64,000 nucleotides of DNA, taken from the NCBI GenBank assembly GCA_963795735.1, contig CAWCIU010000002.1:166217-230216 (forward strand), written 5' to 3'. Below the pieces are notes generated by a model. The model did no database searches and was not told the origin of the DNA. It saw nothing but the letters and a program-made list of their open reading frames with translations. This document shows, in pieces, positions 1 to 64,000 of the stretch. Numbering within the stretch: the stretch's first letter is position 1; each line of letters begins with the position of its first letter. The translations under genes and the position numbers were made by a program. The stretch comes from an uncultured Acidobacteriota bacterium. Lineage in GTDB: Bacteria; Acidobacteriota; Thermoanaerobaculia; Multivoradales; UBA5704.

Positions 1-1
1 T

Positions 2-418
2 GCCGCCGATGTGGCCGTGCATGTCGACGAACCCCGGCAGCACGTACTGGCCGTGAAGGTCCATCTCGCGGTCCCCCGGCTCCGCCTTGAGCCGGTGCTC
101 GGGGTCGGGAGCGGCCCCGGGGCTGCCGGCCGGCACCACCTGGGCGATCCGGTTCTTCTCGATCACGATGTCCACCGGACCCATTGGCGGCGCGCCGGTG
201 CCGTCGATCAGCGTCACGCCGCGCAGGATCAGCCGCTTGAACGGCCCCTCCCCCTCGGCCCGCGGCGGTGCCGGCAGGACCGAAGCCTCCTCCTTGCCCG
301 CCTTCTCCTTTTTCTCCTTGCCTTTCCCGGCCTTCGTCTCCGCCCCCTGCGCCGCCAGACAGCCGGCGAGCAGCAGGACACCCCAGAGCAGCCCTGTCGT
401 CTTTCTCATCGTCCTCAT
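2..418 (-). CDS. Amidohydrolase-family lipoprotein, N-terminal part; the gene continues beyond the window start
   Basis: Minus-strand translation from ATG 416-418: MRTMRKTTGLLWGVLLLAGCLAAQ (signal peptide with lipobox LAGC) ...GVTLIDGTG...LPGFVDMHGHIGG. The D-x-H-x-H metal-binding motif is typical of metal-dependent amidohydrolases. Not in the supplied ORF track because it is partial. Confidence 0.6.
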   Translation of the reverse strand, partial: MRTMRKTTGLLWGVLLLAGCLAAQGAETKAGKGKEKKEKAGKEEASVLPAPPRAEGEGPFKRLILRGVTLIDGTGAPPMGPVDIVIEKNRIAQVVPAGSPGAAPDPEHRLKAEPGDREMDLHGQYVLPGFVDMHGHIGG

Positions 419-430
419 CGCTCGAAATCC

Positions 431-3391
431 TCAGGAACCGGCCAGGGCGCTCACGTCGGCGCCGTTCTCGCGGGCCTTCTTCAGCGCCTTGTCGAGCTCC
501 TCCTTGTGGCCGGTCGCCCGGGCGGAGATCGCCAGCAGGGCATACCCCTCGCTGCTGTCCAGCGCGTCGACGCCGGGATTCAACCCCTTGCGCAGCCGCT
601 GGAAAGCCTTGTCGTAGTTGCCGCGCCGCACGTCGAGCCGCGATTTGAGGAGCGTGAACTCCTCCCCATCCCCGAGCAGATAACTCGCCTTGCCGAGCGC
701 CGCATCGGCGTCGTCATCCCTCCCCTGGTCGAGCAGGAGGCGGGCGCGGCCGAGCTCGATCTGGGCGTTCATCACCCGCTTGGCGTACTGGAGATCCGCG
801 TAGTAGACCGTCTCGCCGTTGTCCGGCGGCGGCTCGTCGGTCGCCAGAGCCTTGTCGTAGAGCGCCACGGCCTCCTGCGCCTTGCCGTCGGCGCCCGCCT
901 TGAGGGCGCGGTAGTACAGCGTCCGCTTGGGATGGCGGCCCTCGTCGAAGAACAGGCCGAAGACCTTGCTGTGGCGGTCGAGCCAGAACGCCTTGGGATC
1001 GTGCTCGACGGGGATCTCGAAGTCGGTCGTCTCCCCCTTGACCAGGATGTTCCCACGGACGGTCGCGTTGGCGCCGTCCTTCCCCTTCCCTTTGCCCTGC
1101 TTCGGGTCGTAGACCTCAATGTCGACCGGCACCACCAGCGTGGACTGCCGGACGTCGATCTGCGGCACCACCTCGCGAGCGACGTCGAAAGTGCCGCGGG
1201 GGGTCTGGACGACCTTGTAGCGGTAGCGGTGCGGCGTCTGCTGCCGGGCCACCCCCTTGACCACCCAGCCCTCCCCCTTCTTCTCGTATCCGTAGGTATA
1301 GAGGATCTCGGGCAGGCCGGTGCCGTAGACGAACTGGCTGGTGAAGGCCTTGAGGTCGGAGCCCGTGATCCGCTCGATCAGCGTGAAGAGCTCCTCGGTC
1401 GTGATCGTCCCCGCAGCCGAGACCTTGACGACCTGCTTCAGGACCTTGGGGAAGTTCTGCTCCCCCAGACCGCGGGCCAGCATGTCCAGGATCAGCGCGC
1501 CCTTCTCATAGACGATCGCCTCGTAGGCATTGTCCGAGTGGCTGGAGAACAGCCGCGCGCCGAGCACCACGGGACCGATCGATTCGAGGGAACGGCCGTC
1601 CGGCAGGGAGGAGGTCAGCGCGCGCTGCCAGCCGGAGGTGAGATCGACCCCCTTGTAGTCGCCGCCGAGGCGCTCCTTGCCGAAGAGCAGGGCCGCGTAG
1701 CTCGCCATCGCCTCGCTGATCCACTGGTCGCGGTAGCTCGTCCAGCCGACCTGGTCGCCCCACCACTGGTGGGCGATCTCGTGGGCGACCACCAGCCGGC
1801 GGTCCTCCACCCCGAAGAAGCGGTTCCACATGCCCAGGTCGTTCAGCACGCCGTTCGACAGGGTGACGAAGCCCAGCATGCCTTGCGAGAAGTTGCGGTT
1901 GGCGGTGGTCACCGTCAGCTCGTCGAGCGGATAAGGGCCGAACTTCTCCTCGTAGAATTGCAGCGAGTCGGTGACCGCCTTGATCACGTCGTCCCGGCCG
2001 CCGCGCCCGGTGAAGGCGGTGCCCGAGCCAAAGGCGAACCTCACCTGGACGTGGCCGGCCCGCGCCGTCTCGACCTTGAACCGGCCGACCTCGAAGGAGA
2101 AGCCGAACGAAGGGAGATCCAGGGAGCGGTGCTCCCAATGGCTGCCGTCCGGACTATCGCCGCCGCCCAGCCGCCGGCCGCTCGCGACCAGCTCGAGCCC
2201 CTTGGGCCAATGGAAGGTCACGTCGTAGGGCGCCCGGTCGATGCCCCCCGCGTGGGGATACCAGCCCATGGTATCGAGGAGGGTGAACAGGTTCCAGTCC
2301 TTGTCGACGGGGCGGCCGGCGTATTCGACCACCACGGTGGCCGTTCCTCCGGAGGGAGGCGCCTGGGGCAGGACCACGGTGAGCTGGCCGCCGGTGCGCA
2401 GATAGAAGAGCGGCGCGCCGGCGGCGTCGGTCACCTTGCTGACCTGGAAGTCCCCCGGCAGGGTGAGCGCCACGGCCCGGGAGCCCGCGATGACCGGCTG
2501 GAGCTCGATCCGGGCCTTGCCCACCAGGCGCAGCTCGCGCTCCTCCAGGGTCACGTCGAGGGTGTACTTCTTCGGCTCGAACGTCGGCGCTCCGAGCGCC
2601 GGCTTCCCCGCCGCCGTCCGCAGCGAGGCGGAGAGCCAAGTGTCCCATTGTCCCAGGTCGTCCAGCTCCACTCCCACCATCCGTCCCTTGCGCTGCTCCC
2701 GGGTGATCGCCTTGAGGATCTTCCGTTTCTCCCGCTCCGTAGCCTCGAGGGGGACGAAGTGGCCGAGCGTCACCTGCTCCCGCACGCCGGGATCGACGCA
2801 GTAGGAGATGTCCCCCAACTCGCCGCCGCGGAGCCAGGCGGCGAAGTAGCCCAGGGCGACGGGGTCGCGCAGGGCGTTGAGCAGGATTCCCCGCTCGGCG
2901 CTCAGGTACTTCCACTCCCCCTTCTTGCGCCAGTCGGCGTAGAGGGCCTCCGCCTGGCGGACCTTGCCGGCGTCCGGCTGCGCCGCGGTCTTGCGCAGCA
3001 TCGCCGCGACCGCCGCGTCCTGCCCGACCACCAGGACCGCCTGCTTGAACTCCGCGTCCAGCCGCGAGCCGCCGGTGAACAGCTCGAGCTGCCCCCCTTC
3101 GATGGCGTCCGGCGGCTCGATCTCCAGCCGTCCCTTGCCCAGGAAGACCATCTCGACCGTCTTGCCCCCCACCGGAGTCGCCGGGATCAGCACCCCATCG
3201 TCCAAGCGAAGGGTGCCGAGGCCCACGGCGAGCTTGACGCCCTTCAGCGTCACCGCGCGGGCGGGCTCGAGCCTGGCGCCGGCGATGGCGGCCTGGAGCG
3301 CGGCCGGCTCGGGAGCCTGAGCCCGGAGGGCGCCCGCCGCGAGGAGGGTCAGAAGGCAGGAGAGCACGAGGGACCGGCGCGGTCTGTACAT
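431..3391 (-). CDS. Secreted M1-family zinc aminopeptidase with a C-terminal TPR-like region
   Basis: HEIAHQWWGD...E gluzincin motif (VVAHEIAHQWWGDQVGWTSYRDQWISEAMASY). Signal peptide MYRPRRSLVLSCLLTLLAAGALRA starts at ATG 3389-3391. The upstream 339 codons of the ORF-track call lack homology and overlap the MFS gene. Confidence 0.85.
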   Translation of the reverse strand: MYRPRRSLVLSCLLTLLAAGALRAQAPEPAALQAAIAGARLEPARAVTLKGVKLAVGLGTLRLDDGVLIPATPVGGKTVEMVFLGKGRLEIEPPDAIEGGQLELFTGGSRLDAEFKQAVLVVGQDAAVAAMLRKTAAQPDAGKVRQAEALYADWRKKGEWKYLSAERGILLNALRDPVALGYFAAWLRGGELGDISYCVDPGVREQVTLGHFVPLEATEREKRKILKAITREQRKGRMVGVELDDLGQWDTWLSASLRTAAGKPALGAPTFEPKKYTLDVTLEERELRLVGKARIELQPVIAGSRAVALTLPGDFQVSKVTDAAGAPLFYLRTGGQLTVVLPQAPPSGGTATVVVEYAGRPVDKDWNLFTLLDTMGWYPHAGGIDRAPYDVTFHWPKGLELVASGRRLGGGDSPDGSHWEHRSLDLPSFGFSFEVGRFKVETARAGHVQVRFAFGSGTAFTGRGGRDDVIKAVTDSLQFYEEKFGPYPLDELTVTTANRNFSQGMLGFVTLSNGVLNDLGMWNRFFGVEDRRLVVAHEIAHQWWGDQVGWTSYRDQWISEAMASYAALLFGKERLGGDYKGVDLTSGWQRALTSSLPDGRSLESIGPVVLGARLFSSHSDNAYEAIVYEKGALILDMLARGLGEQNFPKVLKQVVKVSAAGTITTEELFTLIERITGSDLKAFTSQFVYGTGLPEILYTYGYEKKGEGWVVKGVARQQTPHRYRYKVVQTPRGTFDVAREVVPQIDVRQSTLVVPVDIEVYDPKQGKGKGKDGANATVRGNILVKGETTDFEIPVEHDPKAFWLDRHSKVFGLFFDEGRHPKRTLYYRALKAGADGKAQEAVALYDKALATDEPPPDNGETVYYADLQYAKRVMNAQIELGRARLLLDQGRDDDADAALGKASYLLGDGEEFTLLKSRLDVRRGNYDKAFQRLRKGLNPGVDALDSSEGYALLAISARATGHKEELDKALKKARENGADVSALAGS

Positions 3392-3432
3392 CCGGAAAAC
3401 TCCTTGGGAAGGGGACGTTGCCACCAATTCTA

Positions 3433-4626
3433 TCAAGCGGCGGCGCGGCGCGGTACCACCACCGCCATCCCGATCGCCGCGATCAGGGCAAGCAAGGCGC
3501 CGAAGTCGAAGGCGGCGGCCGAGCCCCAGCGGTCCCAGAGGGCGCCGAAGAGGAGCGAGGCCGGCAGCGCCCCCACCCCGATCGCCAGGTTGTACCAGCC
3601 GAAGGCCGACCCGCGCCGGTCCTCGGGGACGAGATCGGCCACCAGCGCCTTCTCCACCCCCTCGGTCAGGCCGAAGTAGAGGCCGTAGACGGCGAACAGC
3701 GCCCAGGCCTGCCATCTCTGCCCGGCGTGGCCGAACAGGAAGTAGACGGCCGCGTAGACCAGCCAGCCGGCGACGATGAGGGGTTTGCGGCCGATCCGGT
3801 CCGACAGGATGCCGCCCGGCGTGTTGGAGGCCGCCTTCACGACGTTGAGCAGGGCCCAGAGGATGGGCACGAGGGCCGCGGAGACGCCGAGCTGCCCGGC
3901 GCGCAGCAGCAGGAACGCATCGGTGGAGTTGCCCAGCGTGAACAGCAGAAGGACCCCGAGATAGGCCCAGAACCGCCCACCCAGAGGAGTCTTCAGTCCG
4001 ACGTCCCCCTTCTTGCGTGGGGACGCCGTCCGCGGCACCTCGCGGACTCCGAAGAGCAGCGTCAACACCGCCAGGACGCCGGGGATGGCGGTGAGCAGGA
4101 AGACCGTGCGCAACTGGAGCCCGCCCCAGTGCAGGCAGGCGAAGGCGAGGAGCGGTCCCAGCACGGCGCCGGCATTGTCGGCGGCGTTGTGGAAGCCGAA
4201 TGCCCGGCCGCGCAGCTCCGGGGCCACCGAGTCGGCGATCAGGGCGTCCCGGGGGGAGCTGCGGATTCCCTTGCCCACCCGGTCGGCGACGCGGATTCCG
4301 AGCACCTGGCCCGCCGACTGGGCGAGACCGATGAAGGGGCGCACCACCGACGCGATTGCATATCCCGCGAGCACCAGGGGCTTGCGGCGGGACAGGCGGT
4401 CCGACCACCAGCCGCTGGCGAACTTGAGCAGCGCCGCCGTGCTCTCGGCGACCCCTTCGATAGTGCCCACGTAGGTGGCGCTCGCCCCCAGGACCGTGGC
4501 GAGGAAGATCGGCAACAGCGGATAGGTCATCTCGGTCGCCACGTCGGTGAGGAAGCTCACCGCGCTGAGGGAGACGACGTTGCGGCCGAGCCGTGGCCGC
4601 CGCGGGGGGAGGGGATCGGCCGTCAT
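3433..4626 (-). CDS. MFS transporter
   Basis: Twelve-TM hydrophobic pattern. Start trimmed to MTADPLPP (ATG 4624-4626). Conserved MFS loop motifs (GxxxDRxGRK-like: SDRIGRKPL). Confidence 0.8.
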   Translation of the reverse strand: MTADPLPPRRPRLGRNVVSLSAVSFLTDVATEMTYPLLPIFLATVLGASATYVGTIEGVAESTAALLKFASGWWSDRLSRRKPLVLAGYAIASVVRPFIGLAQSAGQVLGIRVADRVGKGIRSSPRDALIADSVAPELRGRAFGFHNAADNAGAVLGPLLAFACLHWGGLQLRTVFLLTAIPGVLAVLTLLFGVREVPRTASPRKKGDVGLKTPLGGRFWAYLGVLLLFTLGNSTDAFLLLRAGQLGVSAALVPILWALLNVVKAASNTPGGILSDRIGRKPLIVAGWLVYAAVYFLFGHAGQRWQAWALFAVYGLYFGLTEGVEKALVADLVPEDRRGSAFGWYNLAIGVGALPASLLFGALWDRWGSAAAFDFGALLALIAAIGMAVVVPRRAAA

Positions 4627-4670
4627 CAGGCGCGATTTTAGGATGGAACCGCGATTCAAGATGGAATGAG

Positions 4671-4709
4671 AATGAAAAAAGCGAACGGCCGGCGCACTTC
4701 GCGCCGGCC
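4671..4709 (-). terminator. Rho-independent terminator downstream of rplQ
   Basis: Perfect stem GGCCGGCGC/GCGCCGGCC (4687-4695 and 4701-4709) with a 5-nt loop, followed on the minus strand by UUUUUU (plus-strand aaaaaag 4671-4677). Confidence 0.65.
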
Positions 4710-4747
4710 GTCGGTGGACTTCGGAAACAGCTGGAAACGCTGTGGAG

Positions 4748-5353
4748 CTAGACGCTCTTCTTCGGTGTCGAGGTCTGGGCCTTTCCGGCCTTCTGGGTCG
4801 AAGGCTTCCGGCTCCCCTCTCCCTTGACCACCTTCTTCGGAGCGGCGGCTTCCTGCTTCGGCTGCTTCGACCGCTTCGGCTTGGCTTCCGCCTTGTCCGA
4901 CTCGTCGACCCGCTTGTTGGGCTTCTCCAGCTTGGGGCTTCCCCCCTTCGCCTTCGGAGCCTTGGATTCCTTGACCGGCTCGTCCGCCTCGGCCTCGTTG
5001 CGCACGACCAGCTCGAGCACCGCCATCTCGGCTCCGTCACCCTGACGGGGTCCGAGCTTGACGATGCGCAGGTAGCCGCCCGGACGCGTCTCGAAGCGTG
5101 GCGCGATCTCGTCGAACACCTTCTTGACCAGATCGCGCTTGAGCACCCAGCGCAGCACCCAGCGGCGGTCGTGCAGACCGCCGTGCTTGCCGCGGGTGAT
5201 CACCCTTTCGGCGATGGGCCGCAGCTCCTTCGCCTTGGGGAGCGTGGTGACGATCCGCTCCTTCTCGACCAGCGACTGGAGCTGGTTGCGGAACAGGGCC
5301 TCCCGGTGGGAGGAGACCCGGCCCAGCTTTCTGCCTTTGACTCCGTGACGCAT
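4748..5353 (-). CDS. rplQ: 50S ribosomal protein L17 with a Lys/Ala-rich C-terminal tail
   Basis: [24 protein letters not shown]... is the canonical L17 N-terminus. Confidence 0.95.
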
Positions 5354-5365
5354 GTGTCCCTCCCG

Positions 5366-6358
5366 TTAGGCCGAAGCGCTGATGCCGCCGGCCGGCCGCT
5401 CCGGCACGTCCATGCCGAGAGCGAGACCCAGCTTGTCGAGGACTTCCTGGACCTCCTCGAGCGACTTCTTGCCGAAGTTCTTGGTCTCCAACATGTCCTT
5501 CTCGGTCCGCCGCACCAGGTCGCGGAGCGTGTGGATGTTGGCGTTCTTGAGCGAGTTGGCGGAGCGGACCGAGAGGTCGAGCTCGTCGATGTTCTTGGCC
5601 AGCAGGGCGTCGAGGCCCGCCAGCTCCTCGCGGCCCAGCTCGCCGCCGTCGTGCCGCAGGCTCTCCTCGGTCTGGATGAAGATGCCGAGGTGGTCCTTGA
5701 GCAGCATGGAGGCGAGCGAAACCGCCTCCTCCGGCCGCACCGTGCCGTTGGTCCACACCTCGAGGATCAGGCGCTCGTAGTCGGTCGCCTGACCGACGCG
5801 GGCCGCCTCGACCCGGAAGTTGACCCGTCGGACGGGGCTATGGGCCGAGTCGACCGGAATCCAGCCGATGCCCATCGACTCGTCGAAGTTGCGGTCGGCC
5901 GAAACGTATCCCCGGCCGCGCTTGATCTGGGCCTGGAGCTTGAGCCGTCCCTCCTCGTTGAGGGTGGCGATGTGGATGTTGGGATCGTAGATCTCGATCT
6001 GCGGATCTTCCGTCATCTGGCCGGCCGTCACCTTGCCGGGACCCTGGACGTCGATCGACAGCACCTTCGGCTCCTCCGAGTGGAGGGTGATCGAAACCTG
6101 CTTGAGGTTGAGGATGATGTCGGTGACGTCCTCGACCACGCCGGGAATCGACGAGAACTCGTGCAGCACCCCCTCGGCGTTGACCGCGGTGATGGCCGCG
6201 CCCTCGATCGAGGAGAGCAGGCAGCGACGCAGGGCGTTGCCGACCGTCGTCGCGAAGCCCCGCTCGAACGGCTGTGCCGTGAACCGGCCGTAGGTCGCCG
6301 TCAGGGTCTCGGCGTCCGCCTCGACCCGCTTGGGGCGTTGAAAACCTTTCCAAAGCAT
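5366..6358 (-). CDS. rpoA: DNA-directed RNA polymerase alpha subunit
   Basis: Start trimmed to MLWKGFQRPKRVE (ATG 6356-6358), giving 330 aa. Conserved alpha NTD and CTD (…LEEVQEVLDKLGLALGMD). Confidence 0.95.
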   Translation of the reverse strand: MLWKGFQRPKRVEADAETLTATYGRFTAQPFERGFATTVGNALRRCLLSSIEGAAITAVNAEGVLHEFSSIPGVVEDVTDIILNLKQVSITLHSEEPKVLSIDVQGPGKVTAGQMTEDPQIEIYDPNIHIATLNEEGRLKLQAQIKRGRGYVSADRNFDESMGIGWIPVDSAHSPVRRVNFRVEAARVGQATDYERLILEVWTNGTVRPEEAVSLASMLLKDHLGIFIQTEESLRHDGGELGREELAGLDALLAKNIDELDLSVRSANSLKNANIHTLRDLVRRTEKDMLETKNFGKKSLEEVQEVLDKLGLALGMDVPERPAGGISASA

Positions 6359-6392
6359 TGAAAAACTCCTTCCCTGGGGTTCGACTCCACCG

Positions 6393-7022
6393 TCAGCGGC
6401 TGTAGAGCTCGACGATGAGCTGCTCCTGGATCGGGAGCTTGATGTCCTCGCGAACCGGCAGCCGGAGCACCCGGCCGCTCGTATTCTCCGCGTTGAGCTC
6501 CAGCCAGTCCGGCACACCGCGGCCACGCGCCGTCTCGACGCTCGACCGGATCAGCACGTTCTTGCGGCTGGCCTCCTTGACCGCCACCGTCTGCCCCGCC
6601 TTCACCTGGAAGGAGGGGATGGTGATCTTGCGGTTGTCCACCTGCACGTGGCCATGGCGGACGAGCTGGCGGGCCTGGGCACGCGAAGCGGCGAACCCCA
6701 GGCTGTAGACGATGTTGTCCAGGCGCCGCTCGAGCATCACCAGGAGGTTCTCGCCGGTGATCCCCTTGCGGCGGTCGGCCTCGCTGAAATAGTTGCGGAA
6801 CTGGGACTCGAGCACTCCGTAGATGCGCTTGACCTTCTGCTTCTCGCGGAGCTGCAGGCCGTAGCCGAGCGTCCGCCGGCCGCGCCGGGTGCCATGCTGG
6901 CCCGGTGGGAAGTTGCGGCGCTCGACGGCGCATTTCTCCTTGAAGCAGCGGTCCCCCTTCAGGAACAGCTTCATCCGTTCGCGCCGGCACAGCCGGCAAA
7001 CGGGTCCTGTATATCTGGCCAC
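6393..7022 (-). CDS. rpsD: 30S ribosomal protein S4, zinc-binding type
   Basis: [15 protein letters not shown]...CFKEKC. S4 N-terminus carrying a Cys cluster. Confidence 0.95.
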
Positions 7023-7143
7023 TGGATCTCTCCTTGACGTCCTCTCCCCGAGGCTACGGGGACTTCAACTTGGGAAGACGCACGACACCCCCGGCACGCC
7101 CGGGGGCTCGAAGCTCGGCGGTCCCGAGAAAATGTGTAGCGGG

Positions 7144-7548
7144 CTAGACGCGGCGCCGCTTGCGCGGACGGCAGCCGTTGTGCGGAATGGGGGTCACGTC
7201 CTTGATCGACTTGACCTCGATGCCCGCGGCCTGCAGGGCCCGCACCGCCGACTCGCGCCCCGCGCCCGGGCCCTTGACCATCACGTCCACCGAGCGCACG
7301 CCGGCGTCCTTGGCCTGGTTGCCGCAGTTCTGCGCCGCCACCTGGGCGGCGAAGGGCGTACCCTTGCGCGAGCCCTTGAAACCGATCCGGCCGGCCGACG
7401 ACCAAGCGAGGACGCTGCCCTCGGGGTCGGCGATCGTCACGATCGTGTTGTTGAAGGTCGCCTGGATGTGCGCGACGCCGTGCGGCACGTTGCGCTTCTC
7501 CTTGCGCTTGGCGCCCTTCTTGTCCTTCTTTCCTTCCGCTTTGGCCAT
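7144..7548 (-). CDS. rpsK: 30S ribosomal protein S11
   Basis: [18 protein letters not shown]-like core. Confidence 0.95.
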
Positions 7549-7563
7549 CTGAAGTCCCCTGAA

Positions 7564-7947
7564 TTACTTCTTGGTCGCCTTCTTCTTGCCCGCCACGGCG
7601 CCGCGGCGCGGCCCCTTGCGGGTGCGAGAGTTGGTCTGGGTCCGCTGGCCGCGCGCCGGCAGGCCCCGGCGATGGCGAACGCCGCGGTAGCAGCCGATCT
7701 CCATCAGCCGCTTGATGTTCTGGCTGATCTCCTTGCGGAGATCGCCCTCCACCCGCCCCTCGTCCTGGATGACCTTGCGGATGCGCTGGGCCTCGACCTC
7801 GGTGAGGTCCTTCACCTTGGTGACGTCCGGCACACTGGCCTTGACCAGGATGTCGCGCGAGCGCGAGCGGCCGATGCCGTAGATGTAGGTGAGCCCGATC
7901 CAGACCTGCTTGTTCTGCGGCAGGTCGACTCCTGAAATGCGTGCCAT
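7564..7947 (-). CDS. rpsM: 30S ribosomal protein S13
   Basis: [26 protein letters not shown]... Confidence 0.95.
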
Positions 7948-7956
7948 AGCGACTCC

Positions 7957-8070
7957 CTATCCCTGACGCTGCTTGTGTTTCGGGTTCTCGCAAATCACCC
8001 GCACGACGCCCTTGCGACGGACGACCTTGCACTTCGGGCAGATCCGCTTGACCGATGAACGTACTTTCAT
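7957..8070 (-). CDS. rpmJ: 50S ribosomal protein L36, zinc-ribbon type
   Basis: Absent from the ORF track because it is only 37 aa. The reverse complement of 7957-8070 translates to [37 protein letters not shown] and sits in the canonical infA-rpmJ-rpsM position. Confidence 0.9.
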
Positions 8071-8119
8071 GTCCGACTTCCTTTCCCCGCGTCTACTTCA
8101 GCCGCCCTGTTTCAGCCGC

Positions 8120-8350
8120 CTACTTCAGCCGGTAGACGATCCGGCCCCGGTTGAGGTCGTACGGCGACAGCTCGACCAGCACCCGGTCTCCAGGCAGGAT
8201 GCGGATGAAGTGCTTGCGCATCTTCCCCGAGATGTGCGCCAGGACCTGGTGCTTGTTGCCGTTGAGCTCCACCTCGACGCGGAACATCGCGTTGGGGAGC
8301 GGCTCCACCACTACCGCCTCAACTTCGATCGCCTCTTCTTTCGTGGACAA
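8120..8350 (-). CDS. infA: Translation initiation factor IF-1
   Basis: ...[25 protein letters not shown]-like S1 domain. Confidence 0.95.
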
Positions 8351-8364
8351 ACGCCCTTCCTCTC

Positions 8365-9132
8365 CTATTGCATCCGGTCGGTGCCCAGCACCCGGGCTCC
8401 CGAGGCGGTCACCGCCACCGAAAACTCGAAGTGGGCCGACAGCGACCCATCTTCCGTGCGCGCCGTCCAGCCGTCGGCGTCCATCTTGACGCCGCTCGTG
8501 CCGGCGTTGACCATCGGCTCGATCGCCAGCACCATCCCCGACCTGAGCTTCAGCCCCTTGCCGGGAACGCCGAAATTCGGCACCTGCGGGTCCTCGTGCA
8601 GCGAGGTCCCGACGCCGTGCCCCGTGAACTCTCGCACCACCGAGTAGCCGTGGCTCTCGGCGTGCCGCTGGACCGCCCAGCCGATGTCCGCCACCCGGCC
8701 GCCGGGCCGCACCTGCGCCACCGCCAAGTGCAGCGACTCCTCGGTGACCCGCAGCAGCCGTTGCGCCTCGGGACCGATCGTGCCGACCGCGAAGGTGCGC
8801 GCGGCGTCACCGCAGTACCCCTTGTAGAAGACGCCGCAGTCGATGCCGACGATGTCTCCCTCCTGGAGGGGAACCTCTCCGGGGATGCCGTGCACGATGA
8901 CGTCGTTGACCGAGATGCACAACGTCGCCGGGTAGCCCCGGTAGTTCAAGAAGGCCGGGACCCCACCGGCTTCACGGATGACGCGCTCGGCGAGACGGTC
9001 GAGCTCGCGCGTCTTGACCCCGGGAAGCATCCGCCGGCCCACCTCATCCAACACCTTGTGGACGATCCGGTTGGCCTGGTCCATCAGGTCGATCTCGCCC
9101 GGGGTCTTGAGCACCGCGGCCATCGACTTCAA
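8365..9132 (-). CDS. map: Methionine aminopeptidase, type I
   Basis: Pita-bread fold motifs (…[12 protein letters not shown]…, …FTGHGVG…). Confidence 0.9.
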
Positions 9133-9716
9133 GACCCGGCAGCGCCAAACAGAGCGACCATCCCGGCCGTCACATCCTCGACCGGACGGTTCCCGTCGAT
9201 CTCGCGCAGCAGACCGCGCTCCCTATAATAACCGATCAGGGGCGCGGTTTTTTCCCGGTACACCCGCAGGCGCTCCCGGATCACCTCTTCCTTGTCGTCT
9301 CCGCGGCCGCGCAGCAGCGTCCGGCGGACCAGCTCCTCCTCGGGCACGTCGACCAGCAGCACCGCGCCGAGGTCCTGGCCGGCGTCGCGGAGGATGCCCG
9401 CCAGCGTCTCGGCCTGCGGCAGCGTCCGCGGGTAGCCGTCGAGCAGGAAGCCGCGGCGGGCGTCCGGCTTGGCCAGCCGGTCGCGCACCACGTCCGCCAT
9501 CGTGGCGTCGTCCACCAGGGCACCGGAAGCCATGATGCCCTGCACTTTATTCCCCAGCTCGCTGCCTTCCTTCACCGCGTCGCGCAGCATGTCGCCCGTC
9601 GAGATGTGGGGAACGCCCAGCCGCTCGCAGAGCACCTGGGCCTGGGTCCCCTTGCCGGCTCCCGGGGGGCCCAGCAGCACCACCCGGGCGGAGCCTGGGC
9701 TAGCCGCGTCGGCCAC
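9129..9716 (-). CDS. adk: Adenylate kinase
   Basis: P-loop LLGPPGAGKGTQA and a LID region. The true start may be the internal GTG at 9683, which would remove the 17-nt overlap with secY. Confidence 0.9.
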   Translation of the reverse strand: MADAASPGSARVVLLGPPGAGKGTQAQVLCERLGVPHISTGDMLRDAVKEGSELGNKVQGIMASGALVDDATMADVVRDRLAKPDARRGFLLDGYPRTLPQAETLAGILRDAGQDLGAVLLVDVPEEELVRRTLLRGRGDDKEEVIRERLRVYREKTAPLIGYYRERGLLREIDGNRPVEDVTAGMVALFGAAGS

Positions 9717-11082
9717 GGATGCGTCCCCTCTTCATGAACCCCTCGTAGTTGCGCATCACGAGCTGGCTCTCGACCTGCTGGATGGTGTCCATCGCCACGC
9801 CGACCACGATCAGCAGCGAGGTGCCGCCGAAGTAGAACTGGATCCCCATTCCTTGCGTGAACCACTCCGGGAAGTAGGGAGCGATCTGCGGCCCGAGGAG
9901 CGGGATCTGCGCCACGTGGAAGCCGGTGAGCAGGAACTCCGGCAGCACGGTGACCGCCGAGAGGTAGAGCGCGCCCACCAGGTTCAGCCGGGTCAGGATG
10001 CGGTCGATGTACTCCGAAGTCCGCTTGCCGGGGCGGATGCCGGGGATGAACCCGCCGTACTTCCGCATGTTCTCGGCCAGGTCCGTCGGATTGAAGATGA
10101 TCGACACGTAGAAGTACGAGAAGAAGACGATCATCAGGACCTGCAGCAGGTAGTACAGCGGCGTCCCGTAGTTGAGGTAGCTGACGACCTTCTGCACGCC
10201 CTCGTTCTGCACCAGGTTCGAGATCACCGTCGGCACCGTCACCACGGAGCTGGCGAAGATCACCGGGATGACGCCGCCGGTGTTGACCCGCAGCGGCAGG
10301 TAGGTGCTCTGGCCACCGTAGACCTTGCGGCCCACCACGCGCTTGGCGTACTGCACCGGAATGCGGCGCTGCGCCCGCTCCATGTAGACGATGAAGGCGA
10401 CCACCAGGACCATGAAGACCAGCAGCGGGATCAGCATGATCAGGCTGAGGTTGCCCTGCTGGATGCCGTGGATCGTCGTGCCGACCGCCGGGACCAGGCC
10501 CACCACGATGCCGGCGAAGATGATCAGCGAGATGCCGTTGCCGATGCCCCGCTCGCTGATCTGCTCGCCCAGCCACATGATGAACGCCGTGCCGGTGGTC
10601 AGCGTGATCACCGTCAGCATCCGGAAGCCCCAGCCGGGTTGCGGCACCAGCGGCGCGCCGCCCGGAGCCGAGGTGCGCTCCAGCCAGATCGCGATGCCGG
10701 TGCCCTGGATGATCGAGATCAGCACCGTCCCGTAGCGGGTCCACTGGGTGATCTTGCGCCGGCCGAGCTCGCCCTCCTTGGAGAGCTTCTCGAGGTAGGG
10801 CCAGACCACCGTCAGCAGCTGCAGGATGATCGACGCGGTGATGTAGGGCATGATGCCCAGCGCGAACACCGCGAACTTCTGCAGGCTTCCACCGGTGAAG
10901 GTGTTGACGAAGCCGAGCAGACCGCCCCCCTGGGCGTTCATGAACTCGAGCAGCGCCTGGGGATCGATGCCGGGGCTCGGGATGTGGCAGCCGACCCGGT
11001 AGACGGCGAGCAGCCCGAACGTGAACAGCACCCGCTTGCGCAGGTCCGGAATCGCGAAGATATTGCGAAAGCTTTCGATCAC
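9700..11082 (-). CDS. secY: Preprotein translocase subunit SecY
   Basis: [21 protein letters not shown]..., 10 TM segments. Confidence 0.95.
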
Positions 11083-11516
11083 GCCTGCAGCTCCTCACAA
11101 CGACCGCCCGCGGCTTCGATCTTCTCGCGGGCCGACTTGCTGAACTTGTCGGCGACGACGCGCAGGGGCTTCCCGATCTCGCCGTCTCCGAGCACCTTGA
11201 CCTTGCGGCCGGAACGCACCAGCCCGAGCTCGCGCAGCACCTCCGGGGTCACGTCCCCTTCGATCTCGGCGAGCTGCGACAGGTTGACCACCGCGTACTC
11301 GCTGCGCCAGATGTTGGTGAACCCGCGCTTCGGCACCCGGCGGATGAGCGGCATCTGGCCGCCCTCGAAGCCGGGCCGGCTGCTGTAGCCGGTACGGGAC
11401 TTCTGTCCCTTCTCGCCGCGGCCGGCGGTTTTGCCGATTCCCGAGCCGGGGCCGCGCCCCACCCGCTTCTTCGAGTGCTTGCTCCCCTTCGCCGGGGACA
11501 GCTCATGCAGCTTCAT
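11079..11516 (-). CDS. rplO: 50S ribosomal protein L15
   Basis: [26 protein letters not shown]... Confidence 0.95.
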
Positions 11517-11716
11517 GATTCTTCAACCTCCAGCAGATACTGGATCTTCCGCACCATGCCCCGCACCGCCGGCGTGTCGGGTCGCTCGACCTCGTGGCGG
11601 ATCCGGCGCAGGCCGAGACTCCTGAGCACCTCGCGGTGCCCCTTCTTGGTGCCGATGCCGCTCTTCACCTGGCGGATCTTGATCGTCTTGACGCCTTCGT
11701 TGCCTTCGTTCGCCAT
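11513..11716 (-). CDS. rpmD: 50S ribosomal protein L30
   Basis: ...[27 protein letters not shown]... Confidence 0.9.
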
Positions 11717-11739
11717 CTCGAATTACTCCCTTTGACTCT

Positions 11740-12354
11740 TCAGGCGCCGGTCTCGGCCGGCGTGGGTGCCGGCGCGGGCGTCGCAGCAACCGCAGGCGTT
11801 GCAGCAACCGCGGGCGCCGCGGTTGCCGGCTTCGCCGCTGGCGCCGGCGGCACGGGCGACTGGCGGAGCCGGTCGGAGAGACCCCGCATCGCCATCACGT
11901 CCGCCTCGGTGCGCAGCGAGAGCAGCGCCGCGAAGGTCGCCTTCACCACGTTGTGCGGGTTGGTCGAGCCCAGCGACTTGGTCAGGATGTCCTGGATGCC
12001 CGCCGTCTCCACCACCGCGCGGACCGGCCCGCCGGCGATCACCCCGGTGCCCTCGGAGGCCGGCTTCAACAGCACGCGGCCGGCGCCGAACTCGCCCAGC
12101 GTCTCGTGCGGGATCGTCGTCCCCTTGAGCGGCACCTGGACCATGTTCCGCTTGGCGATCTCGATCCCCTTGCGGATCGCCGTGGGGACCTCCTTCGCCT
12201 TGCCGGCGCCATAGCCCACGCGGCCGTTGCCGTCCCCGATCACCACCAGGGCGGAGAAGGAGAAGTTCTTGCCTCCCTTCACCACCTTGGTCACCCGGTT
12301 GATGTGGACGACCTGCTCGAAAAACTCGCTCTCGCGCTCGAAATCCCTGGCCAA
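11740..12354 (-). CDS. rpsE: 30S ribosomal protein S5 with an Ala/Pro/Thr-rich C-terminal extension
   Basis: ...[39 protein letters not shown]... The C-terminus contains the repeated [12 protein letters not shown]. Confidence 0.95.
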
Positions 12355-12373
12355 GCTCGTCTCCTTCTAAGAC

Positions 12374-12757
12374 TTAAAACTGCAAACCTTTTTCGCGGGC
12401 CGCCTCGGCCAGCGCCTGGACCCGGCCGTGGTAGATGTAGCCGCCGCGGTCGAAGACCACCTTGTCCACGCCCTTCTCCTTCGCCCGCTCGGCCACCAGC
12501 TCGCCGACCAGCTTCGCCGCCGCCTTGCTGGCGGTGGAGCCGCCGACCGCCTCGCGGACCGCCGCGTCCGAAGAGTTCGCCTGCGCCAGAGTGACGCCGC
12601 GCTCGTCGTCGATCACCTGCGCGTAGATGAACCGCAGGCTCTTGTAGACCGCCAGCCGCGGCCGCTCGGGGCTCCCCTGCACGCGTTTGCGCACCCGCAG
12701 GTGGGCCTTTTCGCGGCGCGCCCGCTTCGCCTTCATCCGCTTCGTGATATTGCTCAT
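12374..12757 (-). CDS. rplR: 50S ribosomal protein L18
   Basis: ...[20 protein letters not shown]... Confidence 0.95.
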
Positions 12758-12776
12758 CTCGGGTCCCCTTTACCTG

Positions 12777-13319
12777 CTACTTGCCACCGGCCTTGCCAAC
12801 CTTGCGGCGCAGGACCTCTCCCGTGTACTTGATGCCCTTGCCCTTGTAGGGATCGGGCTTGCGCAGGCCGCGGATCTCGGCCGCCACCTGCCCCACCTTC
12901 TGCCGGTCGGCGCCGGTGACGGTCACCCGGTTGGCCTTGGTATCGATCTCGACCTTGATCCCCTCGGGGATGTCGTAGAGGACCGGGTGCGAATAGCCGA
13001 GCGCGAACTGCACCTGGGGGCCCTTCACCTCGGCGCGGTAGCCCACGCCGACGATGTCGAGCTGCTTGGTGAAGCCGGCCGACACCCCCTGCACCGCGTT
13101 GGCGAGCAGGGCGCGCAGCAGGCCGTGACGCGAGCGCTCGGTGCCGCCCTCGCCGGTCCGCTGGACCTCGACCACGCCGTCCTTCACCTCGACCGGATAG
13201 CCCTCGAAGAGGGTCTGCTCGACCCGCCCCTTCGGACCCTCGGCCACGAACAATCCGTCCCGGAGCTCCACTTTGGTCCCCTGGGGGACGGGAATCGGCA
13301 TTCTTCCTACTCGCGACAT
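12777..13319 (-). CDS. rplF: 50S ribosomal protein L6
   Basis: MSRVGRMPIPVPQGTKVEL... Confidence 0.95.
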   Translation of the reverse strand: MSRVGRMPIPVPQGTKVELRDGLFVAEGPKGRVEQTLFEGYPVEVKDGVVEVQRTGEGGTERSRHGLLRALLANAVQGVSAGFTKQLDIVGVGYRAEVKGPQVQFALGYSHPVLYDIPEGIKVEIDTKANRVTVTGADRQKVGQVAAEIRGLRKPDPYKGKGIKYTGEVLRRKVGKAGGK

Positions 13320-13329
13320 AGCGTCTCTC

Positions 13330-13728
13330 CTACCAGACCTGGCACAGCAGCTCGCCGCCGACCCGCCGCTCGCGGGCCTGGGCGTCGGTCAGCAGTCCCT
13401 GCGACGTCGAGACGATCCCGATGCCGAGGCCGTTGCGCACGGGCTGGATCTCTTCAGCCTTGCGGTAGACCCGGCGGCCCGGCTTGCTGATCCGCTCGAG
13501 ACTGGAGATGGCCGGGACGCCGTCCTGGGTGTAGCGCAGGAAAACGCGCAACGTACCCACCGGAACCCCTTCGATCTCCCGGAAATTCTTGATGAAGCCC
13601 TCCTCCTTGAGGAGCTTCACGACCTCCAGCTTCAGCTTGGAGGCCGGCACGTCCAGCCGGTCGTGCTTGGCGGTCTGCGCGTTGCGGATCCGGCTCAGCA
13701 GATCCGCGATCGGGTCAGTCATGCTCAT
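13330..13728 (-). CDS. rpsH: 30S ribosomal protein S8
   Basis: Start trimmed to MSMTDPIADLLSRIRNAQ (ATG 13726-13728). Confidence 0.95.
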   Translation of the reverse strand: MSMTDPIADLLSRIRNAQTAKHDRLDVPASKLKLEVVKLLKEEGFIKNFREIEGVPVGTLRVFLRYTQDGVPAISSLERISKPGRRVYRKAEEIQPVRNGLGIGIVSTSQGLLTDAQARERRVGGELLCQVW

Positions 13729-13741
13729 TTGCCCTGTCTCC

Positions 13742-13930
13742 TCACCAGCTCGCCTTGATGACGCCCGGCAGATATCCCTGCAGCGCCAGGTCCCGCAGAT
13801 GAATGCGGCAAAGCCCGAACTGACGGTAGTAGCCCCGCGGCCGTCCACAGATCCGGCAGCGGTTGCGGTGCCGCACCTCGAACTTCAGCTTCTTTCTCTC
13901 TTTTGCGATCTTCGCAGTGGTCGCCAACAC
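13742..13930 (-). CDS. rpsZ: 30S ribosomal protein S14, type Z (zinc-binding, 61 aa)
   Basis: ...[38 protein letters not shown]. Confidence 0.95.
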
Positions 13931-13936
13931 AGCCTC

Positions 13937-14569
13937 CTAGCGCGTGAACGGCATGCCGAGCTCGCGCAGCATGTAGAGCGCGCGCTCGTCGTTGCCCGCC
14001 GTGGTCACGATCGTGATGTTCATCCCCTTCGGGCGGTCGACCCGGTTGTAGTCCACCTCGGGGAAGATCAGATGGTCCCGGATGCCCAGCGTGTAGTTGC
14101 CGCGGCCGTCGAAGCTCTTGGTCGGCACGCCGCGGAAGTCCCGCACGCGCGGCAGCGCGATCGAGAGCAGCCGGTCGAGAAACTCCCACATCCGGTTGCC
14201 GCGCAGGGTCACCCGGGCGCCGATCGGCATCCCCTCGCGCAGCTTGAAGGCCGCGATCGACTTCTGGGCCCGGGTGACCGTCGGGCGCTGGCCGGCCAGC
14301 GCCGTCAGCTCCTCGACCGCGTCGTCCAGGATCTTGATGTTCGAGATCGCCTCGCCCATGCCCATGTTGATCGAGATGCGCTCGATCCGGGGCACCGCCA
14401 TGACGTTCTCGATGCCGAACTCCTTCTTCAGCTTCGGCACGATCTCCTCGGCATACCGGGTCTTCAGCCGCGGCACGTAACCCTCGGGGGTCTCGCGCAC
14501 CGACCCGGACGGCGCCGGCTTCGACGCCTTGGCGCCACCCTTGTCCTTCTTCTTCGCTTCTTTCGCCAT
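13937..14569 (-). CDS. rplE: 50S ribosomal protein L5 with a Lys-rich N-terminal extension
   Basis: ...[41 protein letters not shown]... Confidence 0.95.
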
Positions 14570-14585
14570 AAATCAGACTCCGCCT

Positions 14586-14906
14586 CTAGCTAAAGGTGGC
14601 GTTGCAGTTCTTGCAGACCCGCACACCGCGGCCGTCTTCCAGCCGCTGGCGGCCGAGCCGCGACGGCTTGCCGCACTCCGGGCAGACCACCTTGAGATTG
14701 GAGATCTGGATCGGCGCCTCACGCTCGAGGATGCCGCCCTGGATGCCCTTGTTCGGGTTCGGCTTGGTGTGCCGCTTGATCATGTTCACGCGCTCGACGA
14801 TCGCCTTGCCCTTGCCGGCGAGGACGCGCAGGACCCGGCCGCGGGCGCCCCGGTCCTTGCCCGTCGTGACGAGCACCTGGTCGTTCTTCTTGACGTTCGA
14901 CTTCAT
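14586..14906 (-). CDS. rplX: 50S ribosomal protein L24 with a C-terminal Cys4 zinc ribbon
   Basis: KOW motif VLVTTGKDRGARGRV, plus ...CPECGKPSRL...CKNC. Confidence 0.95.
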   Translation of the reverse strand: MKSNVKKNDQVLVTTGKDRGARGRVLRVLAGKGKAIVERVNMIKRHTKPNPNKGIQGGILEREAPIQISNLKVVCPECGKPSRLGRQRLEDGRGVRVCKNCNATFS

Positions 14907-14908
14907 TT

Positions 14909-15277
14909 CTAGATCACCTCCGGCGCCAGCGAGACGATCTTCATGAACCGCCGCTCGCGCAGCTCCCGAGCCACCGGACCGAACACGCGCGTGCCGATCG
15001 GCTCGTTGGCGTCGTTGACCAGGACGGCCGAATTCTGGTCGAACCGGATGTAGCTGCCGTCCTTGCGCCGCTGCTCCTTGGCGGTGCGCACGATCACCGC
15101 CTTGACCACCTGCCCCTTCTTCACCGTGCCGTCGGGCGCCGCCTCCTTGACCGAGGCGGTGATGACGTCGCCCAGCCGGCCGTACTGGCCCGCCGAGCCG
15201 CCCCGCAGGTGGATGCAGGAGATCTTCTTGGCTCCCGAATTGTCCGCCACGTCGAGAATCGTTCCCATCTGGATCAT
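14909..15277 (-). CDS. rplN: 50S ribosomal protein L14
   Basis: [24 protein letters not shown]... Confidence 0.95.
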
Positions 15278-15289
15278 GATCTCAACCCC

Positions 15290-15613
15290 TTACTCGGCCC
15301 GCTTGACGATCTCGCGGACCCGCCAGCGCTTCGTCTTCGACAACGGACGGCTGGAGACGATCTCCACCACGTCGCCGACTTTGCACTGGTTCTCCTCGTC
15401 GTGGGCATGGAACTTCTTCGTCTTCTTCATCGTCCGGTGGTAGAGCCGGTGGGTGGCCGTGGTCGCCACCGTGACGACCACCGTCTTGTCCATCTTGTTG
15501 CTCACCACCCGCCCGATCTTCACCTGCCGCCGTCCCCGCTCGGAGGTCGCGGCAGAATCCTGCGCGGTCTGCGCGGTCTGTGCCGTGGTCGTATCCGCCA
15601 TCGTGTCCGCCAT
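15290..15613 (-). CDS. rpsQ: 30S ribosomal protein S17 with an N-terminal extension
   Basis: ...[21 protein letters not shown]... The N-terminus carries a TAQTAQTAQ repeat. Confidence 0.9.
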
Positions 15614-15626
15614 GTCGTCTCGCTCC

Positions 15627-15824
15627 CTACTTTCCCTGCCGCTCGTGCAGGATGGTCAACACGCGGGCCAGGTCCTTGCGCACCTGCCGCACGCGGGCCG
15701 GCTTCTCGAGCTGGCCGGTGACTTTCTGCAGGCGCAGGGCGAACAGCTGCTCCGAGAGATCGCGCTCCCGGTCGTTCAGCTCCTCGATCGTCTGATCACG
15801 CAATTGCGAAGCCTTCATCGTCAT
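15627..15824 (-). CDS. rpmC: 50S ribosomal protein L29
   Basis: ...[31 protein letters not shown]... Confidence 0.9.
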
Positions 15825-15833
15825 TTCCCTCGG

Positions 15834-16253
15834 TTATCTCAGCTCGTCGTGGCGCGTGATGAACCGGGTCTTGATCCCGAACTTGGCGGAGGCCAGTCGC
15901 ATCGCTTCCGCCGCCACGTCTTTCGACACGCCTTCCAGCTCGAAGAGGATGCGCGCCGGTTTCACCACGGCGACCCACTGCTCCGGGGGACCCTTGCCCT
16001 TGCCCATGCGGGTCTCGAGCGGCTTCTTGGTGATCGGCTTGTCCGGGAAGATCCGGATCCACACCTTGCCGCCGCGCTTGACGTGACGCGTGATGGCGAT
16101 ACGGCCCGCCTCGATCTGCCGCGCCGTGACCCAGCCGGTCTCCAGCGCCTGGAGGGCGAAATCGCCGAAGGCGATGTAGTCGCCCCCCTTCGCCATCCCC
16201 TTGCGCCGGCCGCGCTGCTGCTTTCTGTACTTGACCTTCTTCGGCATCAACAT
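15834..16253 (-). CDS. rplP: 50S ribosomal protein L16
   Basis: [24 protein letters not shown]... Confidence 0.95.
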
Positions 16254-16288
16254 GATTTCACGTTCTCCCGCTTACGATCGCCCGGGTG

Positions 16289-16939
16289 CTACGCCGTAGC
16301 GCGGCGGCCCTTCTCCTTCAGGAGGTCTCCCTTGTAGACCCACACCTTGACGCCGATCACCCCGTAGGTCGTCCGCGCCTCGCCGAAGCCGTAGTCGATG
16401 TCGGCCTTCAGGGTGTGGAGCGGCAGCCGCCCCTCCTGGTACCACTCGCGGCGCGCGATCTCGGCGCCGCCCAGGCGGCCGGAGACCATGATCTTCACCC
16501 CCTTGGCGCCGAAGCGGAAGGCCGATTCCATCGCCTTCTTCATCGCCCGCCGGAAGGAGACGCGCCGCTCGAGCTGGCCGGCGATCGACTCGGAGACGAG
16601 CTGCGCGTCGAGCTCCGGCCGCTGGATCTCCTGGATGTTGATGTGGACCTCGCGGCCCATCTCCTTCTGCAGGTCGTCCCGCAGCTTGTCCACCTCCGCC
16701 CCGCGGCGGCCGATGATGATCCCCGGCCGCGAGGTGTAGATGGTGACCCGCAGCTTGTCCGCGGCGCGCTCGATGTCGATCTCCGACACCCCGGCGTGGC
16801 CGAGGCGGTTCTTCAACCGCCGGCGCAGCCTGAGATCCTCGTGCAGGGTATTGGCGTAGTTCGCGTCGCCATACCACCGCGAGTGCCAGGTCTTGTTGTA
16901 GACGAGCCGAAACCCGTACGGGTGCGTTTTCTGACCCAC
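16289..16939 (-). CDS. rpsC: 30S ribosomal protein S3
   Basis: [23 protein letters not shown]... Confidence 0.95.
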
Positions 16940-16948
16940 GTTCGTCTC

Positions 16949-17308
16949 CTACTTCCGCTTTTTGCCGTCACCCTTGCGGGTGTCGAGCTTGATCGTGATG
17001 TGGCTGAAGCGCTTCAGGACCCGGAACGCCCGGCCCATCGGCGCGGGACGCACCCGCTTCATCATCGGACCGCCGTCGACGAAGACCTCCTTGACGAACA
17101 GGCGGTCGACATCCACGTGGTCCTCCCGGTTCTCGGCGTTGGCGATGGCCGACTTCAGGCACTTCTGCACGTGCCGGGCCGCCACCTTGTTGGTCACCGT
17201 GAGGAGGTTGACCGCCTCCTGCACGCCCTTGCCCCGGATCAGGTCGGCCACCAGCCGCATCTTCTGCGCCGAGCCGGGGGCGTAGCGAAGCCGCGCTCTC
17301 ACTTCCAT
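16949..17308 (-). CDS. rplV: 50S ribosomal protein L22
   Basis: [27 protein letters not shown]... Confidence 0.95.
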
Positions 17309-17336
17309 CTTGGACTCTCCTCCTGGTCCCGACCCC

Positions 17337-17624
17337 TCACCGGGGACGGGCCCCCTTCTCGGCCTTCTTGCCGCTGTGTCCGCGGAAGGTGCGGGTCATG
17401 GCGAACTCGCCCAGCTTGTGGCCCACCATGTTTTCGCTTACGTACACCGGGATGAACTTCGCCCCGTTGTGCACCGCGATGGTGTGGCCGACCATCTCCG
17501 GCGTGACGGTGGAGCGGCGCGACCAGGTCTTGATCACCCGCCGCTCGCCCCGGTCGTTCATCGCCGCCACCTTGTCGGCGAGGTGATCGTCGATGAAGTA
17601 GCCCTTCTTGAGTGAACGCGACAT
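17337..17624 (-). CDS. rpsS: 30S ribosomal protein S19
   Basis: [15 protein letters not shown]... Confidence 0.95.
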
Positions 17625-17637
17625 GGTCCGTGGCTCC

Positions 17638-18465
17638 TTACTTCTTGTTCCGGCGGCGGACGATCATCCCATCCGTACGCTTGTTATTGCGGGTCTTGTA
17701 CCCCTTGGTCGGCAGGCCCCAGGGGGTGGTGGGATGGCGGCCGCCGGAGGTCCGGCCCTCGCCGCCGCCCATCGGATGGTCGACCGGGTTCATCGTCACG
17801 CCGCGATTGTGCGGCTTCCAGCCCAGCCAGCGATTGCGACCGGCCTTGCCGATCGACACGTTCTCGTGATCGAGGTTGCCCACCTGGCCGACGGTCGCGT
17901 AGCACTGGACGTGCACCCGCCGCACCTCGCCCGAGGGGAGCTTGACCTGCGCCCAGTCGTCGTCGCGCGCCATCAGCTGCGCGCCGCCGCCGGCGCTCCT
18001 CACCATCTGGCCGCCCTTGCCGATCTTGAGCTCGATGTTGTGGATCACCGTGCCCAGCGGGATCTTGCGCAGCGGCAGCGCGTTGCCGAGGTTGACCTCG
18101 ACGTTCTCGCCCGCCACCACCGAGGCGCCCACCTTCAGGCCGTCCGGCCAGAGGATGTAGCGCTTCTCGCCGTCCGCGTAGTGCAGCAGCGCGATGCGGG
18201 CCGAGCGGTTCGGGTCGTATTCGATGGTCGCGACCTTCGCCGGCACGCCGTGCTTGTCGCGCTTGAAGTCGATGATCCGGTAGCTCTGCTTGTGGCCGCC
18301 GCCGCGCCACCAGGAGGTGAGCTGGCCGCGGTTGTTGCGCCCGCCGCTCTTCGTCTTGCCGACGGTGAGCGACTTCTCCGGCTTGTCCCGGGTAATCTCG
18401 TCGAACGTCAGGTGCGTCTGGAACCGGCTCGACGAGTTGATCGGTTTTCTCTGCTTGATCGCCAT
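17638..18465 (-). CDS. rplB: 50S ribosomal protein L2
   Basis: [16 protein letters not shown]...[19 protein letters not shown]... Confidence 0.95.
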
Positions 18466-18468
18466 GGC

Positions 18469-18759
18469 TTACATTCCCTCGAAGAACTCGATCGGCTTCT
18501 CACCCTCGGCGAGCCGCACGTAGGCCTTCTTCCAGTCCGGCCGGCGGCCGACGAACCGCCCCTGCCGGCGCACCTTGCCGTGACAGTTGGCGATCCGGAC
18601 CTCGGCGACCCGGACCTTGAACTGCGCCTCGACGGCGCGCTTGACCTGGATCTTGTTGGCGTCGCGGGCCACCTCGAACGCCACGACGTTGCCCACTTCC
18701 CGCTGCTCCGTCGACTTCTCGGTGATCAGCGGACGGCGGATGATCTCCTGGATCTTCAT
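18469..18759 (-). CDS. rplW: 50S ribosomal protein L23
   Basis: Start trimmed to MKIQEIIRRPLITEKST (ATG 18757-18759). The upstream in-frame stretch overlaps rplD and is not L23-like. Confidence 0.9.
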   Translation of the reverse strand: MKIQEIIRRPLITEKSTEQREVGNVVAFEVARDANKIQVKRAVEAQFKVRVAEVRIANCHGKVRRQGRFVGRRPDWKKAYVRLAEGEKPIEFFEGM

Positions 18760-19382
18760 TTCGCCAGCACCTCCACCAGGCGGTGCAGCGCGTCCTCGCT
18801 GACCACCAGGAACGACCGGTCGACCACGTCGTAGACGTTGACCGCCAGCGCGTCGACCGCCTTGAGCGCCCGCACGTTGCGCGAAGCGAAGGCCAGCGAC
18901 TGGTTGTCGCGGCTGTCGATCAGCAGCGCCTTCTTCCCCTGCACGCCGAGCTTGCCGAGACGCTGCAGCAGCTCCTGCGTCTTCGGGCTGCCGACCTCCA
19001 GGCTCTCGACGACGACGATCTCCTGGTCGGCCAGCTTGCGCGACAGCGCCGACTTGAGCGCGTTCTTCTTCTCCCGCCGCGACAGGTCCTTGGCATGGCT
19101 GTGCGGCACCGGGCCGTGCACCGTGCCGCCGCCGCGCCACTTGGGGTTGCGCAGGTCCTTGACGCGGGCGCGGCCGGTCCCCTTCTGGCGCCACAGCTTG
19201 CGGCCCGAGCCGGAGACCTCCGAGCGGGTCTTCACCTTGTGGGTGCCCGAGCGCAAACCGGCGAGATAGGCCTGCACCGCCTCATGGATCAGGTGCGACT
19301 TGTACGGGTAGCCGAAGATCTCCTCCGGGAGGTCGATCTCGCGCACCTGCTGGTTATCGAAATTCTTCACTGCGATCTTCAT
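18756..19382 (-). CDS. rplD: 50S ribosomal protein L4
   Basis: MKIAVKNFDNQQVREIDLP... Confidence 0.95.
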   Translation of the reverse strand: MKIAVKNFDNQQVREIDLPEEIFGYPYKSHLIHEAVQAYLAGLRSGTHKVKTRSEVSGSGRKLWRQKGTGRARVKDLRNPKWRGGGTVHGPVPHSHAKDLSRREKKNALKSALSRKLADQEIVVVESLEVGSPKTQELLQRLGKLGVQGKKALLIDSRDNQSLAFASRNVRALKAVDALAVNVYDVVDRSFLVVSEDALHRLVEVLAK

Positions 19383-19409
19383 CGATTGATCCTCAAAGCG
19401 CGTTTACGC

Positions 19410-20036
19410 TCAGCTCCGCTTCGCCCGCCGGATCGCCACGTAGCCCGACATCGGACCGGGCACGGCGCCGCGCACGTAGATCAGGTTCTGCTCGGCGTCG
19501 ATCTTGACGATCTGCAGGTTCTTCGTCGTCACCCGCTCGCCGCCCATCCGGCCGGCCATCCGCATGCCCTTGAACACGCGCGAGGGGTAGGCGGACGAGC
19601 CGATCGAACCCGGCGCGCGGTGGAACATCGAGCCGTGCGAGCCGCGGCCGCCGCGGAAGCCGTGACGCTTCATCACGCCCTGGAAGCCCTTGCCCTTGCT
19701 CGTGCCGACCACGTCCACGTAATCCTTCTCGGCGAACATCGAGGCCTTGATCTCGTCGCCCGCCTTGAGCTCCTCGCCGGAGTCGAGACGGAACTCCTCG
19801 ACCTTCCTCACCGGCGCGATCCCGGCCTTGGCGAAGTGGCCGGCCTGCGGCTTATTGGGCTTCGCCGGCTTCCCCTCCACCAGGCCGATCTGCACCGCCT
19901 CGTAGCCGTCGGTGTCCATCGTCTTGCGCTGCACCACCAGACAGGGACCCGCCTGGATCACCGTCACCGGGATCACCGTCCCGTCGGCGACGAAGATCTG
20001 CGTCATTCCCATCTTGCGTCCCAGGATTCCGTCCAT
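19410..20036 (-). CDS. rplC: 50S ribosomal protein L3
   Basis: ...[11 protein letters not shown]... Confidence 0.95.
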
Positions 20037-20066
20037 CGCTTGGCTTCTCCTTACCGTCCCAGGCCG

Positions 20067-20384
20067 TTACTTGCCGAAGGCCTTGATCTCGACGTCGACG
20101 CCGGCCGGCAGCTCCAGCTTCATCAGGGCGTCGACCGTCTGGCTGGTGGGCTCGAAGATGTCGAGCAGGCGCTTGTGCGTACGGATCTCGAACTGCTCCC
20201 GCGACTTCTTGTCGACGTGCGGCGAGCGGTTCACCGTATACCGCGAGATGTGGGTGGGCAGAGGGATCGGCCCCACCACCCGGGCGCCGGTGCGCCGCGC
20301 GGTGTCGACGATCTCGTGCGTCGACGTGTCCAGGATACGGTAGTCGAACGCTTTCAGACGGATGCGGATTTTCTCGTTGACCAT
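20067..20384 (-). CDS. rpsJ: 30S ribosomal protein S10
   Basis: Start trimmed to [19 protein letters not shown] (ATG 20382-20384), giving 105 aa. Confidence 0.95.
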
Positions 20385-20419
20385 GACCTCTGCCCTTGTC
20401 TCCGAAGCAAAAAAACAGA

Positions 20420-21613
<1,194 letters not shown>

Positions 21614-21646
21614 GGTCTCTCCTCGAATTCCTGTCGCGCCCGCGGC

Positions 21647-23722
21647 TTACCCAGCCGCCTTGGCCACGATCTCTTCACTGACGTTCTTCGGGGCCTGCTC
21701 GTAGGCGGCGAACTGCATCGAATAGCTGGCGCGTCCCTGCGACAGCGACCGCAGGTCGGTCGCATAGCCGAACATCTCGGACAGCGGCACCCGGCAGGCG
21801 ATCACCTGGGAGTTGCCGCGCCCCTCCATGCTCTGGATCCGGCCGCGCCGCGAGGTGATGTCGCCGATGACCTCGCCCATGTAGTCCTCGGGGGTGGTCA
21901 CCTCGACCGCCATCACCGGCTCCATGAGGACCGGCCGCGCCCGCTTGCAGGCGTCCTGGAAGGCCATCGAGCCGGCGATCTTGAACGCGATCTCGGAGGA
22001 GTCCACGTCGTGGTAGCTGCCCTCGTAGAGGTCGACCTCGACGCCGGTGCACGGGAAGCCGGCGAGCGGCCCGGTCTCCAGCGCCTCCTTGATCCCCTGC
22101 TCGATCGGCTTGATGAACTCCTTGGGGATGGTGCCGCCGACCACCTTGTTGTTGAACACGAAGTCCCCCTCGGTCGTCGGGCGCATGTGGATCTTGGCGT
22201 GCCCGTACTGGCCGCGGCCGCCGGTCTGGCGGATGTACCGCCCCTCGCCGGAAGCCTCCTGGGTGATCGTCTCCTTGTAGGCGACCTGCGGCTTGCCGAC
22301 GTTGGCGCCGACGTTGAACTCGCGCACCAGGCGGTCGACGATGATCTCGAGGTGCAGCTCGCCCATGCCGGCGATGATGGTCTGGCCCGTGTCGCGGTCC
22401 GTATGGACGCGGAAGGTCGGGTCCTCCTGCATCAGCTTGGCGAGCGCGGTGCCCAGCTTCTCCTGGTCGGACTTGGTCTTCGGCTCGATCGATACCGCGA
22501 TCACCGGCTCCGGGAAGTTCATCGACTCGAGCACCACCGGGTGCTTGGGATCGCAGATCGTGTCGCCCGTGGTGACGTTCTTCAGCCCCACGGCCGCCGC
22601 GATGTCCCCCGCCCAGACCTCGCTGATCTCCTCACGCTTGTTGGCGTGCATCTTCAGCAGGCGGCCGATGCGCTCGTTGCTGTTGCGCTTCGAGCCGAGC
22701 ACCGAAGAGCCCGAGTCGACGTGGCCGGAGTAGACCCGGAAGAAGACGAGCTGGCCGACGAAGGGGTCGGTCATGATCTTGAACACCAGCCCGGAGAACG
22801 GCTCGCTGTCGTCCGAGTGGCGGATCACCGGCAGGCCGCTGTCCGGGTCGACACCCTCGATCGGCGGGATGTCGAGCGGCGAGGGAAGGTAGTCGACCAC
22901 CGCGTCGAGCAGCGGCTGGACCCCCTTGTTCTTGAAGGCGCTGCCGCAGATCACGGGCTGGACCTGGTTGCTGATCGTCGCCCGGCGCAGCGCGGCCTTG
23001 AGCTCGTCGTTGGTGACCTCCTCGCCCGAGAGGTACTTCTCGAGGAGCTGGTCGTCCGTCTCCGAGATCGCCTCGACCATCGCCTCGCGCATCTTGTGGG
23101 CCTGGTCGGCGAACTCCTCGGGGATATCGACCAACTCGTAGTCGGCGCCCATGGTCTCGTCGCGGTACAGGATCCCCTTCATGCGCAGGAGGTCGATGAC
23201 CCCCTTGTGCTGGTCCTCGCGCCCCCAGGGGAGCTGGATGACCACGGGATTGGCGGCCAGACGGGTGCGCATCATCGAGACCGTGCGCTCGAAGTCGGCG
23301 CCGATGCGGTCCATCTTGTTGACGAACGCGATGCGGGGCACGCGGTAGCGGTCAGCCTGGCGCCAGACCGTCTCCGACTGCGGCTCGACGCCGGCCACCG
23401 CGTCGAACACCGCGACGGCGCCGTCGAGCACGCGCAGCGAGCGCTCCACCTCGGCCGTGAAGTCCACGTGGCCGGGCGTGTCGATGATGTTGATGCGGTG
23501 CTTGGCCCAGAAGCAGGTGGTGGCGGCGGAGGTGATGGTGATGCCGCGCTCCTGCTCCTGCACCATCCAGTCCATGGTGGCGGTCCCTTCGTGGACTTCA
23601 CCGATCTTGTAGTTCACCCCGGTGTAGAACAGGATGCGCTCGGTGGTCGTGGTCTTGCCGGCATCGATGTGGGCCATGATGCCGATATTGCGCGTGTCTT
23701 TGAGTGGTGATTGCCGTGCCAT
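21647..23722 (-). CDS. fusA: Elongation factor G
   Basis: ...[25 protein letters not shown]... Confidence 0.97.
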
Positions 23723-23793
23723 GGTCTGACTTCTTTCCGCTCTGCTCGTCTACTTAGTCGCTGAACCAGCCGATATTTACCAGCGCGCTTTAT

Positions 23794-24264
23794 TTACCAA
23801 CGATAATGGGCGAAGGCCTTGTTGGCTTCGGCCATCCGGTGCGTGTCTTCCTTCTTCTTGATGGCGGAGCCGCGGTTCTCGGCGGCATCCGCGAGCTCGC
23901 CGGCGAGGCGGGCGCGCATCGTCTTCTCGCCGCGGCCTTGCGAGGCCGCGATAATCCAGCGCATCGACAGCGCCAGCTTGCGGGCCGGGCGCACCTCGAC
24001 GGGGACCTGGTAGGTCGAGCCGCCGACGCGGCGCGACTTGACCTCGACCGCCGGCTTGACGTTCTCGATCGCCTTCTTGAACACCTTCATCGGATCGTCG
24101 TTGGTGCGCGTCCGGATCGCCTCCAGGGCGTCGTAGAGGATGCGCTCGGCGACCGACTTCTTGCCCTGCTTCATCACCACGTTGACGAACTTGGTGACCA
24201 GCTGCGAGTTGTACAGCGGATCCGGCAGGATCTCGCGCTTCGGGACTTCTCTCCGCCTGGGCAT
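23794..24264 (-). CDS. rpsG: 30S ribosomal protein S7
   Basis: [28 protein letters not shown]... Confidence 0.95.
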
Positions 24265-24267
24265 GTC

Positions 24268-24654
24268 TTACTTGCCTCCCTGAGCCTTCGGCCGCTTGGC
24301 GCCGTACTTGGAACGGCCCTGACGCCGGGCCTGCACGCCGACGGCGTCGAGCGTGCCGCGGATGACGTGGTAGCGCACCCCCGGGAGATCCTTCACGCGG
24401 CCCCCGCGGATCAGCACGATCGAGTGCTCCTGCAGGTTGTGGCCGACGCCGGGGATGTAGGTGGTCACCTCGATGCCGTTGGTGAGGCGAACGCGGGCGA
24501 CCTTGCGGAGCGCCGAGTTCGGCTTCTTGGGCGTCTGGGTGTACACGCGAACGCAGACCCCCCGCTTCTGGGGAGAGGCCTGCAGCGCGGGACTCTTGGT
24601 CTTGGTCTCCACGCGCTCGCGGCCCTTGCGCACCAATTGATGAATCGTAGGCAT
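24268..24654 (-). CDS. rpsL: 30S ribosomal protein S12
   Basis: Start trimmed to [13 protein letters not shown] (ATG 24652-24654), giving 128 aa. Confidence 0.95.
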
Positions 24655-25232
24655 GCTTCCAGATCTCCTCGACCCGTTGTCCGATGTTCTTCCGCGGAGC
24701 GACAAAGCCCCGAGCCCACCCAAGGATGGGATCGTCGGCCCATACTCCGGCCCCGAACGGTGTTCAGGGTATTGGTCTTCGGTTTGAAGACTTAACCGCC
24801 CCCGTCCCTGGCGGGACCATCGGCGGCGAAACCCGCAGACTCTACATTGAGAGGCCGGCGCGCGTCAACAGACGCCGCGTCCTGACCTCGATCAGGTCGG
24901 CCAGCGGGACGCGCAGTATACCCGGAGCGCCCTGTCTCCGCAAGGCCGGCGGTTTGAGCCCCCTACCTCCACCTGCAGGCGGGAAACCCACCCTCCGGCC
25001 CGAAACAGCACGGGCACGGACCCCAAAACGACTGCGAGGGGGATTGTATTCCAAGTCGGGGGCGGGCGCCAGGGGGTGGGATGGGCCGTGGCCCCGGCTT
25101 CTATATATAGAGGATGGGCCGGCTGGAATGGACTCCTTCCCTTCTCATGCCTCTTGCCGACCGGGCCGCATCGCTTTGCGAGACGACCGCAGGTCGCCCT
25201 CTTGAGGGTTCGCCTTAGCGATTAAGCACTGC
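24655..25232 (-). promoter_or_regulatory. 578-bp non-coding leader and promoter region of the str operon; its distal edge abuts the low-GC island
   Basis: No credible ORF on either strand. High GC, with a TATATATA tract at 25104-25114. The exact promoter could not be assigned. Confidence 0.35.
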
Positions 25233-25802
25233 TCAAGCCGAGCGAAGTCCTCTGAACGGGAGCCTGCCTTGTAGGTTCATTAGGAGAGAATTTGTGGAGA
25301 AGGGCGGCCCGACAAATTCATGGGTCGACCACTCTTCCGAATCTTGAAGTGGTACGAACCCAAGAATATTGTTATCTTGAAATAGAGCAAAGATCTCCGA
25401 ATTGTAGCGAGGAATGAGCAGGAGGCGGATGGTACCGTTGCCTAGGATTCCTTCCAGACGGTTCAGCGTGGCGTCGAAGCGTTGTGCGATTTCAGAGCGC
25501 ACGAGCTTGATCAAGCGGCACTTTTGATGCTCGACTATCGAGCGGGCATAGAGAAGCGGTTGGCCGTTGACCTTAATTTGATGGTGCCAGAGCACCTTCT
25601 CGTCTCGGATGAAGCCCGATATGGGATCCTCCACCGAGAATTCTTCCGGAAGGTCGAGCGTAACCACGCGACAGCTCTCGTGCCAAGTGTAGGCCGCGTC
25701 CGGATTCAATTCTGGAGTGTCTTCGAGGAGGCTTCGCAAGGGAGCGGCTAGCCCCGCAACAAACTGTGCTTTTAAAGGGTCAGGGAAGACATCGAATTGC
25801 AT
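25233..25802 (-). CDS. Hypothetical protein (189 aa), last gene of the island operon
   Basis: Start moved to ATG 25800-25802 (MQFDVFPDPL...). A perfect AAGGAG Shine-Dalgarno lies 4 nt upstream, whereas the longer ORF start at 25847 has none. GC is about 50%, against about 67% for the flanks. Confidence 0.55.
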   Translation of the reverse strand: MQFDVFPDPLKAQFVAGLAAPLRSLLEDTPELNPDAAYTWHESCRVVTLDLPEEFSVEDPISGFIRDEKVLWHHQIKVNGQPLLYARSIVEHQKCRLIKLVRSEIAQRFDATLNRLEGILGNGTIRLLLIPRYNSEIFALFQDNNILGFVPLQDSEEWSTHEFVGPPFSTNSLLMNLQGRLPFRGLRSA

Positions 25803-25810
25803 GGGGCTCC

Positions 25811-26374
25811 TTAAGAATTGTGGATGTGAGTCCACGTACCGACCCATGGGCCGTAAGAGAGGTCTTTGACTAGACCCTGGTACGTTATTTCTGCTGGGCC
25901 GCTCTTGGGATTGGGATCGCGCACCTTGAGAACCATATCGACTTCTGTGGTTCCCTGGCAGCCGACGACGAGGACGACATGACCACCGCCCGTGAAATCC
26001 GGGCAGCTCTCCATGTTTCCGAGCCAGACCTCGATTGGGCCAGCGCCGAGCTCGGTACGAATCTGGTCGGGCGTCAAGGTTCCGCAGCGAGGCTCCACAT
26101 TGGGAAAGCCGAAATGTTCCCAGAGGCCCTTGATCCTGGCCGGAGGCACGGCCTCATTGCAGGAAGGCTCGTTCGTGCAACACTGGCGTGCCGGAAAGGC
26201 CACCTGAGCCACAGCGCACTGCGCCGGAGCCAAGTTTTTCAGGACCATGCAGAAACAGGTGACCCAGCACCAGAGATCCCTGATCTGCCGGATCCTCGGG
26301 ATATCCAGCCTCACGGGCTGATCGAGCACCGCTGCCGGGTGGACCAGCGTGCCTGCGGCAACGCGCAGGCTCAT
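25811..26374 (-). CDS. C39-like (papain-fold) cysteine peptidase
   Basis: Q-x5-C motif QIRDLWCWVTCFCMVL followed by GGGHVVLVVG...VRDP, the Gln/Cys...His...Asp arrangement of C39-like peptidases. GGAGGG Shine-Dalgarno. The ATG overlaps the upstream stop (ATGA). Confidence 0.5.
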   Translation of the reverse strand: MSLRVAAGTLVHPAAVLDQPVRLDIPRIRQIRDLWCWVTCFCMVLKNLAPAQCAVAQVAFPARQCCTNEPSCNEAVPPARIKGLWEHFGFPNVEPRCGTLTPDQIRTELGAGPIEVWLGNMESCPDFTGGGHVVLVVGCQGTTEVDMVLKVRDPNPKSGPAEITYQGLVKDLSYGPWVGTWTHIHNS

Positions 26375-27381
26375 GGTTTCCCTCCGCCGCCGGCCGCAGT
26401 AAAGGCCGCTAGGGCGCCTTTTAAGTTCGACGCGAAACCCTTGAAGCCGCCTCCGCCGCAGGTGGTCCGTAAGCAGCCGAGACCGCCTTCCTTGGCCATG
26501 AACGGCAAGGGGCAGGGCTCCTGCTCCATTCCGGAGAGCATGTAGAGCGCCTTAAAATCAATATCCACAGTGCCTACGGGGATCTTCCCTTCCGCGAACC
26601 GGAGAACTTCGTCCATCTCTCGGTTCTTGATCTCGATGGTGACCGTTTCCTCTCCCACAGCGTCGTCCTTGAAACGCAGGACACGAGGATCTTGACCGTC
26701 TTTGAATAAGTGAATCGCCAGGGGCACCGTGAGCGGATCGATCCGGAGCGCAATAGCGTGGGCCACGGCCTGCTTTGCCTTAAGCGGATCGTTTGGGGAG
26801 ACGTGGAACCCCCAGATGCTCGGCCGCTCAGTCGGTGTAGCAGCAAGATCTGGAATTAGGGAATAAGTCATCAGGTCCCCTTGGTCAATAATCACATGCG
26901 CTGCTATATCCCCTTGCGTCGGTAACGGACCCTTGAAGAAACTTTCGTTGTTGTTTCCGAACACTCCTGAGCCAGGCAGGAGGTCCTCCATCGCAGGAAG
27001 CCATTTTAAGGAGGTCTTTTGTTGCTCGGTGGCTAGGCTGGGATCTTCGAGCGTCGCCTGATCAATCTCGATAAAGACAGGATTGAAGGGTTTCGGCGCT
27101 CCGGTCTCAATCCGGATCTGGTGACCGGATAGTTGAATCAATCCGAACTCCCGCCCACCGTCCTTGCGGAAGCGGAGCGTAATGAGATCCTCATCCACCT
27201 CGAAGAGATCGGTCGGAAACTGCAGCACGGAATAATGAGGCGTGAGCGTCACGTCATTGACGGTAAGCCCCTCGGAAGCTTCCGGAAGAAGAGCCGACCA
27301 GGAGGGCGCGGGCGCCGGGTCGTCGGCGAGCCGGTTAGGGACATAGGCACAGACACCGGAGAAAACGATCTGGAAATTCAA
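26371..27381 (-). CDS. Hypothetical protein (336 aa) with a Gly-rich C-terminus (...TTCGGGGFKGFASNLKGALAAFTAAGGGGKP); candidate protease substrate or effector
   Basis: Likely start is TTG 27379-27381 (MNFQIVFSGVCAYVP...), with AAGGGAGG 7 nt upstream. The ORF-track start at 27402 would translate the Shine-Dalgarno itself. The TTG overlaps the CHAT gene stop (TTGA). No recognisable family. Confidence 0.5.
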   Translation of the reverse strand: MNFQIVFSGVCAYVPNRLADDPAPAPSWSALLPEASEGLTVNDVTLTPHYSVLQFPTDLFEVDEDLITLRFRKDGGREFGLIQLSGHQIRIETGAPKPFNPVFIEIDQATLEDPSLATEQQKTSLKWLPAMEDLLPGSGVFGNNNESFFKGPLPTQGDIAAHVIIDQGDLMTYSLIPDLAATPTERPSIWGFHVSPNDPLKAKQAVAHAIALRIDPLTVPLAIHLFKDGQDPRVLRFKDDAVGEETVTIEIKNREMDEVLRFAEGKIPVGTVDIDFKALYMLSGMEQEPCPLPFMAKEGGLGCLRTTCGGGGFKGFASNLKGALAAFTAAGGGGKP

Positions 27382-29013
27382 TGAGGTTCCTCCCTTAGGC
27401 AAAAGTTCGTGGTCAGTCCGCCGATCAGTTGAAAGGCGGGCCAGCCGCTTTTGTGGACCGAGCCGCGCCCCTCCTCGTGGAGCAGACGGAGCTGAGCGGC
27501 GCGGAGAGCCGCCACGGGAGGCAATCCCTCTCGCAACGACTTATAGAAAGTGTCGAAAAGCTTCTGGGCTTCACCGTCCTGGACGCGCCAGAGGCTGCCC
27601 AGAACGGCTGGGACTCCGGCCGTCAAGAAAGGCCGAGCTAGGGTCAGGGCTCCAGGCCAGGCAGCGTCCGGTGCTGCCGCCGTGCTACAGGCAGAGAGGG
27701 CAACCAGTCTCGTGCGCGGGAAAGAATGCGCCTGAAGATCACTGCCAGTGACCTCTCCCGAACCTCCTCCGGGAGGTTGTGCAAAGAGGAGGACGGAATC
27801 GAGAGGCCGGTCGGGCGAGGCCACGGCGTGCCCTGCGAAATGGATCCAGGTGGCTTCAGGCAGTTGCTGAAAGAATGTCCGAGAGACCGCCGCAGAGCCG
27901 GTCATCAGGACTGTCGAGCCCGGGAAGAGGTCGCTGATGCGCTCGCCCTCCCGGCGCGAACTTTCGAGGGCACCGAGTTGCAGCATAGAGGAGGGCGAAG
28001 TCGGGTCGGTGACAACCAGGATCCGGGGCTTGCCGTGCTCCCGTGCGAGTTGCTGTTCTCGTTTGGTAGCGTAGGCGAAGAAGGTAGCACTCGGGGCCAC
28101 CATGAGAGCGGTGTCCTCAATTAAGAAGCGGCAGGTCGCGGCACTCCGCAGGGATGAAAATGAGATCCGGAAGAGAGACTTATCGGGGACTACAACGACG
28201 GTCCTATGCCGGCCCGGCTCGAACCAAGGCGAGACTAGGATTTGGTATAGCCTTGCTGAGGCCTGTTCCCAGGGATGGCCCTGCCAGTTATCCCCTACGA
28301 AGTGTGCAACCAAGCGCTCAATCTCTCCGCGCTTGAGGGGCACTTCGTGAAAGTCCATAGAGGTGGCGGTCCTCGTCCAGATGAGCAAGCGATCCGTTAG
28401 GAGGGAGTACTCAACAAGGACGCCCTGTGGGGGCAACGCCGCTGAGAGATCCTCTGGTGTCACGGGTCGGATGGGCTGTGGATTGGAGTACCGCGGGATG
28501 GGCCAGTTCACAATCTTCGACCTCTCGACGAAGTAGACGGCCTTCTCCGGATTTTTCTCTTCAACTGCCTCCAGACGCACCATCTGATCGAAGGCACTTT
28601 CGACCAAACCCGCGAGAGAGAGCCGGTACGCATCCTCGGTCAGGCCTTTGCCGAGCCGCTCGTGGATTTGGAGGCTGAGGAGGAGATTGGCCTTCTCTCT
28701 CGTCGTCTGGCCAAGCTTCCGATAGGCTTGGGCGCGGGCCTCATAGGCCAGCAGTCGGTTAGGCCAATGGCCTGTCTTCTGGTAACGGGCCACCGCGCGG
28801 TCGAGAAATTGGACAGCCGCAGCGGGATCTTTCTCTAGAATGATGGCTCCCGATATTAAGCCGGCGTCCGCATAGGACTGCTCGGTCCGCGAGGGATCGG
28901 CGATCTTCGCCGTTTGTAGGGCTGCGGCCTGGAGATCCCGCGCGGCATCGGCGAGTTGGCCGAAGCGAGCATGGAGGAGAGCCCTCCACAAAAGCACGTC
29001 GGCGCGGACGCTA
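27378..29013 (-). pseudogene. CHAT-domain (caspase-like) protease, the C-terminal two-thirds of a TPR-CHAT gene split by IS630
   Basis: CHAT His/Cys dyad: ...ATWIHFAGHAVAS...RTRLVALSACSTAA... The first 5 codons of the ORF-track call (MTHYT) are IS terminal-repeat sequence. The reading frame continues into the TPR fragment once the IS is removed. Confidence 0.8.
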
Positions 29014-30181
29014 GTGTAGTGGGTCAAACAGATGTGTCCTTAACCAGAGCCTGCCGAGCGCGTGTGACCTTTTCAAGGATGTCGCTTGCGGTCTTCGTCC
29101 AGATAAAGGGTTTGGGATCTTCGTTGTGACGAGCCAGATACTCATGGATCGCCGTAACCAGATCTGCGACGCTGCGAAAGATGCCCCGACGCAACCGGTT
29201 TTCTGTCAGGTCACGGAAGAACCTTTCGACCATGTTGAGCCATGAGGCGCTGGTTGGGGTGAAATGAATCCTGAACCGCGGATGGCGAGCCAGCCAAGCT
29301 TGAACCTTCGGATGCTTGTGAGTCGCATAGTTGTCCGCGATCAGATGAATCTCCGGGCTCTTCGGGGTCTCTCGGTCAATGAGGCTCAGGAACTTAATCC
29401 ACTCCTGATGGCGATGCCGCGGCATGCAGGTCCCGATCACCTTCCCGTTCAGCGTATTGAGCGCAGTGAACAGTGTCGTCGTTCCGTGGCGCTTGTAGTC
29501 GTGGGTCATCGTGCCATGGCGGCCCGGCACAAGGGGAAGGCCTGGCTGGGTGCGGTCGAGCGCCTGAATTTGGCTTTTTTCATCGACAGAGAAAACCAGC
29601 GCATGCTCTGGAGGGTTCAGGTAAAGACCGACGACATCCTCCAACTTCTCCACGAACCTCGCATCCCGACTCAATTTGAAGGTTCGAGTCAGGTGAGGCT
29701 TCAGGCCATGACGTCTCCAGACACGACCGATCGTGCTCGGGCTCAGCCCCATCATCTTGGCCAGACTACGGGTGCTCCAGTGCGTTCCCGCCACTGGCGT
29801 CTCTTGCGTCGTCTTGCGCACGATCTCCCGAATTACATCCTCGCCAATCGAAGGCAGCCTCCCGGCCCGAGGGGCATCCTTCAAGATGCCGACGGTCCGC
29901 TTCTCGGCAAAACGACGGCGCCAAACACCAACTGTCCGTCGCGCTGCACCAGAAATCTCAGCAATCTCTCGGTTCTGCTTGCCTTCAGCAGCCAGCAGGA
30001 CGATTCTCGCCCTCTCTGCCACGCGCACGGATACCCTACGGCCACGTGCAAGCTTCTCAAGCTCAGCCCTCTCCTCAGGCGAAAGGACTATCGAGACAGC
30101 TACCTTCATGTTCCCTCCTGGAGGTATTCCCTACCAGGAAAGGATAACAGAAGTTGCCGAACATCGGACCCACTACACTAG
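29011..30181 (-). mobile_element. IS630-family insertion sequence, copy 1 (1171 bp including flanking TA)
   Basis: Terminal inverted repeats TAGTGTAGTGGGTC / GACCCACTACACTA, flanked by TA. 100% identical over its length to copy 2 at 49568-50738. Confidence 0.9.
29024..30109 (-). CDS. IS630-family DDE transposase (361 aa)
   Basis: N-terminal HTH followed by a DDE domain (…[12 protein letters not shown]…[12 protein letters not shown]…WLNMVERFF…). Confidence 0.9.
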
Positions 30182-31832
30182 GGTTGTCCAGCGAGCTCGA
30201 GGCCTGAACCGCGGCATCCTGATAGAGGTAGGAGAGCTCAGCATCCCCCGAGCGCAGAGTGAAGTCTGCCAGAGTATTGTAAATTTGTGTCTCTCGATAG
30301 GCAAGCCCTAGCCTACGATTCTGGACGAGGGCCTGATAGAGGTACTTCCAGGCCCTTTGGCGATCTCCGAGTTCGTTGTAGCTCTCTCCCAGCAGCGAGT
30401 TGACGAAGGCGATATGCTCGGCATCAGAGAAGTGCTCGAAGATTGTCAGAGCCTCGTGGAGGCACCGACGTGCCTGCTCGGGGTTCCCGGACACGTTCTC
30501 AATCGAGCCCTGGCGATGAAGGATCTTTGCACGCAGATAGAGGTAAGAGTGACCGGTGATCTTCCGGCTCAGATCTCGCAACCGATCTCTGGCCTGCTCA
30601 TACTTCCCCTGGGCATAGAGGCTGGCAGCTTCGTAGTCGACCGCGAGGTCCTGGAACGCCTCGGCGTTCCCACGAAATCCTCCCAAAGCCGTGCCGAGCC
30701 CGACGAGCGCGCTTCCAGGGCGTGACCGCTCATGGTCCTCGATAGCCCCTCGGAATGCCACGATCCCCTTGATTAACCGTGCGGTTTGCTGGGTCGAGCC
30801 GGTTTGGACCGTAGACTCGATCTCGGAGATTCCGTCCGCGAGTAGGGTGTCCCCCCATTCTTCTTTATATAGATCGGCGACGATTCGAGCTGCGTGGAGG
30901 TGACGATTTGCGGCGACCCAGTCACCGGTTCTCCATGCCTCCCCCCAAGCGGGAAGCAGAGAGGTAGTAACCCAACGCAAGGCACTGGACGGTACGGCTT
31001 TGGCGAAGATAGCAGCCCGGGCATCGATCAGCTGCCCCTCCGAGAGGTCGCGATCTAGATTACGAGTATTCCAGGTCTCGACCAAGGTAGGGGTCTCCAG
31101 GCGCCGTAGGCGTTCTTGGGCTTCTCGTCTCCAGGGAGAGGCTGGTGCTTCCTTGTGTAGGTAGTACTCCCAAGCCTCGCGGGCGGCTCGGGGAAGTTGT
31201 AAAGACTCCAAGATCCAGGCGCGGTTGAACAGAACCTCCGGGCGGTCGGGAGCTAGTTTGAAGGCACGCTCGACAGCATGGAATGCGTCCTGGATGAGGC
31301 GGGGATTCTGGGTTAGAGACGCCTTCCAGCCGTCAAGGGCGGCCAAATCGCTCCAGAGAAGAGCATTTGCCGGATCGGCTTCGGTCGCAGAACCGAGTTG
31401 ATCGATAGCTGCATCGAGTCCTGCGCCTTTCGGGTCCTCCACTAAATACCAGAGGGCGAGTCTGCGATGCTTTCCAGCCGTACCTGAATGTTCGACACCG
31501 CGTCTCAGTTCTGTTCCCTCGGAGAGCAAGGCTTGCGACGGTCGTGCCTCGTCCTGCAAAGCTGGACAGTGCCAGCGCTCAAGGAGCCCTGAGGTTTCCT
31601 CACGACATGGGCTAGCGGACTGCCGTGTAGACAACCGGGGATAGATCTGCCGATAGCTATCGAAGAGCCGCTCGAATTTTGCCGGGGGGTGGCAATGAAG
31701 CAGGAGACCATAGATTAGAGGGACGAGGAAAAAGAGCCTCGCGCGCAGAACAGAGTTCTTGTCTGGCTGGCTTCTTGCGCCTTTCGTGGCCTTCGGAAGG
31801 CCCAGACCAAGGCGATCCTGCGCGTCCAACAT
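30182..31832 (-). pseudogene. N-terminal TPR-repeat part of the TPR-CHAT gene, truncated by IS630
   Basis: ATG 31830-31832. An N-terminal TM segment is followed by TPR-like repeats. The last ~35 codons of the ORF-track call lie inside the IS. Confidence 0.75.
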
Positions 31833-32296
31833 GTGCCGAATTGTGGACCCCCATTTTAAGATTACAGTTAGATTCTAACAGCGTCCTGTCAAGTAAGTCT
31901 ATCGGGAACGGTTAAATTCCGAGCTAGATCATCTCGAATTCCTCAAAGCTGTCCGTCTAAGATCAAGACGGGGTGTCCAAGTCTCTTTCCCGCCTTGGAG
32001 GCCTTCTTTCCTTGCCGATCGATCTCAAGCCCTGTTCTGGGCGGCGAGGGCTCCCTCCCGGCAGGGGAGAGGCTTGGACCCGTCGAATCCGGGATGGGCA
32101 TCTGCGTGCAACTGCGATCTACACGTCTCTCATCCAGTAGGAGGAACGCAGAGTGGTAGCGCCTCGCAGCCTTGAACGCTTCTCAGGAGACTCCAAGCTC
32201 TTCTCCCGGAGAGGCTTGCGCCCTACGGTGCCCACAACTCCTATAGAATTCCAGCCATCACCAGATCCCAAGGTGAGATCCCGTGTACGACGCCCC

Positions 32297-33097
32297 ATGG
32301 CCACCCTCCCCAAATCCCCCGGCGACCTGACTCCTGAGCAGCTCTTCCTTGGGCACCTGAAGCTCGTCGAGGAAATCGTGGCCTATGGGTGCCGGCGGTC
32401 CCGCTTCAGCTCTCAAGAGGCGGAGGACTTCCGGGGGGAGGTCATGGTGAAGCTCATCGAGGGGGATTACGCCGTATTGCGCCTGTTCGAGGAACGGAGC
32501 GAGATGCGGACCTATCTCGCGACCGTCATCAACCACCTGCTCCTCGACTACCAGAACCACATCTGGACCAAATGGCGCCGGTCGGCGGAAGCGGGACGGC
32601 TCGGTCCGATCGCGGAGCGGCTGGAGCGGCTGATCGTCCGGGACGGGTTCTCCTTCAGCGAGGCCTGTCACAAGCTCTGGGCAGAGGGGGTGGAGATGTC
32701 CGAGGCGGAGCTCGCGGAGATCAAGGGCAAGCTCCCCCCCAGGTTCATCCGCCGCTTCGTCGCGGAGGACACGATCCAGGCCATGGCTGACCGGGAGCTC
32801 CCGCCCGACAAGCAGTTGGAGCAGAAGGAGCGGAGCGCCCTGGCAGTGCGGGTCCTCAGGATCGTTCACCGGGAGATCCAGGCGCTCCCGGCGGAGGAGA
32901 AGATCCTCGTCCAGATGCGGCTGGAGCTCAAGGTGGCCGACATCGCCCGGATCCGGAAGCTGGACCAAAAAGCCCTCTACCGGCGATTGAAGAAGATTTA
33001 CGAGAAGCTGGAGAAGGCGCTCGCAAAGCAGGGAATCCGGCGCAAGGACATCAAGGAGCTTCTGGGCGACCTCCAGCCCGGCCTCCTCGATTTCTAG
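32297..33097 (+). CDS. ECF-type RNA polymerase sigma factor
   Basis: Start trimmed to MATLPKSPG (ATG 32297). Region 2 (...RTYLATVINHLLLDYQNHIW...) and region 4 HTH (ALPAEEKILVQMRLELKVADIARI...). Confidence 0.7.
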   Translation: MATLPKSPGDLTPEQLFLGHLKLVEEIVAYGCRRSRFSSQEAEDFRGEVMVKLIEGDYAVLRLFEERSEMRTYLATVINHLLLDYQNHIWTKWRRSAEAGRLGPIAERLERLIVRDGFSFSEACHKLWAEGVEMSEAELAEIKGKLPPRFIRRFVAEDTIQAMADRELPPDKQLEQKERSALAVRVLRIVHREIQALPAEEKILVQMRLELKVADIARIRKLDQKALYRRLKKIYEKLEKALAKQGIRRKDIKELLGDLQPGLLDF

Positions 33098-33174
33098 GGC
33101 TGCCAAGGACCAAAAGGAGTAATCTTCTCAAGAAGTCCGTCTAGATAGGGCGAGGAATATTAGGCGATTCAAAA

Positions 33175-34182
33175 ATGCAGGAATCTACACCTATAAAGAG
33201 GACGCGCTCCTCCGAGCACTGCCCGACCGACAAGCAGCTGGCCGCCTATATCGACGGCGCCCTCGGCAAGGCCGAGAGCCAGTACGTCACCGAGCATCTC
33301 GCCTCCTGCCGGGATTGCTACGACCTCTATATGGAGACGGCGCACTTCCTGGTGGACTCCAGCGCTGCGACGCCGGAGGACGCGAAGCATGAATGGGGCG
33401 AGGTCGCCAATCGGCAGGTGGCGAGGTTCCCTGTCCCCATCGAGAGGGCCCGCCCCCTCGCGCAGTGGCTCTCCATCGCCGCGCTCCTCCTCGTCGGAGC
33501 CGGCGGCGGGACCTATTTCCAGCTCCTGCAGGCTCCCCCGGCGCTCATGCCTCCCGCACTGATCGGCCCCATTCCCAATCCGGCGGCGCAGATCCCGAAC
33601 TTCTGGAAGGGGCCGACGTACCGGGGAGAGGGAGGCGGGGACGAGGCGAAGCTGAACGACGCCTCGTTCCGGATGGGGGTCCAGTCCGTCAATCTCCAGG
33701 TGAGTCTGAAGGCGGGCAACGGCCCGGAGGCCGAGGACGGGGTCGCCCGCATTCTCGGAATCCTCAAGGGCCAGCCCTTCACCGACGAGCTTCAGAAGGG
33801 CTACACCGGGATCACCCTCGCCGTGGAGAACCGGAAGGCTCCGGCCGACCTCCTCCCCGAGGCCTCCCGTCTGGCCGGGTTGTCGCGGGACGCGTTCGAC
33901 ACGACCTATCTCGACCTCGGCCAGTGGGTGGAAGCGGGGCGGCTGGCGGCGCTCTCCCATGATCCCTCCTTCTTCCAGCAGTCCGACGCCCGGAGCTTCC
34001 TCCGGCGCTCGATCTGGCGCTCGAAGGTGGGACTCGGCAAGACGAAGCTCGATCCTCCCACCCTTCAGCACCTGGAACGGATCGCCGGCATCGTCTCCAA
34101 GGGCGACCTCCAGGCCTCCGATTACGCCAGGCTGAAACAGCCGTTCGACGAAATTCTCAAGATTCACTACCCCGACACGTAA
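33175..34182 (+). CDS. Zinc-finger (zf-HC2) anti-sigma factor, single-pass membrane protein
   Basis: H-x3-C-x2-C motif EHLASCRDCYDLY, TM segment WLSIAALLLVGAGG, and a periplasmic domain. Immediately downstream of the ECF sigma gene. Confidence 0.7.
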   Translation: MQESTPIKRTRSSEHCPTDKQLAAYIDGALGKAESQYVTEHLASCRDCYDLYMETAHFLVDSSAATPEDAKHEWGEVANRQVARFPVPIERARPLAQWLSIAALLLVGAGGGTYFQLLQAPPALMPPALIGPIPNPAAQIPNFWKGPTYRGEGGGDEAKLNDASFRMGVQSVNLQVSLKAGNGPEAEDGVARILGILKGQPFTDELQKGYTGITLAVENRKAPADLLPEASRLAGLSRDAFDTTYLDLGQWVEAGRLAALSHDPSFFQQSDARSFLRRSIWRSKVGLGKTKLDPPTLQHLERIAGIVSKGDLQASDYARLKQPFDEILKIHYPDT

Positions 34183-34197
34183 GGACGACAGCTCGCC

Positions 34198-34450
34198 GCC
34201 GTGCCGAAGCTTCGGCGGCTCAGCGAAGCTTCGGCGGCCCAGCGAAGCTTCGGCAGCTCGTCGGGAGCTTCGGCAGCTCAGCGAAGCTTCGGCAGCGTAG
34301 CGAAGCTTCGGCAGCGCAGCGAAGCTTCGGCGGGCCAGCGAAGCTTCGGCAGCCCAGCGCAGCTTCGGCAGGCCAGCGAAGCTTCGGCAGGCCGTCGTAA
34401 GCTTCGGCAGCCCAGCGAAGCTTCGGCAGCGTAGCGAAGCTTCGGCACGG
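34198..34450. repeat. Tandem array of 13 units of a 19-20 bp repeat (consensus CAGCGAAGCTTCGGCAGCN), each with the 10-bp palindrome CGAAGCTTCG
   Basis: Counted directly between the anti-sigma stop (34182) and the end of the convergent acyltransferase gene (34455). Confidence 0.9.
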
Positions 34451-34454
34451 CGAT

Positions 34455-35834
34455 TCAGGACCCGTAGAGGGCGGCCAGCTCTTCCACCTGCTTCAAGACG
34501 GCCTCTCTTTTCTCCTTCAGCTCGGCGGCGAGGCGTTTTCTCGTCCTTAGAAGAAGGTAGGCCCTGGCTTCGTGCCAGAAAATGGCCCGGCGGTCGTGGA
34601 AGAGGAGGGCGAGGTAGCCGGTGGGCGGGGCAAGGAGGGCTACGGCGGCGCCGATCCATCCTCCTAAGTTCCCTCCCAGGTAGTGCCCGGCCAGGAAGCC
34701 CTCGGCGATCCAGGCCAGGGGGAAGAAGAGGAGGGCTCCGAAGAGCTTGTAGGTGGCGGTCTGGTCGGCGGGGAGGCGGAGGACCCGCTTCACGACCTCC
34801 CCGATCAGGCGGTAGACGGGATAGTTGAGCAGGGTCCCGATCGCCGCCAGGGGGAGGTGGACCAGCAGCCGCAGCAAGCTCCGGCCGGCGAAGCGGAGGA
34901 CCGGCGAGGGCGGGTAGGCGGCTCCCACCTGGTCGTCCCGCAGCCCGAAAGCCTCCAGGAGCTGGTCGTACTCGCGGACGCAGCCGGTCGCCGCGGCGAC
35001 CTTCTCCGGATGGCTCGCCCGCAGGTCCCGGTATCCCTCGAGGAAGGCGCGGCGGAAGGCGTACCCCTCCTCCAGGCTCCCCCGGCTCGGCAGCTCGAAG
35101 CCGCGGTGGCGGTAGAGGTCCGCCGCCCGGGCGATCAGCCGGGCGTCCTCCCAGGTCTCGTAGTTGAGGGTGACGGCCTGGAGCTCGGCGTCGATGCGGG
35201 CGGTCAGGGCGCGGGCGGCGGCGATGGCGGTCTCCGGATTACCGGCCTCCGGATCACCGGCCTGCATCGCGATCTCCGGCGCCGGGTCGATCGGCTCCCC
35301 CACCTGCACCAGGACGCGGGAGCGGAAGGTCTGCTTGCCGTCGAAGAGGAGGCCGACCGGGATGATGCGGGTGCCGGTGCCGGGAAACTTCCGCTCGGCT
35401 TCGAGGACGATCCGGGCGGCCCCCGTCTTCAGCGGCTTGAGCGCGGGATCGCTGTGGCTCGTCCCCTCGGGGAAGAGGGCGAGGGCGCCCCCCTTGGCCA
35501 GCAGCTCGTGGGAGCGGGAGAAGGTCTCGGCGTTCTTCGCCGGATCGGACCCCTCGTCCTGCCGGCGGTAGACGGGGATCGCCCCGGCGAGGTCGAGGAA
35601 GGGGCGGACCAGCGGGTTCTTCCACAGGGTGCTCTTGGCCAGGAAGCGCGGCGGCGTCCGCAGGGGCAGCGGACCGATCAGCAGCAGCGGATCGATCAGG
35701 CCGTTGACGTGGTTGGCCACCAGCACCAGCGGCCGGCCGGCCGGGATACGCCCGGCCCCGGCCACCTCCACCTGGCGGAAGAAGACCTTGAGCACCAGGC
35801 GCACCAGGGCGAGGAAGAAGCGGTCGGCGGTCAT
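34455..35834 (-). CDS. PlsC-family (lysophospholipid / glycerol-3-phosphate) acyltransferase with a C-terminal membrane domain
   Basis: H-x4-D motif VANHVNGLIDP and FPEGT motif. Start trimmed to MTADRFFLAL (ATG 35832-35834). Confidence 0.75.
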   Translation of the reverse strand: MTADRFFLALVRLVLKVFFRQVEVAGAGRIPAGRPLVLVANHVNGLIDPLLLIGPLPLRTPPRFLAKSTLWKNPLVRPFLDLAGAIPVYRRQDEGSDPAKNAETFSRSHELLAKGGALALFPEGTSHSDPALKPLKTGAARIVLEAERKFPGTGTRIIPVGLLFDGKQTFRSRVLVQVGEPIDPAPEIAMQAGDPEAGNPETAIAAARALTARIDAELQAVTLNYETWEDARLIARAADLYRHRGFELPSRGSLEEGYAFRRAFLEGYRDLRASHPEKVAAATGCVREYDQLLEAFGLRDDQVGAAYPPSPVLRFAGRSLLRLLVHLPLAAIGTLLNYPVYRLIGEVVKRVLRLPADQTATYKLFGALLFFPLAWIAEGFLAGHYLGGNLGGWIGAAVALLAPPTGYLALLFHDRRAIFWHEARAYLLLRTRKRLAAELKEKREAVLKQVEELAALYGS

Positions 35835-36033
35835 GATCGTTTTCTCTCGCCGCGCGCACCTATCCTGAGAGGAGAGGCGCGCGGGCTGGCTCCGAGTGGC
35901 GGGGCTAACTTGCAGGATCTTGCCGACTCTGTCAATCGGCATTTTGGCAAGAAAGGCTCTGTGCTACCCTCCGGGGAAAGCCTTTGAATCGCCCAGGCCC
36001 GACACTCCTCGGGCCGGCGTCAGGAGAAAACCG

Positions 36034-36639
36034 ATGACCGTCAATAATCCGACCCCAAGTACTCCGACCCCAAATACTCCAACCCCAAATAATCCAGCCC
36101 CGAAGAAGAGCTCGCTGGACACCCTCGCCAACATCGCGATCATCGTGGTCTGCGCGATCGCCGCGGTCGTGCTGAGCCTCCAGGTCCGCGACCGGCTGTT
36201 CCCGCAGCGGGCGCCGGGAGCCCCGCCGCAGGCCGAGAAGGGCGAGCAGTACGCCCAGCTCAAGGCGGTGGTGCCGGCCGGCTCGAGCCGCGCCCTGGTG
36301 GTCGCCGTCCAGCCGGGATGCCACTTCTGCAACGACAGCCTGCCCTTCTACAAGACGCTGATCGACCAGCGCAACCAGAAGGATTCGAAGGTCAAGATCG
36401 TCGGCGCCGTCCCCACCACCCCGAAGCCCGAGGACGGCCAGAAGCTCGCCGACGAGGAGTCGCAGAAGTTCGCCACCGCCGGCGCCAAGCCGGACGGCAT
36501 GGTGAACCTCGACTTCGCGGCGGTGAAGGTCCCCGGCACCCCGACCCTCATGCTGGTGGACAACAACGGCAAGATCCTCAACGTCTGGGTCGGCAAGCTC
36601 GACTCGAACGGCGAGCAGGAAGTGCTGAAGGCGCTGTAG
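36034..36639 (+). CDS. Membrane-anchored thioredoxin-fold protein (CxxC)
   Basis: Start MTVNNPT at ATG 36034, with Shine-Dalgarno caGGAGaaaa. TM segment IAIIVVCAIAAVVLSL. CHFC redox motif. Pro/Thr-rich linker. Confidence 0.6.
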   Translation: MTVNNPTPSTPTPNTPTPNNPAPKKSSLDTLANIAIIVVCAIAAVVLSLQVRDRLFPQRAPGAPPQAEKGEQYAQLKAVVPAGSSRALVVAVQPGCHFCNDSLPFYKTLIDQRNQKDSKVKIVGAVPTTPKPEDGQKLADEESQKFATAGAKPDGMVNLDFAAVKVPGTPTLMLVDNNGKILNVWVGKLDSNGEQEVLKAL

Positions 36640-36662
36640 GGGCGATCTCTCTTACACCCCAC

Positions 36663-36693
36663 CCCCTCCTCTCCCGACGCGGGAGGGGAGGGG
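36663..36693 (+). terminator. GC-rich hairpin after the thioredoxin-like gene (CCCCTCCTCTCCCG-acg-CGGGAGGGGAGGGG)
   Basis: 14-bp perfect stem with a 3-nt loop. No U-tract, so function as an intrinsic terminator is uncertain. Confidence 0.4.
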
Positions 36694-36731
36694 AAACCCC
36701 TCCGAATCCTCCACCGCGAAAGCTCCTTCCG

Positions 36732-36747
36732 TGGCACCCCTCTTGCT
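36732..36747 (+). promoter_or_regulatory. Sigma-54 (RpoN) promoter TGGCAC-CCCTC-TTGCT upstream of the YciE-like gene
   Basis: Exact match to the -24/-12 consensus TGGCAC-N5-TTGCW, 49 nt upstream of ATG 36796. Confidence 0.75.
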
Positions 36748-36795
36748 ATCCCTCCTCGCGGGCGATGGTGCCTGTATGGAAAAAAGGAGTGCAAC

Positions 36796-37293
36796 ATGGA
36801 GATCGATTCCCTGAGAAAGCTCTACGTCGAGGAGCTCAAGGACCTGTACAGCGCCGAGAAGCAGATCCTTCAGGCCCTGCCGAAGATGATGAAAAAGGCG
36901 ACCAACCCGAAGCTCAAGCAGGGCTTCGAGGAGCATCTCCGGGTGACCGAGAAGCAGGTCGAGCGCCTGGACCAGATCTTCGAGGAGATCGGCAAGAGCC
37001 CCCGTGGCAAGAAGTGCAAGGCCATGGAAGGCCTGGTCGAGGAGGGCAAGGAGGTCATGCAGGAGGACATGGAGGCCGAGGTGATGGACGCCGCCCTGAT
37101 CGCCTCCGCCCAGCGCATCGAGCACTACGAGATGGCCGGCTACGGCACCTGCCGCACCTGGGCACAGACCCTCGGCGAGAAGAACCAGGCCAAGCTGCTT
37201 CAGCAGACCCTGGACGAAGAGCGGCTGACCGACGAGAAGCTGACCCAGCTCGCCGAGAGCACGATCAACGTCGAGGCGATGGCCGGCGCTTAA
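36796..37293 (+). CDS. YciE/YciF-family (DUF892) ferritin-like stress protein
   Basis: LKDLYSAEKQILQALPKMMKKA...EEHLRVTEKQVERLDQIFEEIG. AAGGAG Shine-Dalgarno. Confidence 0.8.
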   Translation: MEIDSLRKLYVEELKDLYSAEKQILQALPKMMKKATNPKLKQGFEEHLRVTEKQVERLDQIFEEIGKSPRGKKCKAMEGLVEEGKEVMQEDMEAEVMDAALIASAQRIEHYEMAGYGTCRTWAQTLGEKNQAKLLQQTLDEERLTDEKLTQLAESTINVEAMAGA

Positions 37294-37430
37294 AGCCGTC
37301 CGCTCGACCTGAATTGCCAGGGGCGGCCCGCGCGGCCGCCCTGCCAACTCCACCCCGGGCGTGCTTCCTGCAAGATCTCGCCTCCCGGCGGGAAGCCAGA
37401 CGGCGGGTGTGATACCTTCCCGCCCGCAAA

Positions 37431-39338
37431 ATGGTCCACAAAGCCACCCAGACCCACGAGAAGCAAAACCTCCTCGGCCTCTCTCTCGGGGCCCTGGGCA
37501 TCGTCTATGGCGACATCGGCACCAGCCCGCTCTACTCGCTGCGGGAGTGCTTCCACGGCGAGCATGGCATCGCTCCCAGCCACGGCAACGTGCTCGGGGT
37601 GCTGTCGCTGGTCTTCTGGGTGCTCATCGTCACCATCTCGATCAAGTACCTGATCTTCGTGATGCGCGCCGACAACCACGGCGAGGGGGGCATCCTGGCG
37701 CTGATGGCGCTGGTGCCGTCGAAGCTGCGGATCGCCGGCCCGGGAGGGCACTGGGTCCTGGTGGCGCTCGGCATCTTCGGCGCCTCCCTGCTCTACGGCG
37801 ACGGCATGATCACGCCGGCGATCTCGGTGCTCTCGGCGGTCGAGGGGCTGCAGGTGGCGACCCCGTTCTTCAATCCCTACATCATCCCGATCACGCTGGG
37901 GATCCTGTTCGCCCTGTTCCTGATCCAGCAGCGGGGGACGGCCGGGATCGGCAAGCTCTTCGGCCCGGTGATGATCCTCTGGTTCCTGGTGCTGGGCGTC
38001 CTCGGCGTCCTCTGGATCGTGCGCGTCCCCTCGGTGCTCGCCGCGGTCAATCCCTGGCACGCCGTGCGCTTCTTCCTCCACAACCGGGGGCATGGGTTCC
38101 TGGTCCTCGGCTCGGTCTTCCTGGTGGTCACCGGGGGCGAGGCGCTCTACGCCGACATGGGGCACTTCGGACGGCGGCCGATCCGGCTCGCCTGGTTCCT
38201 CCTGGTGCTCCCCTCCCTGCTGCTCAACTACTTCGGCCAGGGGGCGCTGCTGGTGACCCACCCCGACGCCGCGGCGAACCCGTTCTTCGAGCTGTCGGGC
38301 CGGCTCCTCCCCTCCTGGACGCTGTATCCGATGGTGATCCTGTCCACGATCGCCACCATCATCGCCTCGCAGGCGGTGATCTCCGGGGCCTTCTCGCTGA
38401 CCCGCCAGGCGGTGCAGCTCGGCTACGCGCCGCGGATCAAGATCGTCCATACCTCGGGGCGCGAGATCGGCCAGATCTACATCCCCTCGGTCAACTGGGC
38501 GCTGATGCTGGCAACCTTCGGGCTGGTGATCGGCTTCCGGCAGTCGACCAACCTGGCCGCCGCTTACGGCGTGGCGGTCACCGCGACGATGGTGATCACC
38601 ACGGTCCTCGCCTACGTGGTGGCCCGCCAGGTCTGGGGCTGGAAGTTCGCCCTGGTGGCCCCGGTGGCGGCCTTCTTCTTCGTCATCGACTCCGCCTTCT
38701 TCGGCGCCAACATCATCAAGGTGGAGGACGGCGGCTGGTTCCCCCTGCTGGTGGGGATCGCCATCTACACGCTGATGTGCACCTGGAAGAAGGGGCGGCA
38801 GATCCTCGGCGACCGGCTGCAGGCGGACTGCCTGCCGCTCCAGCAGTTCGTCGAGAGCATCAGGCCGGACTCCCCCATCCGGGTGCCCGGCACGGCGGTC
38901 TTCCTCGCTCGCGATCCGCAGGGCACGCCCCCCTCGCTGCTCCACAACCTCAAGCACAACAAGGTGCTGCACTCGCGGGTGATCTTCCTGACGATGGTGA
39001 ACGAGGAGGTGCCGACGGTGCCGGCGGAGGAGCGGCTGGAGATCGAGGACCTGGGCAAGGAGTGCTACCGCGTCCTCGCCCACTACGGGTTCATCCAGAA
39101 CCCGGGGGTGCCCGACGTGCTCCACATCCTGCGCGAGCAGAAGGGGGTCCACCTCGACCCGATGTCGACCACCTTCTTCCTCAGCCGGGAGACGCTGATC
39201 CCCAGCCGCAAGCCCGGGATGGCGATCTGGCGCGAGAAGCTGTTCGCCGTGATGGTCCGCAACGCCCAGCGCCCCACCGACTTCTTCCGGATTCCGGTCA
39301 ACCGGGTGGTGGAGCTGGGGATGCAGGTGCGATTGTAG
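37431..39338 (+). CDS. kup: KUP/HAK/KT potassium uptake transporter
   Basis: ...GALGIVYGDIGTSPLYSLRECF... signature. Confidence 0.92.
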   Translation: MVHKATQTHEKQNLLGLSLGALGIVYGDIGTSPLYSLRECFHGEHGIAPSHGNVLGVLSLVFWVLIVTISIKYLIFVMRADNHGEGGILALMALVPSKLRIAGPGGHWVLVALGIFGASLLYGDGMITPAISVLSAVEGLQVATPFFNPYIIPITLGILFALFLIQQRGTAGIGKLFGPVMILWFLVLGVLGVLWIVRVPSVLAAVNPWHAVRFFLHNRGHGFLVLGSVFLVVTGGEALYADMGHFGRRPIRLAWFLLVLPSLLLNYFGQGALLVTHPDAAANPFFELSGRLLPSWTLYPMVILSTIATIIASQAVISGAFSLTRQAVQLGYAPRIKIVHTSGREIGQIYIPSVNWALMLATFGLVIGFRQSTNLAAAYGVAVTATMVITTVLAYVVARQVWGWKFALVAPVAAFFFVIDSAFFGANIIKVEDGGWFPLLVGIAIYTLMCTWKKGRQILGDRLQADCLPLQQFVESIRPDSPIRVPGTAVFLARDPQGTPPSLLHNLKHNKVLHSRVIFLTMVNEEVPTVPAEERLEIEDLGKECYRVLAHYGFIQNPGVPDVLHILREQKGVHLDPMSTTFFLSRETLIPSRKPGMAIWREKLFAVMVRNAQRPTDFFRIPVNRVVELGMQVRL

Positions 39339-39349
39339 CCCGCCCCCCT

Positions 39350-40921
<1,572 letters not shown>

Positions 40922-41046
40922 GAGCACCACCTAGAAAAAGGTTGATGTGGCTGTCGTCTGTCTTCGAATAATTTCAGCGCGCGAGCTTACCGCAGCGGGC
41001 GGAGCAATCCCAGTGCCAGGCGCCGGGCGCCTGTGGACGGATGGCC

Positions 41047-41103
41047 GTAGGGTGCGCTGTGCGCACCTTCGCGGGCGTTGGAGGTGCGCACAGCGCACCC
41101 TAC
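41047..41103. repeat. Perfect 21-bp inverted repeat GTAGGGTGCGCTGTGCGCACC - 15 nt - GGTGCGCACAGCGCACCCTAC in the divergent dtp/tyrA intergenic region
   Basis: Read directly. Each arm is itself nearly palindromic. Confidence 0.9.
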
Positions 41104-41396
41104 AAAATGCCTCACCGTCTTGCCCAGAGGACAGGCCGTCCACACAACCGTTCCCTCCAGAGGTCGGCCGGAGGACGGAATCCCCCGTCTCTCCTATAGG
41201 ACGAGGCATGGCACTCCCCTTGCGATGGACCCCTGGCGGACAACGGATTCACCCATCAACCCGCGGCAGGAAACCGCCGCGCGGCCTTCCGGGGAAGTCG
41301 GGCGCCCCCGCCCGGCTTCCCTCCTTCCTCGCCCACCGTCGAGCGTAGAATGTCCTCCCTGAACTGCCTTCTGAAATCGGCCTGGAGGAGACGACC

Positions 41397-42509
41397 ATGA
41401 ACCCGCTCGATCCGCTGCCCCATCTGCGGGACTCCATCGCCGAGGTGGACCGCGCCCTGCTCGAGCTGCTGCGCCGCCGCATGGACCTCGCCGCCGAGGT
41501 GGGGCGCGTCAAGGCCGAGGGGGACGCCCCGGTCGTGGTCCGCGACGTCGAGGACCGCGTGCTCGGCCGCGCCCGCCAGCACGCCGAGGCCTGCGGGGTG
41601 TCGGAGGAGGTGATGGAGGCGATGTTCCAGGCGATCATCCGCGGCTCGGTCGAGCGGCAGTACCGGGTGGGGATCTCGCTGCGTGAGCGGCGGGGAGAGC
41701 GGGTGCTGATCGCCGGCGGCGCCGGCGGCATGGGGCGCTGGTTCCGCGGCTTCCTGGAGCTGGCGGGGCACGGCGTGGACCTGGTCGATCCGGCGCTCGG
41801 CAACCTCCCCCGCTCCGCCGGGCGCTTCGCCAGCCTCGGCGAGGTGGAGGACCTGGACGCCTACGCCGCGGTGCTCGTCTCGGTGCCGCTCGCCCGCACC
41901 GCCGGGATCCTGGCGGAGGTGGTCGAGCGGAGCCCGAAGGGGCTGGTGGTGGAGATCGCCTCGATCAAGGCGCCGCTGGAGCCGGCGCTGGCCCGGGCCC
42001 GCGAGCGGGGCGTGCGGGCCTTCGCCCTGCACCCGATGTTCGGACCCAGCAAGTCGTTCTACGAGCCGCTGACCTTCGTGCTCGCCGCTCAAGGGGACCC
42101 GGCGGCCGAGAAGCGGGAGCTCGCGCCCCTGCTGTCGCACCCCTACACCAAGCTGGTGGCCGTCCCCTTCCCCCATCACGACCGCCTGATGGCCTGGCTC
42201 CTGGGCCTCTCCCACCTCACCAACATCCTGTTCGGCGCCGCGATCACCCAGTCGGGGATCGAGCCCGCCGAGCTTCACGCCTGCGCCTCGACGACCTTCA
42301 CCCGCCAGGCGGCGACCGCGCTCTACGTGCTCTCCGAGAACCCCGACCTCTATCTAGACATCCAGCGCCTGAACCCGAACCGGCACGAGGTCTACACCGC
42401 CGCCCGCGAGGCGCTGGCGCAGATCGAGCGGCTGGTCGAGGAGCGCGACCGCGAAGAGTTCGATGCCGTGATGACCGCCGCCCGGCGCGCCCTGACCCGC
42501 GAGCCGTAG
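41397..42509 (+). CDS. tyrA: Bifunctional chorismate mutase / prephenate dehydrogenase
   Basis: N-terminal CM_2 region (…EVDRALLELLRRRMDLAAEVGRVK…) followed by an NAD-binding prephenate dehydrogenase domain (VLIAGGAGGMG…). Confidence 0.85.
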   Translation: MNPLDPLPHLRDSIAEVDRALLELLRRRMDLAAEVGRVKAEGDAPVVVRDVEDRVLGRARQHAEACGVSEEVMEAMFQAIIRGSVERQYRVGISLRERRGERVLIAGGAGGMGRWFRGFLELAGHGVDLVDPALGNLPRSAGRFASLGEVEDLDAYAAVLVSVPLARTAGILAEVVERSPKGLVVEIASIKAPLEPALARARERGVRAFALHPMFGPSKSFYEPLTFVLAAQGDPAAEKRELAPLLSHPYTKLVAVPFPHHDRLMAWLLGLSHLTNILFGAAITQSGIEPAELHACASTTFTRQAATALYVLSENPDLYLDIQRLNPNRHEVYTAAREALAQIERLVEERDREEFDAVMTAARRALTREP

Positions 42510-42519
42510 CGGCCGCCGG

Positions 42520-42975
42520 TCAGGAGCCCTTCTTCGCCTTCGCCTTCTTCGCGGCCGGGGCGCCGCCCGAGGACTCGTTCCCGGCGTCCTTGGCGTCCTT
42601 GGCGTCCTTATTGTCCTTGACGTCCTTGTCCGCCGCCTTCTTGCCCGGCTGCTTCGGTTCCGGCGTGGCGGGTTTCTCCGCGGCCTTCTTGCCTTCGGCG
42701 GCCGCTCCCCGCTTGCGGGCCACGGCGGCGAGGCCGGCCGCGGCGGCGGCCACCCCGGCGACCGCGGCGGCGGCGCCGGCCAGGACCTTGGTCGTGCTGG
42801 AAACGGCGGTCTTGGCGGGGGCGGCGGGCTTCTTGGCAGTGGGGGCGGTCTTCGCGGCGGCGGGCTTGGCGGCGGGCTTTTCTGCCGGCTTGGCGGCCGG
42901 CTTGGCGGCTGGGCCGCTCGCCCCGCCGGTCTTTTCCGTCCCCTCCGCAGACCCCTTCTTGTCCTTGGCGGCCAT
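42520..42975 (-). CDS. Lys/Ala/Pro-rich low-complexity protein with a central hydrophobic segment (histone H1-like tail composition)
   Basis: ATG 42973-42975 preceded by AAGGAG. (AKPA)n-type repeats. Convergent with tyrA. Confidence 0.45.
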   Translation of the reverse strand: MAAKDKKGSAEGTEKTGGASGPAAKPAAKPAEKPAAKPAAAKTAPTAKKPAAPAKTAVSSTTKVLAGAAAAVAGVAAAAAGLAAVARKRGAAAEGKKAAEKPATPEPKQPGKKAADKDVKDNKDAKDAKDAGNESSGGAPAAKKAKAKKGS

Positions 42976-43056
42976 CGAGAGCTCCTTTCAAGAGCAAAAC
43001 AGATTGAAGTCCTGCGTCCGAGCACGCTAGCAAGAAGCGTGCAAAAGCGAGCCTTC

Positions 43057-44181
43057 CTACGGCCCGCCGAGCGCCTGGGCGAGGTCGGCGATGAGGTCGT
43101 CCGGGTGCTCGATCCCGACCGAGACGCGGATCAGCTCCTGCGGCGTCCGGGAGCCGGGGCCCTCGCTGGTCGCCCGGTGCTCGATCAGGCTCTCGACGCC
43201 GCCGAGCGAGGTGGCGCGGGTGAACAGGCGCACGCGGGAGACGGCGCGCAGGGCCGCCTCGCGTCCGCCCGCGGCGCGAAAGGAGAGCATGGCGCCGAAA
43301 CCGGACATCTGCCGGGCGGCGATCTCGTTCCCGGGATGCGAGGGGAGCCCCGGATAGTGCACCGCCGCCACGCTCGGAAACTCCGCCAGGGCGCGGGCCA
43401 CGGCGAGCCCCGTCGCGCTCTGCACGGCCATCCGGCAGGCGAGGGTGCGCAGGCCGCGCAGCACCAGCCAGGAATTGAACGGCGAGGCGACCGCCCCCAG
43501 GACGTGGCGCAGGTGGCGGACCCGCTCGCAGAGCTCGTCCCGGCGGGCGAAGACGAGGGCGCCCCCCTGGACGTCGCTGTGGCCGCCGAAGTACTTGGTC
43601 GTCGAATGGAGGACCACGTCGGCCCCGAGCTCGAGGGGCCGCTGGAGCGCCGGGGTGGCGAAGGTGTTGTCCGCCAGGGTCAGGGCTCCGGCCCGGCGGG
43701 CGAGGGCCACGGCGCCGGCGAGGTCGACCACCTGGAGCAGCGGGTTGGAGGGAGTCTCCAGCCAGACCAGGCGGGTCTCCGGGCGGATCGCCGCGGCGAG
43801 GGCCGCGAGGTCGCCCATCGCCACGAAGTCCGAGCGGATCCCCCAGTTGGGGAGGAACTCACCGGCGGCGGTGCGGAAGCCGTGGTAGACGTCGTCGGGG
43901 AAGACCACGTGGGAGCCCGGCGGCAGAGCCTGGAGGAGGGCGATGCCGGCGGCCATGCCGGAGGCAAAGACGAGCGCCGCCTCCCCCCCTTCGAGCGGGC
44001 CGAGGGCCTCCTCGAGCTGGTCCTGGTTGGGATTCGACTCGCGGATGTAGGTGTACCCGCCGAGCGGGGCGCTCTCCGGGTCGCGGGCGAAGGTGGTCGA
44101 GAGGACGATGGGAGGGGAGACCGACCCGGAAGCGGGATCGATCCGATGGCCGGCGTGCACCACGCGGGTCTCGAATTTCAT
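43057..44181 (-). CDS. PLP-dependent cystathionine gamma-synthase / beta-lyase family enzyme (Cys/Met metabolism)
   Basis: ...HSTTKYFGGHSD... PLP-lysine region. MKFETRVVHAG... N-terminus. Confidence 0.85.
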   Translation of the reverse strand: MKFETRVVHAGHRIDPASGSVSPPIVLSTTFARDPESAPLGGYTYIRESNPNQDQLEEALGPLEGGEAALVFASGMAAGIALLQALPPGSHVVFPDDVYHGFRTAAGEFLPNWGIRSDFVAMGDLAALAAAIRPETRLVWLETPSNPLLQVVDLAGAVALARRAGALTLADNTFATPALQRPLELGADVVLHSTTKYFGGHSDVQGGALVFARRDELCERVRHLRHVLGAVASPFNSWLVLRGLRTLACRMAVQSATGLAVARALAEFPSVAAVHYPGLPSHPGNEIAARQMSGFGAMLSFRAAGGREAALRAVSRVRLFTRATSLGGVESLIEHRATSEGPGSRTPQELIRVSVGIEHPDDLIADLAQALGGP

Positions 44182-44268
44182 CCCGGGAGCGTAGCGCGGC
44201 CGGGCAGAAACGAAAAGGGCCGGCGCTGCGAAGCGCCGGCCCCGGGAACCTGCGAGAGGAGGGAGCGG

Positions 44269-45930
44269 TCAGTGGCTGGCGTGAGCGGCGCAGCTCTGGA
44301 TGGCGCCCTTCTGCGAGCCCGTGATCGTGCCGTTGCTCTTGAGGCCGTCGGTGAGGTGCGCGACGCAGCTCACGAAGGCGCCATGGTTGCGCGCGCCGAC
44401 CGTGCAGTCGTTGATCTGGTCGGTGATGCGGCAGCCGGTGGCGAAGGTCGTGTTGGGCACGCCCGAGTCGCAGCCGTCGATGACGACGGTGGCGCTGCGC
44501 GACGAGCCGATGCACTGGTCGATGCCGTCCGGCACGCCGTCGCCGTCGGAGAACCAGCCGATGTCGATCATCTCCTGGCGGGTCAGATCGACGCTGTGGG
44601 TGAGGTCGCCGTTGATCGCCGGCTCCATCAGCAGGTTGGGGAAGGCGATCGGATCCCAGTGCGAGATCGACGAGCCGGGAACCACCGGGTTCGGGGCGTT
44701 GAGCAGCACCAGGCCCTGCGGATTGGCGCCGGCGAGCACGTTGAGGTTGACGCCGAGCGTGGCGTTGACCGTGCCGGCGGCGAGCGCCGCCTTGACGTTG
44801 TTGCCGTCGGCCAGGCTGATGCGCGCCGACGGGATGGTGATCGTCGGGTCGGCGCCGCCGAGGCCCGCCGGCGGGCTGCCGGCGACGTTGTCGGCGATGA
44901 GCACGGCGATGGCGCCGGCGAGTTGAGCGTTCTTCACCTTGACCACGAAGCCGCAGACGCCGCGGTCCATGAGAGCGATCTTGCCCGTGAGGTCGTCGGT
45001 GACCGCGGCGCAGCCGTTGGTCGCGGCGCCGCTGTGGGCGAGGACGACGTTGGCCGTCACGCCCGGCGAGGTGAGGGCGGGGCCGAAGGCCGCCGTGCCG
45101 ACCCGGGTGGTGCCCAGGGAGGCGGGGGCGTTGAAGGTCACCAGCGGCGTGCCGGGCTGCAGCACGTGCGGGGCCGCGGCGGTGACGTTGATGCCGGTCC
45201 ACACCACGTGGTTGGTGTCGGTGGTCGCCGTCTTGCGCTCGGCGTCGGTCATCTGCGGCCAGTTCTTGCCGATCACGGTGTCGCGGTTGTAGGTGCCGTA
45301 GACGTCCGGGAACCCGGCGAGCAGCGCGCCGCTGTTCTTGTCATAGAAGCCGGAGAAGCCCAGGCCGTGGGCGAACTCGTGGAGCAGCACCGTGGCGAGG
45401 TCGATGTTGGTGCCGTGGTTGTCGTCCAGGCCGTAGTACCAGCCGAGCGTGGTCAGGCAGCCGGGGGTGCCCAGCGCGCTGTTGAAGCGCGCGATGATGT
45501 CGTCCGCCGCGGTGCCGTTCGGACCCGGCGCGAGGTCGAAACCGGACAGCTTGTTGGCCAGGGCCACGTGGTACCAGGTGTTCTGGAGCTCGGCGTTCGG
45601 GAAGTTGCCGAAGATCTGGATGGTGCCGGCCGAGCCGAGGGTGCCCGCGGTCGGCGTGCAGGCCAGCGGCACGAAGGACGACTGGATGTAGATGGTCACC
45701 GGGCTGTCCAGGATCGAGCCCCAGACGCTGGCGGCGTACTGGAAGACGTTCAGCCGCTGCTGGCCGATCGTCGTTCCGGGGTTGCCGCCGATGGGAGCGG
45801 CCGGGGTGGGATCGTTGAAGCCCACGCCGGGAGCGTTGGAGTTGACGATGACGATGTTGGCGGCGCCGAAGACGGGACCGGTGAGGAGCAGGGCGAGGGC
45901 GCAGAGGCCGAGGAGCTTGATCGTCTTCAT
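44269..45930 (-). CDS. Secreted zinc metalloprotease (HExxH) with a PA domain and a C-terminal Cys-rich, Asp-rich region
   Basis: Start trimmed to MKTIKLLGLCALALLLTGPVFGA (ATG 45928-45930). LLHEFAHGLGF motif. PA-like segment GKIALMDRGVCGFVVKVKNAQLAGAIAVLIADN. Confidence 0.75.
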   Translation of the reverse strand: MKTIKLLGLCALALLLTGPVFGAANIVIVNSNAPGVGFNDPTPAAPIGGNPGTTIGQQRLNVFQYAASVWGSILDSPVTIYIQSSFVPLACTPTAGTLGSAGTIQIFGNFPNAELQNTWYHVALANKLSGFDLAPGPNGTAADDIIARFNSALGTPGCLTTLGWYYGLDDNHGTNIDLATVLLHEFAHGLGFSGFYDKNSGALLAGFPDVYGTYNRDTVIGKNWPQMTDAERKTATTDTNHVVWTGINVTAAAPHVLQPGTPLVTFNAPASLGTTRVGTAAFGPALTSPGVTANVVLAHSGAATNGCAAVTDDLTGKIALMDRGVCGFVVKVKNAQLAGAIAVLIADNVAGSPPAGLGGADPTITIPSARISLADGNNVKAALAAGTVNATLGVNLNVLAGANPQGLVLLNAPNPVVPGSSISHWDPIAFPNLLMEPAINGDLTHSVDLTRQEMIDIGWFSDGDGVPDGIDQCIGSSRSATVVIDGCDSGVPNTTFATGCRITDQINDCTVGARNHGAFVSCVAHLTDGLKSNGTITGSQKGAIQSCAAHASH

Positions 45931-45935
45931 GGTGT

Positions 45936-46349
45936 CTACTTCTCCTCGAGCGCGGGAGTGCTGTTCAGGAAGGCGTTGGCGTCGGCGGCGCTGTCCACGC
46001 AGACCTGGCGGACGCTGCCGTCCGGCTGAATCTGCACCAGGGAGATGTTGAGGAACGTGTCGGTGAGGTCCATCGACATCGTGCCGTCCGGCGTCTGGAC
46101 GACCTGGGCGTTGCTCGCGCTCTTGGTCATCGCCTGGATGCCGGCGGTCAGAGCCCGGTTCTCGGCGGCGGTCGGCTGGCGGAGCTTGCCCTGCGCGTCG
46201 ACGGCCACCGTCAGGCCGGCCGACTCCTGCTGGCCGGCGTGGGCCGGCTTTCCGTCTCCGGCAAAGGCCGGAGCGGCGAGGCTGAGGGTCGCCGCGGCGG
46301 CGAGACCCAGGGTGGCCAGGCGGACACCCTTTCCATGCAGATTCGTCAT
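45936..46349 (-). CDS. Small secreted protein (137 aa) co-transcribed upstream of the metalloprotease
   Basis: Signal peptide MTNLHGKGVRLATLGLAAAATLSLAAPAFA. A 5-nt gap separates it from the protease gene. Confidence 0.55.
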   Translation of the reverse strand: MTNLHGKGVRLATLGLAAAATLSLAAPAFAGDGKPAHAGQQESAGLTVAVDAQGKLRQPTAAENRALTAGIQAMTKSASNAQVVQTPDGTMSMDLTDTFLNISLVQIQPDGSVRQVCVDSAADANAFLNSTPALEEK

Positions 46350-46786
46350 GTACCAATCCTCCCAAAAATGGGGTTTGATCGAAGCTCGTCCACGGAACCG
46401 GCACCATGCCAGGCCCGCGAAGCGGAAAGTCCAGAGTCAAGAATTCAAATCGGGTGATACGGGGGCCAAGGTTTCAGTGCCGGGGCCGGAAGAGATCGGG
46501 ACATCTGTTCCTACGCCGAGACAACTTTACCGCCGTACGGTGTCCTGCGTCTTTCTTTTCGGCAGCCCAGCCGTCTCGGTGAGACCCGAAGCTTTGCGTC
46601 ACCGCCTCACGGCGGCTTTGCCTTTTCGATGCGTGGAAGCACAGTGTGGGGTCGCAAAACAAACCTGTCAAGCGAATCGGCGAACATTTTTAAAACTTCT
46701 CCGCCCTACTCAAAATTACTCTGCCGGGAGGGGTTGGTGCCGGGCCCTTTCGGGCGAAAAACAGGTAAAAATTTCAGCCGACGACT

Positions 46787-47998
46787 TTACTCGAGCAGAT
46801 CAACCTCGTAGCCGCGCTCGCGGAGGGCCTGTCGCAGCTCCTCGATGTGGCCCGCGTTGCGGGTCTCCAGGGTGAGGTCCACCTGGGCTTCCCAGAACCC
46901 CGCGTGCATGAAGACGCGGTCGTGCTGGATGCGCACCACGTTGCCGCCGGCGGCGCCGACCCCCTGGAGCAGCTCGGCCAGCGCCCCCGGGCGGTCGGGA
47001 ACGCGGGTGCGCAGGCGCACCAGGCGCCGGCCCTCGACCAGGTGACGGTCGATGATGCGGGCGAGCAGCGCGGCGTCGATGTTGGCGCCCGAGAGGAGCA
47101 TGACCACCCGGCGGTCCGCCGTGTCGGGAATGTGGTGGCCGGCCACGGCGGCCAGGGTGGCGGCGGCGGCCCCCTCGGCGACGATCTTGCCGGTCTCCAG
47201 GAGCCGCACGAGGGCGGCCCGGATCTCGTCCTCGGTGACGGTGACCACGCCGTCGACGAAGCGGCGGATGTGCTCGAAGGTCTTCTCGCCCGGCCGCTTG
47301 ACGGCGATGCCGTCCGCCACCGACCGCGCCGCCGGGCAGGCGACGAGATGCCCCGCCCGGAAGCTCTCGGCCATCGCCGGCGCGGCCTCCGTCTGCACGC
47401 CGTAGATCCGCACCTCTGGCCGCATCGCCTTCACCGCCACGGCGATGCCGGAGATCAGCCCGCCGCCGCCGATGGGAACGACGATCGCCTCCACCTCCGG
47501 CACGGCCTCCAGGATCTCGAGGCCGATCGTCCCCTGGCCGGCCATCACCTGCTCGTCGTCGAAGGGGTGGATGAAGGCGAGCCCCCGCTCGCGCTCGAGC
47601 CGTAGCGCCGCCTCGTAGGCCTCGTCGAAGATCTCCCCGGCCAGCACGACCTCGCCGCCGAGCCGCCGGGTGTTCTCGATCTTGATCAGCGGGGTCGTCA
47701 CCGGCATGACGATGACGGAGGGCACCCCGATCTGGGCGGCGCTGAAGGCCACCCCCTGGGCATGGTTGCCGGCGGAGGCGGTGATGACCCCCCGCCCTAC
47801 CTGGGCGGGCGGCAGGGAGGCGATCTTGTTGAAAGCGCCGCGGACCTTGAAGGAGCCGGTGAGCTGGAGGGTCTCGTGCTTGAACCAGGCGTGCGCGCCC
47901 AGCTCGTCGGAGAAAGCTCGCGACCGCAGGCAGGGGGTGGCCTGCACCACTCCACGGAGGCGCGCGCGCGCCGCTTCGATGTCTTGCAGAGCGATCAA
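46787..47998 (-). CDS. ilvA: Threonine ammonia-lyase (biosynthetic type, with a C-terminal regulatory domain)
   Basis: PLP site ...HETLQLTGSFKVRGAFNKI... TTG start. Confidence 0.9.
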   Translation of the reverse strand: MIALQDIEAARARLRGVVQATPCLRSRAFSDELGAHAWFKHETLQLTGSFKVRGAFNKIASLPPAQVGRGVITASAGNHAQGVAFSAAQIGVPSVIVMPVTTPLIKIENTRRLGGEVVLAGEIFDEAYEAALRLERERGLAFIHPFDDEQVMAGQGTIGLEILEAVPEVEAIVVPIGGGGLISGIAVAVKAMRPEVRIYGVQTEAAPAMAESFRAGHLVACPAARSVADGIAVKRPGEKTFEHIRRFVDGVVTVTEDEIRAALVRLLETGKIVAEGAAAATLAAVAGHHIPDTADRRVVMLLSGANIDAALLARIIDRHLVEGRRLVRLRTRVPDRPGALAELLQGVGAAGGNVVRIQHDRVFMHAGFWEAQVDLTLETRNAGHIEELRQALRERGYEVDLLE

Positions 47999-48089
47999 GC
48001 CGGGAGCCTCAACGGCGGGCAGTGTAGCAGGAGGAGAGGAGATGGCGGCAGGGGGCGCGGCGGGCGCCCCCGCGATCCAAAGGGATGGC

Positions 48090-48674
48090 CTACGGGTGGC
48101 GGACGGCGATTTCCCGGGCGGCTTCCTGGACGCCGTCGCCGGCCGGCCGGGCGGTCGCCTGGGTGTAGCTGGCGCGCTTCATCAGTGCCTCGGCCAGGCT
48201 GGAGCGCACCTGCTCGGCCATCTGGCCGTCGAGCTGGACGGCCTTGCCGAAGGCCGCGCGGGCGGCGTCCATGTCCCCCTTGAGGGCGAGCAGGGAGCCG
48301 AGCTGGTCGTAGGCCCGGGCCTGGTCCTGGGGGGAGGAGAAGAGGGCGAGGGCCATGCGGGTCATCTGGAAACCCGCGTCGTACTGCCGGGCTCCGCTAT
48401 AGGCGCGGGCTACGCCGAGCAGGCACTCGGGGCAGGGGCCGCCCTCCAGCTCGCTCGCCCGCTCGAACTCGGCGGCGGCGCGCTGGAAGTCCCCCTTCTG
48501 CACGAGCTCCTCGCCGCGCTGCAACGCTCTCGCGGTGTCCTCCTGGAGGGTGGGCTCCTGGAGAGTGGCATTCTGAAGGGTGGCATCCCCGGCCCAGGCG
48601 GCAGGGGCGAACGAAAAGGCGGCCAGGGCTCCGAGCATGGGGAGGATCGACAGGCTGCGGCTTCGTAGAGTCAT
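48090..48674 (-). CDS. Secreted TPR-like repeat protein
   Basis: Signal peptide MTLRSRSLSILPMLGALAAFSFAPAAWA followed by TPR-like helices. Confidence 0.55.
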   Translation of the reverse strand: MTLRSRSLSILPMLGALAAFSFAPAAWAGDATLQNATLQEPTLQEDTARALQRGEELVQKGDFQRAAAEFERASELEGGPCPECLLGVARAYSGARQYDAGFQMTRMALALFSSPQDQARAYDQLGSLLALKGDMDAARAAFGKAVQLDGQMAEQVRSSLAEALMKRASYTQATARPAGDGVQEAAREIAVRHP

Positions 48675-48842
48675 GGCCGTTGCTCCTTACTTAGTCACGA
48701 GACATGCAAAGCTGGGCGGGGCATCGTGCTCTCTCACGCCATAGGGTAAAGGCAAGGAGCGTGCCAGGGGTGGATCGGACCCGACCGGAGTCCGCGGACC
48801 GGCCGGGCCATTCTCGCTCCCGCTTCCCTTCGTGGCACCTCA

Positions 48843-48858
48843 TGGCACCTCTCTTGCT
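48843..48858 (+). promoter_or_regulatory. Sigma-54 promoter TGGCAC-CTCTC-TTGCT upstream of DUF4142 gene 1
   Basis: Exact consensus, 51 nt upstream of ATG 48909. A second, mis-spaced TGGCAC lies 10 nt upstream. Confidence 0.75.
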
Positions 48859-48908
48859 TCTTTGTATCTTCGACCGATGAGTCTCATCTCTTCAAGAAGG
48901 GAGACAAT

Positions 48909-49571
48909 ATGAGCAAGAACACCCACCGCATCACCATGGCCGCCCTGGCGGGCCTCCTGGCGCTGACCCCGGCGTTCGCCCAGAGCACGGGGACCGCCAC
49001 CGGCTCCATGTCCGGCTCGGCCGCCAAGAGCACCAAGAAGAAGACCACCACCACCACGAGCACCTCCTCCTCGATGCTCAGCGCCGCCGACACCAAGTTC
49101 GTCAAGGCCGCGGCCTCGGGCGGCATGGAAGAGGTCGAGCTCGGCAAACTGGCGGCGCAGAAGGCCTCCAATCCCGACGTCAAGAGCTTCGGCCAGAAGA
49201 TGGTCGACGACCACACCAAGGCCAACGACCAGCTCAAGCAGGTCGCTTCCCAGAAGAACGTGACCCTGCCGGCGGGCATGAACAACATGCAGAAGCACGA
49301 CCAGGCCAAGCTCGCCAAGCTCTCCGGCGCCGCCTTCGACCGGAGCTACGTCAGCATGATGGTCAAGGACCACAAGAAGGACGTCGCCGACTTCCAGAAG
49401 GAATCGACGAGCGGCAAGGACACGGACGTCAAGAGCTTCGCCTCGACGACCCTGCCCACCCTGCAGGACCACCTGAAAATGGTGCAGGACCTCTCCTCGA
49501 GCCTCAACAAGAAGAAGACCGCGAGCACGACCACCAAGACCACCACCAAGAAGAGCAGCTCGGGCCGCTAG
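48909..49571 (+). CDS. DUF4142-family secreted protein, paralog 1
   Basis: Signal peptide plus a Ser/Thr-rich linker. Core ...DTKFVKAAASGGMEEVELGKLAAQKASNPDVKSFGQKMVDDHTKANDQLK... The TAG stop incorporates the IS630 target TA. Confidence 0.8.
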   Translation: MSKNTHRITMAALAGLLALTPAFAQSTGTATGSMSGSAAKSTKKKTTTTTSTSSSMLSAADTKFVKAAASGGMEEVELGKLAAQKASNPDVKSFGQKMVDDHTKANDQLKQVASQKNVTLPAGMNNMQKHDQAKLAKLSGAAFDRSYVSMMVKDHKKDVADFQKESTSGKDTDVKSFASTTLPTLQDHLKMVQDLSSSLNKKKTASTTTKTTTKKSSSGR

Positions 49572-50738
49572 TGTAGTGGGTCAAACAGATGTGTCCTTAA
49601 CCAGAGCCTGCCGAGCGCGTGTGACCTTTTCAAGGATGTCGCTTGCGGTCTTCGTCCAGATAAAGGGTTTGGGATCTTCGTTGTGACGAGCCAGATACTC
49701 ATGGATCGCCGTAACCAGATCTGCGACGCTGCGAAAGATGCCCCGACGCAACCGGTTTTCTGTCAGGTCACGGAAGAACCTTTCGACCATGTTGAGCCAT
49801 GAGGCGCTGGTTGGGGTGAAATGAATCCTGAACCGCGGATGGCGAGCCAGCCAAGCTTGAACCTTCGGATGCTTGTGAGTCGCATAGTTGTCCGCGATCA
49901 GATGAATCTCCGGGCTCTTCGGGGTCTCTCGGTCAATGAGGCTCAGGAACTTAATCCACTCCTGATGGCGATGCCGCGGCATGCAGGTCCCGATCACCTT
50001 CCCGTTCAGCGTATTGAGCGCAGTGAACAGTGTCGTCGTTCCGTGGCGCTTGTAGTCGTGGGTCATCGTGCCATGGCGGCCCGGCACAAGGGGAAGGCCT
50101 GGCTGGGTGCGGTCGAGCGCCTGAATTTGGCTTTTTTCATCGACAGAGAAAACCAGCGCATGCTCTGGAGGGTTCAGGTAAAGACCGACGACATCCTCCA
50201 ACTTCTCCACGAACCTCGCATCCCGACTCAATTTGAAGGTTCGAGTCAGGTGAGGCTTCAGGCCATGACGTCTCCAGACACGACCGATCGTGCTCGGGCT
50301 CAGCCCCATCATCTTGGCCAGACTACGGGTGCTCCAGTGCGTTCCCGCCACTGGCGTCTCTTGCGTCGTCTTGCGCACGATCTCCCGAATTACATCCTCG
50401 CCAATCGAAGGCAGCCTCCCGGCCCGAGGGGCATCCTTCAAGATGCCGACGGTCCGCTTCTCGGCAAAACGACGGCGCCAAACACCAACTGTCCGTCGCG
50501 CTGCACCAGAAATCTCAGCAATCTCTCGGTTCTGCTTGCCTTCAGCAGCCAGCAGGACGATTCTCGCCCTCTCTGCCACGCGCACGGATACCCTACGGCC
50601 ACGTGCAAGCTTCTCAAGCTCAGCCCTCTCCTCAGGCGAAAGGACTATCGAGACAGCTACCTTCATGTTCCCTCCTGGAGGTATTCCCTACCAGGAAAGG
50701 ATAACAGAAGTTGCCGAACATCGGACCCACTACACTAG
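49568..50738 (-). mobile_element. IS630-family insertion sequence, copy 2; identical to copy 1 and in the same orientation
   Basis: Offset of exactly 20557 bp from copy 1 across the element. The transposase ORFs are identical. Confidence 0.9.
49581..50666 (-). CDS. IS630-family DDE transposase (361 aa), copy 2
   Basis: Identical protein to 29024-30109. Confidence 0.9.
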
Positions 50739-50784
50739 ATCCGCTCCACCGGCAGGACCGCTCGATGCCACGGAGGTCCCTCCG

Positions 50785-50800
50785 TGGCACTTCTCTTGCT
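50785..50800 (+). promoter_or_regulatory. Sigma-54 promoter TGGCAC-TTCTC-TTGCT upstream of DUF4142 gene 2
   Basis: Exact consensus, 78 nt upstream of ATG 50878. Overlapped by the perfect inverted repeat GCCACGGAGG-tc-CCTCCGTGGC. Confidence 0.75.
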
Positions 50801-50877
50801 TAAAATATACCCATGAAGCATGCCGGGATCTCTCGATCCCGGCTCCATCCCATCCCATTGGAAAGAGAGGAAGAAGC

Positions 50878-51558
50878 ATGAACAAGAGCAGCAACCGCAT
50901 CGCCTTCGCGATCCTCGCCGGCCTTCTGGCGCTGGCCCCGGCCTTCGCGCAGAACCAGGGGGCCACCTCGGGCTCGAACACCACCGGTTCGTCGGGCAGC
51001 GGGTCGTCGGGCAGCGGGTCGTCCAGCGGCACGATGTCGAGGTCGTCCTCGTCCTCGATGTCCTCTTCGAAGCTCAGCATGGGCGACACCAAGTTCCTCA
51101 AGGACGCGGCGGAGTCCGGCATGGCCGAGGTCGCGCTCGGGCAGCTGGCGGCGTCGAAGGCCACCAGCGCCGACATCAAGAGCTTCGGCCAGAAGATGGT
51201 CGATGATCACGGCAAGGCCAACGACCAGCTCAAGCAGCTCGCCGCGCAGAAGGGCGTGACCCTTCCGGACGGCCCCTCCATGATGCAGAAGCACGACGCC
51301 GACCGGCTTTCCAGGATGTCGGGCGCCGGCTTCGACCGGGCGTTCATGGACCAGATGGTCAAGGACCACAAGAAGGTCGTCGCCGAGTTCGATCGCGTGT
51401 CCAAGGGCGCCAAGGACTCCGACGTCAAGAGCTTCGCCTCGTCGACCCTGCCCACCCTGCAGGACCATCTCAAGATGGCGCAGGACCTCGACTCCACGGT
51501 CGGCGGCAAGAAGGGCTCCAGCAGCTCCAGGGGCACGAAGAGCGGCTCGAGCCACTAG
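50878..51558 (+). CDS. DUF4142-family secreted protein, paralog 2
   Basis: Start trimmed to MNKSSNRIAFAILAGLLALAPAFA (ATG 50878, Shine-Dalgarno AGAGAGGAAG). The upstream portion of the ORF-track call is IS sequence. Core is about 60% identical to paralog 1. Confidence 0.8.
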   Translation: MNKSSNRIAFAILAGLLALAPAFAQNQGATSGSNTTGSSGSGSSGSGSSSGTMSRSSSSSMSSSKLSMGDTKFLKDAAESGMAEVALGQLAASKATSADIKSFGQKMVDDHGKANDQLKQLAAQKGVTLPDGPSMMQKHDADRLSRMSGAGFDRAFMDQMVKDHKKVVAEFDRVSKGAKDSDVKSFASSTLPTLQDHLKMAQDLDSTVGGKKGSSSSRGTKSGSSH

Positions 51559-51568
51559 CCCGATCTCT

Positions 51569-51634
51569 GTAGGGGCGGCCCTATGTGGCCGCCCTGTTCT
51601 CCACCTCAGGGCGGCCACATAAGGCCACCCCTAC
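51569..51634. repeat. 27-bp inverted repeat (2 mismatches) GTAGGGGCGGCCCTATGTGGCCGCCCT - 12 nt - AGGGCGGCCACATAAGGCCACCCCTAC downstream of DUF4142 gene 2
   Basis: Read directly. It shares the GTAGGG...CCCTAC termini with the repeat at 41047. Confidence 0.85.
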
Positions 51635-51660
51635 CCCCCCCTTCTGTACAATCCCCTTCC

Positions 51661-52779
51661 ATGATCGACGGCTCTCTGGACCGGCTGCCCCGGACGCGGG
51701 AGGCCATAGAGGCAGGCATCCGCGACCGCCTCCACCTCGGCGCGCAGCTCCACGTCTCGCTCCACGGCGAGCCGGTGGCAGACGCAGACGCCGCGCTGGG
51801 GGAGAACCGGCCGGGCGAGCCGCTCACCCGCGATCACCTGATGCTCTGGCTCTCCTCGACCAAGCCGGTGCCGGCGGTCGCCATCGCCCAGCTCTGGGAG
51901 CGCGGGCGGCTCGAACTGGACGATCCCGTGGCCCGGCACATCCCCGAGTTCGCCGCCTACGGCAAGGAGGGGATCACCCTGCGCCATCTCCTCACCCACA
52001 CCGGCGGCATCCGGATGCTCGACACCGGCTGGCCGCGGGCGACCTGGGAGGAGATCGTGGCGAAGATCTGCGCCATGAAGCCGGAGCCCCGCTGGGTCCC
52101 CGGGCGGAAGGCCGGCTATCACCAGGCGTCGAGCTGGTTCATCCTCGGCGAGGTGGTCCAGCGGGTGGGGGGCCTTCCCTTCCCGGTCTACGTCCGCCGG
52201 GAGATCTTCGAGCCGCTCGGGATGGCGGACTCCTGGATCGGCATGCCTCCCGAGCGCTATCTCTCTTACCGGCAAGCCGGCCGGATCGGCGCGATGTGGA
52301 ACACCGAAGGAGAGGGGTTACAGGACCACGGCTGGGACAGCGAGGAGCGCTGCGTCGCCCCCAGCCCGGGCGGCAACGGCTACGGCCCGATGCGGGATCT
52401 CGCCCGCTTCTACGAGATGCTGCTGGGGAGGGGCTCCTGGCGCGGCCGCCGCGTCCTGCTGCCGCAGACCGTCGAGGCCTTCACCTCGCCCCACCGGGTC
52501 GGGATGATGGACGCCACCTTCAAGCACGTCCTCGACTGGGGGCTGGGGTTCATCGTCAATTCGCTCCAGTACGGAGCCGAGACGGTCCCCTACGGCTACG
52601 GCCACCACGCCTCTCCCCGAACTTTCGGCCACAGCGGCTACCGCTCCTCCACCGGCTTCGCCGACCCGGAGCGGGGGCTGGCCGTGGCGCTGGCCTTCAA
52701 CGGCACGCCGGCCAACGAGCGGCACGAACAGCGGATCCGCTCGGTGCTCGACGCGGTCTACGAGGATCTCGGGGGATAG
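51661..52779 (+). CDS. Serine hydrolase of the beta-lactamase / esterase (class C-like) family
   Basis: S-x-x-K motif LSSTKPV. Start trimmed to MIDGSLDRLP (ATG 51661). Confidence 0.7.
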   Translation: MIDGSLDRLPRTREAIEAGIRDRLHLGAQLHVSLHGEPVADADAALGENRPGEPLTRDHLMLWLSSTKPVPAVAIAQLWERGRLELDDPVARHIPEFAAYGKEGITLRHLLTHTGGIRMLDTGWPRATWEEIVAKICAMKPEPRWVPGRKAGYHQASSWFILGEVVQRVGGLPFPVYVRREIFEPLGMADSWIGMPPERYLSYRQAGRIGAMWNTEGEGLQDHGWDSEERCVAPSPGGNGYGPMRDLARFYEMLLGRGSWRGRRVLLPQTVEAFTSPHRVGMMDATFKHVLDWGLGFIVNSLQYGAETVPYGYGHHASPRTFGHSGYRSSTGFADPERGLAVALAFNGTPANERHEQRIRSVLDAVYEDLGG

Positions 52780-52780
52780 C

Positions 52781-53440
52781 TCAAGCGAGGACCGCGGTGA
52801 TCCCCTGCCAGATCCACCACAGCCCGACGAGACGGAAGATCCAGAGCAGGTTGCGCACGCCGAGCAGGAAGAAGTTGTGGACCGGGAAGGGAACCGCGAC
52901 GGGAGCGTGCTCGCGGGCGGCGAGGTAGCCGAGCGCGGCCACGTTCACGGTGATCCCGACCACCAGCTTGAACCAGGTGGTGGCGAGCGGAACGGGCGCC
53001 GGCTGCCCCGCGGCCGAGGCGGCGAGCGCGATCAGCAGGAAGAGCAGGGGGATGAAGATGCCGAGCCGCAGCGGCCAGCGCCAGGTCTGAAGGAAGGAGA
53101 AGAACCTCGCCGCCGCCGGCCGGTGCGCCGCGCAGCAGCGGGCCGCCAGCGTCCGTTCTCCGGAGCTTAGCTCGAGGGTCTCGGGGGTTTGCGGAGGGAC
53201 CCGGTTGCACCACACGCATTTGACCGGCAGCACCCGCTCCATGTACGGCCGGGCGAGGAGGCGGTGGACGATGATGATTCCCACCCCCGCCCCAAGGCTC
53301 AAGCCCACCGGCTCCGGGTGACGCACGAAGAGGAACAGCACCAGCGGGATGAACAGGAAGAGCAGGAGCCCCGTCGTGTAGGCCGCGAGATGGTTGGGCG
53401 CGGCTGGAGCCGCCGGCGGCCTCGGTTGCGGGATCGTCAT
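52781..53440 (-). CDS. Hypothetical polytopic membrane protein with a Cys cluster (CVWCN...CC)
   Basis: ATG 53438-53440. Four or five hydrophobic helices. Confidence 0.45.
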   Translation of the reverse strand: MTIPQPRPPAAPAAPNHLAAYTTGLLLFLFIPLVLFLFVRHPEPVGLSLGAGVGIIIVHRLLARPYMERVLPVKCVWCNRVPPQTPETLELSSGERTLAARCCAAHRPAAARFFSFLQTWRWPLRLGIFIPLLFLLIALAASAAGQPAPVPLATTWFKLVVGITVNVAALGYLAAREHAPVAVPFPVHNFFLLGVRNLLWIFRLVGLWWIWQGITAVLA

Positions 53441-53530
53441 GGCTTGGACCGGGTGAAATCGGGCGCTTTGGGGACAGGCCGATTATGCCATGATCGAGCG
53501 CGGATCGATCGGGAGTACACTGTAGGTGCG

Positions 53531-53821
53531 ATGGCGAAGACCCCTGTGAACTTGGCGGAAGACACCCAGCCTATCTCGGAGCTCGAGGCCAAGGCCGCGG
53601 ATCTCCTTCGCCAAGTCCGGAAAACCCGCCGGCCGGTCGTCCTCACCGAGAGGGGGAAGGGCACAGCAGTCCTGGTCGACCTCGAGAGCTACCAGAATCT
53701 CCTCGAAGAAATCGAGTTCCTGCGAGACGTCCACCGTGGCTTGGCGGACGCGGACGCCGGACGCGTAACCCCCCACGAAGAAGCCCGAGCCCGTCTGATC
53801 GCCCGCTACTCCTCCTGGTGA
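53531..53821 (+). CDS. Phd/YefM-family type II antitoxin
   Basis: ...PVVLTERGKGTAVLVDLESYQNLLEEIEFLRD... Stop overlaps the toxin GTG start (GTGA). Confidence 0.75.
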   Translation: MAKTPVNLAEDTQPISELEAKAADLLRQVRKTRRPVVLTERGKGTAVLVDLESYQNLLEEIEFLRDVHRGLADADAGRVTPHEEARARLIARYSSW

Positions 53822-54123
53822 CCTACCAGATCCTCTGGTCCGATTCCGCGCTGGAACGGATCACCGAATTTCTCGACTTCCTCGCCGAGGATAATCCGAC
53901 CGCTGCTCAACGGGTCGTCACGGATCTCTTCCGGCGCGCCGGGGTTCTCGCGGAGCAGCCGCGATTGGGGCGCACGCTCTCCCAGGGGATCAATCCCGAC
54001 CTTCGCCGTCTCGTCATCGGCAAGTACGTTGTCGTCTACAGGATCCAGGAAGCTGGGCAGACGGTCACCATCGTAGCCGTCCGCCATTCCCGCGAGCGCT
54101 CTCTTCCTGAAGAAGAGGGCTGA
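53818..54123 (+). CDS. ParE/RelE-family type II toxin
   Basis: MTYQILWSDSALERITEFLDFLAEDNPTAAQRVV...LVIGKYVVVYRI... Typical ParE architecture. Confidence 0.75.
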   Translation: MTYQILWSDSALERITEFLDFLAEDNPTAAQRVVTDLFRRAGVLAEQPRLGRTLSQGINPDLRRLVIGKYVVVYRIQEAGQTVTIVAVRHSRERSLPEEEG

Positions 54124-54130
54124 AGAAGGT

Positions 54131-55354
54131 CTACCGGCAGACCCCCAGATACCCCCCCGGCGTGAACCCCGGGAACACCTGAGCCACCTGCGGGTTGGCC
54201 AGCCGCTTCTCCAGGATTTCGCTGAGCACGGTGCGGTAGTCGGTCGTCACCGCCAGGTCGCCGGGATCGGCGAGCGCCTCGGGGGCGAGGGTGGGCCAGG
54301 AGCCGTAGACCTTGCGGCCGTTGATCCCGCCGCCCATCAGGAACATGAAGCTGGCGGAGCCGTGGTCGGCGCCGCCGGAGGCGTTCTCCTCGATGCGCCG
54401 GCCGAACTCGGTCATCGTCGCCACCGTGACGTTGCCGATGCGGTCGTGCAGGTCGGCGTAGAAGGCGTGGAGGGCGGCGCCGAGGTCGGTCAGCAGGGCG
54501 GGAAGCTGCGAGGTCTCGGTGTCGTGCATGTCCCAGCCGCCGAGATCGACGCAGGCCACCTCGAGCCCCAGGTCGGCCTTGATGAGCTGGGCGATCTGCT
54601 TCAGCGCGTTGCCGAAGTCGGTGTCCGGATACTGGGCGCCGTTGGCCGGCTCGTACTGCCCGGGGTTGGCGGCGGCCAGCCGTTCGACGGCGCCGAAGGT
54701 CTGCAGGGCCTGGACATCGAGGAAGGTCGTCCCCGAGTAGAGCGCCGCCAGGGTCCCCTGGAAACGGGAGACCTGGTCATCGAACCCCTGGAGGTGAAAG
54801 TCGGCGATCGAGGCCAGGGAGGTGGCGGGAATGGTGCCCCGCAGCGACGCCTGGACGAGATCGCCGAAGCCGATGGCACGGAACGGCGAGGTGTTCGCCG
54901 GATCGACCGCCGCCAGGTGCCGGCCGAGCCAGCCGGAGAGCAGGCGCCGCTCGCCCGGCGTGCCACGCTCCATGAAGTCCATCGAATCGAAGTGCGAGTG
55001 GGTGTTGACCGGCATCCCGGCGGCCTGCACCACGGCGAGGCCGCCGTCGTCCCAGACCTCCTTCAGGGGGCCGAGCGAGGGGTGGAAGCCGAAGAAGCCG
55101 TCGAGGTCGATCCCGCCGCCGCTGGCGCCGGGATCGGGGATGCCGATCGTGGGGCGGTTGCCGTGGTAATAGGAGTCGCCGAAGGGGACGACGACGCTGA
55201 CGCCGTCGGCACCGCCGCGCAGGAAGATGCAGACCAGCGTGTCGCGCTGGGCGGAGGCCCGGCCGGGAGCGGCGAAGGCCAGCCGGGGAAACCAGTGCGG
55301 CAGGGTGGAGGCGCCCAGGGCGCCGAGGAAACCGCGGCGGGTCAGCTTGGACAT
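54131..55354 (-). CDS. DUF1501-family protein with a Tat signal (sulfatase-like fold)
   Basis: MSKLTRRGFLGALGAS twin-arginine motif. The conserved DUF1501 core forms a pair with the downstream DUF1800 gene. Confidence 0.75.
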   Translation of the reverse strand: MSKLTRRGFLGALGASTLPHWFPRLAFAAPGRASAQRDTLVCIFLRGGADGVSVVVPFGDSYYHGNRPTIGIPDPGASGGGIDLDGFFGFHPSLGPLKEVWDDGGLAVVQAAGMPVNTHSHFDSMDFMERGTPGERRLLSGWLGRHLAAVDPANTSPFRAIGFGDLVQASLRGTIPATSLASIADFHLQGFDDQVSRFQGTLAALYSGTTFLDVQALQTFGAVERLAAANPGQYEPANGAQYPDTDFGNALKQIAQLIKADLGLEVACVDLGGWDMHDTETSQLPALLTDLGAALHAFYADLHDRIGNVTVATMTEFGRRIEENASGGADHGSASFMFLMGGGINGRKVYGSWPTLAPEALADPGDLAVTTDYRTVLSEILEKRLANPQVAQVFPGFTPGGYLGVCR

Positions 55355-55379
55355 GGTCTCGTCTCCGAAGTCTTCGAGG

Positions 55380-56957
55380 TCAGCGCCATTGGAAGTAGGG
55401 GGACCCGAGGAGCAGGGCGATCAGCCCGGGGGCCTGCTGGTTGAGGTACCAGGCCGGCACCCGCGCGCTGCCCGGCCGACCCTGGCCGACGTAGTTGATC
55501 AACCGGTCGCGGTCGGCCGGATCGAGCGGCCCCTGGATCAAACGCGAGGCGATCGCGTCCACGAAGCGGGCCGAGGTCTTCGCGGCCGTGGCGGCGACGA
55601 TGCCGCGGATCGGCACCGGCACGCCGTCGAACCAGTTGAGCGCCAGGGCCGAGGCGAGGTTCCAGCGGTTCAGCATACCGTTGGTGTTGGCCCAGGCGGC
55701 GCCCACGTCCGGATAGCCGTTGGGCGGCTCCCACTCGAAGGGCACCTGGCCCAGCGGCGACAGGGAGTAGATGAGGTTGTCGAGCCCGGTCGTCGTCGGC
55801 TGCGGCCCCACAGTGCGCAGGGCGGCGAGGAGGAACTCGTAGGGGCGGCGCAGCTTCTGCCCGGCCGAGGCGAAGAACTCGTCCGCGAGCAGGATCGTGC
55901 GCAGCACGGCGCGGATGTCGCCGCCGGTGGCGGCGAAGGTCGCCGCCGCCTGGTCCACCACCGAGGCGGGGGGATTGTCGGCGACGAAGTGCCGGCAGAG
56001 CTTGGTACTGATGAAGCGAGCGCAGGAGGGGTGGCGCGCCAGGGTCGCCAGCACCCGCTGGCCGTCGAGCATCCCCGGATCGCCGCCGGCGATGGCGACG
56101 CCGAGGACGGTCTTCGGCCCCGGATCGTGAGAGCCGGGGTCGAACAGGAACTCGCCGTCGGTCCCCTGGCCGTTGTAGTCCACCGTCCAGCCGGTGAAGC
56201 AGCGAGCCACCTCGTGGACGTCGGTCTGCGTGTAGCCGGCGGCGGAGCCGATCGTGTGCAGCTCCATCAGCTCGCGGGCGTAGTTCTCGTTGGGACCGTC
56301 GGCGACGTTGGAGGCGTTGTCGAGGTAGACCATCATCGCCGGGCTTTGCGCCGAGGCGGCGAGCAGGTCGCGGAAGAGGCCCAGGGCGTGGGGGCGGGTC
56401 ACCGCCCGGTCGTCCACCGTCTTCAGCACGGCGACGTCGTCTTTGAAGTGATACATGCTGAAGTGGTTGTTCCAGAACTCGACCATCATCTCGTAGAGCT
56501 GGCGCTTGCTGAACAGGGCGCGGTAGAGGGTGGCCCGCTTGAGCTCCATGGCGACCGAGTAGCCGCCGTCGTTCTGCTGGTTGGCGATGTCGTAGAGCTC
56601 CTGGGCAGACTTGGTCAGGGTGGGACAGAGCGCGGCCACGGCGGTCTCCACCGCGGAGTCGTCGATCGTCTCCGGATGGAGCTGCTCGTCGAGCCAGGCC
56701 TGGTACCCCATCCCCCGGGCGCGGTCCACCTCCCCCGGCGGCGCGCCGTAGGTGGTCCGGTGCAGCAGGTGGATCGCCGGGTCGGTGGCCGGCGCGATCC
56801 GCGAGACGATCCCCTTCAGCTCCTCAACCGGCAGCCGCCGCGTCCGCCCTTCGGCCTCCAGCGCCTGGGCCGGCCACGACCCCAGGAGCGCCGAGGCCAG
56901 GCCGGCGCCGGCGGCCCCCTTCAACAGCCCCCTCCTCGATAGTGGTTCGCTGCTCAT
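55380..56957 (-). CDS. DUF1800-family protein
   Basis: MSSEPLSRRGLLKGAAGAG signal. DUF1800 core. The canonical DUF1800-DUF1501 gene pair. Confidence 0.75.
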   Translation of the reverse strand: MSSEPLSRRGLLKGAAGAGLASALLGSWPAQALEAEGRTRRLPVEELKGIVSRIAPATDPAIHLLHRTTYGAPPGEVDRARGMGYQAWLDEQLHPETIDDSAVETAVAALCPTLTKSAQELYDIANQQNDGGYSVAMELKRATLYRALFSKRQLYEMMVEFWNNHFSMYHFKDDVAVLKTVDDRAVTRPHALGLFRDLLAASAQSPAMMVYLDNASNVADGPNENYARELMELHTIGSAAGYTQTDVHEVARCFTGWTVDYNGQGTDGEFLFDPGSHDPGPKTVLGVAIAGGDPGMLDGQRVLATLARHPSCARFISTKLCRHFVADNPPASVVDQAAATFAATGGDIRAVLRTILLADEFFASAGQKLRRPYEFLLAALRTVGPQPTTTGLDNLIYSLSPLGQVPFEWEPPNGYPDVGAAWANTNGMLNRWNLASALALNWFDGVPVPIRGIVAATAAKTSARFVDAIASRLIQGPLDPADRDRLINYVGQGRPGSARVPAWYLNQQAPGLIALLLGSPYFQWR

Positions 56958-57072
56958 CGCGATCCTCTCCTCGTTACTGTTCTGTTATAGACATTAGAGC
57001 ATAGATAGGTAGCCCAAGGGAATACCGCGCTCACGTCCAAATGGCTCGCGGCTTGCATTTACGGAACCTCGA

Positions 57073-58074
57073 ATGGCGAGTGAGATCTCTGAGCTGAGGG
57101 CGACGTTCCGCCGGGGCGCGGAAAATGGGGAGAAGAGAGGCGTGGACGGGCTGCCTTCCTCCTGGGAGGCTCTCACCGCCGAGTTCCCGAATGTCGAGAT
57201 TCGCCGCGAGCCGGACGCTTCCGGGCGGGACCTCCCCTGTCTTCCCCCCCTCCGGGTCGAAGAGTGGGAATCCCAATTTTTCAACTTCTACGAGCTGGAC
57301 GGGCAGCTCGACGCGATGGCCGAGTGCGAGGGTGGACCCTTCGCCGTGCTCCTCCTGGGTAAGCCGGAGGCATTGCCGCGGGTGGCCGGCGAGGTCCTCA
57401 GCCGCTGCCAGCGGTGGACCGATCGCCGTAACGGCGCCTCGCGCGGCGGCCTCTTCGACCGCGTCCTCGCCGAGCACCGGGAGACGCACGACCTCTCGAA
57501 GCCGCTGGTGCGCGCCGACTACGACCACGCTCTGGACACCTGGCAGTGGACGCTCCGGCTGGAGCCCGAGGCGGACCTCCCCTTGCAACTCGCGGCGCTC
57601 TTCCATGACGTGGAGCGCCTCGCCTCGGAGGCCGACGCGCGGATCGAGCACCAGGCCGGCGACTACCAGGCCTTCAAGGACGATCACGCGGAGCGCGGGG
57701 CAGAGCTGGCCGAGGCTCTGCTCGGCTGGGTGGGGGTGGACGCCGGGACCCGTCAGCGTACGGCCCGGCTGATCGCCGCCCACGAGCGCCCGCCGGCCGC
57801 CGGGGACCCGGACGCGGCGGCGATCGCCCTGCTCAACGACGCGGACGCGCTCTCCTTCTTCTCGCTCAACAGCGTGGGATACCTCGACTACTTCGGGCCG
57901 GAGGCCACCCGGCGCAAGGTGGCCTACACCCTGCGGCGGCTGCGCCCGGAAGCCCGCCGGCACCTCTCCGGGATGCGCCTGCGGCCGGCCATCCAGGAGG
58001 CGATCGAAGAGGTCATCGCGGAAGCCGCGGCGCCCGAAATCCCCCTCGGGACCCGGGAGACGGTGGTGACATGA
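57073..58074 (+). CDS. Hypothetical protein with an HD-like motif (H...HD); first gene of a 7-gene coupled operon
   Basis: ...DYDHALDTWQW...LAALFHDVERL... Stop overlaps the next ATG (ATGA). Confidence 0.45.
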   Translation: MASEISELRATFRRGAENGEKRGVDGLPSSWEALTAEFPNVEIRREPDASGRDLPCLPPLRVEEWESQFFNFYELDGQLDAMAECEGGPFAVLLLGKPEALPRVAGEVLSRCQRWTDRRNGASRGGLFDRVLAEHRETHDLSKPLVRADYDHALDTWQWTLRLEPEADLPLQLAALFHDVERLASEADARIEHQAGDYQAFKDDHAERGAELAEALLGWVGVDAGTRQRTARLIAAHERPPAAGDPDAAAIALLNDADALSFFSLNSVGYLDYFGPEATRRKVAYTLRRLRPEARRHLSGMRLRPAIQEAIEEVIAEAAAPEIPLGTRETVVT

Positions 58075-59141
58075 AGCTGGTGATCTTCGGGCTGACGATC
58101 AGCTCGTCCTGGGGGAACGGACACGCGACGCTGTGGCGCGGGCTCTGCCGGGCGCTGGCCAGGCGCGGGCACCGGATCGTCTTCTTCGAGAAGGACGTCC
58201 CCTACTACGCGATGAACCGCGACCTGATCGAGCTTCCCGGGACCGACCTGCGGCTCTACCCGAGCTGGGAGGAGGCGCTCCCCCAGGCCCGCCGGGAGGT
58301 GGCGGAGGCCGACGTGGCGATGGTGACCTCGTACTGTCCCGACGGCGTCGCCGCCGCCGAGCTCGTGCTCTCGACCGGCGGTCCCCTCTCGCTCTTCTAC
58401 GACCTCGACACCCCGGTGACCCTGGAGCGGCTCCGCAACGGCGAGGAGGTCCCTTATCTGCCGGCCGGCGGGCTGGGCGGCTTCGACCTCGTGCTCTCCT
58501 ACACCGGCGGCGCGGCCCTCGACGAGCTGCGACGGCGCCTGGGCGCCCGCCGGGTGGCCCCCCTCTACGGCAGCGTCGATCCGGAGACCCACCGGCCGGC
58601 CGCGCCCCTGCCGGGTTTCCAGGGGGACTTCTCCTATCTCGGCACCTACGCCGCCGACCGCCAGGAGGCCCTGGAGCGGCTGTTCCTGGCTCCCGCCCGG
58701 CGGCTGCCGGAGAAGCGCTTCGTGATCGGCGGCGCGCAGTATCCGGTCGACTTCCCCTGGGGCTCCAACCTCTTCTTCGTCCGCCACCTGCCGCCGGCGG
58801 ACCACCCCGCCTTCTACGCCTCCTCGCCCCTGACGCTCAACGTGACGCGGGCGGCCATGGCCAGCATGGGCTACTGCCCGTCGGGGCGCCTGTTCGAGGC
58901 CGCCGCCTGCGGCACGGCCGTGCTCTCCGACGCCTGGGAGGGGCTCGACCGCTTCTTCGAGCCGGGGCGGGAGATCTTCACCGCCGGCAGCCCGGAGGAG
59001 GTCTGCGAGATCCTCTCCCTCCCCCGGGCGGAGATCGACCGGGTGGCCCGCGCGGCACGGGAAAGGACGCTCGCCGAGCACACGGCGGACCGGCGGGCGG
59101 AGGAGCTGGTGGAGATGCTGCGGATCGGAGTGCCGGCATGA
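58071..59141 (+). CDS. CgeB-like glycosyltransferase (DUF3880 / GT1-like)
   Basis: MKLVIFGLTISSSWGNGHATLWRGLCRALARRGHRIVFFEKDVPYYA... Characteristic CgeB-family N-terminus. Confidence 0.65.
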   Translation: MKLVIFGLTISSSWGNGHATLWRGLCRALARRGHRIVFFEKDVPYYAMNRDLIELPGTDLRLYPSWEEALPQARREVAEADVAMVTSYCPDGVAAAELVLSTGGPLSLFYDLDTPVTLERLRNGEEVPYLPAGGLGGFDLVLSYTGGAALDELRRRLGARRVAPLYGSVDPETHRPAAPLPGFQGDFSYLGTYAADRQEALERLFLAPARRLPEKRFVIGGAQYPVDFPWGSNLFFVRHLPPADHPAFYASSPLTLNVTRAAMASMGYCPSGRLFEAAACGTAVLSDAWEGLDRFFEPGREIFTAGSPEEVCEILSLPRAEIDRVARAARERTLAEHTADRRAEELVEMLRIGVPA

Positions 59142-59878
59142 GCCTCTGGGGGATCGTCCCCGCCGCCGGCCTGGGGAGCCGCATCCAGCCGCTCGCCTTC
59201 TCGAAGGAGCTACTGCCGGTGGGCAGCCGCCTGGACGGCCAGACGGAGCGACCCAAGGCGGTCTCGGAGTACCTGGTCGATCGGATGGTCCTCGCCGGCG
59301 CCACCCGCATCTGCATGACGATCTCGCCGGGCAAGTCCGACATCGTCGAGTACTTCGGCGGCGGCATCGGCCCGGCGCACGTCTGCTACGTGGTCCAGCC
59401 CGAGCCGCAGGGGCTCTGCGACGCCCTGTTCCGCGCCCTGCCGCTGATCGGCGCCGGCGACCAGGTGCTGATCGGCCTGCCGGACACCGTCTGGTTTCCC
59501 GAGGACGGCTTCAGCCGCCTGCCCGACGACGCGCTCGCCTTCCTCCTCTTCCCCGTCCGGCGACCCGAGCTCTTCGACGCCGTGGTGACCGGCGAGGACG
59601 GCCGGGTGCTCGAGATCCAGGTCAAGCAGCCGGGGGCCGCCAGCTCCTGGGTCTGGGGGGCATTCCGCATGCCCGCCGCGGTGTTCCAGGACCTCCACGC
59701 GCTCTGGCAGGAGCGCGGCCGGCGGGATGTCTATGTCGGCACCCTGGTCAACGCCTGGCTGGCGCGCGGCGGCGAGGCCCGCGGCGTCCGCGCCGGCGAG
59801 GCCTACGTCGACGTGGGGACCCTGCATGGATACCGGGAGGCGATCCAGCTTCTCGAGCGGCGCGAGGTGCTGACGTGA
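59138..59878 (+). CDS. Sugar-phosphate / alcohol-phosphate nucleotidyltransferase (NTP_transferase fold)
   Basis: GxGxR motif VPAAGLGSR at the N-terminus. ATGA overlap with the upstream gene. Confidence 0.65.
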   Translation: MSLWGIVPAAGLGSRIQPLAFSKELLPVGSRLDGQTERPKAVSEYLVDRMVLAGATRICMTISPGKSDIVEYFGGGIGPAHVCYVVQPEPQGLCDALFRALPLIGAGDQVLIGLPDTVWFPEDGFSRLPDDALAFLLFPVRRPELFDAVVTGEDGRVLEIQVKQPGAASSWVWGAFRMPAAVFQDLHALWQERGRRDVYVGTLVNAWLARGGEARGVRAGEAYVDVGTLHGYREAIQLLERREVLT

Positions 59879-60759
59879 TCGAAGCCGTGAAGCTGTGGAA
59901 CGAGCCCAACAACAAGTCCCATTGGGATTTCGACACCGATCCCGAGTGGAAGCTGTTCGCCCGCATGGCGACGCTGGCCGGCGACGCCGTCCGGGGGCAA
60001 AACGGCACCCTCACCCGCGTCCTGGGCGGGATCTCGCCGATCGATCCCAGGTTCATCACCAACATGAAGGACCAGGGCGTGCTGGACTACGTGGACGCGG
60101 TCGCCGTCCACGGCTTCCCGCTCGACTGGAACCACTGGCAGATTAACGAGTGGCCCGACCGGCTGGCGGAGATCCAGGCGCTGACCGACCTCCCCGTCTG
60201 GGTGACCGAGGTGGGGGTGTCGACCTTCGGCGCCGAGGAGGTGCAGGACTTCGGCCTGCGCCGCTCCGCCGAGCTCCTGCTCGGCCGGGCGCCGCGGGTC
60301 CACTGGTACAGCCTCTACGACCTGCCGCGCGCCTGGCCGGCCACCACCCGCCACCGCGAGGCCGAGGGCTCCTCCTACTACCGGCACTTCTACATGGGCA
60401 TCCTGCGCGAGGACGGCACCCCCAAGATCTCGCTGGCGCGGTTCGCCGATTACACGCCCGAGCTCGGCATCTGCCAGTGGTTCCACTTCGAGGACTACCG
60501 GCTGGACGACGCCGTGCGCTGGCTCAGGAAGCTGGGGGTCAGGAAGCTGCGCACCGGCCTCTCCTGGGCCGACAGCTTCCGTCCCGGCGCGGACGCCTGG
60601 TTCGACCGGCAGATGAAGGCGCTCGACGAGTTCGACGTCACTATCACCTACTGTTTCACTCCGGAGCACCGCGGCCTCCAGCCCCACCACACCAGCCCGC
60701 CGCAGTGCCTGGAGGAATACGCGGACTTCTGCGCCCGGATGACCCAGCGGTACGCGTAG
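59875..60759 (+). CDS. Clan GH-A-like glycoside hydrolase, short form
   Basis: Acid/base-type motif KLWNEPNN at the extreme N-terminus and nucleophile-type motif VWVTEVG. GTG start overlapping the upstream stop. Confidence 0.4.
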   Translation: MIEAVKLWNEPNNKSHWDFDTDPEWKLFARMATLAGDAVRGQNGTLTRVLGGISPIDPRFITNMKDQGVLDYVDAVAVHGFPLDWNHWQINEWPDRLAEIQALTDLPVWVTEVGVSTFGAEEVQDFGLRRSAELLLGRAPRVHWYSLYDLPRAWPATTRHREAEGSSYYRHFYMGILREDGTPKISLARFADYTPELGICQWFHFEDYRLDDAVRWLRKLGVRKLRTGLSWADSFRPGADAWFDRQMKALDEFDVTITYCFTPEHRGLQPHHTSPPQCLEEYADFCARMTQRYA

Positions 60760-60770
60760 GTAGCCGACGG

Positions 60771-61511
60771 ATGGTAGGGCTTCTTCTGAGTCCGAACCCT
60801 CCGCGCGTCCTGATGGTCGTGGCCCATCCGGACGACGAGACGGTGGGGGCCGGGGCTCTGCTCTCCCGCCTGCCGGACGTCTGGATCGTCCACGCGACGG
60901 ACGGCGCGCCGCGCGATCCCCGGTTCATCGCGCGGAGCTTTTCCGGGAGCCGCGAGGAATACGCGCGGGCGCGGCGGCGGGAGCTGGAGGCGGCCCTGGC
61001 GCTCGCCGGGATCGGGCCGGACCGCCTGCGCTGCCTGGGCATCGCGGACCAGGAGGCGGTCTTCGAGATCCCCCGGCTCACCGAGGGGATCGCCCGGGCC
61101 GTCCGCGAGATCGAGCCTGGGATGATCCTCACCCTCGCCTACGAGGGAGGGCACCCGGACCATGACGCCGTAGCCCTGGCGGTGCGGAAAGCGGCGGGAG
61201 GGATCGAGGTGATCGAGATGCCGCTCTACCACGCGGGTCCGGAGGGAATGATCGTCCAGGAGCTCCTCCCCGGCCCCCCCGAGGTCCGCCTCGTCCTGAC
61301 GGATCAGGAAAAGGACTTGAAACGGCGGATGATCGAATCCTTCGCTACCCAGCAGGAGACTCTGCGAGCCTTCCTGCCGCCCCGCGACGAGCGGTTCCGG
61401 CCCGCCCCGGTCCACGATTTCACCCGCCCGCCCCACCCGGGCCGCCTGCAATACGAGAGCTGGGGCTTCCCGATCACCGGAGCAGAGTGGAGGGCCAGAG
61501 CGGGATGCTGA
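60771..61511 (+). CDS. PIG-L / LmbE-family N-acetylglucosaminyl deacetylase
   Basis: VVAHPDDE motif and ...HPDH... Start assigned to ATG 60771. Confidence 0.75.
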   Translation: MVGLLLSPNPPRVLMVVAHPDDETVGAGALLSRLPDVWIVHATDGAPRDPRFIARSFSGSREEYARARRRELEAALALAGIGPDRLRCLGIADQEAVFEIPRLTEGIARAVREIEPGMILTLAYEGGHPDHDAVALAVRKAAGGIEVIEMPLYHAGPEGMIVQELLPGPPEVRLVLTDQEKDLKRRMIESFATQQETLRAFLPPRDERFRPAPVHDFTRPPHPGRLQYESWGFPITGAEWRARAGC

Positions 61512-62545
61512 CCGTCCTCAGCGTCGCCTATCCGTTCGCCCCGGTCGGTCCGGACGCGGTGGGGGGAGCCGAACAGATCCTGACGGCCCTGGACGGCGCG
61601 CTGGTACGCGCCGGGCACCGGTCGGTCGTGATCGCCCGCGAAGGGTCGGTCTGCCGGGGGGCGCTGATCCCCGTGCCGGCCTGGAGCGCCATCGACGAGG
61701 GGGCGAAGATCGCGGCATACCCGCGGGTACGCCAGGCGATCTCCGAGGTGCTGCGGCGGTTTCCAGTCGATCTGATCCACTTCCACGGGCTGGACTTCGC
61801 CCAATACCTGCCGGAGGACGGTCCACCCGCGCTCGCGACGCTCCATCTTCCCCCCCACCTCTATTCGCGCCAGGCGCTCTTCCCGCGCCGCCCCTCGACG
61901 TGGCTCCACTGCGTCTCCGAGTCGCAGCAGCGGGCCTGCCCCGCCGGCCTCTCCCTGCTGCCCCCCGTCCCTAACGGGGTCGATCTCCAGGCCTTCCGTC
62001 CCGGCCCCCGCAAGCGGCGGTTCGCCCTGGCACTGGGACGGATCTGCCCCGAGAAGGGGTACCACGAGGGGATCGACGCGACGCGGCAGGCGGGCATCCC
62101 CCTGGTCCTCGCCGGCGAGGTCTTCCCCTACGAAGAGCATCAGCGCTATTTCCGGGAGGAGATCGAGCCCCGGCTCGGCGACGGCGTCCGGTTCCTGGGT
62201 CCCCTCGGCTTCCGGCGCAAGCGGCGGCTGCTGGCGGCGGCGCGGTGCCTGGTCGTCCCCAGCCGCATCGCCGAGACCAGCTCGCTGGTGGCCATGGAGG
62301 CGCTCGCCTGCGGCACCCCGGTGGTGGCCTGCCGCGCCGGCGCGCTCCCCGAGATCGTCGAGCACGGCCGGACGGGCCTCCTGGTCTCCGACGTCCCGGA
62401 GATGGCCCGGGCGATCCGCGACGCCGGGGCGCTCGATCCGGCGGAATGCCGCCGCGAGGCCGAGCGGCGCTTCTCGTCCGAGCTCATGATCCGCCGCTAC
62501 TTCGACCTCTACCGCCAGCTCGCGGCCCGGCCCGTCCATGTTTGA
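61505..62545 (+). CDS. GT4-family glycosyltransferase
   Basis: E-x7-E motif region ...ETSSLVAMEALACGTPVV... Start overlaps the upstream stop. Confidence 0.8.
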   Translation: MLTVLSVAYPFAPVGPDAVGGAEQILTALDGALVRAGHRSVVIAREGSVCRGALIPVPAWSAIDEGAKIAAYPRVRQAISEVLRRFPVDLIHFHGLDFAQYLPEDGPPALATLHLPPHLYSRQALFPRRPSTWLHCVSESQQRACPAGLSLLPPVPNGVDLQAFRPGPRKRRFALALGRICPEKGYHEGIDATRQAGIPLVLAGEVFPYEEHQRYFREEIEPRLGDGVRFLGPLGFRRKRRLLAAARCLVVPSRIAETSSLVAMEALACGTPVVACRAGALPEIVEHGRTGLLVSDVPEMARAIRDAGALDPAECRREAERRFSSELMIRRYFDLYRQLAARPVHV

Positions 62546-63539
62546 GGTAGAAGAAATTACCTCCCTGGAGATCCTGGAATCGCTCCGCGGCGAATGGTCC
62601 GCCCTCTGCGACCGCTCCCCGCGCGCCACGCCGTTCCAGCGCCCGGAGTGGCTGCTCCCCTGGTGGCGCGCCTTCCCGCCGGGCGAGCCCTGGACGCTGG
62701 CGGTCCGCGAGGAGGGCCGGCTCGCCGCCCTGGCCCCCCTCCTCGTCTATCTCAACCAGGGACGACGGACCGTGGCCTTCTGCGGCGGCGGCGTCTCGGA
62801 CTACTGCGACGTGGTCACCGCTCCCGAGGGGGAGGACGAAGCCGTCGCCGCCCTCTTTTCTCATCTCGCCGCCCGGCGGGATTTCTGGGAGATGGCGGAC
62901 TTCGAGCCGGTCCCCGGGGAGAGCCCGCTCCTCCGCATCGCGGCAATGGATGGCCTCAAGGCCCGCACCGGGCCGCGGGACGTCTGCCCGGGGATCGACC
63001 TGCCCGGCCGGATCGAGGACCTCCACGGCGTGGTCTCCACCCGCCAGCTCGCCAACCTCCGCAAGTACCGCCGCAAGGCGGAGGCCCTGGGTGAGCTGCG
63101 CCTGCAGACCCTCGACGACCGCCCCTGGGAGGAACTGCTGGACATCCTGATCCACCTCCACGGCGCCCGCTGGGAGGAGCTGGGTGAGGCGGGGATGCTC
63201 GGCGGCGACGGCCTGCGCGCCTTCCACCGCGAGGTCGCCGCCGGGTTCCACGCCCGCGGCGCCCTCGGCCTCTACGCCCTCTGCCTGGACGGCCACCCTC
63301 TCGCCGCGCTCTACGGCTTCCGGGAGAAGAGCGCCTTCTTCTGCTACATGCAGGGGTTCGATCCGGGCTGGGCCCGGCTCAGCCCGGGAGCCATGGTGAC
63401 GGGCGGGGTGATCGAGGAGGTCATCCGCCAGGGGATGAGAAGAATCGATTTCCTCCGCGGCCGCGAGGCCTACAAATACGCGTGGGGAGCGGCGGACCGG
63501 GAGACTTTCCGGCGGACGCTCGCTCAATCCTCCTGGTAG
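62538..63539 (+). CDS. FemAB / BioF2-like GNAT-fold acyltransferase (CelD-like)
   Basis: Acetyltransf_6-like C-terminal half ...YALCLDGHPLAALYGFREKSAFFCYMQGFDP... ATG overlaps the upstream stop. Confidence 0.6.
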   Translation: MFEVEEITSLEILESLRGEWSALCDRSPRATPFQRPEWLLPWWRAFPPGEPWTLAVREEGRLAALAPLLVYLNQGRRTVAFCGGGVSDYCDVVTAPEGEDEAVAALFSHLAARRDFWEMADFEPVPGESPLLRIAAMDGLKARTGPRDVCPGIDLPGRIEDLHGVVSTRQLANLRKYRRKAEALGELRLQTLDDRPWEELLDILIHLHGARWEELGEAGMLGGDGLRAFHREVAAGFHARGALGLYALCLDGHPLAALYGFREKSAFFCYMQGFDPGWARLSPGAMVTGGVIEEVIRQGMRRIDFLRGREAYKYAWGAADRETFRRTLAQSSW

Positions 63540-64000
63540 TAGTCCAGGCCGAGGTGGGTGATCTGCTCCTCGCCCATCAGGAAGCGCAGCGTGTTCTTCA
63601 GCTTCATGCCCTGGATGAACAGGTCGTGCTCCGGGTAGAGCTCGGGGAGCGTCATCGGGCTCTTGAAGTAGAAGGAGAGCCACTCCTGGATGCCGTGCAT
63701 GCCGGCGCGGCGGGCGAGATCGAGGAAGAGGGCGAGGTCGAGCACCAGCGGCGCGGCTAGGATGCTGTCACGGCAGAGGAAGTCGATCTTGATCTGCATC
63801 GGGTAGCCGAGCCAGCCGAAGATGTCGAGGTTGTCCCACCCTTCTTTGTTGTCCCCTCGGGGCGGGTAGTAGTTGATCCGCACCTGGTGGTGGAACCCCT
63901 CGTAGAGGTCCGGGTAGAGGTGGGGCTGGAGGATGTGCTCCAGCACCGAGAGCTTGCTGACCTCCTTGGTCTTGAAGTTGTCGGGATCGTCCAGCACCTC
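63524..64000 (-). CDS. myo-Inositol-1-phosphate synthase, C-terminal ~157 aa; the gene continues beyond the window end
   Basis: ...CRDSILAAPLVLDLALFLDLARRAGMHGIQEWLSFYFKSP... matches the conserved MIPS C-terminal region (compare yeast INO1 CEDSLLATPLIIDLLVMTEF...LSYWLKAP). Confidence 0.75.
   Translation of the reverse strand, partial: EVLDDPDNFKTKEVSKLSVLEHILQPHLYPDLYEGFHHQVRINYYPPRGDNKEGWDNLDIFGWLGYPMQIKIDFLCRDSILAAPLVLDLALFLDLARRAGMHGIQEWLSFYFKSPMTLPELYPEHDLFIQGMKLKNTLRFLMGEEQITHLGLDYYQED

Follow-up and report, generated by a model that had tools for sequence, protein, structure and literature searches.

A rare, apparently mobile TPR-CHAT protease cassette with an orphan partner protein in an uncultured Acidobacteriota bacterium

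The closest solved relative of the protease described here is DdvA of Myxococcus xanthus (8ROT/8RW5), a transmembrane anti-sigma factor with a periplasmic scaffold-TPR-CHAT module, which controls a CBASS/CRISPR defence island (PMC11506125). In the type III-E Craspase system (Csx29, Csx30, Csx31, RpoE) a TPR-CHAT protease is likewise encoded with small partners, one of which is a specific substrate that holds another factor. Bacterial gasdermin operons also contain a caspase-family protease, and in both the SAVED-CHAT to PCaspase cascade of type III-B CRISPR and type IV Thoeris, where TIR is combined with a caspase-like protease specific for Arg, one protease controls another as the defence output. 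A different logic is found in the scpA-scpB, sspB-sspC and speB-spi operons, where the gene of a cytoplasmic inhibitor directly follows that of a secreted cysteine protease; in the staphopain/staphostatin and SpeB/Spi pairs the two are co-transcribed.

We analysed a window of 64,000 nucleotides (the whole stretch of DNA under study) from an uncultured Acidobacteriota bacterium, for which a preliminary description had proposed a novel protease-based conflict or defence operon. The predicted minus-strand, four-gene operon was found at 25233-31832, and encodes a TPR-CHAT protease, protein A (336 aa), protein B (a papain-fold peptidase) and protein D (189 aa). In order of coordinates, the features are as follows:

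25233..25802, minus strand: protein D, 189 aa, with its own AAGGAG Shine-Dalgarno sequence; orphan family
25811..26374, minus strand: protein B, 187 aa, ATG start overlapping the stop of A; papain-fold peptidase, C39_2/C70-like
26371..27381, minus strand: protein A, 336 aa, TTG start overlapping the CHAT stop; beta-rich orphan family
27378..29011, minus strand: 3' part of the TPR-CHAT gene, with the rest of the TPRs and the CHAT caspase-like domain (PF12770)
29014..30178, minus strand: IS630-family insertion sequence, 1165 bp (transposase ORF 29024-30109)
30179..31832, minus strand: 5' part of the TPR-CHAT gene, codons 1 to ~551 (ORF and TPR Pfam matches)
31833..31960, minus strand: AT-rich leader, the promoter-like region of the operon (from the sequence and the GC/GC3 step)

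The stop and start codons overlap as had been reported, in TTGA at the CHAT/A junction and in ATGA at the A/B junction, with an 8-nt gap preceding D, and the Shine-Dalgarno sites (AGGGAGGAA, GGCGGAGGGAAACC and TAAGGAG) are also present. The operon is translationally coupled. The island is a compositionally foreign, horizontally acquired operon. Its foreign composition stands, but its GC content is 0.588, and not the approximately 0.50 initially given, with flanks of 0.67-0.69; third codon positions set the island apart far more clearly (GC3 of 0.60-0.72 for the island genes versus 0.86-0.97 for host genes). The island does lie on the upstream side of the str operon, as claimed: rpsL (recognised by Pfam) is immediately downstream of the minus-strand operon, and beyond it are ORFs of the size of rpsG and fusA, both assigned by size and position only. 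At the opposite end, the leader, which contains a sigma-70-like match at 31901-31872, is probably where the foreign segment ends on the right.

The CHAT gene is interrupted by the anticipated insertion sequence (transposase NF033545, E 4.4e-85), which has the attributes of the IS630 family: a DDE transposase, inverted repeats of 12 bp at its ends (GTGTAGTGGGTC) and a duplicated TA target at 30179-30180 and 29012-29013. Excision of the element in silico produced a single intact TPR-CHAT ORF of 1095 aa, in frame. A second, 100% identical copy, also situated between TA dinucleotides, is present ~20 kb away (49571-50735), which shows recent activity of the IS but not the counter-selection that the preliminary description read into the insertion. 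A recent insertion of IS630 appears to have inactivated the cassette in this genome.

The CHAT domain was confirmed (PF12770, E 1e-47), together with the TPRs. Its predicted catalytic dyad is formed by His942 (HFAGH) and Cys993 (LSAC), in the numbering of the restored protein. The dyad motifs were found in the window and at loci L001, L002, L005, L006, L008, L012, L016 and L017; at L003 and L007 the pattern of the Cys motif was unmatched, yet Cys993 is invariant in an alignment of eight orthologues. The product of the 5' part of the gene has a basic N-terminal stretch, a hydrophobic export signal with LLLHC at its end, a Cys pair, a DdvA-like scaffold and TPRs, and the export signal and Cys pair are kept in orthologues. 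N-terminal export signals were identified in all eight full-length CHAT orthologues, three of which have canonical lipoboxes. Judging from its sequence, the cassette CHAT is an exported protein of ~1,100 aa, either a lipoprotein or signal-anchored.

The CHAT profile matched DdvA with an E-value of 8.3e-23, covering both the scaffold region (residues 180-299) and the CHAT domain (834-981) of the latter, and the two proteins share the extracytoplasmic scaffold-TPR-CHAT module. A zinc-binding anti-sigma domain and a transmembrane link, both features of DdvA, are missing from the cassette protein (there was no zf-HC2 match); its N-terminus is instead a signal or lipobox sequence of the lipoprotein/Sec type. 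With Craspase the cassette shares a TPR-CHAT protease encoded together with partner proteins, and an ECF sigma factor happens to adjoin it in the window. The Csx29 model (NCBIfam NF041237) gave 13.6 bits on the CHAT protein against a cut-off of 300, and Csx29 is cytoplasmic, whereas the cassette CHAT is exported. Moreover, the cassette has neither Cas7-11 nor a CRISPR array, no cas genes were present among the island genes or in related loci, and A, B and D fall outside the modelled families.

The combination of two cysteine proteases with two family-less proteins proved to be a real, conserved operon: the same gene set was recovered at 13 independent loci, and no ordinary metabolic homology was detected. 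A CHAT gene is directly upstream of A at all 13 related loci, down to ~22% identity, the start of A overlapping or abutting the CHAT stop, and B is located downstream in 11 of the 12 loci having downstream sequence. In one relative (P0057) A and B are fused (by hhalign, its A part matches at 99.4% and its B part at 94.5%), which suggests that B is physically associated with A. A 431-aa protein of L015 consists of a B domain (96.6%) and a C-terminal extension with a D-like WHHQ, the match to D being weak. L017 carries CHAT and A only, which shows that B is not essential to the cassette core. The invariant core comprises an exported TPR-CHAT and a protein A of 300-350 aa, to which most cassettes add B and D.

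The neighbours of the cassette differ at every locus, and in five of the six other loci with measured flanks its GC3 is lower than that of the genes on either side (L015 showed no difference). Homologues were not found on plasmids, phages or IMG/VR contigs. None of the four cassette proteins matched a model of PADLOC-DB v2.0.0 at E <= 0.01, and the same was true of the A-B fusion and of the extended B protein from L015. The suggestion of a defence-island setting holds for some loci: ThsB-like TIR-STAND neighbours, not orthologous to each other, occur at two and are absent from most, and AbiEii and PIN/ParE toxin-antitoxin pairs are also among the neighbours. It fails for several loci with housekeeping neighbours only (pyrD, dnaB/alr and, in the window, the str operon). 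Taken together, the comparisons point to a rare, undescribed, horizontally mobile and self-contained protease cassette.

The absence of a recognisable family for protein A was borne out by Pfam, NCBIfam and PADLOC, and its sequence also matched nothing in the PDB. Its AF2 model (pLDDT 93.3, pTM 0.92) had no fold match in the PDB or BFVD. The family is rare, with 72 clusters at 50% identity among 1.84 billion. Two residues, His49 and Cys308, are invariant, and conserved throughout are the motifs NxExxE, DxDF, LPxP and [R/K]x(1-2)C-x4-FxG[FW], along with a Gly-rich loop that is flexible. In the model, the low-confidence Gly-rich loop (residues 298-304) adjoins the invariant Cys, and in most members a basic residue is found 2-3 positions ahead of it. 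Given the invariant His and Cys together with the acidic motifs, A could itself be an enzyme or a metal-binding protein.

The description of B as a C39-like peptidase needs some qualification: the copy in the window scores below the Pfam cut-offs (18.5 bits versus 19 for C70, PF12385; 17.7 versus 24 for C39_2, PF13529). The assignment to the papain fold is nevertheless secured by its orthologues, which exceed the C39_2 cut-off at L005 and L006 and reach C70 scores of 23.1-28.7, and by the catalytic-type residues Gln30, Cys36 (WCW), His132 (GH) and Asp153 (DP), invariant in eight orthologues. This Gln/Cys/His/Asp arrangement is shared with C39_2 and C70/AvrRpt2 peptidases. Unlike them, B is a stand-alone, Cys-rich protein of ~190 aa (10 Cys in the window, with extra conserved cysteines), and lacks an ABC-transporter fusion, a double-glycine leader substrate or a type III secretion context. 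No ABC transporter is a member or partner of the cassette at any locus; the only ABC genes seen were unrelated flanking genes, namely ABC-3 (L008) and Mla genes (L017). Protein D could not be placed in a known family, in agreement with the initial view (Pfam, NCBIfam and PADLOC; nothing in the PDB either). It has the conserved motifs ES(C), LDLP and WxHQ, and orthologues in L008 and L012 (hhalign 99.4-99.6%). No signal peptide or hydrophobic segment was detected in A, B or D.

We propose, with a probability of about 0.4, that the cassette is a mobile proteolytic switch of the conflict type, centred on a CHAT protease in the envelope, with A as its dedicated partner and B attached to A. The TPR-CHAT protein would serve as both sensor and trigger protease, and A as its dedicated substrate or pseudo-substrate, cleaved in the flexible Gly-rich loop just ahead of the conserved [R/K]xxCys. 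In the latent complex A would hold B, and probably also D; once A was lost or cleaved, B would be freed as a proteolytic effector, and the output of the cassette would be a conflict- or defence-type switch. Who cleaves whom, the trigger, the output and the meeting of an exported protease with signal-less partners are the elements that we infer.

The strict CHAT-A linkage, the A-B fusion and the intact catalytic residues in CHAT and B speak for a switch, as do the mobility and accessory character of the cassette and the link of its closest solved CHAT relative to a defence island. Specificity for Arg is shared by the bacterial defence caspases that have been characterised to date (bioRxiv 10.1101/2024.10.24.620036), and the basic residue near the Cys of A can be set alongside this specificity. 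The cassette resembles type III-B CRISPR and type IV Thoeris in that their Arg-specific cleavage fits the residue concerned, and TIR neighbours occur at two cassette loci. It differs from them in having no SAVED domain, CRISPR array or conserved short TIR partner, and its second protease is papain-fold, whereas theirs is caspase-like. On the other side are the lack of a PADLOC match, the housekeeping-only loci, the lack of plasmid, phage or IMG/VR homologues, the locus without B, and the possibility that A is an enzyme or metal-binder instead of a passive substrate. The cytoplasmic protease-substrate pair implied in the preliminary description is not supported: CHAT carries export or lipoprotein signals and resembles the periplasmic DdvA, while A, B and D are signal-less, so direct cleavage of A by CHAT requires an extra assumption.

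Alternatively, the true activity of the cassette might be extracytoplasmic proteolysis by a TPR-CHAT lipoprotein, with A as its cytoplasmic guardian, in the manner of staphopain and staphostatin. As has been proposed for DdvA, the proteolysis could then serve, for instance, envelope signalling or the cutting of proteins from an incoming phage or a competitor. Protein A, made 1:1 by means of the overlapping start, would bind CHAT and inhibit or chaperone those molecules that had folded before export, and B and D would be accessory factors of this cytoplasmic safeguard. We regard this explanation as possible but rather unlikely. It alone reconciles an exported CHAT with signal-less partners, and it agrees with the position of A, always immediately downstream of CHAT and coupled to it (13/13 loci), and with the minimal CHAT and A module of L017. 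The order of an exported cysteine protease gene and a signal-less, beta-rich partner gene is that of the scpA-scpB, sspB-sspC and speB-spi precedents, and the modelled loop before the basic-x-x-Cys could serve as a pseudo-substrate. However, A is about three times larger than the known inhibitors of this kind and would, from its predicted structure, lack their small 8-stranded beta-barrel; it shows no fold similarity to them or to the PDB. Neither the presence of an additional peptidase of active type, linked or fused to A, nor the His and acidic motifs of A would be accounted for.

An improbable variant of the switch is that the cassette guards export itself. Export would normally keep CHAT away from cytoplasmic A; if a phage or toxin blocked Sec or lipoprotein export, or collapsed the membrane potential, the CHAT precursor would accumulate and fold in the cytoplasm, cut A in the Gly-rich loop that precedes [R/K]xxCys and unleash B, causing abortive infection. 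Were this true, A would be the first example of both a new protein fold and a new type of latch under caspase control.

We consider even less probable a split version of DdvA-type envelope signalling, in which CHAT would act as the site-1 protease on the periplasmic domain of a neighbouring anti-sigma factor, thereby releasing an ECF sigma factor. Such a pair adjoins the cassette in the window, divergently transcribed: an ECF sigma factor (32153-33097) and a zf-HC2 anti-sigma factor (33175-34182) with a hydrophobic segment, probably transmembrane, followed by ~200 residues that would be periplasmic if so. The homology of CHAT to the periplasmic domain of DdvA, itself an anti-sigma factor (PMC11506125), lends this idea some appeal. 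The GC3 values of the pair (0.84 and 0.87) are, however, native, in contrast to the foreign cassette, and the pair is absent from all other cassette loci examined; the cassette has no conserved ECF sigma partner. Furthermore, neither gene resembles DdvS or the N-terminus of DdvA, and A, B and D would be left without a role.

Gasdermin-like activation had been suggested at the outset: CHAT or the C39-like peptidase would remove an inhibitory Gly-rich C-terminal peptide from A, which would then form pores. As in bacterial gasdermin operons, a caspase-family protease adjoins a family-less effector candidate in an accessory cassette that is sometimes near defence genes, and a flexible loop precedes the C-terminal segment of A. 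We nevertheless find this scarcely credible. The model of A resembles neither gasdermins nor any pore-former in the PDB, and the CHAT protease is exported. The GGGG end is present in the window's protein but is otherwise confined to its closest relatives; across the family the tail varies from ~8 to 60 residues, many members stopping 8-12 residues past the invariant Cys. Neither the tail nor the post-Cys GG is conserved family-wide, only the Cys, which also argues against GG-directed processing, and residues 311-320, after the Cys, are predicted to be ordered (pLDDT 98). With the fold absent and the C-terminal tail variable, the gasdermin reading is largely refuted. Least credible of all is RiPP or bacteriocin maturation, with B processing a double-glycine leader: to its weak C39_2 similarity can be added only a LanM gene (class II lanthipeptide synthetase) directly upstream of the cassette at L002, one of 13 loci, whereas the cassette has no conserved association with a precursor peptide, an ABC exporter or a modification enzyme, and A is a folded 336-aa protein, unlike a leader-core peptide, without a conserved GG.

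The ddvA locus of Myxococcus has the same gene order as the cassette (CHAT, unknown protein, cysteine peptidase), its peptidase belonging to C25 (clan CD) and that of the cassette to the papain fold (clan CA). The gene after ddvA could, on the improbable export-guard reading, be a distant relative of A.

The operon proposed in the preliminary description at positions 25233-31832 proved to be real, with correct coordinates, and the expected co-occurrence of its genes in other genomes was confirmed: the operon is kept across 13 independent loci (L001-L003, L005/13, L006, L007, L008/9, L010, L011, L012, L014, L015/16 and L017). Its coding ORFs lie on the minus strand throughout.

Features of the island and the adjoining region (window positions)
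32153-34182, divergent gene pair adjoining the island, ECF sigma factor (TIGR02937, E 4e-12) and zf-HC2 anti-sigma factor
30075-31832, minus strand, TPR-rich ORF (ORF call)
29014-30178, IS630 insertion sequence of 1165 bp inside the CHAT gene, flanked by a TA duplication; terminal inverted repeats of 12 bp (GTGTAGTGGGTC)
29024-30109, minus strand, IS630 transposase (NF033545, E 4e-85)
27378-29027, minus strand, TPR and CHAT ORF (PF12770, E 1e-47)
26371-27381, minus strand, protein A, 336 aa, TTG start (ORF call)
25811-26374, minus strand, protein B, 187 aa (ORF call)
25233-25802, minus strand, protein D, 189 aa (ORF call)

The distinct composition noted earlier was also upheld, but the contrast in overall GC content is smaller than had been claimed (0.588 versus 0.67-0.69 in the flanks). 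The foreign character of the island is far clearer in the GC content of third codon positions (GC3; 0.60-0.72 for island genes versus 0.86-0.97 for host genes). The CHAT stop codon overlaps the start codon of A (TTGA), A overlaps B (ATGA), and an 8-nt spacer precedes D; each of these three junctions is preceded by a strong Shine-Dalgarno sequence. Directly downstream, on the same strand, is rpsL (identified with Pfam), beyond which are ORFs assigned to rpsG and fusA on size and position only. A long series of short, high-GC3, minus-strand ORFs is found downstream of rpsL (approximately 4700-24723). In size and order they look like the str-S10-spc-alpha ribosomal protein superoperon, in which only rpsL was verified with Pfam. 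The foreign island is thus placed at the head of this block.

The cassette is conserved and undescribed, and it is not represented in PADLOC. With word-indexed searches, no more than 4-5 relatives each came up for A, B and D. The A family is rare, an exhaustive profile search having yielded 72 clusters (at 50% identity) among 1.84 billion representatives. In all 13 loci the CHAT gene ends where A starts or a short distance ahead of it, and this adjacency holds even for members of the family that are only ~22-25% identical to the A protein of the window. Of the 12 loci with downstream sequence, 11 have B after A; in the closer half of the A family, B is in turn succeeded by D. One locus (L017) carries only CHAT and A, followed by dnaB; the invariant core is therefore CHAT plus A. 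Programmed recoding that would fuse these two proteins was ruled out by comparison of gene coordinates, which revealed that their relative frames vary between loci. In one relative (P0057), A and B are fused through a low-complexity linker (hhalign 99.4% over the A portion and 94.5% over the B portion). The 431-aa protein located after A in L015 consists of a B domain (96.6%) and a C-terminal extension bearing the WHHQ motif of D, with a weak match to D itself.

Protein A had no matches in Pfam, NCBIfam and PDB sequence searches performed with 50 members of the family, and a profile comparison with PDB gave nothing significant. AlphaFold2 run with 5 sequences produced a model with a pLDDT of 43, and it took the alignment of 50 sequences drawn from the exhaustive profile search to obtain a confident one (pLDDT 93.3, pTM 0.92). 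This model is beta-rich, and its only low-confidence parts are residues 301-303 and the final six at the C-terminus. The predicted structure, which matches nothing in PDB or BFVD, makes A a candidate new fold and family outside Pfam, NCBIfam and PADLOC. His49, Gly168 and Cys308 are invariant across the family, while Asn253, Glu255, Asp275, Tyr280 and Pro293 are nearly so. The C-terminal signature comprises a Gly-rich loop, usually a basic residue, 1-2 further residues, Cys, four residues and FxG[FW], where many members terminate; the GGGG tail of the window protein is a local feature. The gasdermin mechanism suggested in the preliminary description is not supported, since the predicted fold of A is not that of gasdermins and the C-terminal tail is unconserved. 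GG-directed processing and the Gly tail as a conserved feature were rejected, as neither the GG nor the tail is kept across the family.

Two other proteins recovered with A deserve mention. In the family member P0071 (448 aa), the first strand is followed by an insertion of more than 100 residues with a high content of Gly, Cys and acidic residues. P0050 (4323 aa), a giant cadherin/He_PIG/Big_9 adhesin, has repeats that align six times with residues 177-252 of A; this is a hint of an Ig-like part in A, unless the match is spurious.

The dyad motifs of the CHAT protein (HFAGH and LSAC) are present in the window and in eight orthologues, with the Cys pattern unmatched in L003 and L007; His942 and Cys993 are invariant in the alignment of eight orthologues. 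At the N-terminus, a basic stretch and a hydrophobic segment occur in all eight full-length orthologues, and this segment terminates in Cys in seven of them. Of these seven, three fit the PROSITE lipobox core (LLGC, ALAC and LAAC), another carries APGC, and in the remaining three position -1 is H, R or N; the N-terminus of the L006 protein is simply a signal or anchor sequence. In all eight, the signal is followed by a conserved Cys pair. Among the best 60 of 126 matches to the CHAT profile (E <= 1) there was one strong solved relative, 8ROT/8RW5 (E 8.3e-23, matched over residues 180-299 and 834-981 of the chain), and no Csx29 or separase chain. These entries represent DdvA, an anti-sigma factor of Myxococcus xanthus with a periplasmic scaffold-TPR-CHAT domain (PMC11506125). 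From these sequence features we infer that the CHAT protein of the cassette is extracytoplasmic. The N-terminus of A is a conserved core strand rather than a signal peptide. Tat-dependent hitch-hiking export of A with CHAT was rejected, since a twin-arginine motif is not consistent among the N-termini read.

In protein B, Gln30, Cys36 (in the motif WCW), His132 and Asp153 are invariant. The B protein of the window falls just under the cut-offs of C70 and C39_2, both of which are passed by its orthologues. B contains ten cysteines and no signal peptide; its profile gave nothing significant against PDB, the best match being the papain-fold protein Alr0975 (E 0.7). D represents an orphan family with the motifs LDLP and WxHQ, and the Cys of its ESC motif is substituted in L008. 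A profile search of PDB with D likewise found nothing significant, and hhalign ruled out D as a paralogue of A or B.

In five of six further loci with measured flanks, the cassette has a lower GC3 than the genes beside it (no difference was found in the sixth, L015), and the neighbours differ at each locus.

Neighbours of the cassette
L001, 1477-4131, ThsB-like TIR-NB-ARC/NACHT-TPR, a large TIR protein
L002, 1-2805, LanM, class II lanthipeptide synthetase (DUF4135 and LANC_like)
L003, 11596-14292, 898-aa protein with a ThsB-like TIR domain, different from that of L001
L008, 4606-5540, gene for an AbiEii-type nucleotidyltransferase toxin, overlapped by that of a 91-aa orphan, directly after the cassette
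L012, pyrD
L015, toxin-antitoxin-rich region (PIN/RHH, ParE/Phd, DUF4926)
L017, dnaB/alr
Window, str operon

A TIR-STAND protein as a conserved fifth component was ruled out, as the two TIR neighbours are non-orthologous and absent from most loci. The LanM gene ends 19 bp ahead of the CHAT gene on the same strand; its presence in a single locus (L002) speaks against a link with RiPPs. In L015, two large orphans (565 and 552 aa; 10416-13806, minus strand) converge on the cassette; neither has a match in Pfam or PADLOC. No copies were detected with A in plasmids, phages and IMG/VR contigs, and a scan of one genome per GTDB species with a 15-sequence alignment of A, which rests on one short peptide pattern, identified only two Thermoanaerobaculia MAGs.

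These facts establish a mobile accessory cassette in which A is the obligatory partner of an exported, DdvA-like TPR-CHAT protease and is physically associated (A-B fusion in P0057) with a papain-fold peptidase (B) whose catalytic residues are intact. We tentatively propose, with a probability of roughly 0.4, that the cassette is a conflict-type proteolytic switch. In the mechanism we infer, CHAT would be the sensor and trigger, A would be its dedicated substrate or pseudo-substrate (via the flexible loop ahead of [R/K]xxCys), and B, together with D, would be a latent output kept by A. Precedents are offered by protease-on-protease defence cascades (bioRxiv 10.1101/2023.06.23.546230) and by Arg-specific bacterial caspases (bioRxiv 10.1101/2024.10.24.620036).

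The chief weakness of the proposed switch lies in its topology, as CHAT alone among the four proteins is exported. This mismatch of compartments would be resolved if A were a cytoplasmic guardian of the exported protease, in the way that staphostatins guard exported staphopains; we regard this principal rival as rather unlikely, and it leaves B and the conserved polar residues of A unaccounted for. It is highly improbable that the cassette is a guard surveying export, in which a block of export would bring CHAT and A together. A Craspase (no cas gene in the island or the related loci; Csx29 score far under the cut-off) and a C39/ABC bacteriocin exporter were ruled out as identities of the cassette. 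Although its CHAT protein shares scaffold-TPR-CHAT homology with DdvA, it lacks the ZAS domain and a conserved sigma partner, which rules out an anti-sigma factor of that type.

TPR-CHAT proteases are very widespread among bacteria. To our knowledge, substrates have been identified for only a few of them, every one a cytoplasmic defence system, and we know of neither signal nor substrate for exported representatives such as DdvA. The homology of CHAT to DdvA is one ground for attention: the cassette supplies an exported protease of this kind with a partner to which it is obligatorily linked genetically (A), and with a second protease attached to that partner, and the question of the substrate thus becomes directly testable with four small genes. 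Should a role in defence or conflict be confirmed, the cassette would bring in a protease-to-protease module spanning two cell compartments.

In the window, the CHAT gene is split by the IS630 element, and the system is therefore non-functional in this genome. In silico excision of the element and one TA restored a single uninterrupted TPR-CHAT ORF of 1095 aa with no further lesion, which indicates that the insertion is recent. A second copy (49571-50735), 100% identical and in the same orientation, likewise has a TA dinucleotide on each side. Its insertion point coincides with the TAG stop codon of an ORF (48909-49571) which stays intact and encodes a 220-aa protein with a signal peptide and low-complexity, Thr/Lys-rich ends. 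IS630 is an active element here, and nothing observed points to selection behind its insertion in the CHAT gene, which the preliminary description had linked to counter-selection.

The sigma/anti-sigma pair adjoining the island was ruled out as part of it, given the native GC3 values (0.84 for the sigma gene and 0.87 for the anti-sigma gene) and the absence of the pair from other loci. The adjacency is probably coincidental; a local functional link with the cassette is conceivable, in view of the sequence homology to DdvA. The true start of the sigma gene is likely the ATG near 32298, and the anti-sigma factor contains a hydrophobic segment that probably spans the membrane. A tandem array (34205-34447) of 12.7 copies of the 19-bp unit CGAAGCTTCGGCAGCCCAG separates the gene of this factor from the next minus-strand gene. 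Each unit holds the palindrome GAAGCTTC, and the array may be a REP-like or hairpin-forming intergenic repeat.

Follow-up and report, generated by a model that had tools for sequence, protein, structure and literature searches.

Two open reading frames on the minus strand, one coding for TPR repeats and the other for a CHAT domain, lie at either end of an insertion sequence in the window, that is, the whole 64,000-nucleotide stretch of DNA from an uncultured Acidobacteriota bacterium analysed here. Are these two genes, or two pieces of one? The original prediction was that an IS630 insertion splits a single TPR-CHAT gene, and this was borne out by the boundaries of the element, the restored reading frame and the continuity of the homologues. 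To that prediction the analysis adds the DdvA-like nature of the protein, the four-gene operon that its gene heads, the strain-specific island around it and CTAG, in place of plain TA, as the target. With high probability, a 1165-bp IS630-family element moved into a CTAG within a single 1095-codon gene, the first of its operon, which encodes a membrane-anchored DdvA-like TPR-CHAT protein, and split that gene.

The insertion sequence and its target site

The element and its flanks comprise the following features.

29014..30178, minus strand: IS630-family insertion sequence, copy 1, 1165 bp, 100% identical to two other copies
29024..30109, minus strand: transposase gene, 361 aa, with N-terminal HTH domains and a DDE_3 catalytic domain (NF033545)
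29014..29025: 12-bp inverted end of the IS on the side where the transposase gene stops, GTGTAGTGGGTC, perfectly complementary to 30167-30178
30167..30178: opposite inverted end, ahead of the transposase gene, GACCCACTACAC, its perfect 12-bp pair
29012..29013: TA target-site duplication, left copy; TA is found at both sides of all three IS copies
30179..30180: TA target-site duplication, right copy; the reconstructed empty site is CTAG
49571..50735, minus strand: second copy of the insertion sequence, 100% identical, with flanking TA at 49569-49570 and 50736-50737

The boundaries are exact to the base because two further 100% identical copies are available, the second in the window and a third on another contig (L006, 1747-2911); identity among the three ends at the same two bases, with TA beside each. 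Copy 2 lies on the TAG stop of a DUF4142 gene (48909-49571), between two DUF4142 paralogues, and the exact transposase sequence is present on 8 contigs. The GC content of the element is 0.575 compared to 0.669 for the window. The transposase gene of copy 1 and the disrupted gene run in the same direction, on the minus strand.

The transposase matched the NCBIfam model NF033545 (transpos_IS630) with 285.7 bits (cut-off 100) over model positions 1-299 of 299, and Pfam DDE_3 with 70.2 bits together with HTH_23, HTH_29, HTH_32 and HTH_28. Its triad of D176 (SVDEKS), D259 (IADNYA) and E295 (NMVERF), picked by motif rather than by structure, has a D-E spacing of 35 (DD35E). The family model, the DD35E signature, the TA duplication, the CTAG target, the short repeats and the size together support assignment to the IS630 family. 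In the plasmid collection, the annotated transposases that come nearest, those of the ISBmu8 family, share 60-64% amino acid identity with this one, which makes the element distinct by the usual ISfinder criterion; judged against the annotated transposases of that collection, it appears to be a new IS630-family member.

TA had been predicted as the target. The TA duplication was confirmed, whereas the true target is CTAG rather than plain TA: the empty sites rebuilt in silico read CTAG for all three copies. CTAG makes up 28 of the 764 TA dinucleotides in the IS-free window, and the probability that two random TA insertions both fall in CTAG is p~0.0013; chance is excluded as an explanation of the CTAG targeting. 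The CTAG specificity of the element is well supported, and IS630 itself is described with a CTAG target and a 2-bp duplication (PMC2577343 Table 1, citing Tenzen & Ohtsubo 1991). Judged from its three identical copies at unrelated sites, the element has evidently been mobile in recent times and would be capable of transposition.

Restoration of the reading frame

The insertion divides the gene into two parts.

30180..31832, minus strand: 5′ part of the TPR-CHAT gene, codons 1-551, coding for the predicted cytoplasmic tail, the TM helix, the scaffold and the first half of the TPR superhelix
27378..29012, minus strand: 3′ part of the TPR-CHAT gene, codons 552-1095 and the stop, coding for the rest of the TPR superhelix and for the CHAT domain

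In-silico deletion of the IS together with one TA (29014-30180, or the same 1167 bp in either alternative register) rejoined the two ORFs in frame as foreseen and turned 27378-31832 (minus strand) into one ORF of 1095 codons with a single terminal stop; a single frame of ~1090 aa had been expected, slightly short of the actual 1095 aa. The restored junction reads ...ASSSLDNP followed by SVRADVLLWRALLHARF... and, with the IS boundaries fixed by the three identical copies, holds neither a frameshift nor a stop. The junction Ser codon, said to be an AGC built with the TA, is indeed AGC, but the TA straddles Pro551 (CCT) and Ser552 (AGC).

As it stands, the N-terminal ORF runs into the right end of the IS, as predicted, and continues to 30075, gaining 34 IS-encoded residues. 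The CHAT ORF had been placed with its start in the left repeat; the start is found there, but its TTG (29025-29027) lies where the 12-bp repeat meets the interior of the IS, rather than well within the repeat. This TTG overlaps the transposase stop at 29024-29026 (TTGA) and shares the frame of the codons from 552 on. Neither gene half carries a secondary lesion, and this together with the 100% identity of the three copies agrees with the earlier description of the insertion as recent, although dating is impossible.

One gene in relatives

The three closest proteins (P0001-P0003) are 1065-1076 aa long and 67-68% identical to the restored protein at 96-97% coverage, and ~100 more distant proteins of ~1000-1100 aa likewise span both halves. 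Three orthologous loci (L003-L005, ~70% nucleotide identity) are uninterrupted exactly where the window has 1167 extra bases. They read CCG AGC at the insertion point, and a synonymous G to T change therefore made the CTAG. These relatives demonstrate that the two ORFs are fragments of what is elsewhere one gene.

Homologues in which the two parts are separate genes had been named as one finding that would speak against a split. TPR-only and CHAT-only proteins do exist in general, and one homologue of 690 aa (P0087) is TPR-only, so that one might suppose a TPR protein and a CHAT protease with the IS in their spacer and a coincidental in-frame join. The homologues are, however, almost all 880-1240 aa long and contain CHAT in all cases except P0068 and P0087, 30 of them are gap-free across residue 552, and the orthologous DNA is continuous. 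Furthermore, AlphaFold (AF2) packs both halves of the restored protein as a single body of one superhelix and protease (pLDDT 91.2, pTM 0.89), in which the junction is the first residue of the TPR helix 551-567. The reading as separate genes is already refuted and keeps next to no probability.

A wrongly joined multi-copy IS, or wrongly joined flanks, around a gene that is intact in the genome is very improbable. The source contig (258,914 bp) is metagenome-derived and the IS is an exact repeat of the kind that classically causes misassembly, but the flanks belong to the same gene with a TA duplication in CTAG, which is not expected of a random misjoin. The identical operon/IS junction is found in an independent short-read contig from Logan (L007, 99.98% identity); this contig runs from the operon and ends 21 nt inside the IS, and hence covers the left junction only. 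A 26-mer across the restored site had no exact match in the metagenome contigs, where the same-strain empty allele was not found, and an exact look-up of the 585-aa N-terminal fragment in the contig index gave no record. No recorded protein is more than 68% identical to the restored protein. A scan of genome contigs with this protein returned two partial relatives of 30-31% identity, and the source species is therefore absent from the genome-contig set.

We consider it unlikely, if less so than a misassembly, that the insertion rewired the gene instead of simply knocking it out, with an anchor-less half-TPR plus CHAT protease translated from a start at the IS end by coupling to the transposase, and the downstream operon still expressed. 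The IS end would provide an SD-like AAGGA besides the TTG, the same style of 4-nt overlap as in TTGA couples the operon's own genes, and IS and operon are co-oriented. This case is purely sequence-based, however, and the outward TTG is present in every copy of the IS regardless of its neighbour. A fragment without TM anchor, scaffold and one half of the TPR superhelix would hardly be expected to fold or localise natively, and promoter and terminator scans gave counts no higher than shuffled controls, 31901-31872 upstream of the gene being a candidate site.

The reading of a simple split is thus retained. By this mechanism the IS would have transposed by cut-and-paste into the TA of CTAG at Pro551-Ser552 (CCT AGC), duplicating the TA and splitting the gene. 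The full-length protein would be lost and an anchored N-terminal stump of 585 aa left (551 native and 34 IS-encoded residues). At best, an anchor-less C-terminal fragment of 549 aa might also be made from the TTG that overlaps the transposase stop, and polarity on the three downstream genes would be expected.

Domain architecture of the restored protein

The restored protein consists of ~26 residues followed by a hydrophobic TM helix (~27-45), a scaffold, a TPR superhelix and a CHAT domain (residues 803-1082; Pfam PF12770, 161.8 bits, cut-off 24), and is probably anchored in the membrane by its N-terminus. All 60 homologues compared retain H946 (FAGHA) and C993 (LSACS), which also line up with DdvA, a transmembrane anti-sigma factor from Myxococcus xanthus (PDB 8ROT/8RW5; PMC11506125, PMC6061681); the protein is predicted to be a caspase-like cysteine protease with an intact His/Cys dyad.

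A profile search matched the restored protein to DdvA (8rot_B) with E 2.9e-39 over TM helix, scaffold and CHAT, and the top Foldseek match was 8rot_A (E 7.6e-21, TM 0.66 over ~1085 columns). A single-sequence PDB search with the restored protein found only a designed TPR, so DdvA needed the profile. DdvA is the nearest relative with a solved structure, and the fold is that of the extracytoplasmic part of this M. xanthus anti-sigma factor. No Pfam match to zf-HC2 was found in the restored protein and its ORF cannot extend upstream of 31832; PF13490 was present in 11 of the 120 homologues listed.

Operon, sigma/anti-sigma neighbours and genomic island

The TPR-CHAT gene is the first of four operon genes on the minus strand, and two further genes of interest lie divergently upstream.

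26371..27381, minus strand: operon gene 2, 336 aa, no Pfam family, its start overlapping the CHAT stop (TTGA)
25811..26374, minus strand: operon gene 3, 187 aa, with an ATGA overlap with the preceding gene
25233..25802, minus strand: operon gene 4, 189 aa, no family; L003 and L004 have a gene of 50-52% identity in the corresponding place
32153..33097, plus strand: ECF-type sigma gene, divergent from the TPR-CHAT gene (TIGR02937, 46 bits, cut-off 42.9)
33175..34182, plus strand: zinc-finger (zf-HC2/ZAS) anti-sigma gene, 335 aa (Pfam zf-HC2, 28.9 bits, cut-off 22.2)

The four-gene operon is translationally coupled, with 4-nt stop/start overlaps at 27378-27381 and 26371-26374. Orthologues of gene 2 (54-57% identical) are found directly downstream in L003-L005, and the family HMM matched the downstream gene in 8 of the 10 loci examined, which does not support a universal partner gene. 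The family is small and follows TPR-CHAT genes (72 representatives among 1.84 billion proteins). The AlphaFold model of this partner, based on a 5-sequence alignment, was unusable (mean pLDDT 43). Gene 3 scored slightly under the cut-off with two Pfam models, Peptidase_C70 (18.5 bits) and C39_2 (17.7 bits), and possibly encodes a papain-like cysteine peptidase; its orthologues in L003-L005 are 58-67% identical. Gene 4 had no Pfam or NCBIfam match. PADLOC returned no matches for both gene halves and five neighbouring genes, and the operon is therefore not a catalogued defence system. CBASS and CRISPR genes were absent among the neighbours examined, and the only nearby array was a 19-bp tandem repeat that is not CRISPR-like.

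The true start of the ECF sigma gene is likely the ATG at 32297. Its product is 36-41% identical to those of the sigma genes adjoining TPR-CHAT genes in two other loci (L009 and L010), and the anti-sigma protein resembles both the anti-sigma of L010 and the ZAS N-terminus that the TPR-CHAT protein of L009 carries as a fusion. No sigma gene was detected in the flanks of L003-L005, L008, L021 and L022; in all, a sigma gene was near the TPR-CHAT gene in 3 of 9 loci with a readable upstream flank, and universal sigma linkage is not supported. An acyltransferase was also considered as a positional marker that the window would share with L021 and L022, and rejected, the proteins there having no detectable similarity to that of the window.

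It is possible, if rather doubtful, that the knocked-out gene heads an undescribed "split DdvA" module of a ZAS-less, membrane-anchored scaffold-TPR-CHAT sensor/protease and the conserved ~320-aa partner, joined in some genomes by a separate ZAS anti-sigma and an ECF sigma. The protease would then work in trans, as sensor or site-1 protease, to free the sigma factor. If so, such modules, including ZAS-TPR-CHAT fusions, would be common in Acidobacteriota (Thermoanaerobaculia), DdvA-type signalling would extend well outside the reported Myxococcota/Comamonas range, and the insertion would lock the sigma regulon in this strain, or unlock it by loss of a steric shield.

The neighbours of the locus are ribosomal protein genes, the ECF sigma and anti-sigma genes, an acyltransferase gene and three unknown genes. 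The operon is located in a low-GC island (GC 0.53-0.63, GC3 ~0.70 compared to ~0.93 in host genes) adjoining rpsL. Sibling strains part from the window at ~25076, the left border of this island, which is strain-specific and horizontally acquired. A metagenome scan with the anti-sigma protein gave nothing on the right border, and the left border alone is defined. Rfam and tRNA scans found nothing around the island or in the window, hence no tRNA-linked integration site. Half of the rare CTAG sites of the window (14 of 28) are inside the island, which was probably struck for this reason; CTAG is depleted in the host backbone, making the island a preferred landing pad.

Meaning of the insertion

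Insertion sequences that split accessory genes are routine, and the event is an ordinary IS knock-out of a little-studied DdvA relative. The two ORFs should be annotated as one pseudogene, and the IS as such. The locus supplies a cleanly bounded and evidently active IS630-family element from Thermoanaerobaculia, and its restored sequence adds an acidobacterial DdvA-like protein in full length with a confident model. One example of such TPR-CHAT proteins has been characterised; the comparison shows that they, the versions fused to ZAS and the conserved partner gene have a wider distribution than this would suggest, which may be of use in studies of ECF-sigma signalling and phage defence.

Comparison with known systems

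With IS630 of Shigella sonnei and the ISBmu8-like subgroup of its family (ISBmu8, ISAzs31) the element shares a length of ~1.1-1.2 kb, a single transposase ORF, N-terminal HTH domains and a DDE (DD35E) domain, short terminal inverted repeats, the 2-bp TA duplication and insertion into CTAG. Its 5′ end, TA GTGTAGTGGGTC, is similar to the ISBmu8 end, TA CTGTAGTGCGTC, and in both elements the stop codon of the transposase falls on the inner edge of the terminal repeat. The host differs, being a Thermoanaerobaculia MAG rather than a proteobacterium.

Csx29 of the type III-E CRISPR "Craspase" and eukaryotic separase have in common with the broken protein TPR and CHAT in a caspase-like His/Cys protease, and both were recovered (profile E ~1e-6; Foldseek E 1e-15 to 1e-11, TM 0.3-0.5). 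They are soluble and cytoplasmic, whereas the broken protein is probably membrane-anchored. A Csx29/Craspase identity, suggested by the name "TPR-CHAT", was rejected, since the similarity is weaker than to DdvA and the Cas7-11 context is absent: neither Cas7-11/gRAMP nor Csx30/31 is adjacent to the gene.

Compared to DdvA, the broken protein has no cytoplasmic zinc anti-sigma (ZAS) domain and only ~26 residues ahead of the TM helix, the ZAS protein being encoded by the separate gene at 33175-34182. A conserved ~320-aa partner gene follows downstream, and in L003-L005, the closest orthologues, the surroundings lack a sigma/anti-sigma pair. Common to both are the N-terminal TM helix, the helical scaffold, the TPR superhelix and the C-terminal CHAT with its His/Cys dyad; the ECF sigma gene next to the broken gene is a candidate for a cognate sigma. 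At a sequence identity of ~16%, the alignment runs from the TM helix of DdvA (residue 69) through the scaffold (to 392), and then over the CHAT domain (834-982).

Boundaries of the insertion and in-silico excision

Three open reading frames (ORFs) were found at the interrupted locus.

ORFs at the interrupted locus
31832-30075, minus strand, N-terminal ORF, 585 aa
30109-29024, minus strand, transposase ORF, 361 aa, within the segment bounded by inverted repeats
29027-27378, minus strand, C-terminal ORF, 549 aa

Perfect inverted repeats of 12 bp mark both ends of the IS, one (GTGTAGTGGGTC) occupying 29014-29025 and the complementary one 30167-30178, and a TA abuts each repeat (29012-29013 and 30179-30180). 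The same 1165-bp sequence was found again, with 100% identity, at 49571-50735 and in an unrelated metagenome contig (L006, 1747-2911). In all three copies the identity stops at the same two bases, so the boundaries are exact and not inferred, and the TA on either side of each copy bears out the original prediction of an insertion at a TA target with duplication. Removal of 1167 bp, the IS and one TA in any of three equivalent registers, turned 27378-31832 into a single ORF of 1095 codons in which the terminal stop is the only stop. The predicted return to one reading frame and its hand translation were correct, and the proposed length of ~1090 aa is amended to 1095 aa. The junction is translated as …ASSSLDNP/SVRADVLLWRALLHARF… and the empty site reads …GACAACCCTAGCGTCCGC…, the target TA spanning the codons of Pro551 (CCT) and Ser552 (AGC).

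One TPR-CHAT gene

A protein search with the restored sequence, suggested earlier as a check, returned full-length homologues with both halves in one protein. The closest (P0001-P0003, 1065-1076 aa) showed 67-68% identity at 96-97% coverage, and about a hundred more of ~1000-1100 aa covered both halves at 23-32% identity. Thirty homologues were gap-free across residue 552, and LDNPS(F/V)xADVLLWRALL was conserved among the close ones. At the DNA level, window positions 25460-29008 and 30177-31675 matched adjoining positions (5843/5841) of the orthologous locus L004 with ~70% nucleotide identity, and the orthologous loci L003 and L005 were likewise continuous at the insertion point (~70% identity). 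The AlphaFold2 model of the restored protein, from a 60-sequence alignment, had a mean pLDDT of 91.2 and a pTM of 0.89; residue 552 opens the TPR helix 551-567 and the modelled superhelix is unbroken there (local pLDDT ~96).

Evidence against an assembly misjoin comes from a separately assembled Logan short-read contig (L007, ERR11523670), which is 99.98% identical to 24797-29034 and stops 21 nt into the IS with the same gene/IS junction as the window. The observation is thus confirmed, and the interpretation that an IS split a single TPR-CHAT gene, of which the two ORFs are fragments, is supported by homologues spanning both halves and by the continuous orthologous DNA. Insertions of this kind are routine and well documented, and the agent here is an apparently new IS630-family member.

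The IS630-family element and its CTAG target

The transposase matched NCBIfam NF033545 over the whole model with 285.7 bits (cut-off 100) and contained the Pfam DDE_3 domain and N-terminal HTH domains. Its triad is D176, D259 and E295, with 35 residues separating D259 and E295. These features and the CTAG target uphold the IS630 assignment. The nearest annotated transposases in a plasmid collection belonged to the ISBmu8 and ISAzs31 families (58-64% amino acid identity), and the end of ISBmu8 (TA CTGTAGTGCGTC) is similar to that of the window IS. An identical transposase sequence was recorded on eight contigs. Compared with the plasmid-collection transposases, the element stands apart as a separate member of the known family, and it has evidently moved recently.

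IS630 itself is recorded as inserting into CTAG and duplicating 2 bp (PMC2577343 Table 1, citing Tenzen & Ohtsubo 1991). When the empty sites of the three copies were reconstructed, their sequences were gacgCTAGggt, ccgCTAGatc and gtCTAGatg. CTAG is ~7-fold rarer in the window than expected from base composition (28 observed, ~187 expected) and accounts for 28 of the 764 TA dinucleotides; the chance that two random TA insertions both land in CTAG is p≈0.0013. The orthologues L003-L005 have CCG AGC where the window has CCT AGC, so a synonymous change made the CTAG used by the IS. Half of the CTAG sites of the window lie inside a 7-kb island, which is plausibly why the IS landed in the accessory operon. 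Several backbone CTAG sites fall at gene boundaries. The second copy (49569-50737 including the TAs) lies between two DUF4142 paralogues, exactly on the TAG stop of the first (48909-49571), the other being at ~50893-51558. Together, the duplicated TA and the first G of the IS restore this stop codon, which leaves the upstream gene unharmed.

Predicted consequences for the operon and its neighbours

The N-terminal ORF now terminates after 34 IS-encoded residues, and we infer that the full-length protein cannot be made. The start of the C-terminal ORF, a TTG at 29025-29027, shares bases with the transposase stop (TTGA), and AAGGA lies 9 nt upstream of it. A half-TPR/CHAT fragment without the anchor could therefore conceivably be translated by coupling; a functional product from it appears unlikely. 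Judged from the gene arrangement, polarity should affect the three coupled downstream genes unless transcription passes through the co-oriented IS.

Genes adjoining the TPR-CHAT gene
26371-27381, second operon gene, 336 aa, TTGA overlap with the TPR-CHAT gene
Third operon gene, 187 aa, ATGA overlap, sub-threshold papain-like Peptidase_C70/C39_2 matches
Fourth operon gene, 189 aa, after the 187-aa gene
32153-33097, divergent from the TPR-CHAT gene, ECF sigma gene, TIGR02937 46 bits (cut-off 42.9)
33175-34182, divergent from the TPR-CHAT gene, zf-HC2 anti-sigma gene, separate from the CHAT protein

All three downstream genes recur, in unchanged order, in L003-L005 and in L007. The family of the 336-aa partner has no Pfam model and counted 72 representatives among 1.84 billion proteins. 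Its members, ~310-360 aa long, share two motifs, FSGxCAYVPN (N-terminal) and KNRE(M/L)(D/E)E. In 8 of the 10 loci examined, the family HMM matched the gene directly 3′ of the TPR-CHAT gene.

Partner-family members
Window, 26371-27381
L003, orthologous locus, 8589-9599
L008, related TPR-CHAT locus, 9327-10256
L009, related TPR-CHAT locus, 9635-10585
L010, related TPR-CHAT locus, 9433-10500
L011, sibling contig, 723-1673

The fold prediction of the partner was unusable (pLDDT 43). No signal peptide or transmembrane segment was found in the partner proteins, which does not fit easily with a protease outside the cytoplasm.

Large TIR-domain proteins, one of them a TIR-NB-ARC-TPR protein, adjoin TPR-CHAT operons in L003 (11596-14292), L004 (1477-4131) and L008 (11814-14096), which hints at a defence-island setting; PADLOC detected nothing in the disrupted operon itself.

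Sigma homologues flank the TPR-CHAT genes of two other loci, L009 and L010. In L009 the CHAT protein itself carries the zinc anti-sigma domain (ZAS) as a fusion; L010 shows the same divergent arrangement of sigma and anti-sigma genes as the window. No sigma gene was found near the TPR-CHAT gene in the closest orthologues (L003-L005) or in L008, L021 and L022, which makes the linkage facultative. A tandem array (34205-34447) of 12.7 copies of the 19-bp unit CGAAGCTTCGGCAGCCCAG, each containing the palindrome CGAAGCTTCG, lies between the anti-sigma gene and an acyltransferase gene; the array gives rise to a long spurious minus-strand ORF.

Genomic setting

The cluster has a GC content of 0.53-0.63 and a GC3 of ~0.70, against ~0.93 in adjacent host genes. 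This low-GC island (25076-32150), of which the left border (~25076) alone is defined, lies directly upstream of rpsL-rpsG-fusA-tuf, whose EF-Tu and S7 belong to clusters (at least 90%) named Thermoanaerobaculia. Nine sibling contigs (L011-L019, Thermoanaerobaculia) were 96-98% identical in nucleotide sequence across the str operon (rpsL-fusA). In most of them the similarity ends entirely at ~25076 with other cargo beyond, such as a different CHAT-plus-partner operon in L011 and an ATPase_2/PIN pair in L014. The disrupted operon is thus accessory and situated in a strain-variable hotspot. Downstream of rpsL-rpsG-fusA-tuf, a long minus-strand run of small high-GC3 genes (5000-24723) resembles the S10, spc and alpha operons of ribosomal proteins, and the island would thus abut a region that ranks among the most conserved and strongly expressed in the chromosome.

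Comparison with DdvA

In the restored protein, Pfam identified TPR repeats and, over residues 803-1082, a CHAT domain (161.8 bits). H946 and C993 were invariant across 60 homologues, and the N-terminus, which is short and positively charged, leads into a hydrophobic helix (~27-45). The family profile matched DdvA, a transmembrane anti-sigma factor of M. xanthus (PDB 8ROT chain B), with an E-value of 2.9e-39, the alignment covering DdvA from its transmembrane helix through the scaffold (69-392) and then CHAT (834-982), whereas Craspase Csx29 and separase reached only ~1e-6. Foldseek likewise placed 8rot_A first for the model (E 7.6e-21, TM 0.66, ~1085 columns), with Csx29 and separases behind it.

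[quoted passage not shown] Such anti-sigma factors were reported in the DdvA structure paper from Myxococcota and one Comamonas only. Among the 120 homologues listed, 11 carried PF13490; true fusions of ZAS (zf-HC2) to TPR-CHAT, as in DdvA, were the metagenomic proteins P0018 (L009, 6001-9414), P0099, which carries the name Thermoanaerobaculia, and nine others. What interest remains attaches to the module that the insertion hit, a DdvA-like TPR-CHAT protein and its conserved partner, in a phylum lacking descriptions of such proteins. The anchor helix, scaffold and CHAT domain of the window protein align by profile with those of DdvA, but the window protein is without the ZAS domain that DdvA has; it is DdvA-like in fold and, by the ZAS criterion, not a DdvA-type anti-sigma factor.

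Follow-up and report, generated by a model that had tools for sequence, protein, structure and literature searches.

The locus described here raises two linked questions: what its sigma-54-type motifs are, and whether the genes downstream of them are controlled together. The preliminary description of this DNA had read three exact matches to TGGCAC-N5-TTGCT, at 36732-36747, 48843-48858 and 50785-50800, as promoters of a small stress-gene regulon under RpoN. The three matches are real, with 48, 50 and 77 nt, respectively, between motif end and ATG, but their number was an undercount. The window, as we call the whole 64-kb stretch of DNA analysed, contains a fourth exact match, two near-exact ones that carry a single mismatch and stand in promoter position (41209-41224 on the plus strand, ending in TTGCG, and 48751-48766 on the minus strand, ending in TTGCC), and one variant (Table 1). 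Four exact matches compare with 0.02 expected by chance from dinucleotide-preserving shuffles, and four or more were reached in none of 100 such shuffles. All of the sigma-54-type sites are intergenic and oriented toward a gene, the distance from motif end to ATG ranging from 15 to 173 nt. The GG of the -24 box and the GC of the -12 box are separated by 10 nt in the four exact and the two one-mismatch sites, and the variant at 57042 retains both dinucleotides. Two other candidates were rejected as promoters, 43029-43044 (TTGCAC..TTGCT) for the absence of the GG, and 38054 for its position inside a gene and its lack of TTGC. The extended similarity tCCgTGGCACnnCTCTTGCT that had been ascribed to the three original sites holds directly for two of them, while at 48843 CGTGGCAC sits in a tandem copy offset by 10 nt (48833-48841).

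Table 1. Coordinates of the features discussed (positions in the window; promoters, transcription starts and regulatory elements are predictions)
Feature	Position	Strand	Remarks
Sigma-54 promoter of YciF-like DUF892 gene, TGGCACCCCTCTTGCT	36732-36747	+	exact consensus; start predicted at ~36758
Palindrome GGGCGATGGTGCC (consensus GGCAATGGTGCC)	36760-36772	+	~+3 to +15 of predicted YciF-like transcript
DUF892 gene	36796-37293	+	cytoplasmic ferritin-like protein; Pfam DUF892, E 9e-61
POT-family peptide transporter gene	39350-40930	-	Pfam PTR2, E 3e-70
Sigma-54 promoter of POT gene, TGGCACTGGGATTGCT	41003-41018	-	fourth exact match; 72 nt upstream of POT gene
Conserved block between POT and tyrA promoters	41117-41165	.	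direct repeats CCAGAGGAC (41124-41132) and CCAGAGGTC (41157-41165)
Sigma-54 promoter of tyrA-like gene, TGGCACTCCCCTTGCG	41209-41224	+	one consensus mismatch
tyrA-like chorismate mutase/prephenate dehydrogenase gene	41397-42509		leader ~162 nt; Pfam CM_2 + PDH
Secreted TPR protein gene	48090-48674	-	signal peptide and invariant CPxC motif
Sigma-54 promoter of TPR gene, TGGCACGCTCCTTGCC	48751-48766	-	one mismatch; back to back with DUF4142 promoter
Sigma-54 promoter of DUF4142 paralog 1, TGGCACCTCTCTTGCT	48843-48858	+	exact consensus
DUF4142 paralog 1 gene	48909-49571	+	Pfam DUF4142, E 2e-48
IS630-family insertion sequence	49566-50738	-	at CTAG stop codon of DUF4142 paralog 1
IS630 transposase	49581-50666	-	Pfam DDE_3 (E 2e-19) + HTH
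Terminator-like hairpin of DUF4142 paralog 1	50766-50789	+	terminator scan; 10-bp stem, 7 GC pairs; tail CTTCTCTTGC
Sigma-54 promoter of DUF4142 paralog 2, TGGCACTTCTCTTGCT	50785-50800	+	exact consensus; near-identical promoter in L166
DUF4142 paralog 2 gene	50878-51558	+	Pfam DUF4142, E 2e-46
Variant sigma-54-type element TGGCTC-N5-TTGCA, TGGCTCGCGGCTTGCA	57042-57057	+	15 nt before DUF4202/HD ATG
DUF4202/HD gene	57073-58074	+	downstream of 57042 element

Orthologous loci across Thermoanaerobaculia keep each of these sites in the same place, although the intergenic DNA on either side has diverged, which constitutes strong evidence that the motif is functional. In all, 64 instances of it were collected. 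In the DUF4142 loci, which comprise 1.76 Mb, 45 of 52 matches to a relaxed motif fall at the promoter position of a DUF4142, TPR or tyrA gene; the fully conserved (100%) columns in our promoter tables are partly circular, as the instances were gathered using the motif itself. A scan of the promoter regions for sigma-70-type promoters returned no match, but it included no model of acidobacterial promoters, such that extra promoters are possible. Given the intergenic placement, the gene-ward orientation and the conservation despite diverged flanks, we consider it very likely that the motifs are genuine sigma-54 (RpoN) -24/-12 promoters, belonging to a set of at least six, and probably seven, within about 20 kb. 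In kind, these promoters are ordinary. From them we infer sigma-54 dependence of the downstream genes, and transcription starts are likewise predicted from the motifs, near 36758, 40993, 41235, 48741, 48869, 50811 and 57068.

The first of the downstream genes had been described as YciE/DUF892. Its assignment to the DUF892 family stands, but in the PDB its far closer match is YciF (4eru, E 1e-43), with YciE (3ogh) at E 4e-4. Among the YciF-like orthologs, the six closest (L081-L086) have the promoter 65-72 nt upstream of the ATG, and the motif is present as well in L090 and L165. The DNA upstream of the promoter is unalignable among orthologs; in L083, the stop codon of a neighbouring gene is 3 nt from the -24 box. 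On the downstream side, a palindrome recurs 13-19 nt past the -12 box in all eight YciF-like orthologs, plus L165; elsewhere, it was found in 2 of 28 leaders of DUF4142 genes, whereas the leaders of TPR, tyrA and POT genes lack it altogether. We regard this leader palindrome as a candidate operator or short 5' hairpin. That it might provide an upstream start codon was rejected, since only some orthologs have its ATG in frame with the gene, whereas all of them have a ribosome-binding site before the annotated ATG.

The fourth exact match and one of the near-exact ones face away from each other between a POT-family transporter gene and a tyrA-like gene. Upstream of POT orthologs, the promoter is kept in four of five loci (L161, L162, L163 and L165), and for the tyrA promoter there are eight orthologous instances (L008, L010, L021, L161, L162, L163, L165 and the window). 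Beyond the two promoters, the only intergenic stretch conserved between the window, L161, L162, L163 and L165 is a block with two direct repeats, which on the minus strand read G(T/A)CCTCTGG. The block keeps a constant distance from the tyrA -24 box but not from the POT box. This block may represent the enhancer (UAS) of the POT/tyrA pair, a candidate function that we assign by sequence comparison. Two 17-bp dyads of the form GGTGCGC-N3-GCGCACC (41051-41067 and 41083-41099) resemble an NtrC-type enhancer but were rejected as such, since none of the orthologous POT/tyrA intergenic regions contains them and they occupy the place where L165 has another palindromic insertion; they are therefore best seen as a lineage-specific palindromic insertion. 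The tyrA leader contains no leader peptide rich in aromatic codons and has no match in Rfam.

A second divergent arrangement links DUF4142 paralog 1 to the gene for a secreted TPR protein. The TPR promoter was found in 17 of 17 loci that have a TPR ortholog. Of 80 genome loci with DUF4142, 25 have the motif 60-170 nt upstream of the gene, where about 0.1 would be expected, and these 25 include 20 of the 21 syntenic Thermoanaerobaculia loci; a search of the 53 motif-less loci, mostly from outside this class, for a shared EcfG- or sigma-70-type promoter upstream of DUF4142 found none common to them. TPR and DUF4142 form a class-wide divergent pair in Thermoanaerobaculia. The spacing between their -24 boxes ranges from 19 to about 100 nt and is 19-58 nt in most genomes. 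In 14 genomes, a k-mer search for enhancers in the start-to-start interval yielded, besides the promoters, only ribosome-binding sites above the shuffle background. The DUF4142 protein is secreted, with His, Met, Asp and Glu at invariant positions. Against DUF305 and CopM, its structural model (core pLDDT >90) reaches target-normalised TM-scores of 0.78-0.85, and DUF4142 is thus predicted to be a CopM/DUF305-like four-helix bundle of the ferritin fold. For the pair as a whole, a role in envelope stress, related to metal or redox, would be plausible.

DUF4142 paralog 2 has its own promoter, over which a perfect 10-bp inverted repeat had been pointed out, either as the terminator of the upstream paralog or as a regulator site. 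The repeat exists and overlaps the -24 box: its arms span 50767-50776 and 50779-50788, and a terminator scan widens it to a hairpin (fold energy -25.7 kcal/mol, z -3.45) whose 3' arm and tail extend over the -24 box and spacer of the promoter. The terminator reading fits. In the related locus L166, which is 96% identical and free of the insertion sequence, the native order is stop codon, hairpin (about 22 nt after the stop) and promoter; the efficiency of the hairpin as a terminator is uncertain, because its U-tract is interrupted. In the window, an IS630 element is inserted at the TA within the CTAG of the paralog 1 stop codon, a site that is empty in L166; the element ends in inverted repeats of some 15 bp, and a second copy, 100% identical, lies at 29009-30181. 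A recent IS630 insertion now parts paralog 1 from its terminator-like hairpin.

The last element of the set precedes a DUF4202/HD gene. A 27-nt stretch at this position has near-identical counterparts before the orthologous genes of L001, L005, L010, L016 and L031. Its -24 box has a T for the usually conserved A, and this departure from the consensus lowers our confidence in the element, which is probably a seventh sigma-54-type promoter.

Could these motifs be something other than promoters, namely chance matches, fragments of a repeat element, sigma-54 binding sites that do not lead to transcription, or the sites of another protein? Genome-wide studies of sigma-54 binding in E. coli are reported to show many non-promoter sites (PMC4591121), and the two DUF4142 promoters have a common ancestry through gene duplication. 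However, the chance expectation is minute, the sites are conserved across genomes in gene-directed, intergenic positions with diverged flanks, the IS630 element stops 46 nt short of the motif at 50785, which lies outside it, and the motif is carried by five unrelated gene families, so that we consider a non-promoter origin extremely improbable. With the motifs taken as sigma-54 promoters, the YciF-like and the two DUF4142 genes could still constitute one small stress regulon under a single bacterial enhancer-binding protein (bEBP), as initially proposed. Both ortholog families share a pyrimidine-rich spacer (TGGCAC-YYCTC-TTGCT) and often have CCG directly before the -24 box, and both products are of ferritin-like fold. 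Yet the promoters have no upstream element in common, considering that the DNA upstream of the YciF-like promoter cannot be aligned and in L083 gives way to a stop codon next to the -24 box; apart from promoters and ribosome-binding sites, the interval from the TPR to the DUF4142 start codon has no conserved element, and the YciF-like leader palindrome is absent from all but two of the DUF4142 leaders. Moreover, the same 20 kb contain four further sigma-54-type promoters, which drive non-stress genes: those for the POT transporter, the tyrA-like enzyme, the secreted TPR protein and the DUF4202/HD protein. An activator motif common to all promoters was not found in the non-coding DNA around them, and the conserved promoter-proximal elements are specific to the individual units; there is therefore no sign of a single common activator site, and one regulon, which we deem improbable, is not supported.

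Separate units leave the question of how the TPR/DUF4142 pair, and perhaps the YciF-like promoter too, might be activated. One reading is that they operate without a conventional upstream enhancer, either through a bEBP that lacks a DNA-binding domain or through enhancers inside flanking coding or leader sequence. FlgR and CtcC are examples of bEBPs that have no DNA-binding domain and act from solution. With -24 boxes 19-58 nt apart in most genomes there is no room for an enhancer between them, the start-codon-to-start-codon interval retains only promoters and ribosome-binding sites, and in L083 coding sequence abuts the YciF-like promoter. On the other hand, our search spanned the region from start codon to start codon, and coding conservation confounds an enhancer search in coding sequence; enhancers may also co-evolve with their activator and thus escape a k-mer search. 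We entertain such activation as a tentative possibility. The fuller proposal, that TPR and DUF4142 form a bidirectional sigma-54 pair without an intergenic enhancer, at which two holoenzymes 19-58 bp apart would respond to one activator (either without DNA binding or binding in transcribed regions) and control an unrecognised envelope metal/redox stress module of CPxC-TPR and CopM-like DUF4142, is rather doubtful as a whole.

The established sigma-54 mechanism proceeds through a closed complex, which a bEBP remodels at the expense of ATP. At each site in the window, RNA polymerase-sigma-54 would accordingly bind as a closed complex, and only once an AAA+ bEBP encoded elsewhere has remodelled this complex would transcription begin, some 12 nt past the GC of the -12 box. 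Neither the window nor the surroundings of the orthologs, within about 6 kb, contain a coding sequence with a GAFTGA or RpoN-box signature, and in 1.3 Mb of loci the sole match to bEBP/RpoN signatures is a bEBP in L134, on an unrelated contig without the promoter. In line with what the preliminary description had assumed, the activator is therefore presumably encoded elsewhere. A recognisable enhancer was not detected for the YciF-like, TPR and DUF4142 promoters; the one candidate is that at POT/tyrA. The promoters most likely belong to five separate units: the YciF-like gene for a ferritin-fold protein, which has a palindrome of its own near +3 to +15; the divergent POT transporter and tyrA genes, with a common upstream block as candidate enhancer; the class-wide back-to-back pair of CPxC-TPR and secreted DUF4142, without a conserved enhancer between the start codons; DUF4142 paralog 2, whose promoter overlaps the terminator-like hairpin of paralog 1; and the DUF4202/HD gene with its variant -24 box.

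Sigma-54 regulation in Acidobacteriota has hardly been examined so far, and a cross-phylum survey of sigma-54 regulons from 2025 leaves the phylum unmentioned. The promoters reported here provide a first cross-genome-validated set for Thermoanaerobaculia, an abundant, uncultured soil class. They give a regulatory context to DUF4142 and DUF892, both domains of unknown function, and would place a stress-protein family, DUF892, under another sigma factor than in E. coli. A broader and rather doubtful reading is that Thermoanaerobaculia use sigma-54 heavily, in place of the RpoS- or ECF-type control under which homologous stress genes stand in other bacteria. The compact divergent promoter architecture, moreover, is open to testing for enhancer-independent activation.

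We know of no experimentally studied sigma-54 system in Thermoanaerobaculia; RpoN itself was encoded in all three Acidobacteria genomes of an earlier survey (PMC3372290, Table 1). Compared with the canonical consensus TGGCACG-N4-TTGCW (PMC3162934), the promoters of the window have the same exact 10-nt spacing from GG to GC, a full or near match in hexamer and pentamer, and the same orientation toward a gene, but where a G normally follows TGGCAC, the YciF-like and DUF4142 promoters carry a spacer rich in pyrimidines, and for most promoters no enhancer is recognisable. The downstream genes conform to the bias toward cell-exterior and transport functions that has been proposed for sigma-54 targets (PMC3162934). 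The E. coli yciGFE stress operon, which encodes a YciF-type DUF892 protein of the family generally regarded as stress proteins, is RpoS-dependent (PMC2907692), and would thus differ from the YciF-like gene in using sigma-S instead of sigma-54. Among the papers searched, none linked yciF or DUF4142 to sigma-54.

The closest parallels to the TPR/DUF4142 arrangement are divergent pairs, in which a single intergenic region holds two sigma-54 promoters that face away from each other. In E. coli, zraP/zraSR and hyc/hyp are such pairs, with activator sites between the promoters; in zra, one arm encodes the activator, and the products include a stress protein that binds metal in the periplasm, to which the secreted DUF4142 protein, if CopM-like as modelled, would correspond. 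Unlike in a zraP/zraSR-type module, however, the TPR/DUF4142 arms encode neither a bEBP nor a sensor kinase, the divergent arm consisting of the secreted TPR gene only, and nothing is conserved in the short interval between the -24 boxes. At the protein level, DUF4142 shares 11-18% identity with the periplasmic four-helix bundles of CopM and DUF305, which bind copper (PDB 5fej, 5ffc and 3bt5), and the match by sequence only is weak (E 0.017); nevertheless, its modelled core superposes on these bundles with the TM-scores given above, and the protein resembles them in being secreted and in its invariant His, Met, Asp and Glu positions.

Four copies of the motif TGGCAC-N5-TTGCT are present in the 64-kb window, against a mean of 0.02 in dinucleotide-preserving shuffles (n = 100), none of which reached four. 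The preliminary description had counted three sigma-54 promoters; all three sites are present, so its motif observation is confirmed, but it is also extended, as a fourth exact match lies on the minus strand and two sites with a single mismatch likewise occupy promoter positions (table). A simple weighted scan placed exactly these four exact and two one-mismatch sites at the top, together with a variant at 57042-57057 (TGGCTC-N5-TTGCA), all seven lying within 36.7-57.1 kb. Matches at 43029, where the invariant GG is missing, and at 38054, which is intragenic and without TTGC, were dismissed as promoters.

Sigma-54 sites and genes in the window
Feature	Position	Strand	Remark
Exact sigma-54 match	36732	+	in preliminary description
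Exact sigma-54 match	48843	+	in preliminary description
Exact sigma-54 match	50785	+	in preliminary description
Exact sigma-54 match	41003-41018	-	fourth, previously overlooked
One-mismatch sigma-54 site	41209-41224	+	TTGCG end
One-mismatch sigma-54 site	48751-48766	-	TTGCC end
YciF-like leader palindrome, window form	36760-36772	+	GGGCGATGGTGCC (consensus GGCAATGGTGCC)
DUF892	36796-37293	+	Pfam
Kup potassium transporter	37431-39338	+	Pfam
POT peptide transporter	39350-40930	-	Pfam
Chorismate mutase/prephenate dehydrogenase (tyrA-like)	41397-42509	+	Pfam
TPR protein	48090-48674	-	Pfam
DUF4142 (paralog 1)	48909-49571	+	Pfam
DDE_3 transposase	49581-50666	-	Pfam
DUF4142 (paralog 2)	50878-51558	+	Pfam
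Beta-lactamase fold	51583-52779	+	Pfam
DUF4202/HD domain	57073-58074	+	Pfam

Scanning the genome collection with a DUF4142 alignment yielded 80 loci. In 25 of these, among them 20 of the 21 that have the window's gene order, a relaxed motif is located 60-170 nt ahead of the DUF4142 start. Over all 80 loci (1.76 Mb, both strands), 45 of its 52 occurrences fall at DUF4142, TPR or tyrA promoter positions, and the seven off-position matches give an expected background of about 0.1 matches in the upstream windows, 32 kb in total. These loci also revealed promoters, previously unnoticed, of a divergent ortholog (~180 codons) of the window TPR gene, in 17/17 loci carrying it. When the DUF892 protein was used to scan metagenomes, its six closest relatives (70-81% identity) and the loci L090 and L165 proved to have the motif 65-72 nt upstream of the YciF-like start codon, while the DNA farther upstream was unalignable. 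Four of five fetched POT-ortholog contigs carry the POT promoter and, divergently, a tyrA promoter, with further tyrA instances in the loci L008, L010 and L021. No sigma-70-type consensus match was found near the promoters by a scan not tuned to this phylum. The fixed columns of the promoter frequency table are partly circular, the instances having been collected with the motif; the non-circular evidence is how large a share of orthologs has the motif at a restricted distance from the gene while the flanks have diverged.

The promoters are almost certainly real, but they do not define the small coherent stress regulon proposed for them. Five kinds of unit were found: the YciF-like gene, the divergent POT and tyrA genes, the divergent TPR and DUF4142 genes, DUF4142 paralog 2, and the DUF4202 gene. 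The view that the activator is encoded elsewhere has held: GAFTGA, ESELFGH or RpoN-box coding sequences are absent from the window and from within ~6 kb of any Thermoanaerobaculia ortholog, and the sole bacterial enhancer-binding protein found is on L134, an unrelated contig without the promoter. RpoN is encoded by 3/3 Acidobacteria genomes surveyed (PMC3372290). Homologs assign the window (65-72% G+C) to the class Thermoanaerobaculia, Acidobacteriota; genuine genes were told from spurious ORFs by codon-position G+C content. The window also holds a c-di-GMP-I-GGC riboswitch (46557-46631, -; 62.3 bits, exceeding the gathering score) upstream of a PA-domain protein gene (44269-46440, -; 723 codons), and at 34205-34447, between a zf-HC2 anti-sigma-like and an acyltransferase gene, an intergenic array of 12.7 tandem copies of the 19-nt unit CGAAGCTTCGGCAGCCCAG, which includes the palindrome CGAAGCTTCG.

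The DUF892 protein, previously labelled YciE-like, is of the YciF type (PDB matches 4eru, YciF, E 1e-43 versus 3ogh, YciE, E 4e-4). The sole other conserved non-coding element of its unit is the palindrome GGCAATGGTGCC, found in 8/8 orthologs and L165, 13-19 nt downstream of the -12 box. It lies just past the predicted transcription start, at roughly +3 to +15, and is specific to this gene, with no counterpart in the TPR, tyrA or POT leaders; its candidate roles are those of a repressor operator or a 5' hairpin. At the related locus L083 the stop codon of the neighbouring upstream gene lies only 3 nt from the -24 box, making a conventional non-coding upstream enhancer unlikely there. The order redoxin-like gene, sigma-54 promoter, YciF-like gene, Kup is kept in close relatives (35896-39338; L081-L086). 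The 137-nt gap ahead of Kup forms strong hairpins that lack a U-tract, so Kup may or may not be co-transcribed from this promoter.

Between POT and tyrA, a conserved block containing two G(A/T)CCTCTGG repeats ~33 nt apart stands at constant spacing to the tyrA promoter and at variable spacing to the POT promoter, since unrelated palindromic insertions intervene; we infer a candidate enhancer. This genome alone has a perfect 21-bp inverted repeat there (41047-41103), each arm a 17-bp dyad GGTGCGC-N3-GCGCACC. Further G+C-rich palindromes, with the pattern CCCTCTCCC...GGGAGAGGG, are intergenic in this and related genomes (36655-36695; L164, L165) and resemble REP- or MITE-like elements. The tyrA leader (41225-41396, +; ~160 nt), which follows the sigma-54 promoter of this gene, is highly conserved in the window, L008, L010, L021, L161, L162 and L165 and has two nearly invariant hairpins. 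One is CCGCGGC..GCCGCGCGG; the other, a 13-bp stem GGGGAAGCCGGGC..GCCCGGCTTCCC, has a CCUCC-rich tract behind it. One-sided changes in the stems of the orthologs are nearly all G-U-compatible. The leader has neither an Rfam match nor a leader peptide and is possibly a new cis-regulatory leader of aromatic amino acid biosynthesis, and a TAGAAT box conserved 25-55 nt upstream of the tyrA ATG might be a second promoter.

The DUF4202 gene is preceded at 15 nt by the variant sigma-54-type element TGGCTCGCGGCTTGCA (+), near-identical, spacer and following 11 nt included, ahead of its orthologs in five genomes. In the window the leader predicted from it is only ~5 nt long, and no Shine-Dalgarno sequence is present there or in the related loci L001 and L005.

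DUF4142 paralog 2 has its own sigma-54 promoter, overlapped by an inverted repeat for which a terminator or a regulator site had been suggested. The stretch separating it from paralog 1 (49566-50738, 1173 bp) is 100% identical to 29009-30181 and, having terminal inverted repeats and encoding a DDE_3 transposase, is an IS630-family element. Its insertion is recent. The 96%-identical relative L166 lacks it and retains an empty CTAG site, the stop codon of paralog 1, which the TA duplication on insertion leaves intact. Natively, therefore, the hairpin (50766-50789) lies ~22 nt after that stop; it is flagged by a terminator scan and, at -25.7 kcal/mol (z -3.45), is more stable than 200/200 shuffles, all of which favours a terminator over a regulator site. 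The hairpin's 3' arm doubles as the -24 box of the paralog 2 promoter and its pyrimidine-rich tail as the spacer. Paralog 1 is now separated by the 1.17-kb element from its terminator and from that promoter. The other copy sits in a stretch of lower G+C (24-32 kb, 58-61%), which may be an island.

In most genomes 19-58 nt separate the back-to-back -24 boxes of TPR and DUF4142; the window has 76 nt and L166 ~100 nt. A k-mer search of 14 genomes showed that only promoters and ribosome-binding sites are shared in the stretch from one start codon to the other. The -24 box of paralog 1 is duplicated in tandem with a 10-nt period (48833-48851, TGGCACCTC-A-TGGCACCTC), a duplication absent from L166, which has one TGGCAT only. 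In four related loci (L002, L003, L012, L031) a secreted DUF885 gene is inserted between TPR and DUF4142 (e.g. L002 4094-5883), setting the two promoters ~1.9 kb apart; both are kept. Signal peptides are present in the TPR protein and its 17 orthologs, and all carry an invariant CPxC within G-x-C-P-x-C-L, which suggests that they bind metal or act as a thiol-redox site in the periplasm. Besides a signal peptide and a linker rich in Ser/Thr, DUF4142 proteins have a core in which His, Met, Asp and Glu positions are invariant (AlphaFold pLDDT >90); the model superposes best on DUF305 (3bt5) and copper-binding CopM, and also on YciF, so that the YciF-like and DUF4142 products are cytoplasmic and secreted versions of a ferritin-like fold. 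The label "stress-type" seems reasonable for both as a working term, and the CPxC-TPR/DUF4142 pair is predicted to have an envelope metal or redox role.

In the literature searched, no paper connects DUF4142 or yciF with sigma-54, and a 2025 sigma-54 regulon survey leaves Acidobacteriota unmentioned. The promoters are of the canonical sigma-54 type and come from a lineage without any studied before; they are new members of a kind already known. Their most unusual aspect is the compact divergent TPR/DUF4142 pair without a visible enhancer. Its nearest architectural analogues are the E. coli divergent pairs zraP/zraSR and hyc/hyp; in both E. coli pairs the activator binds between the two promoters, whereas no such sites are apparent between the TPR and DUF4142 promoters.
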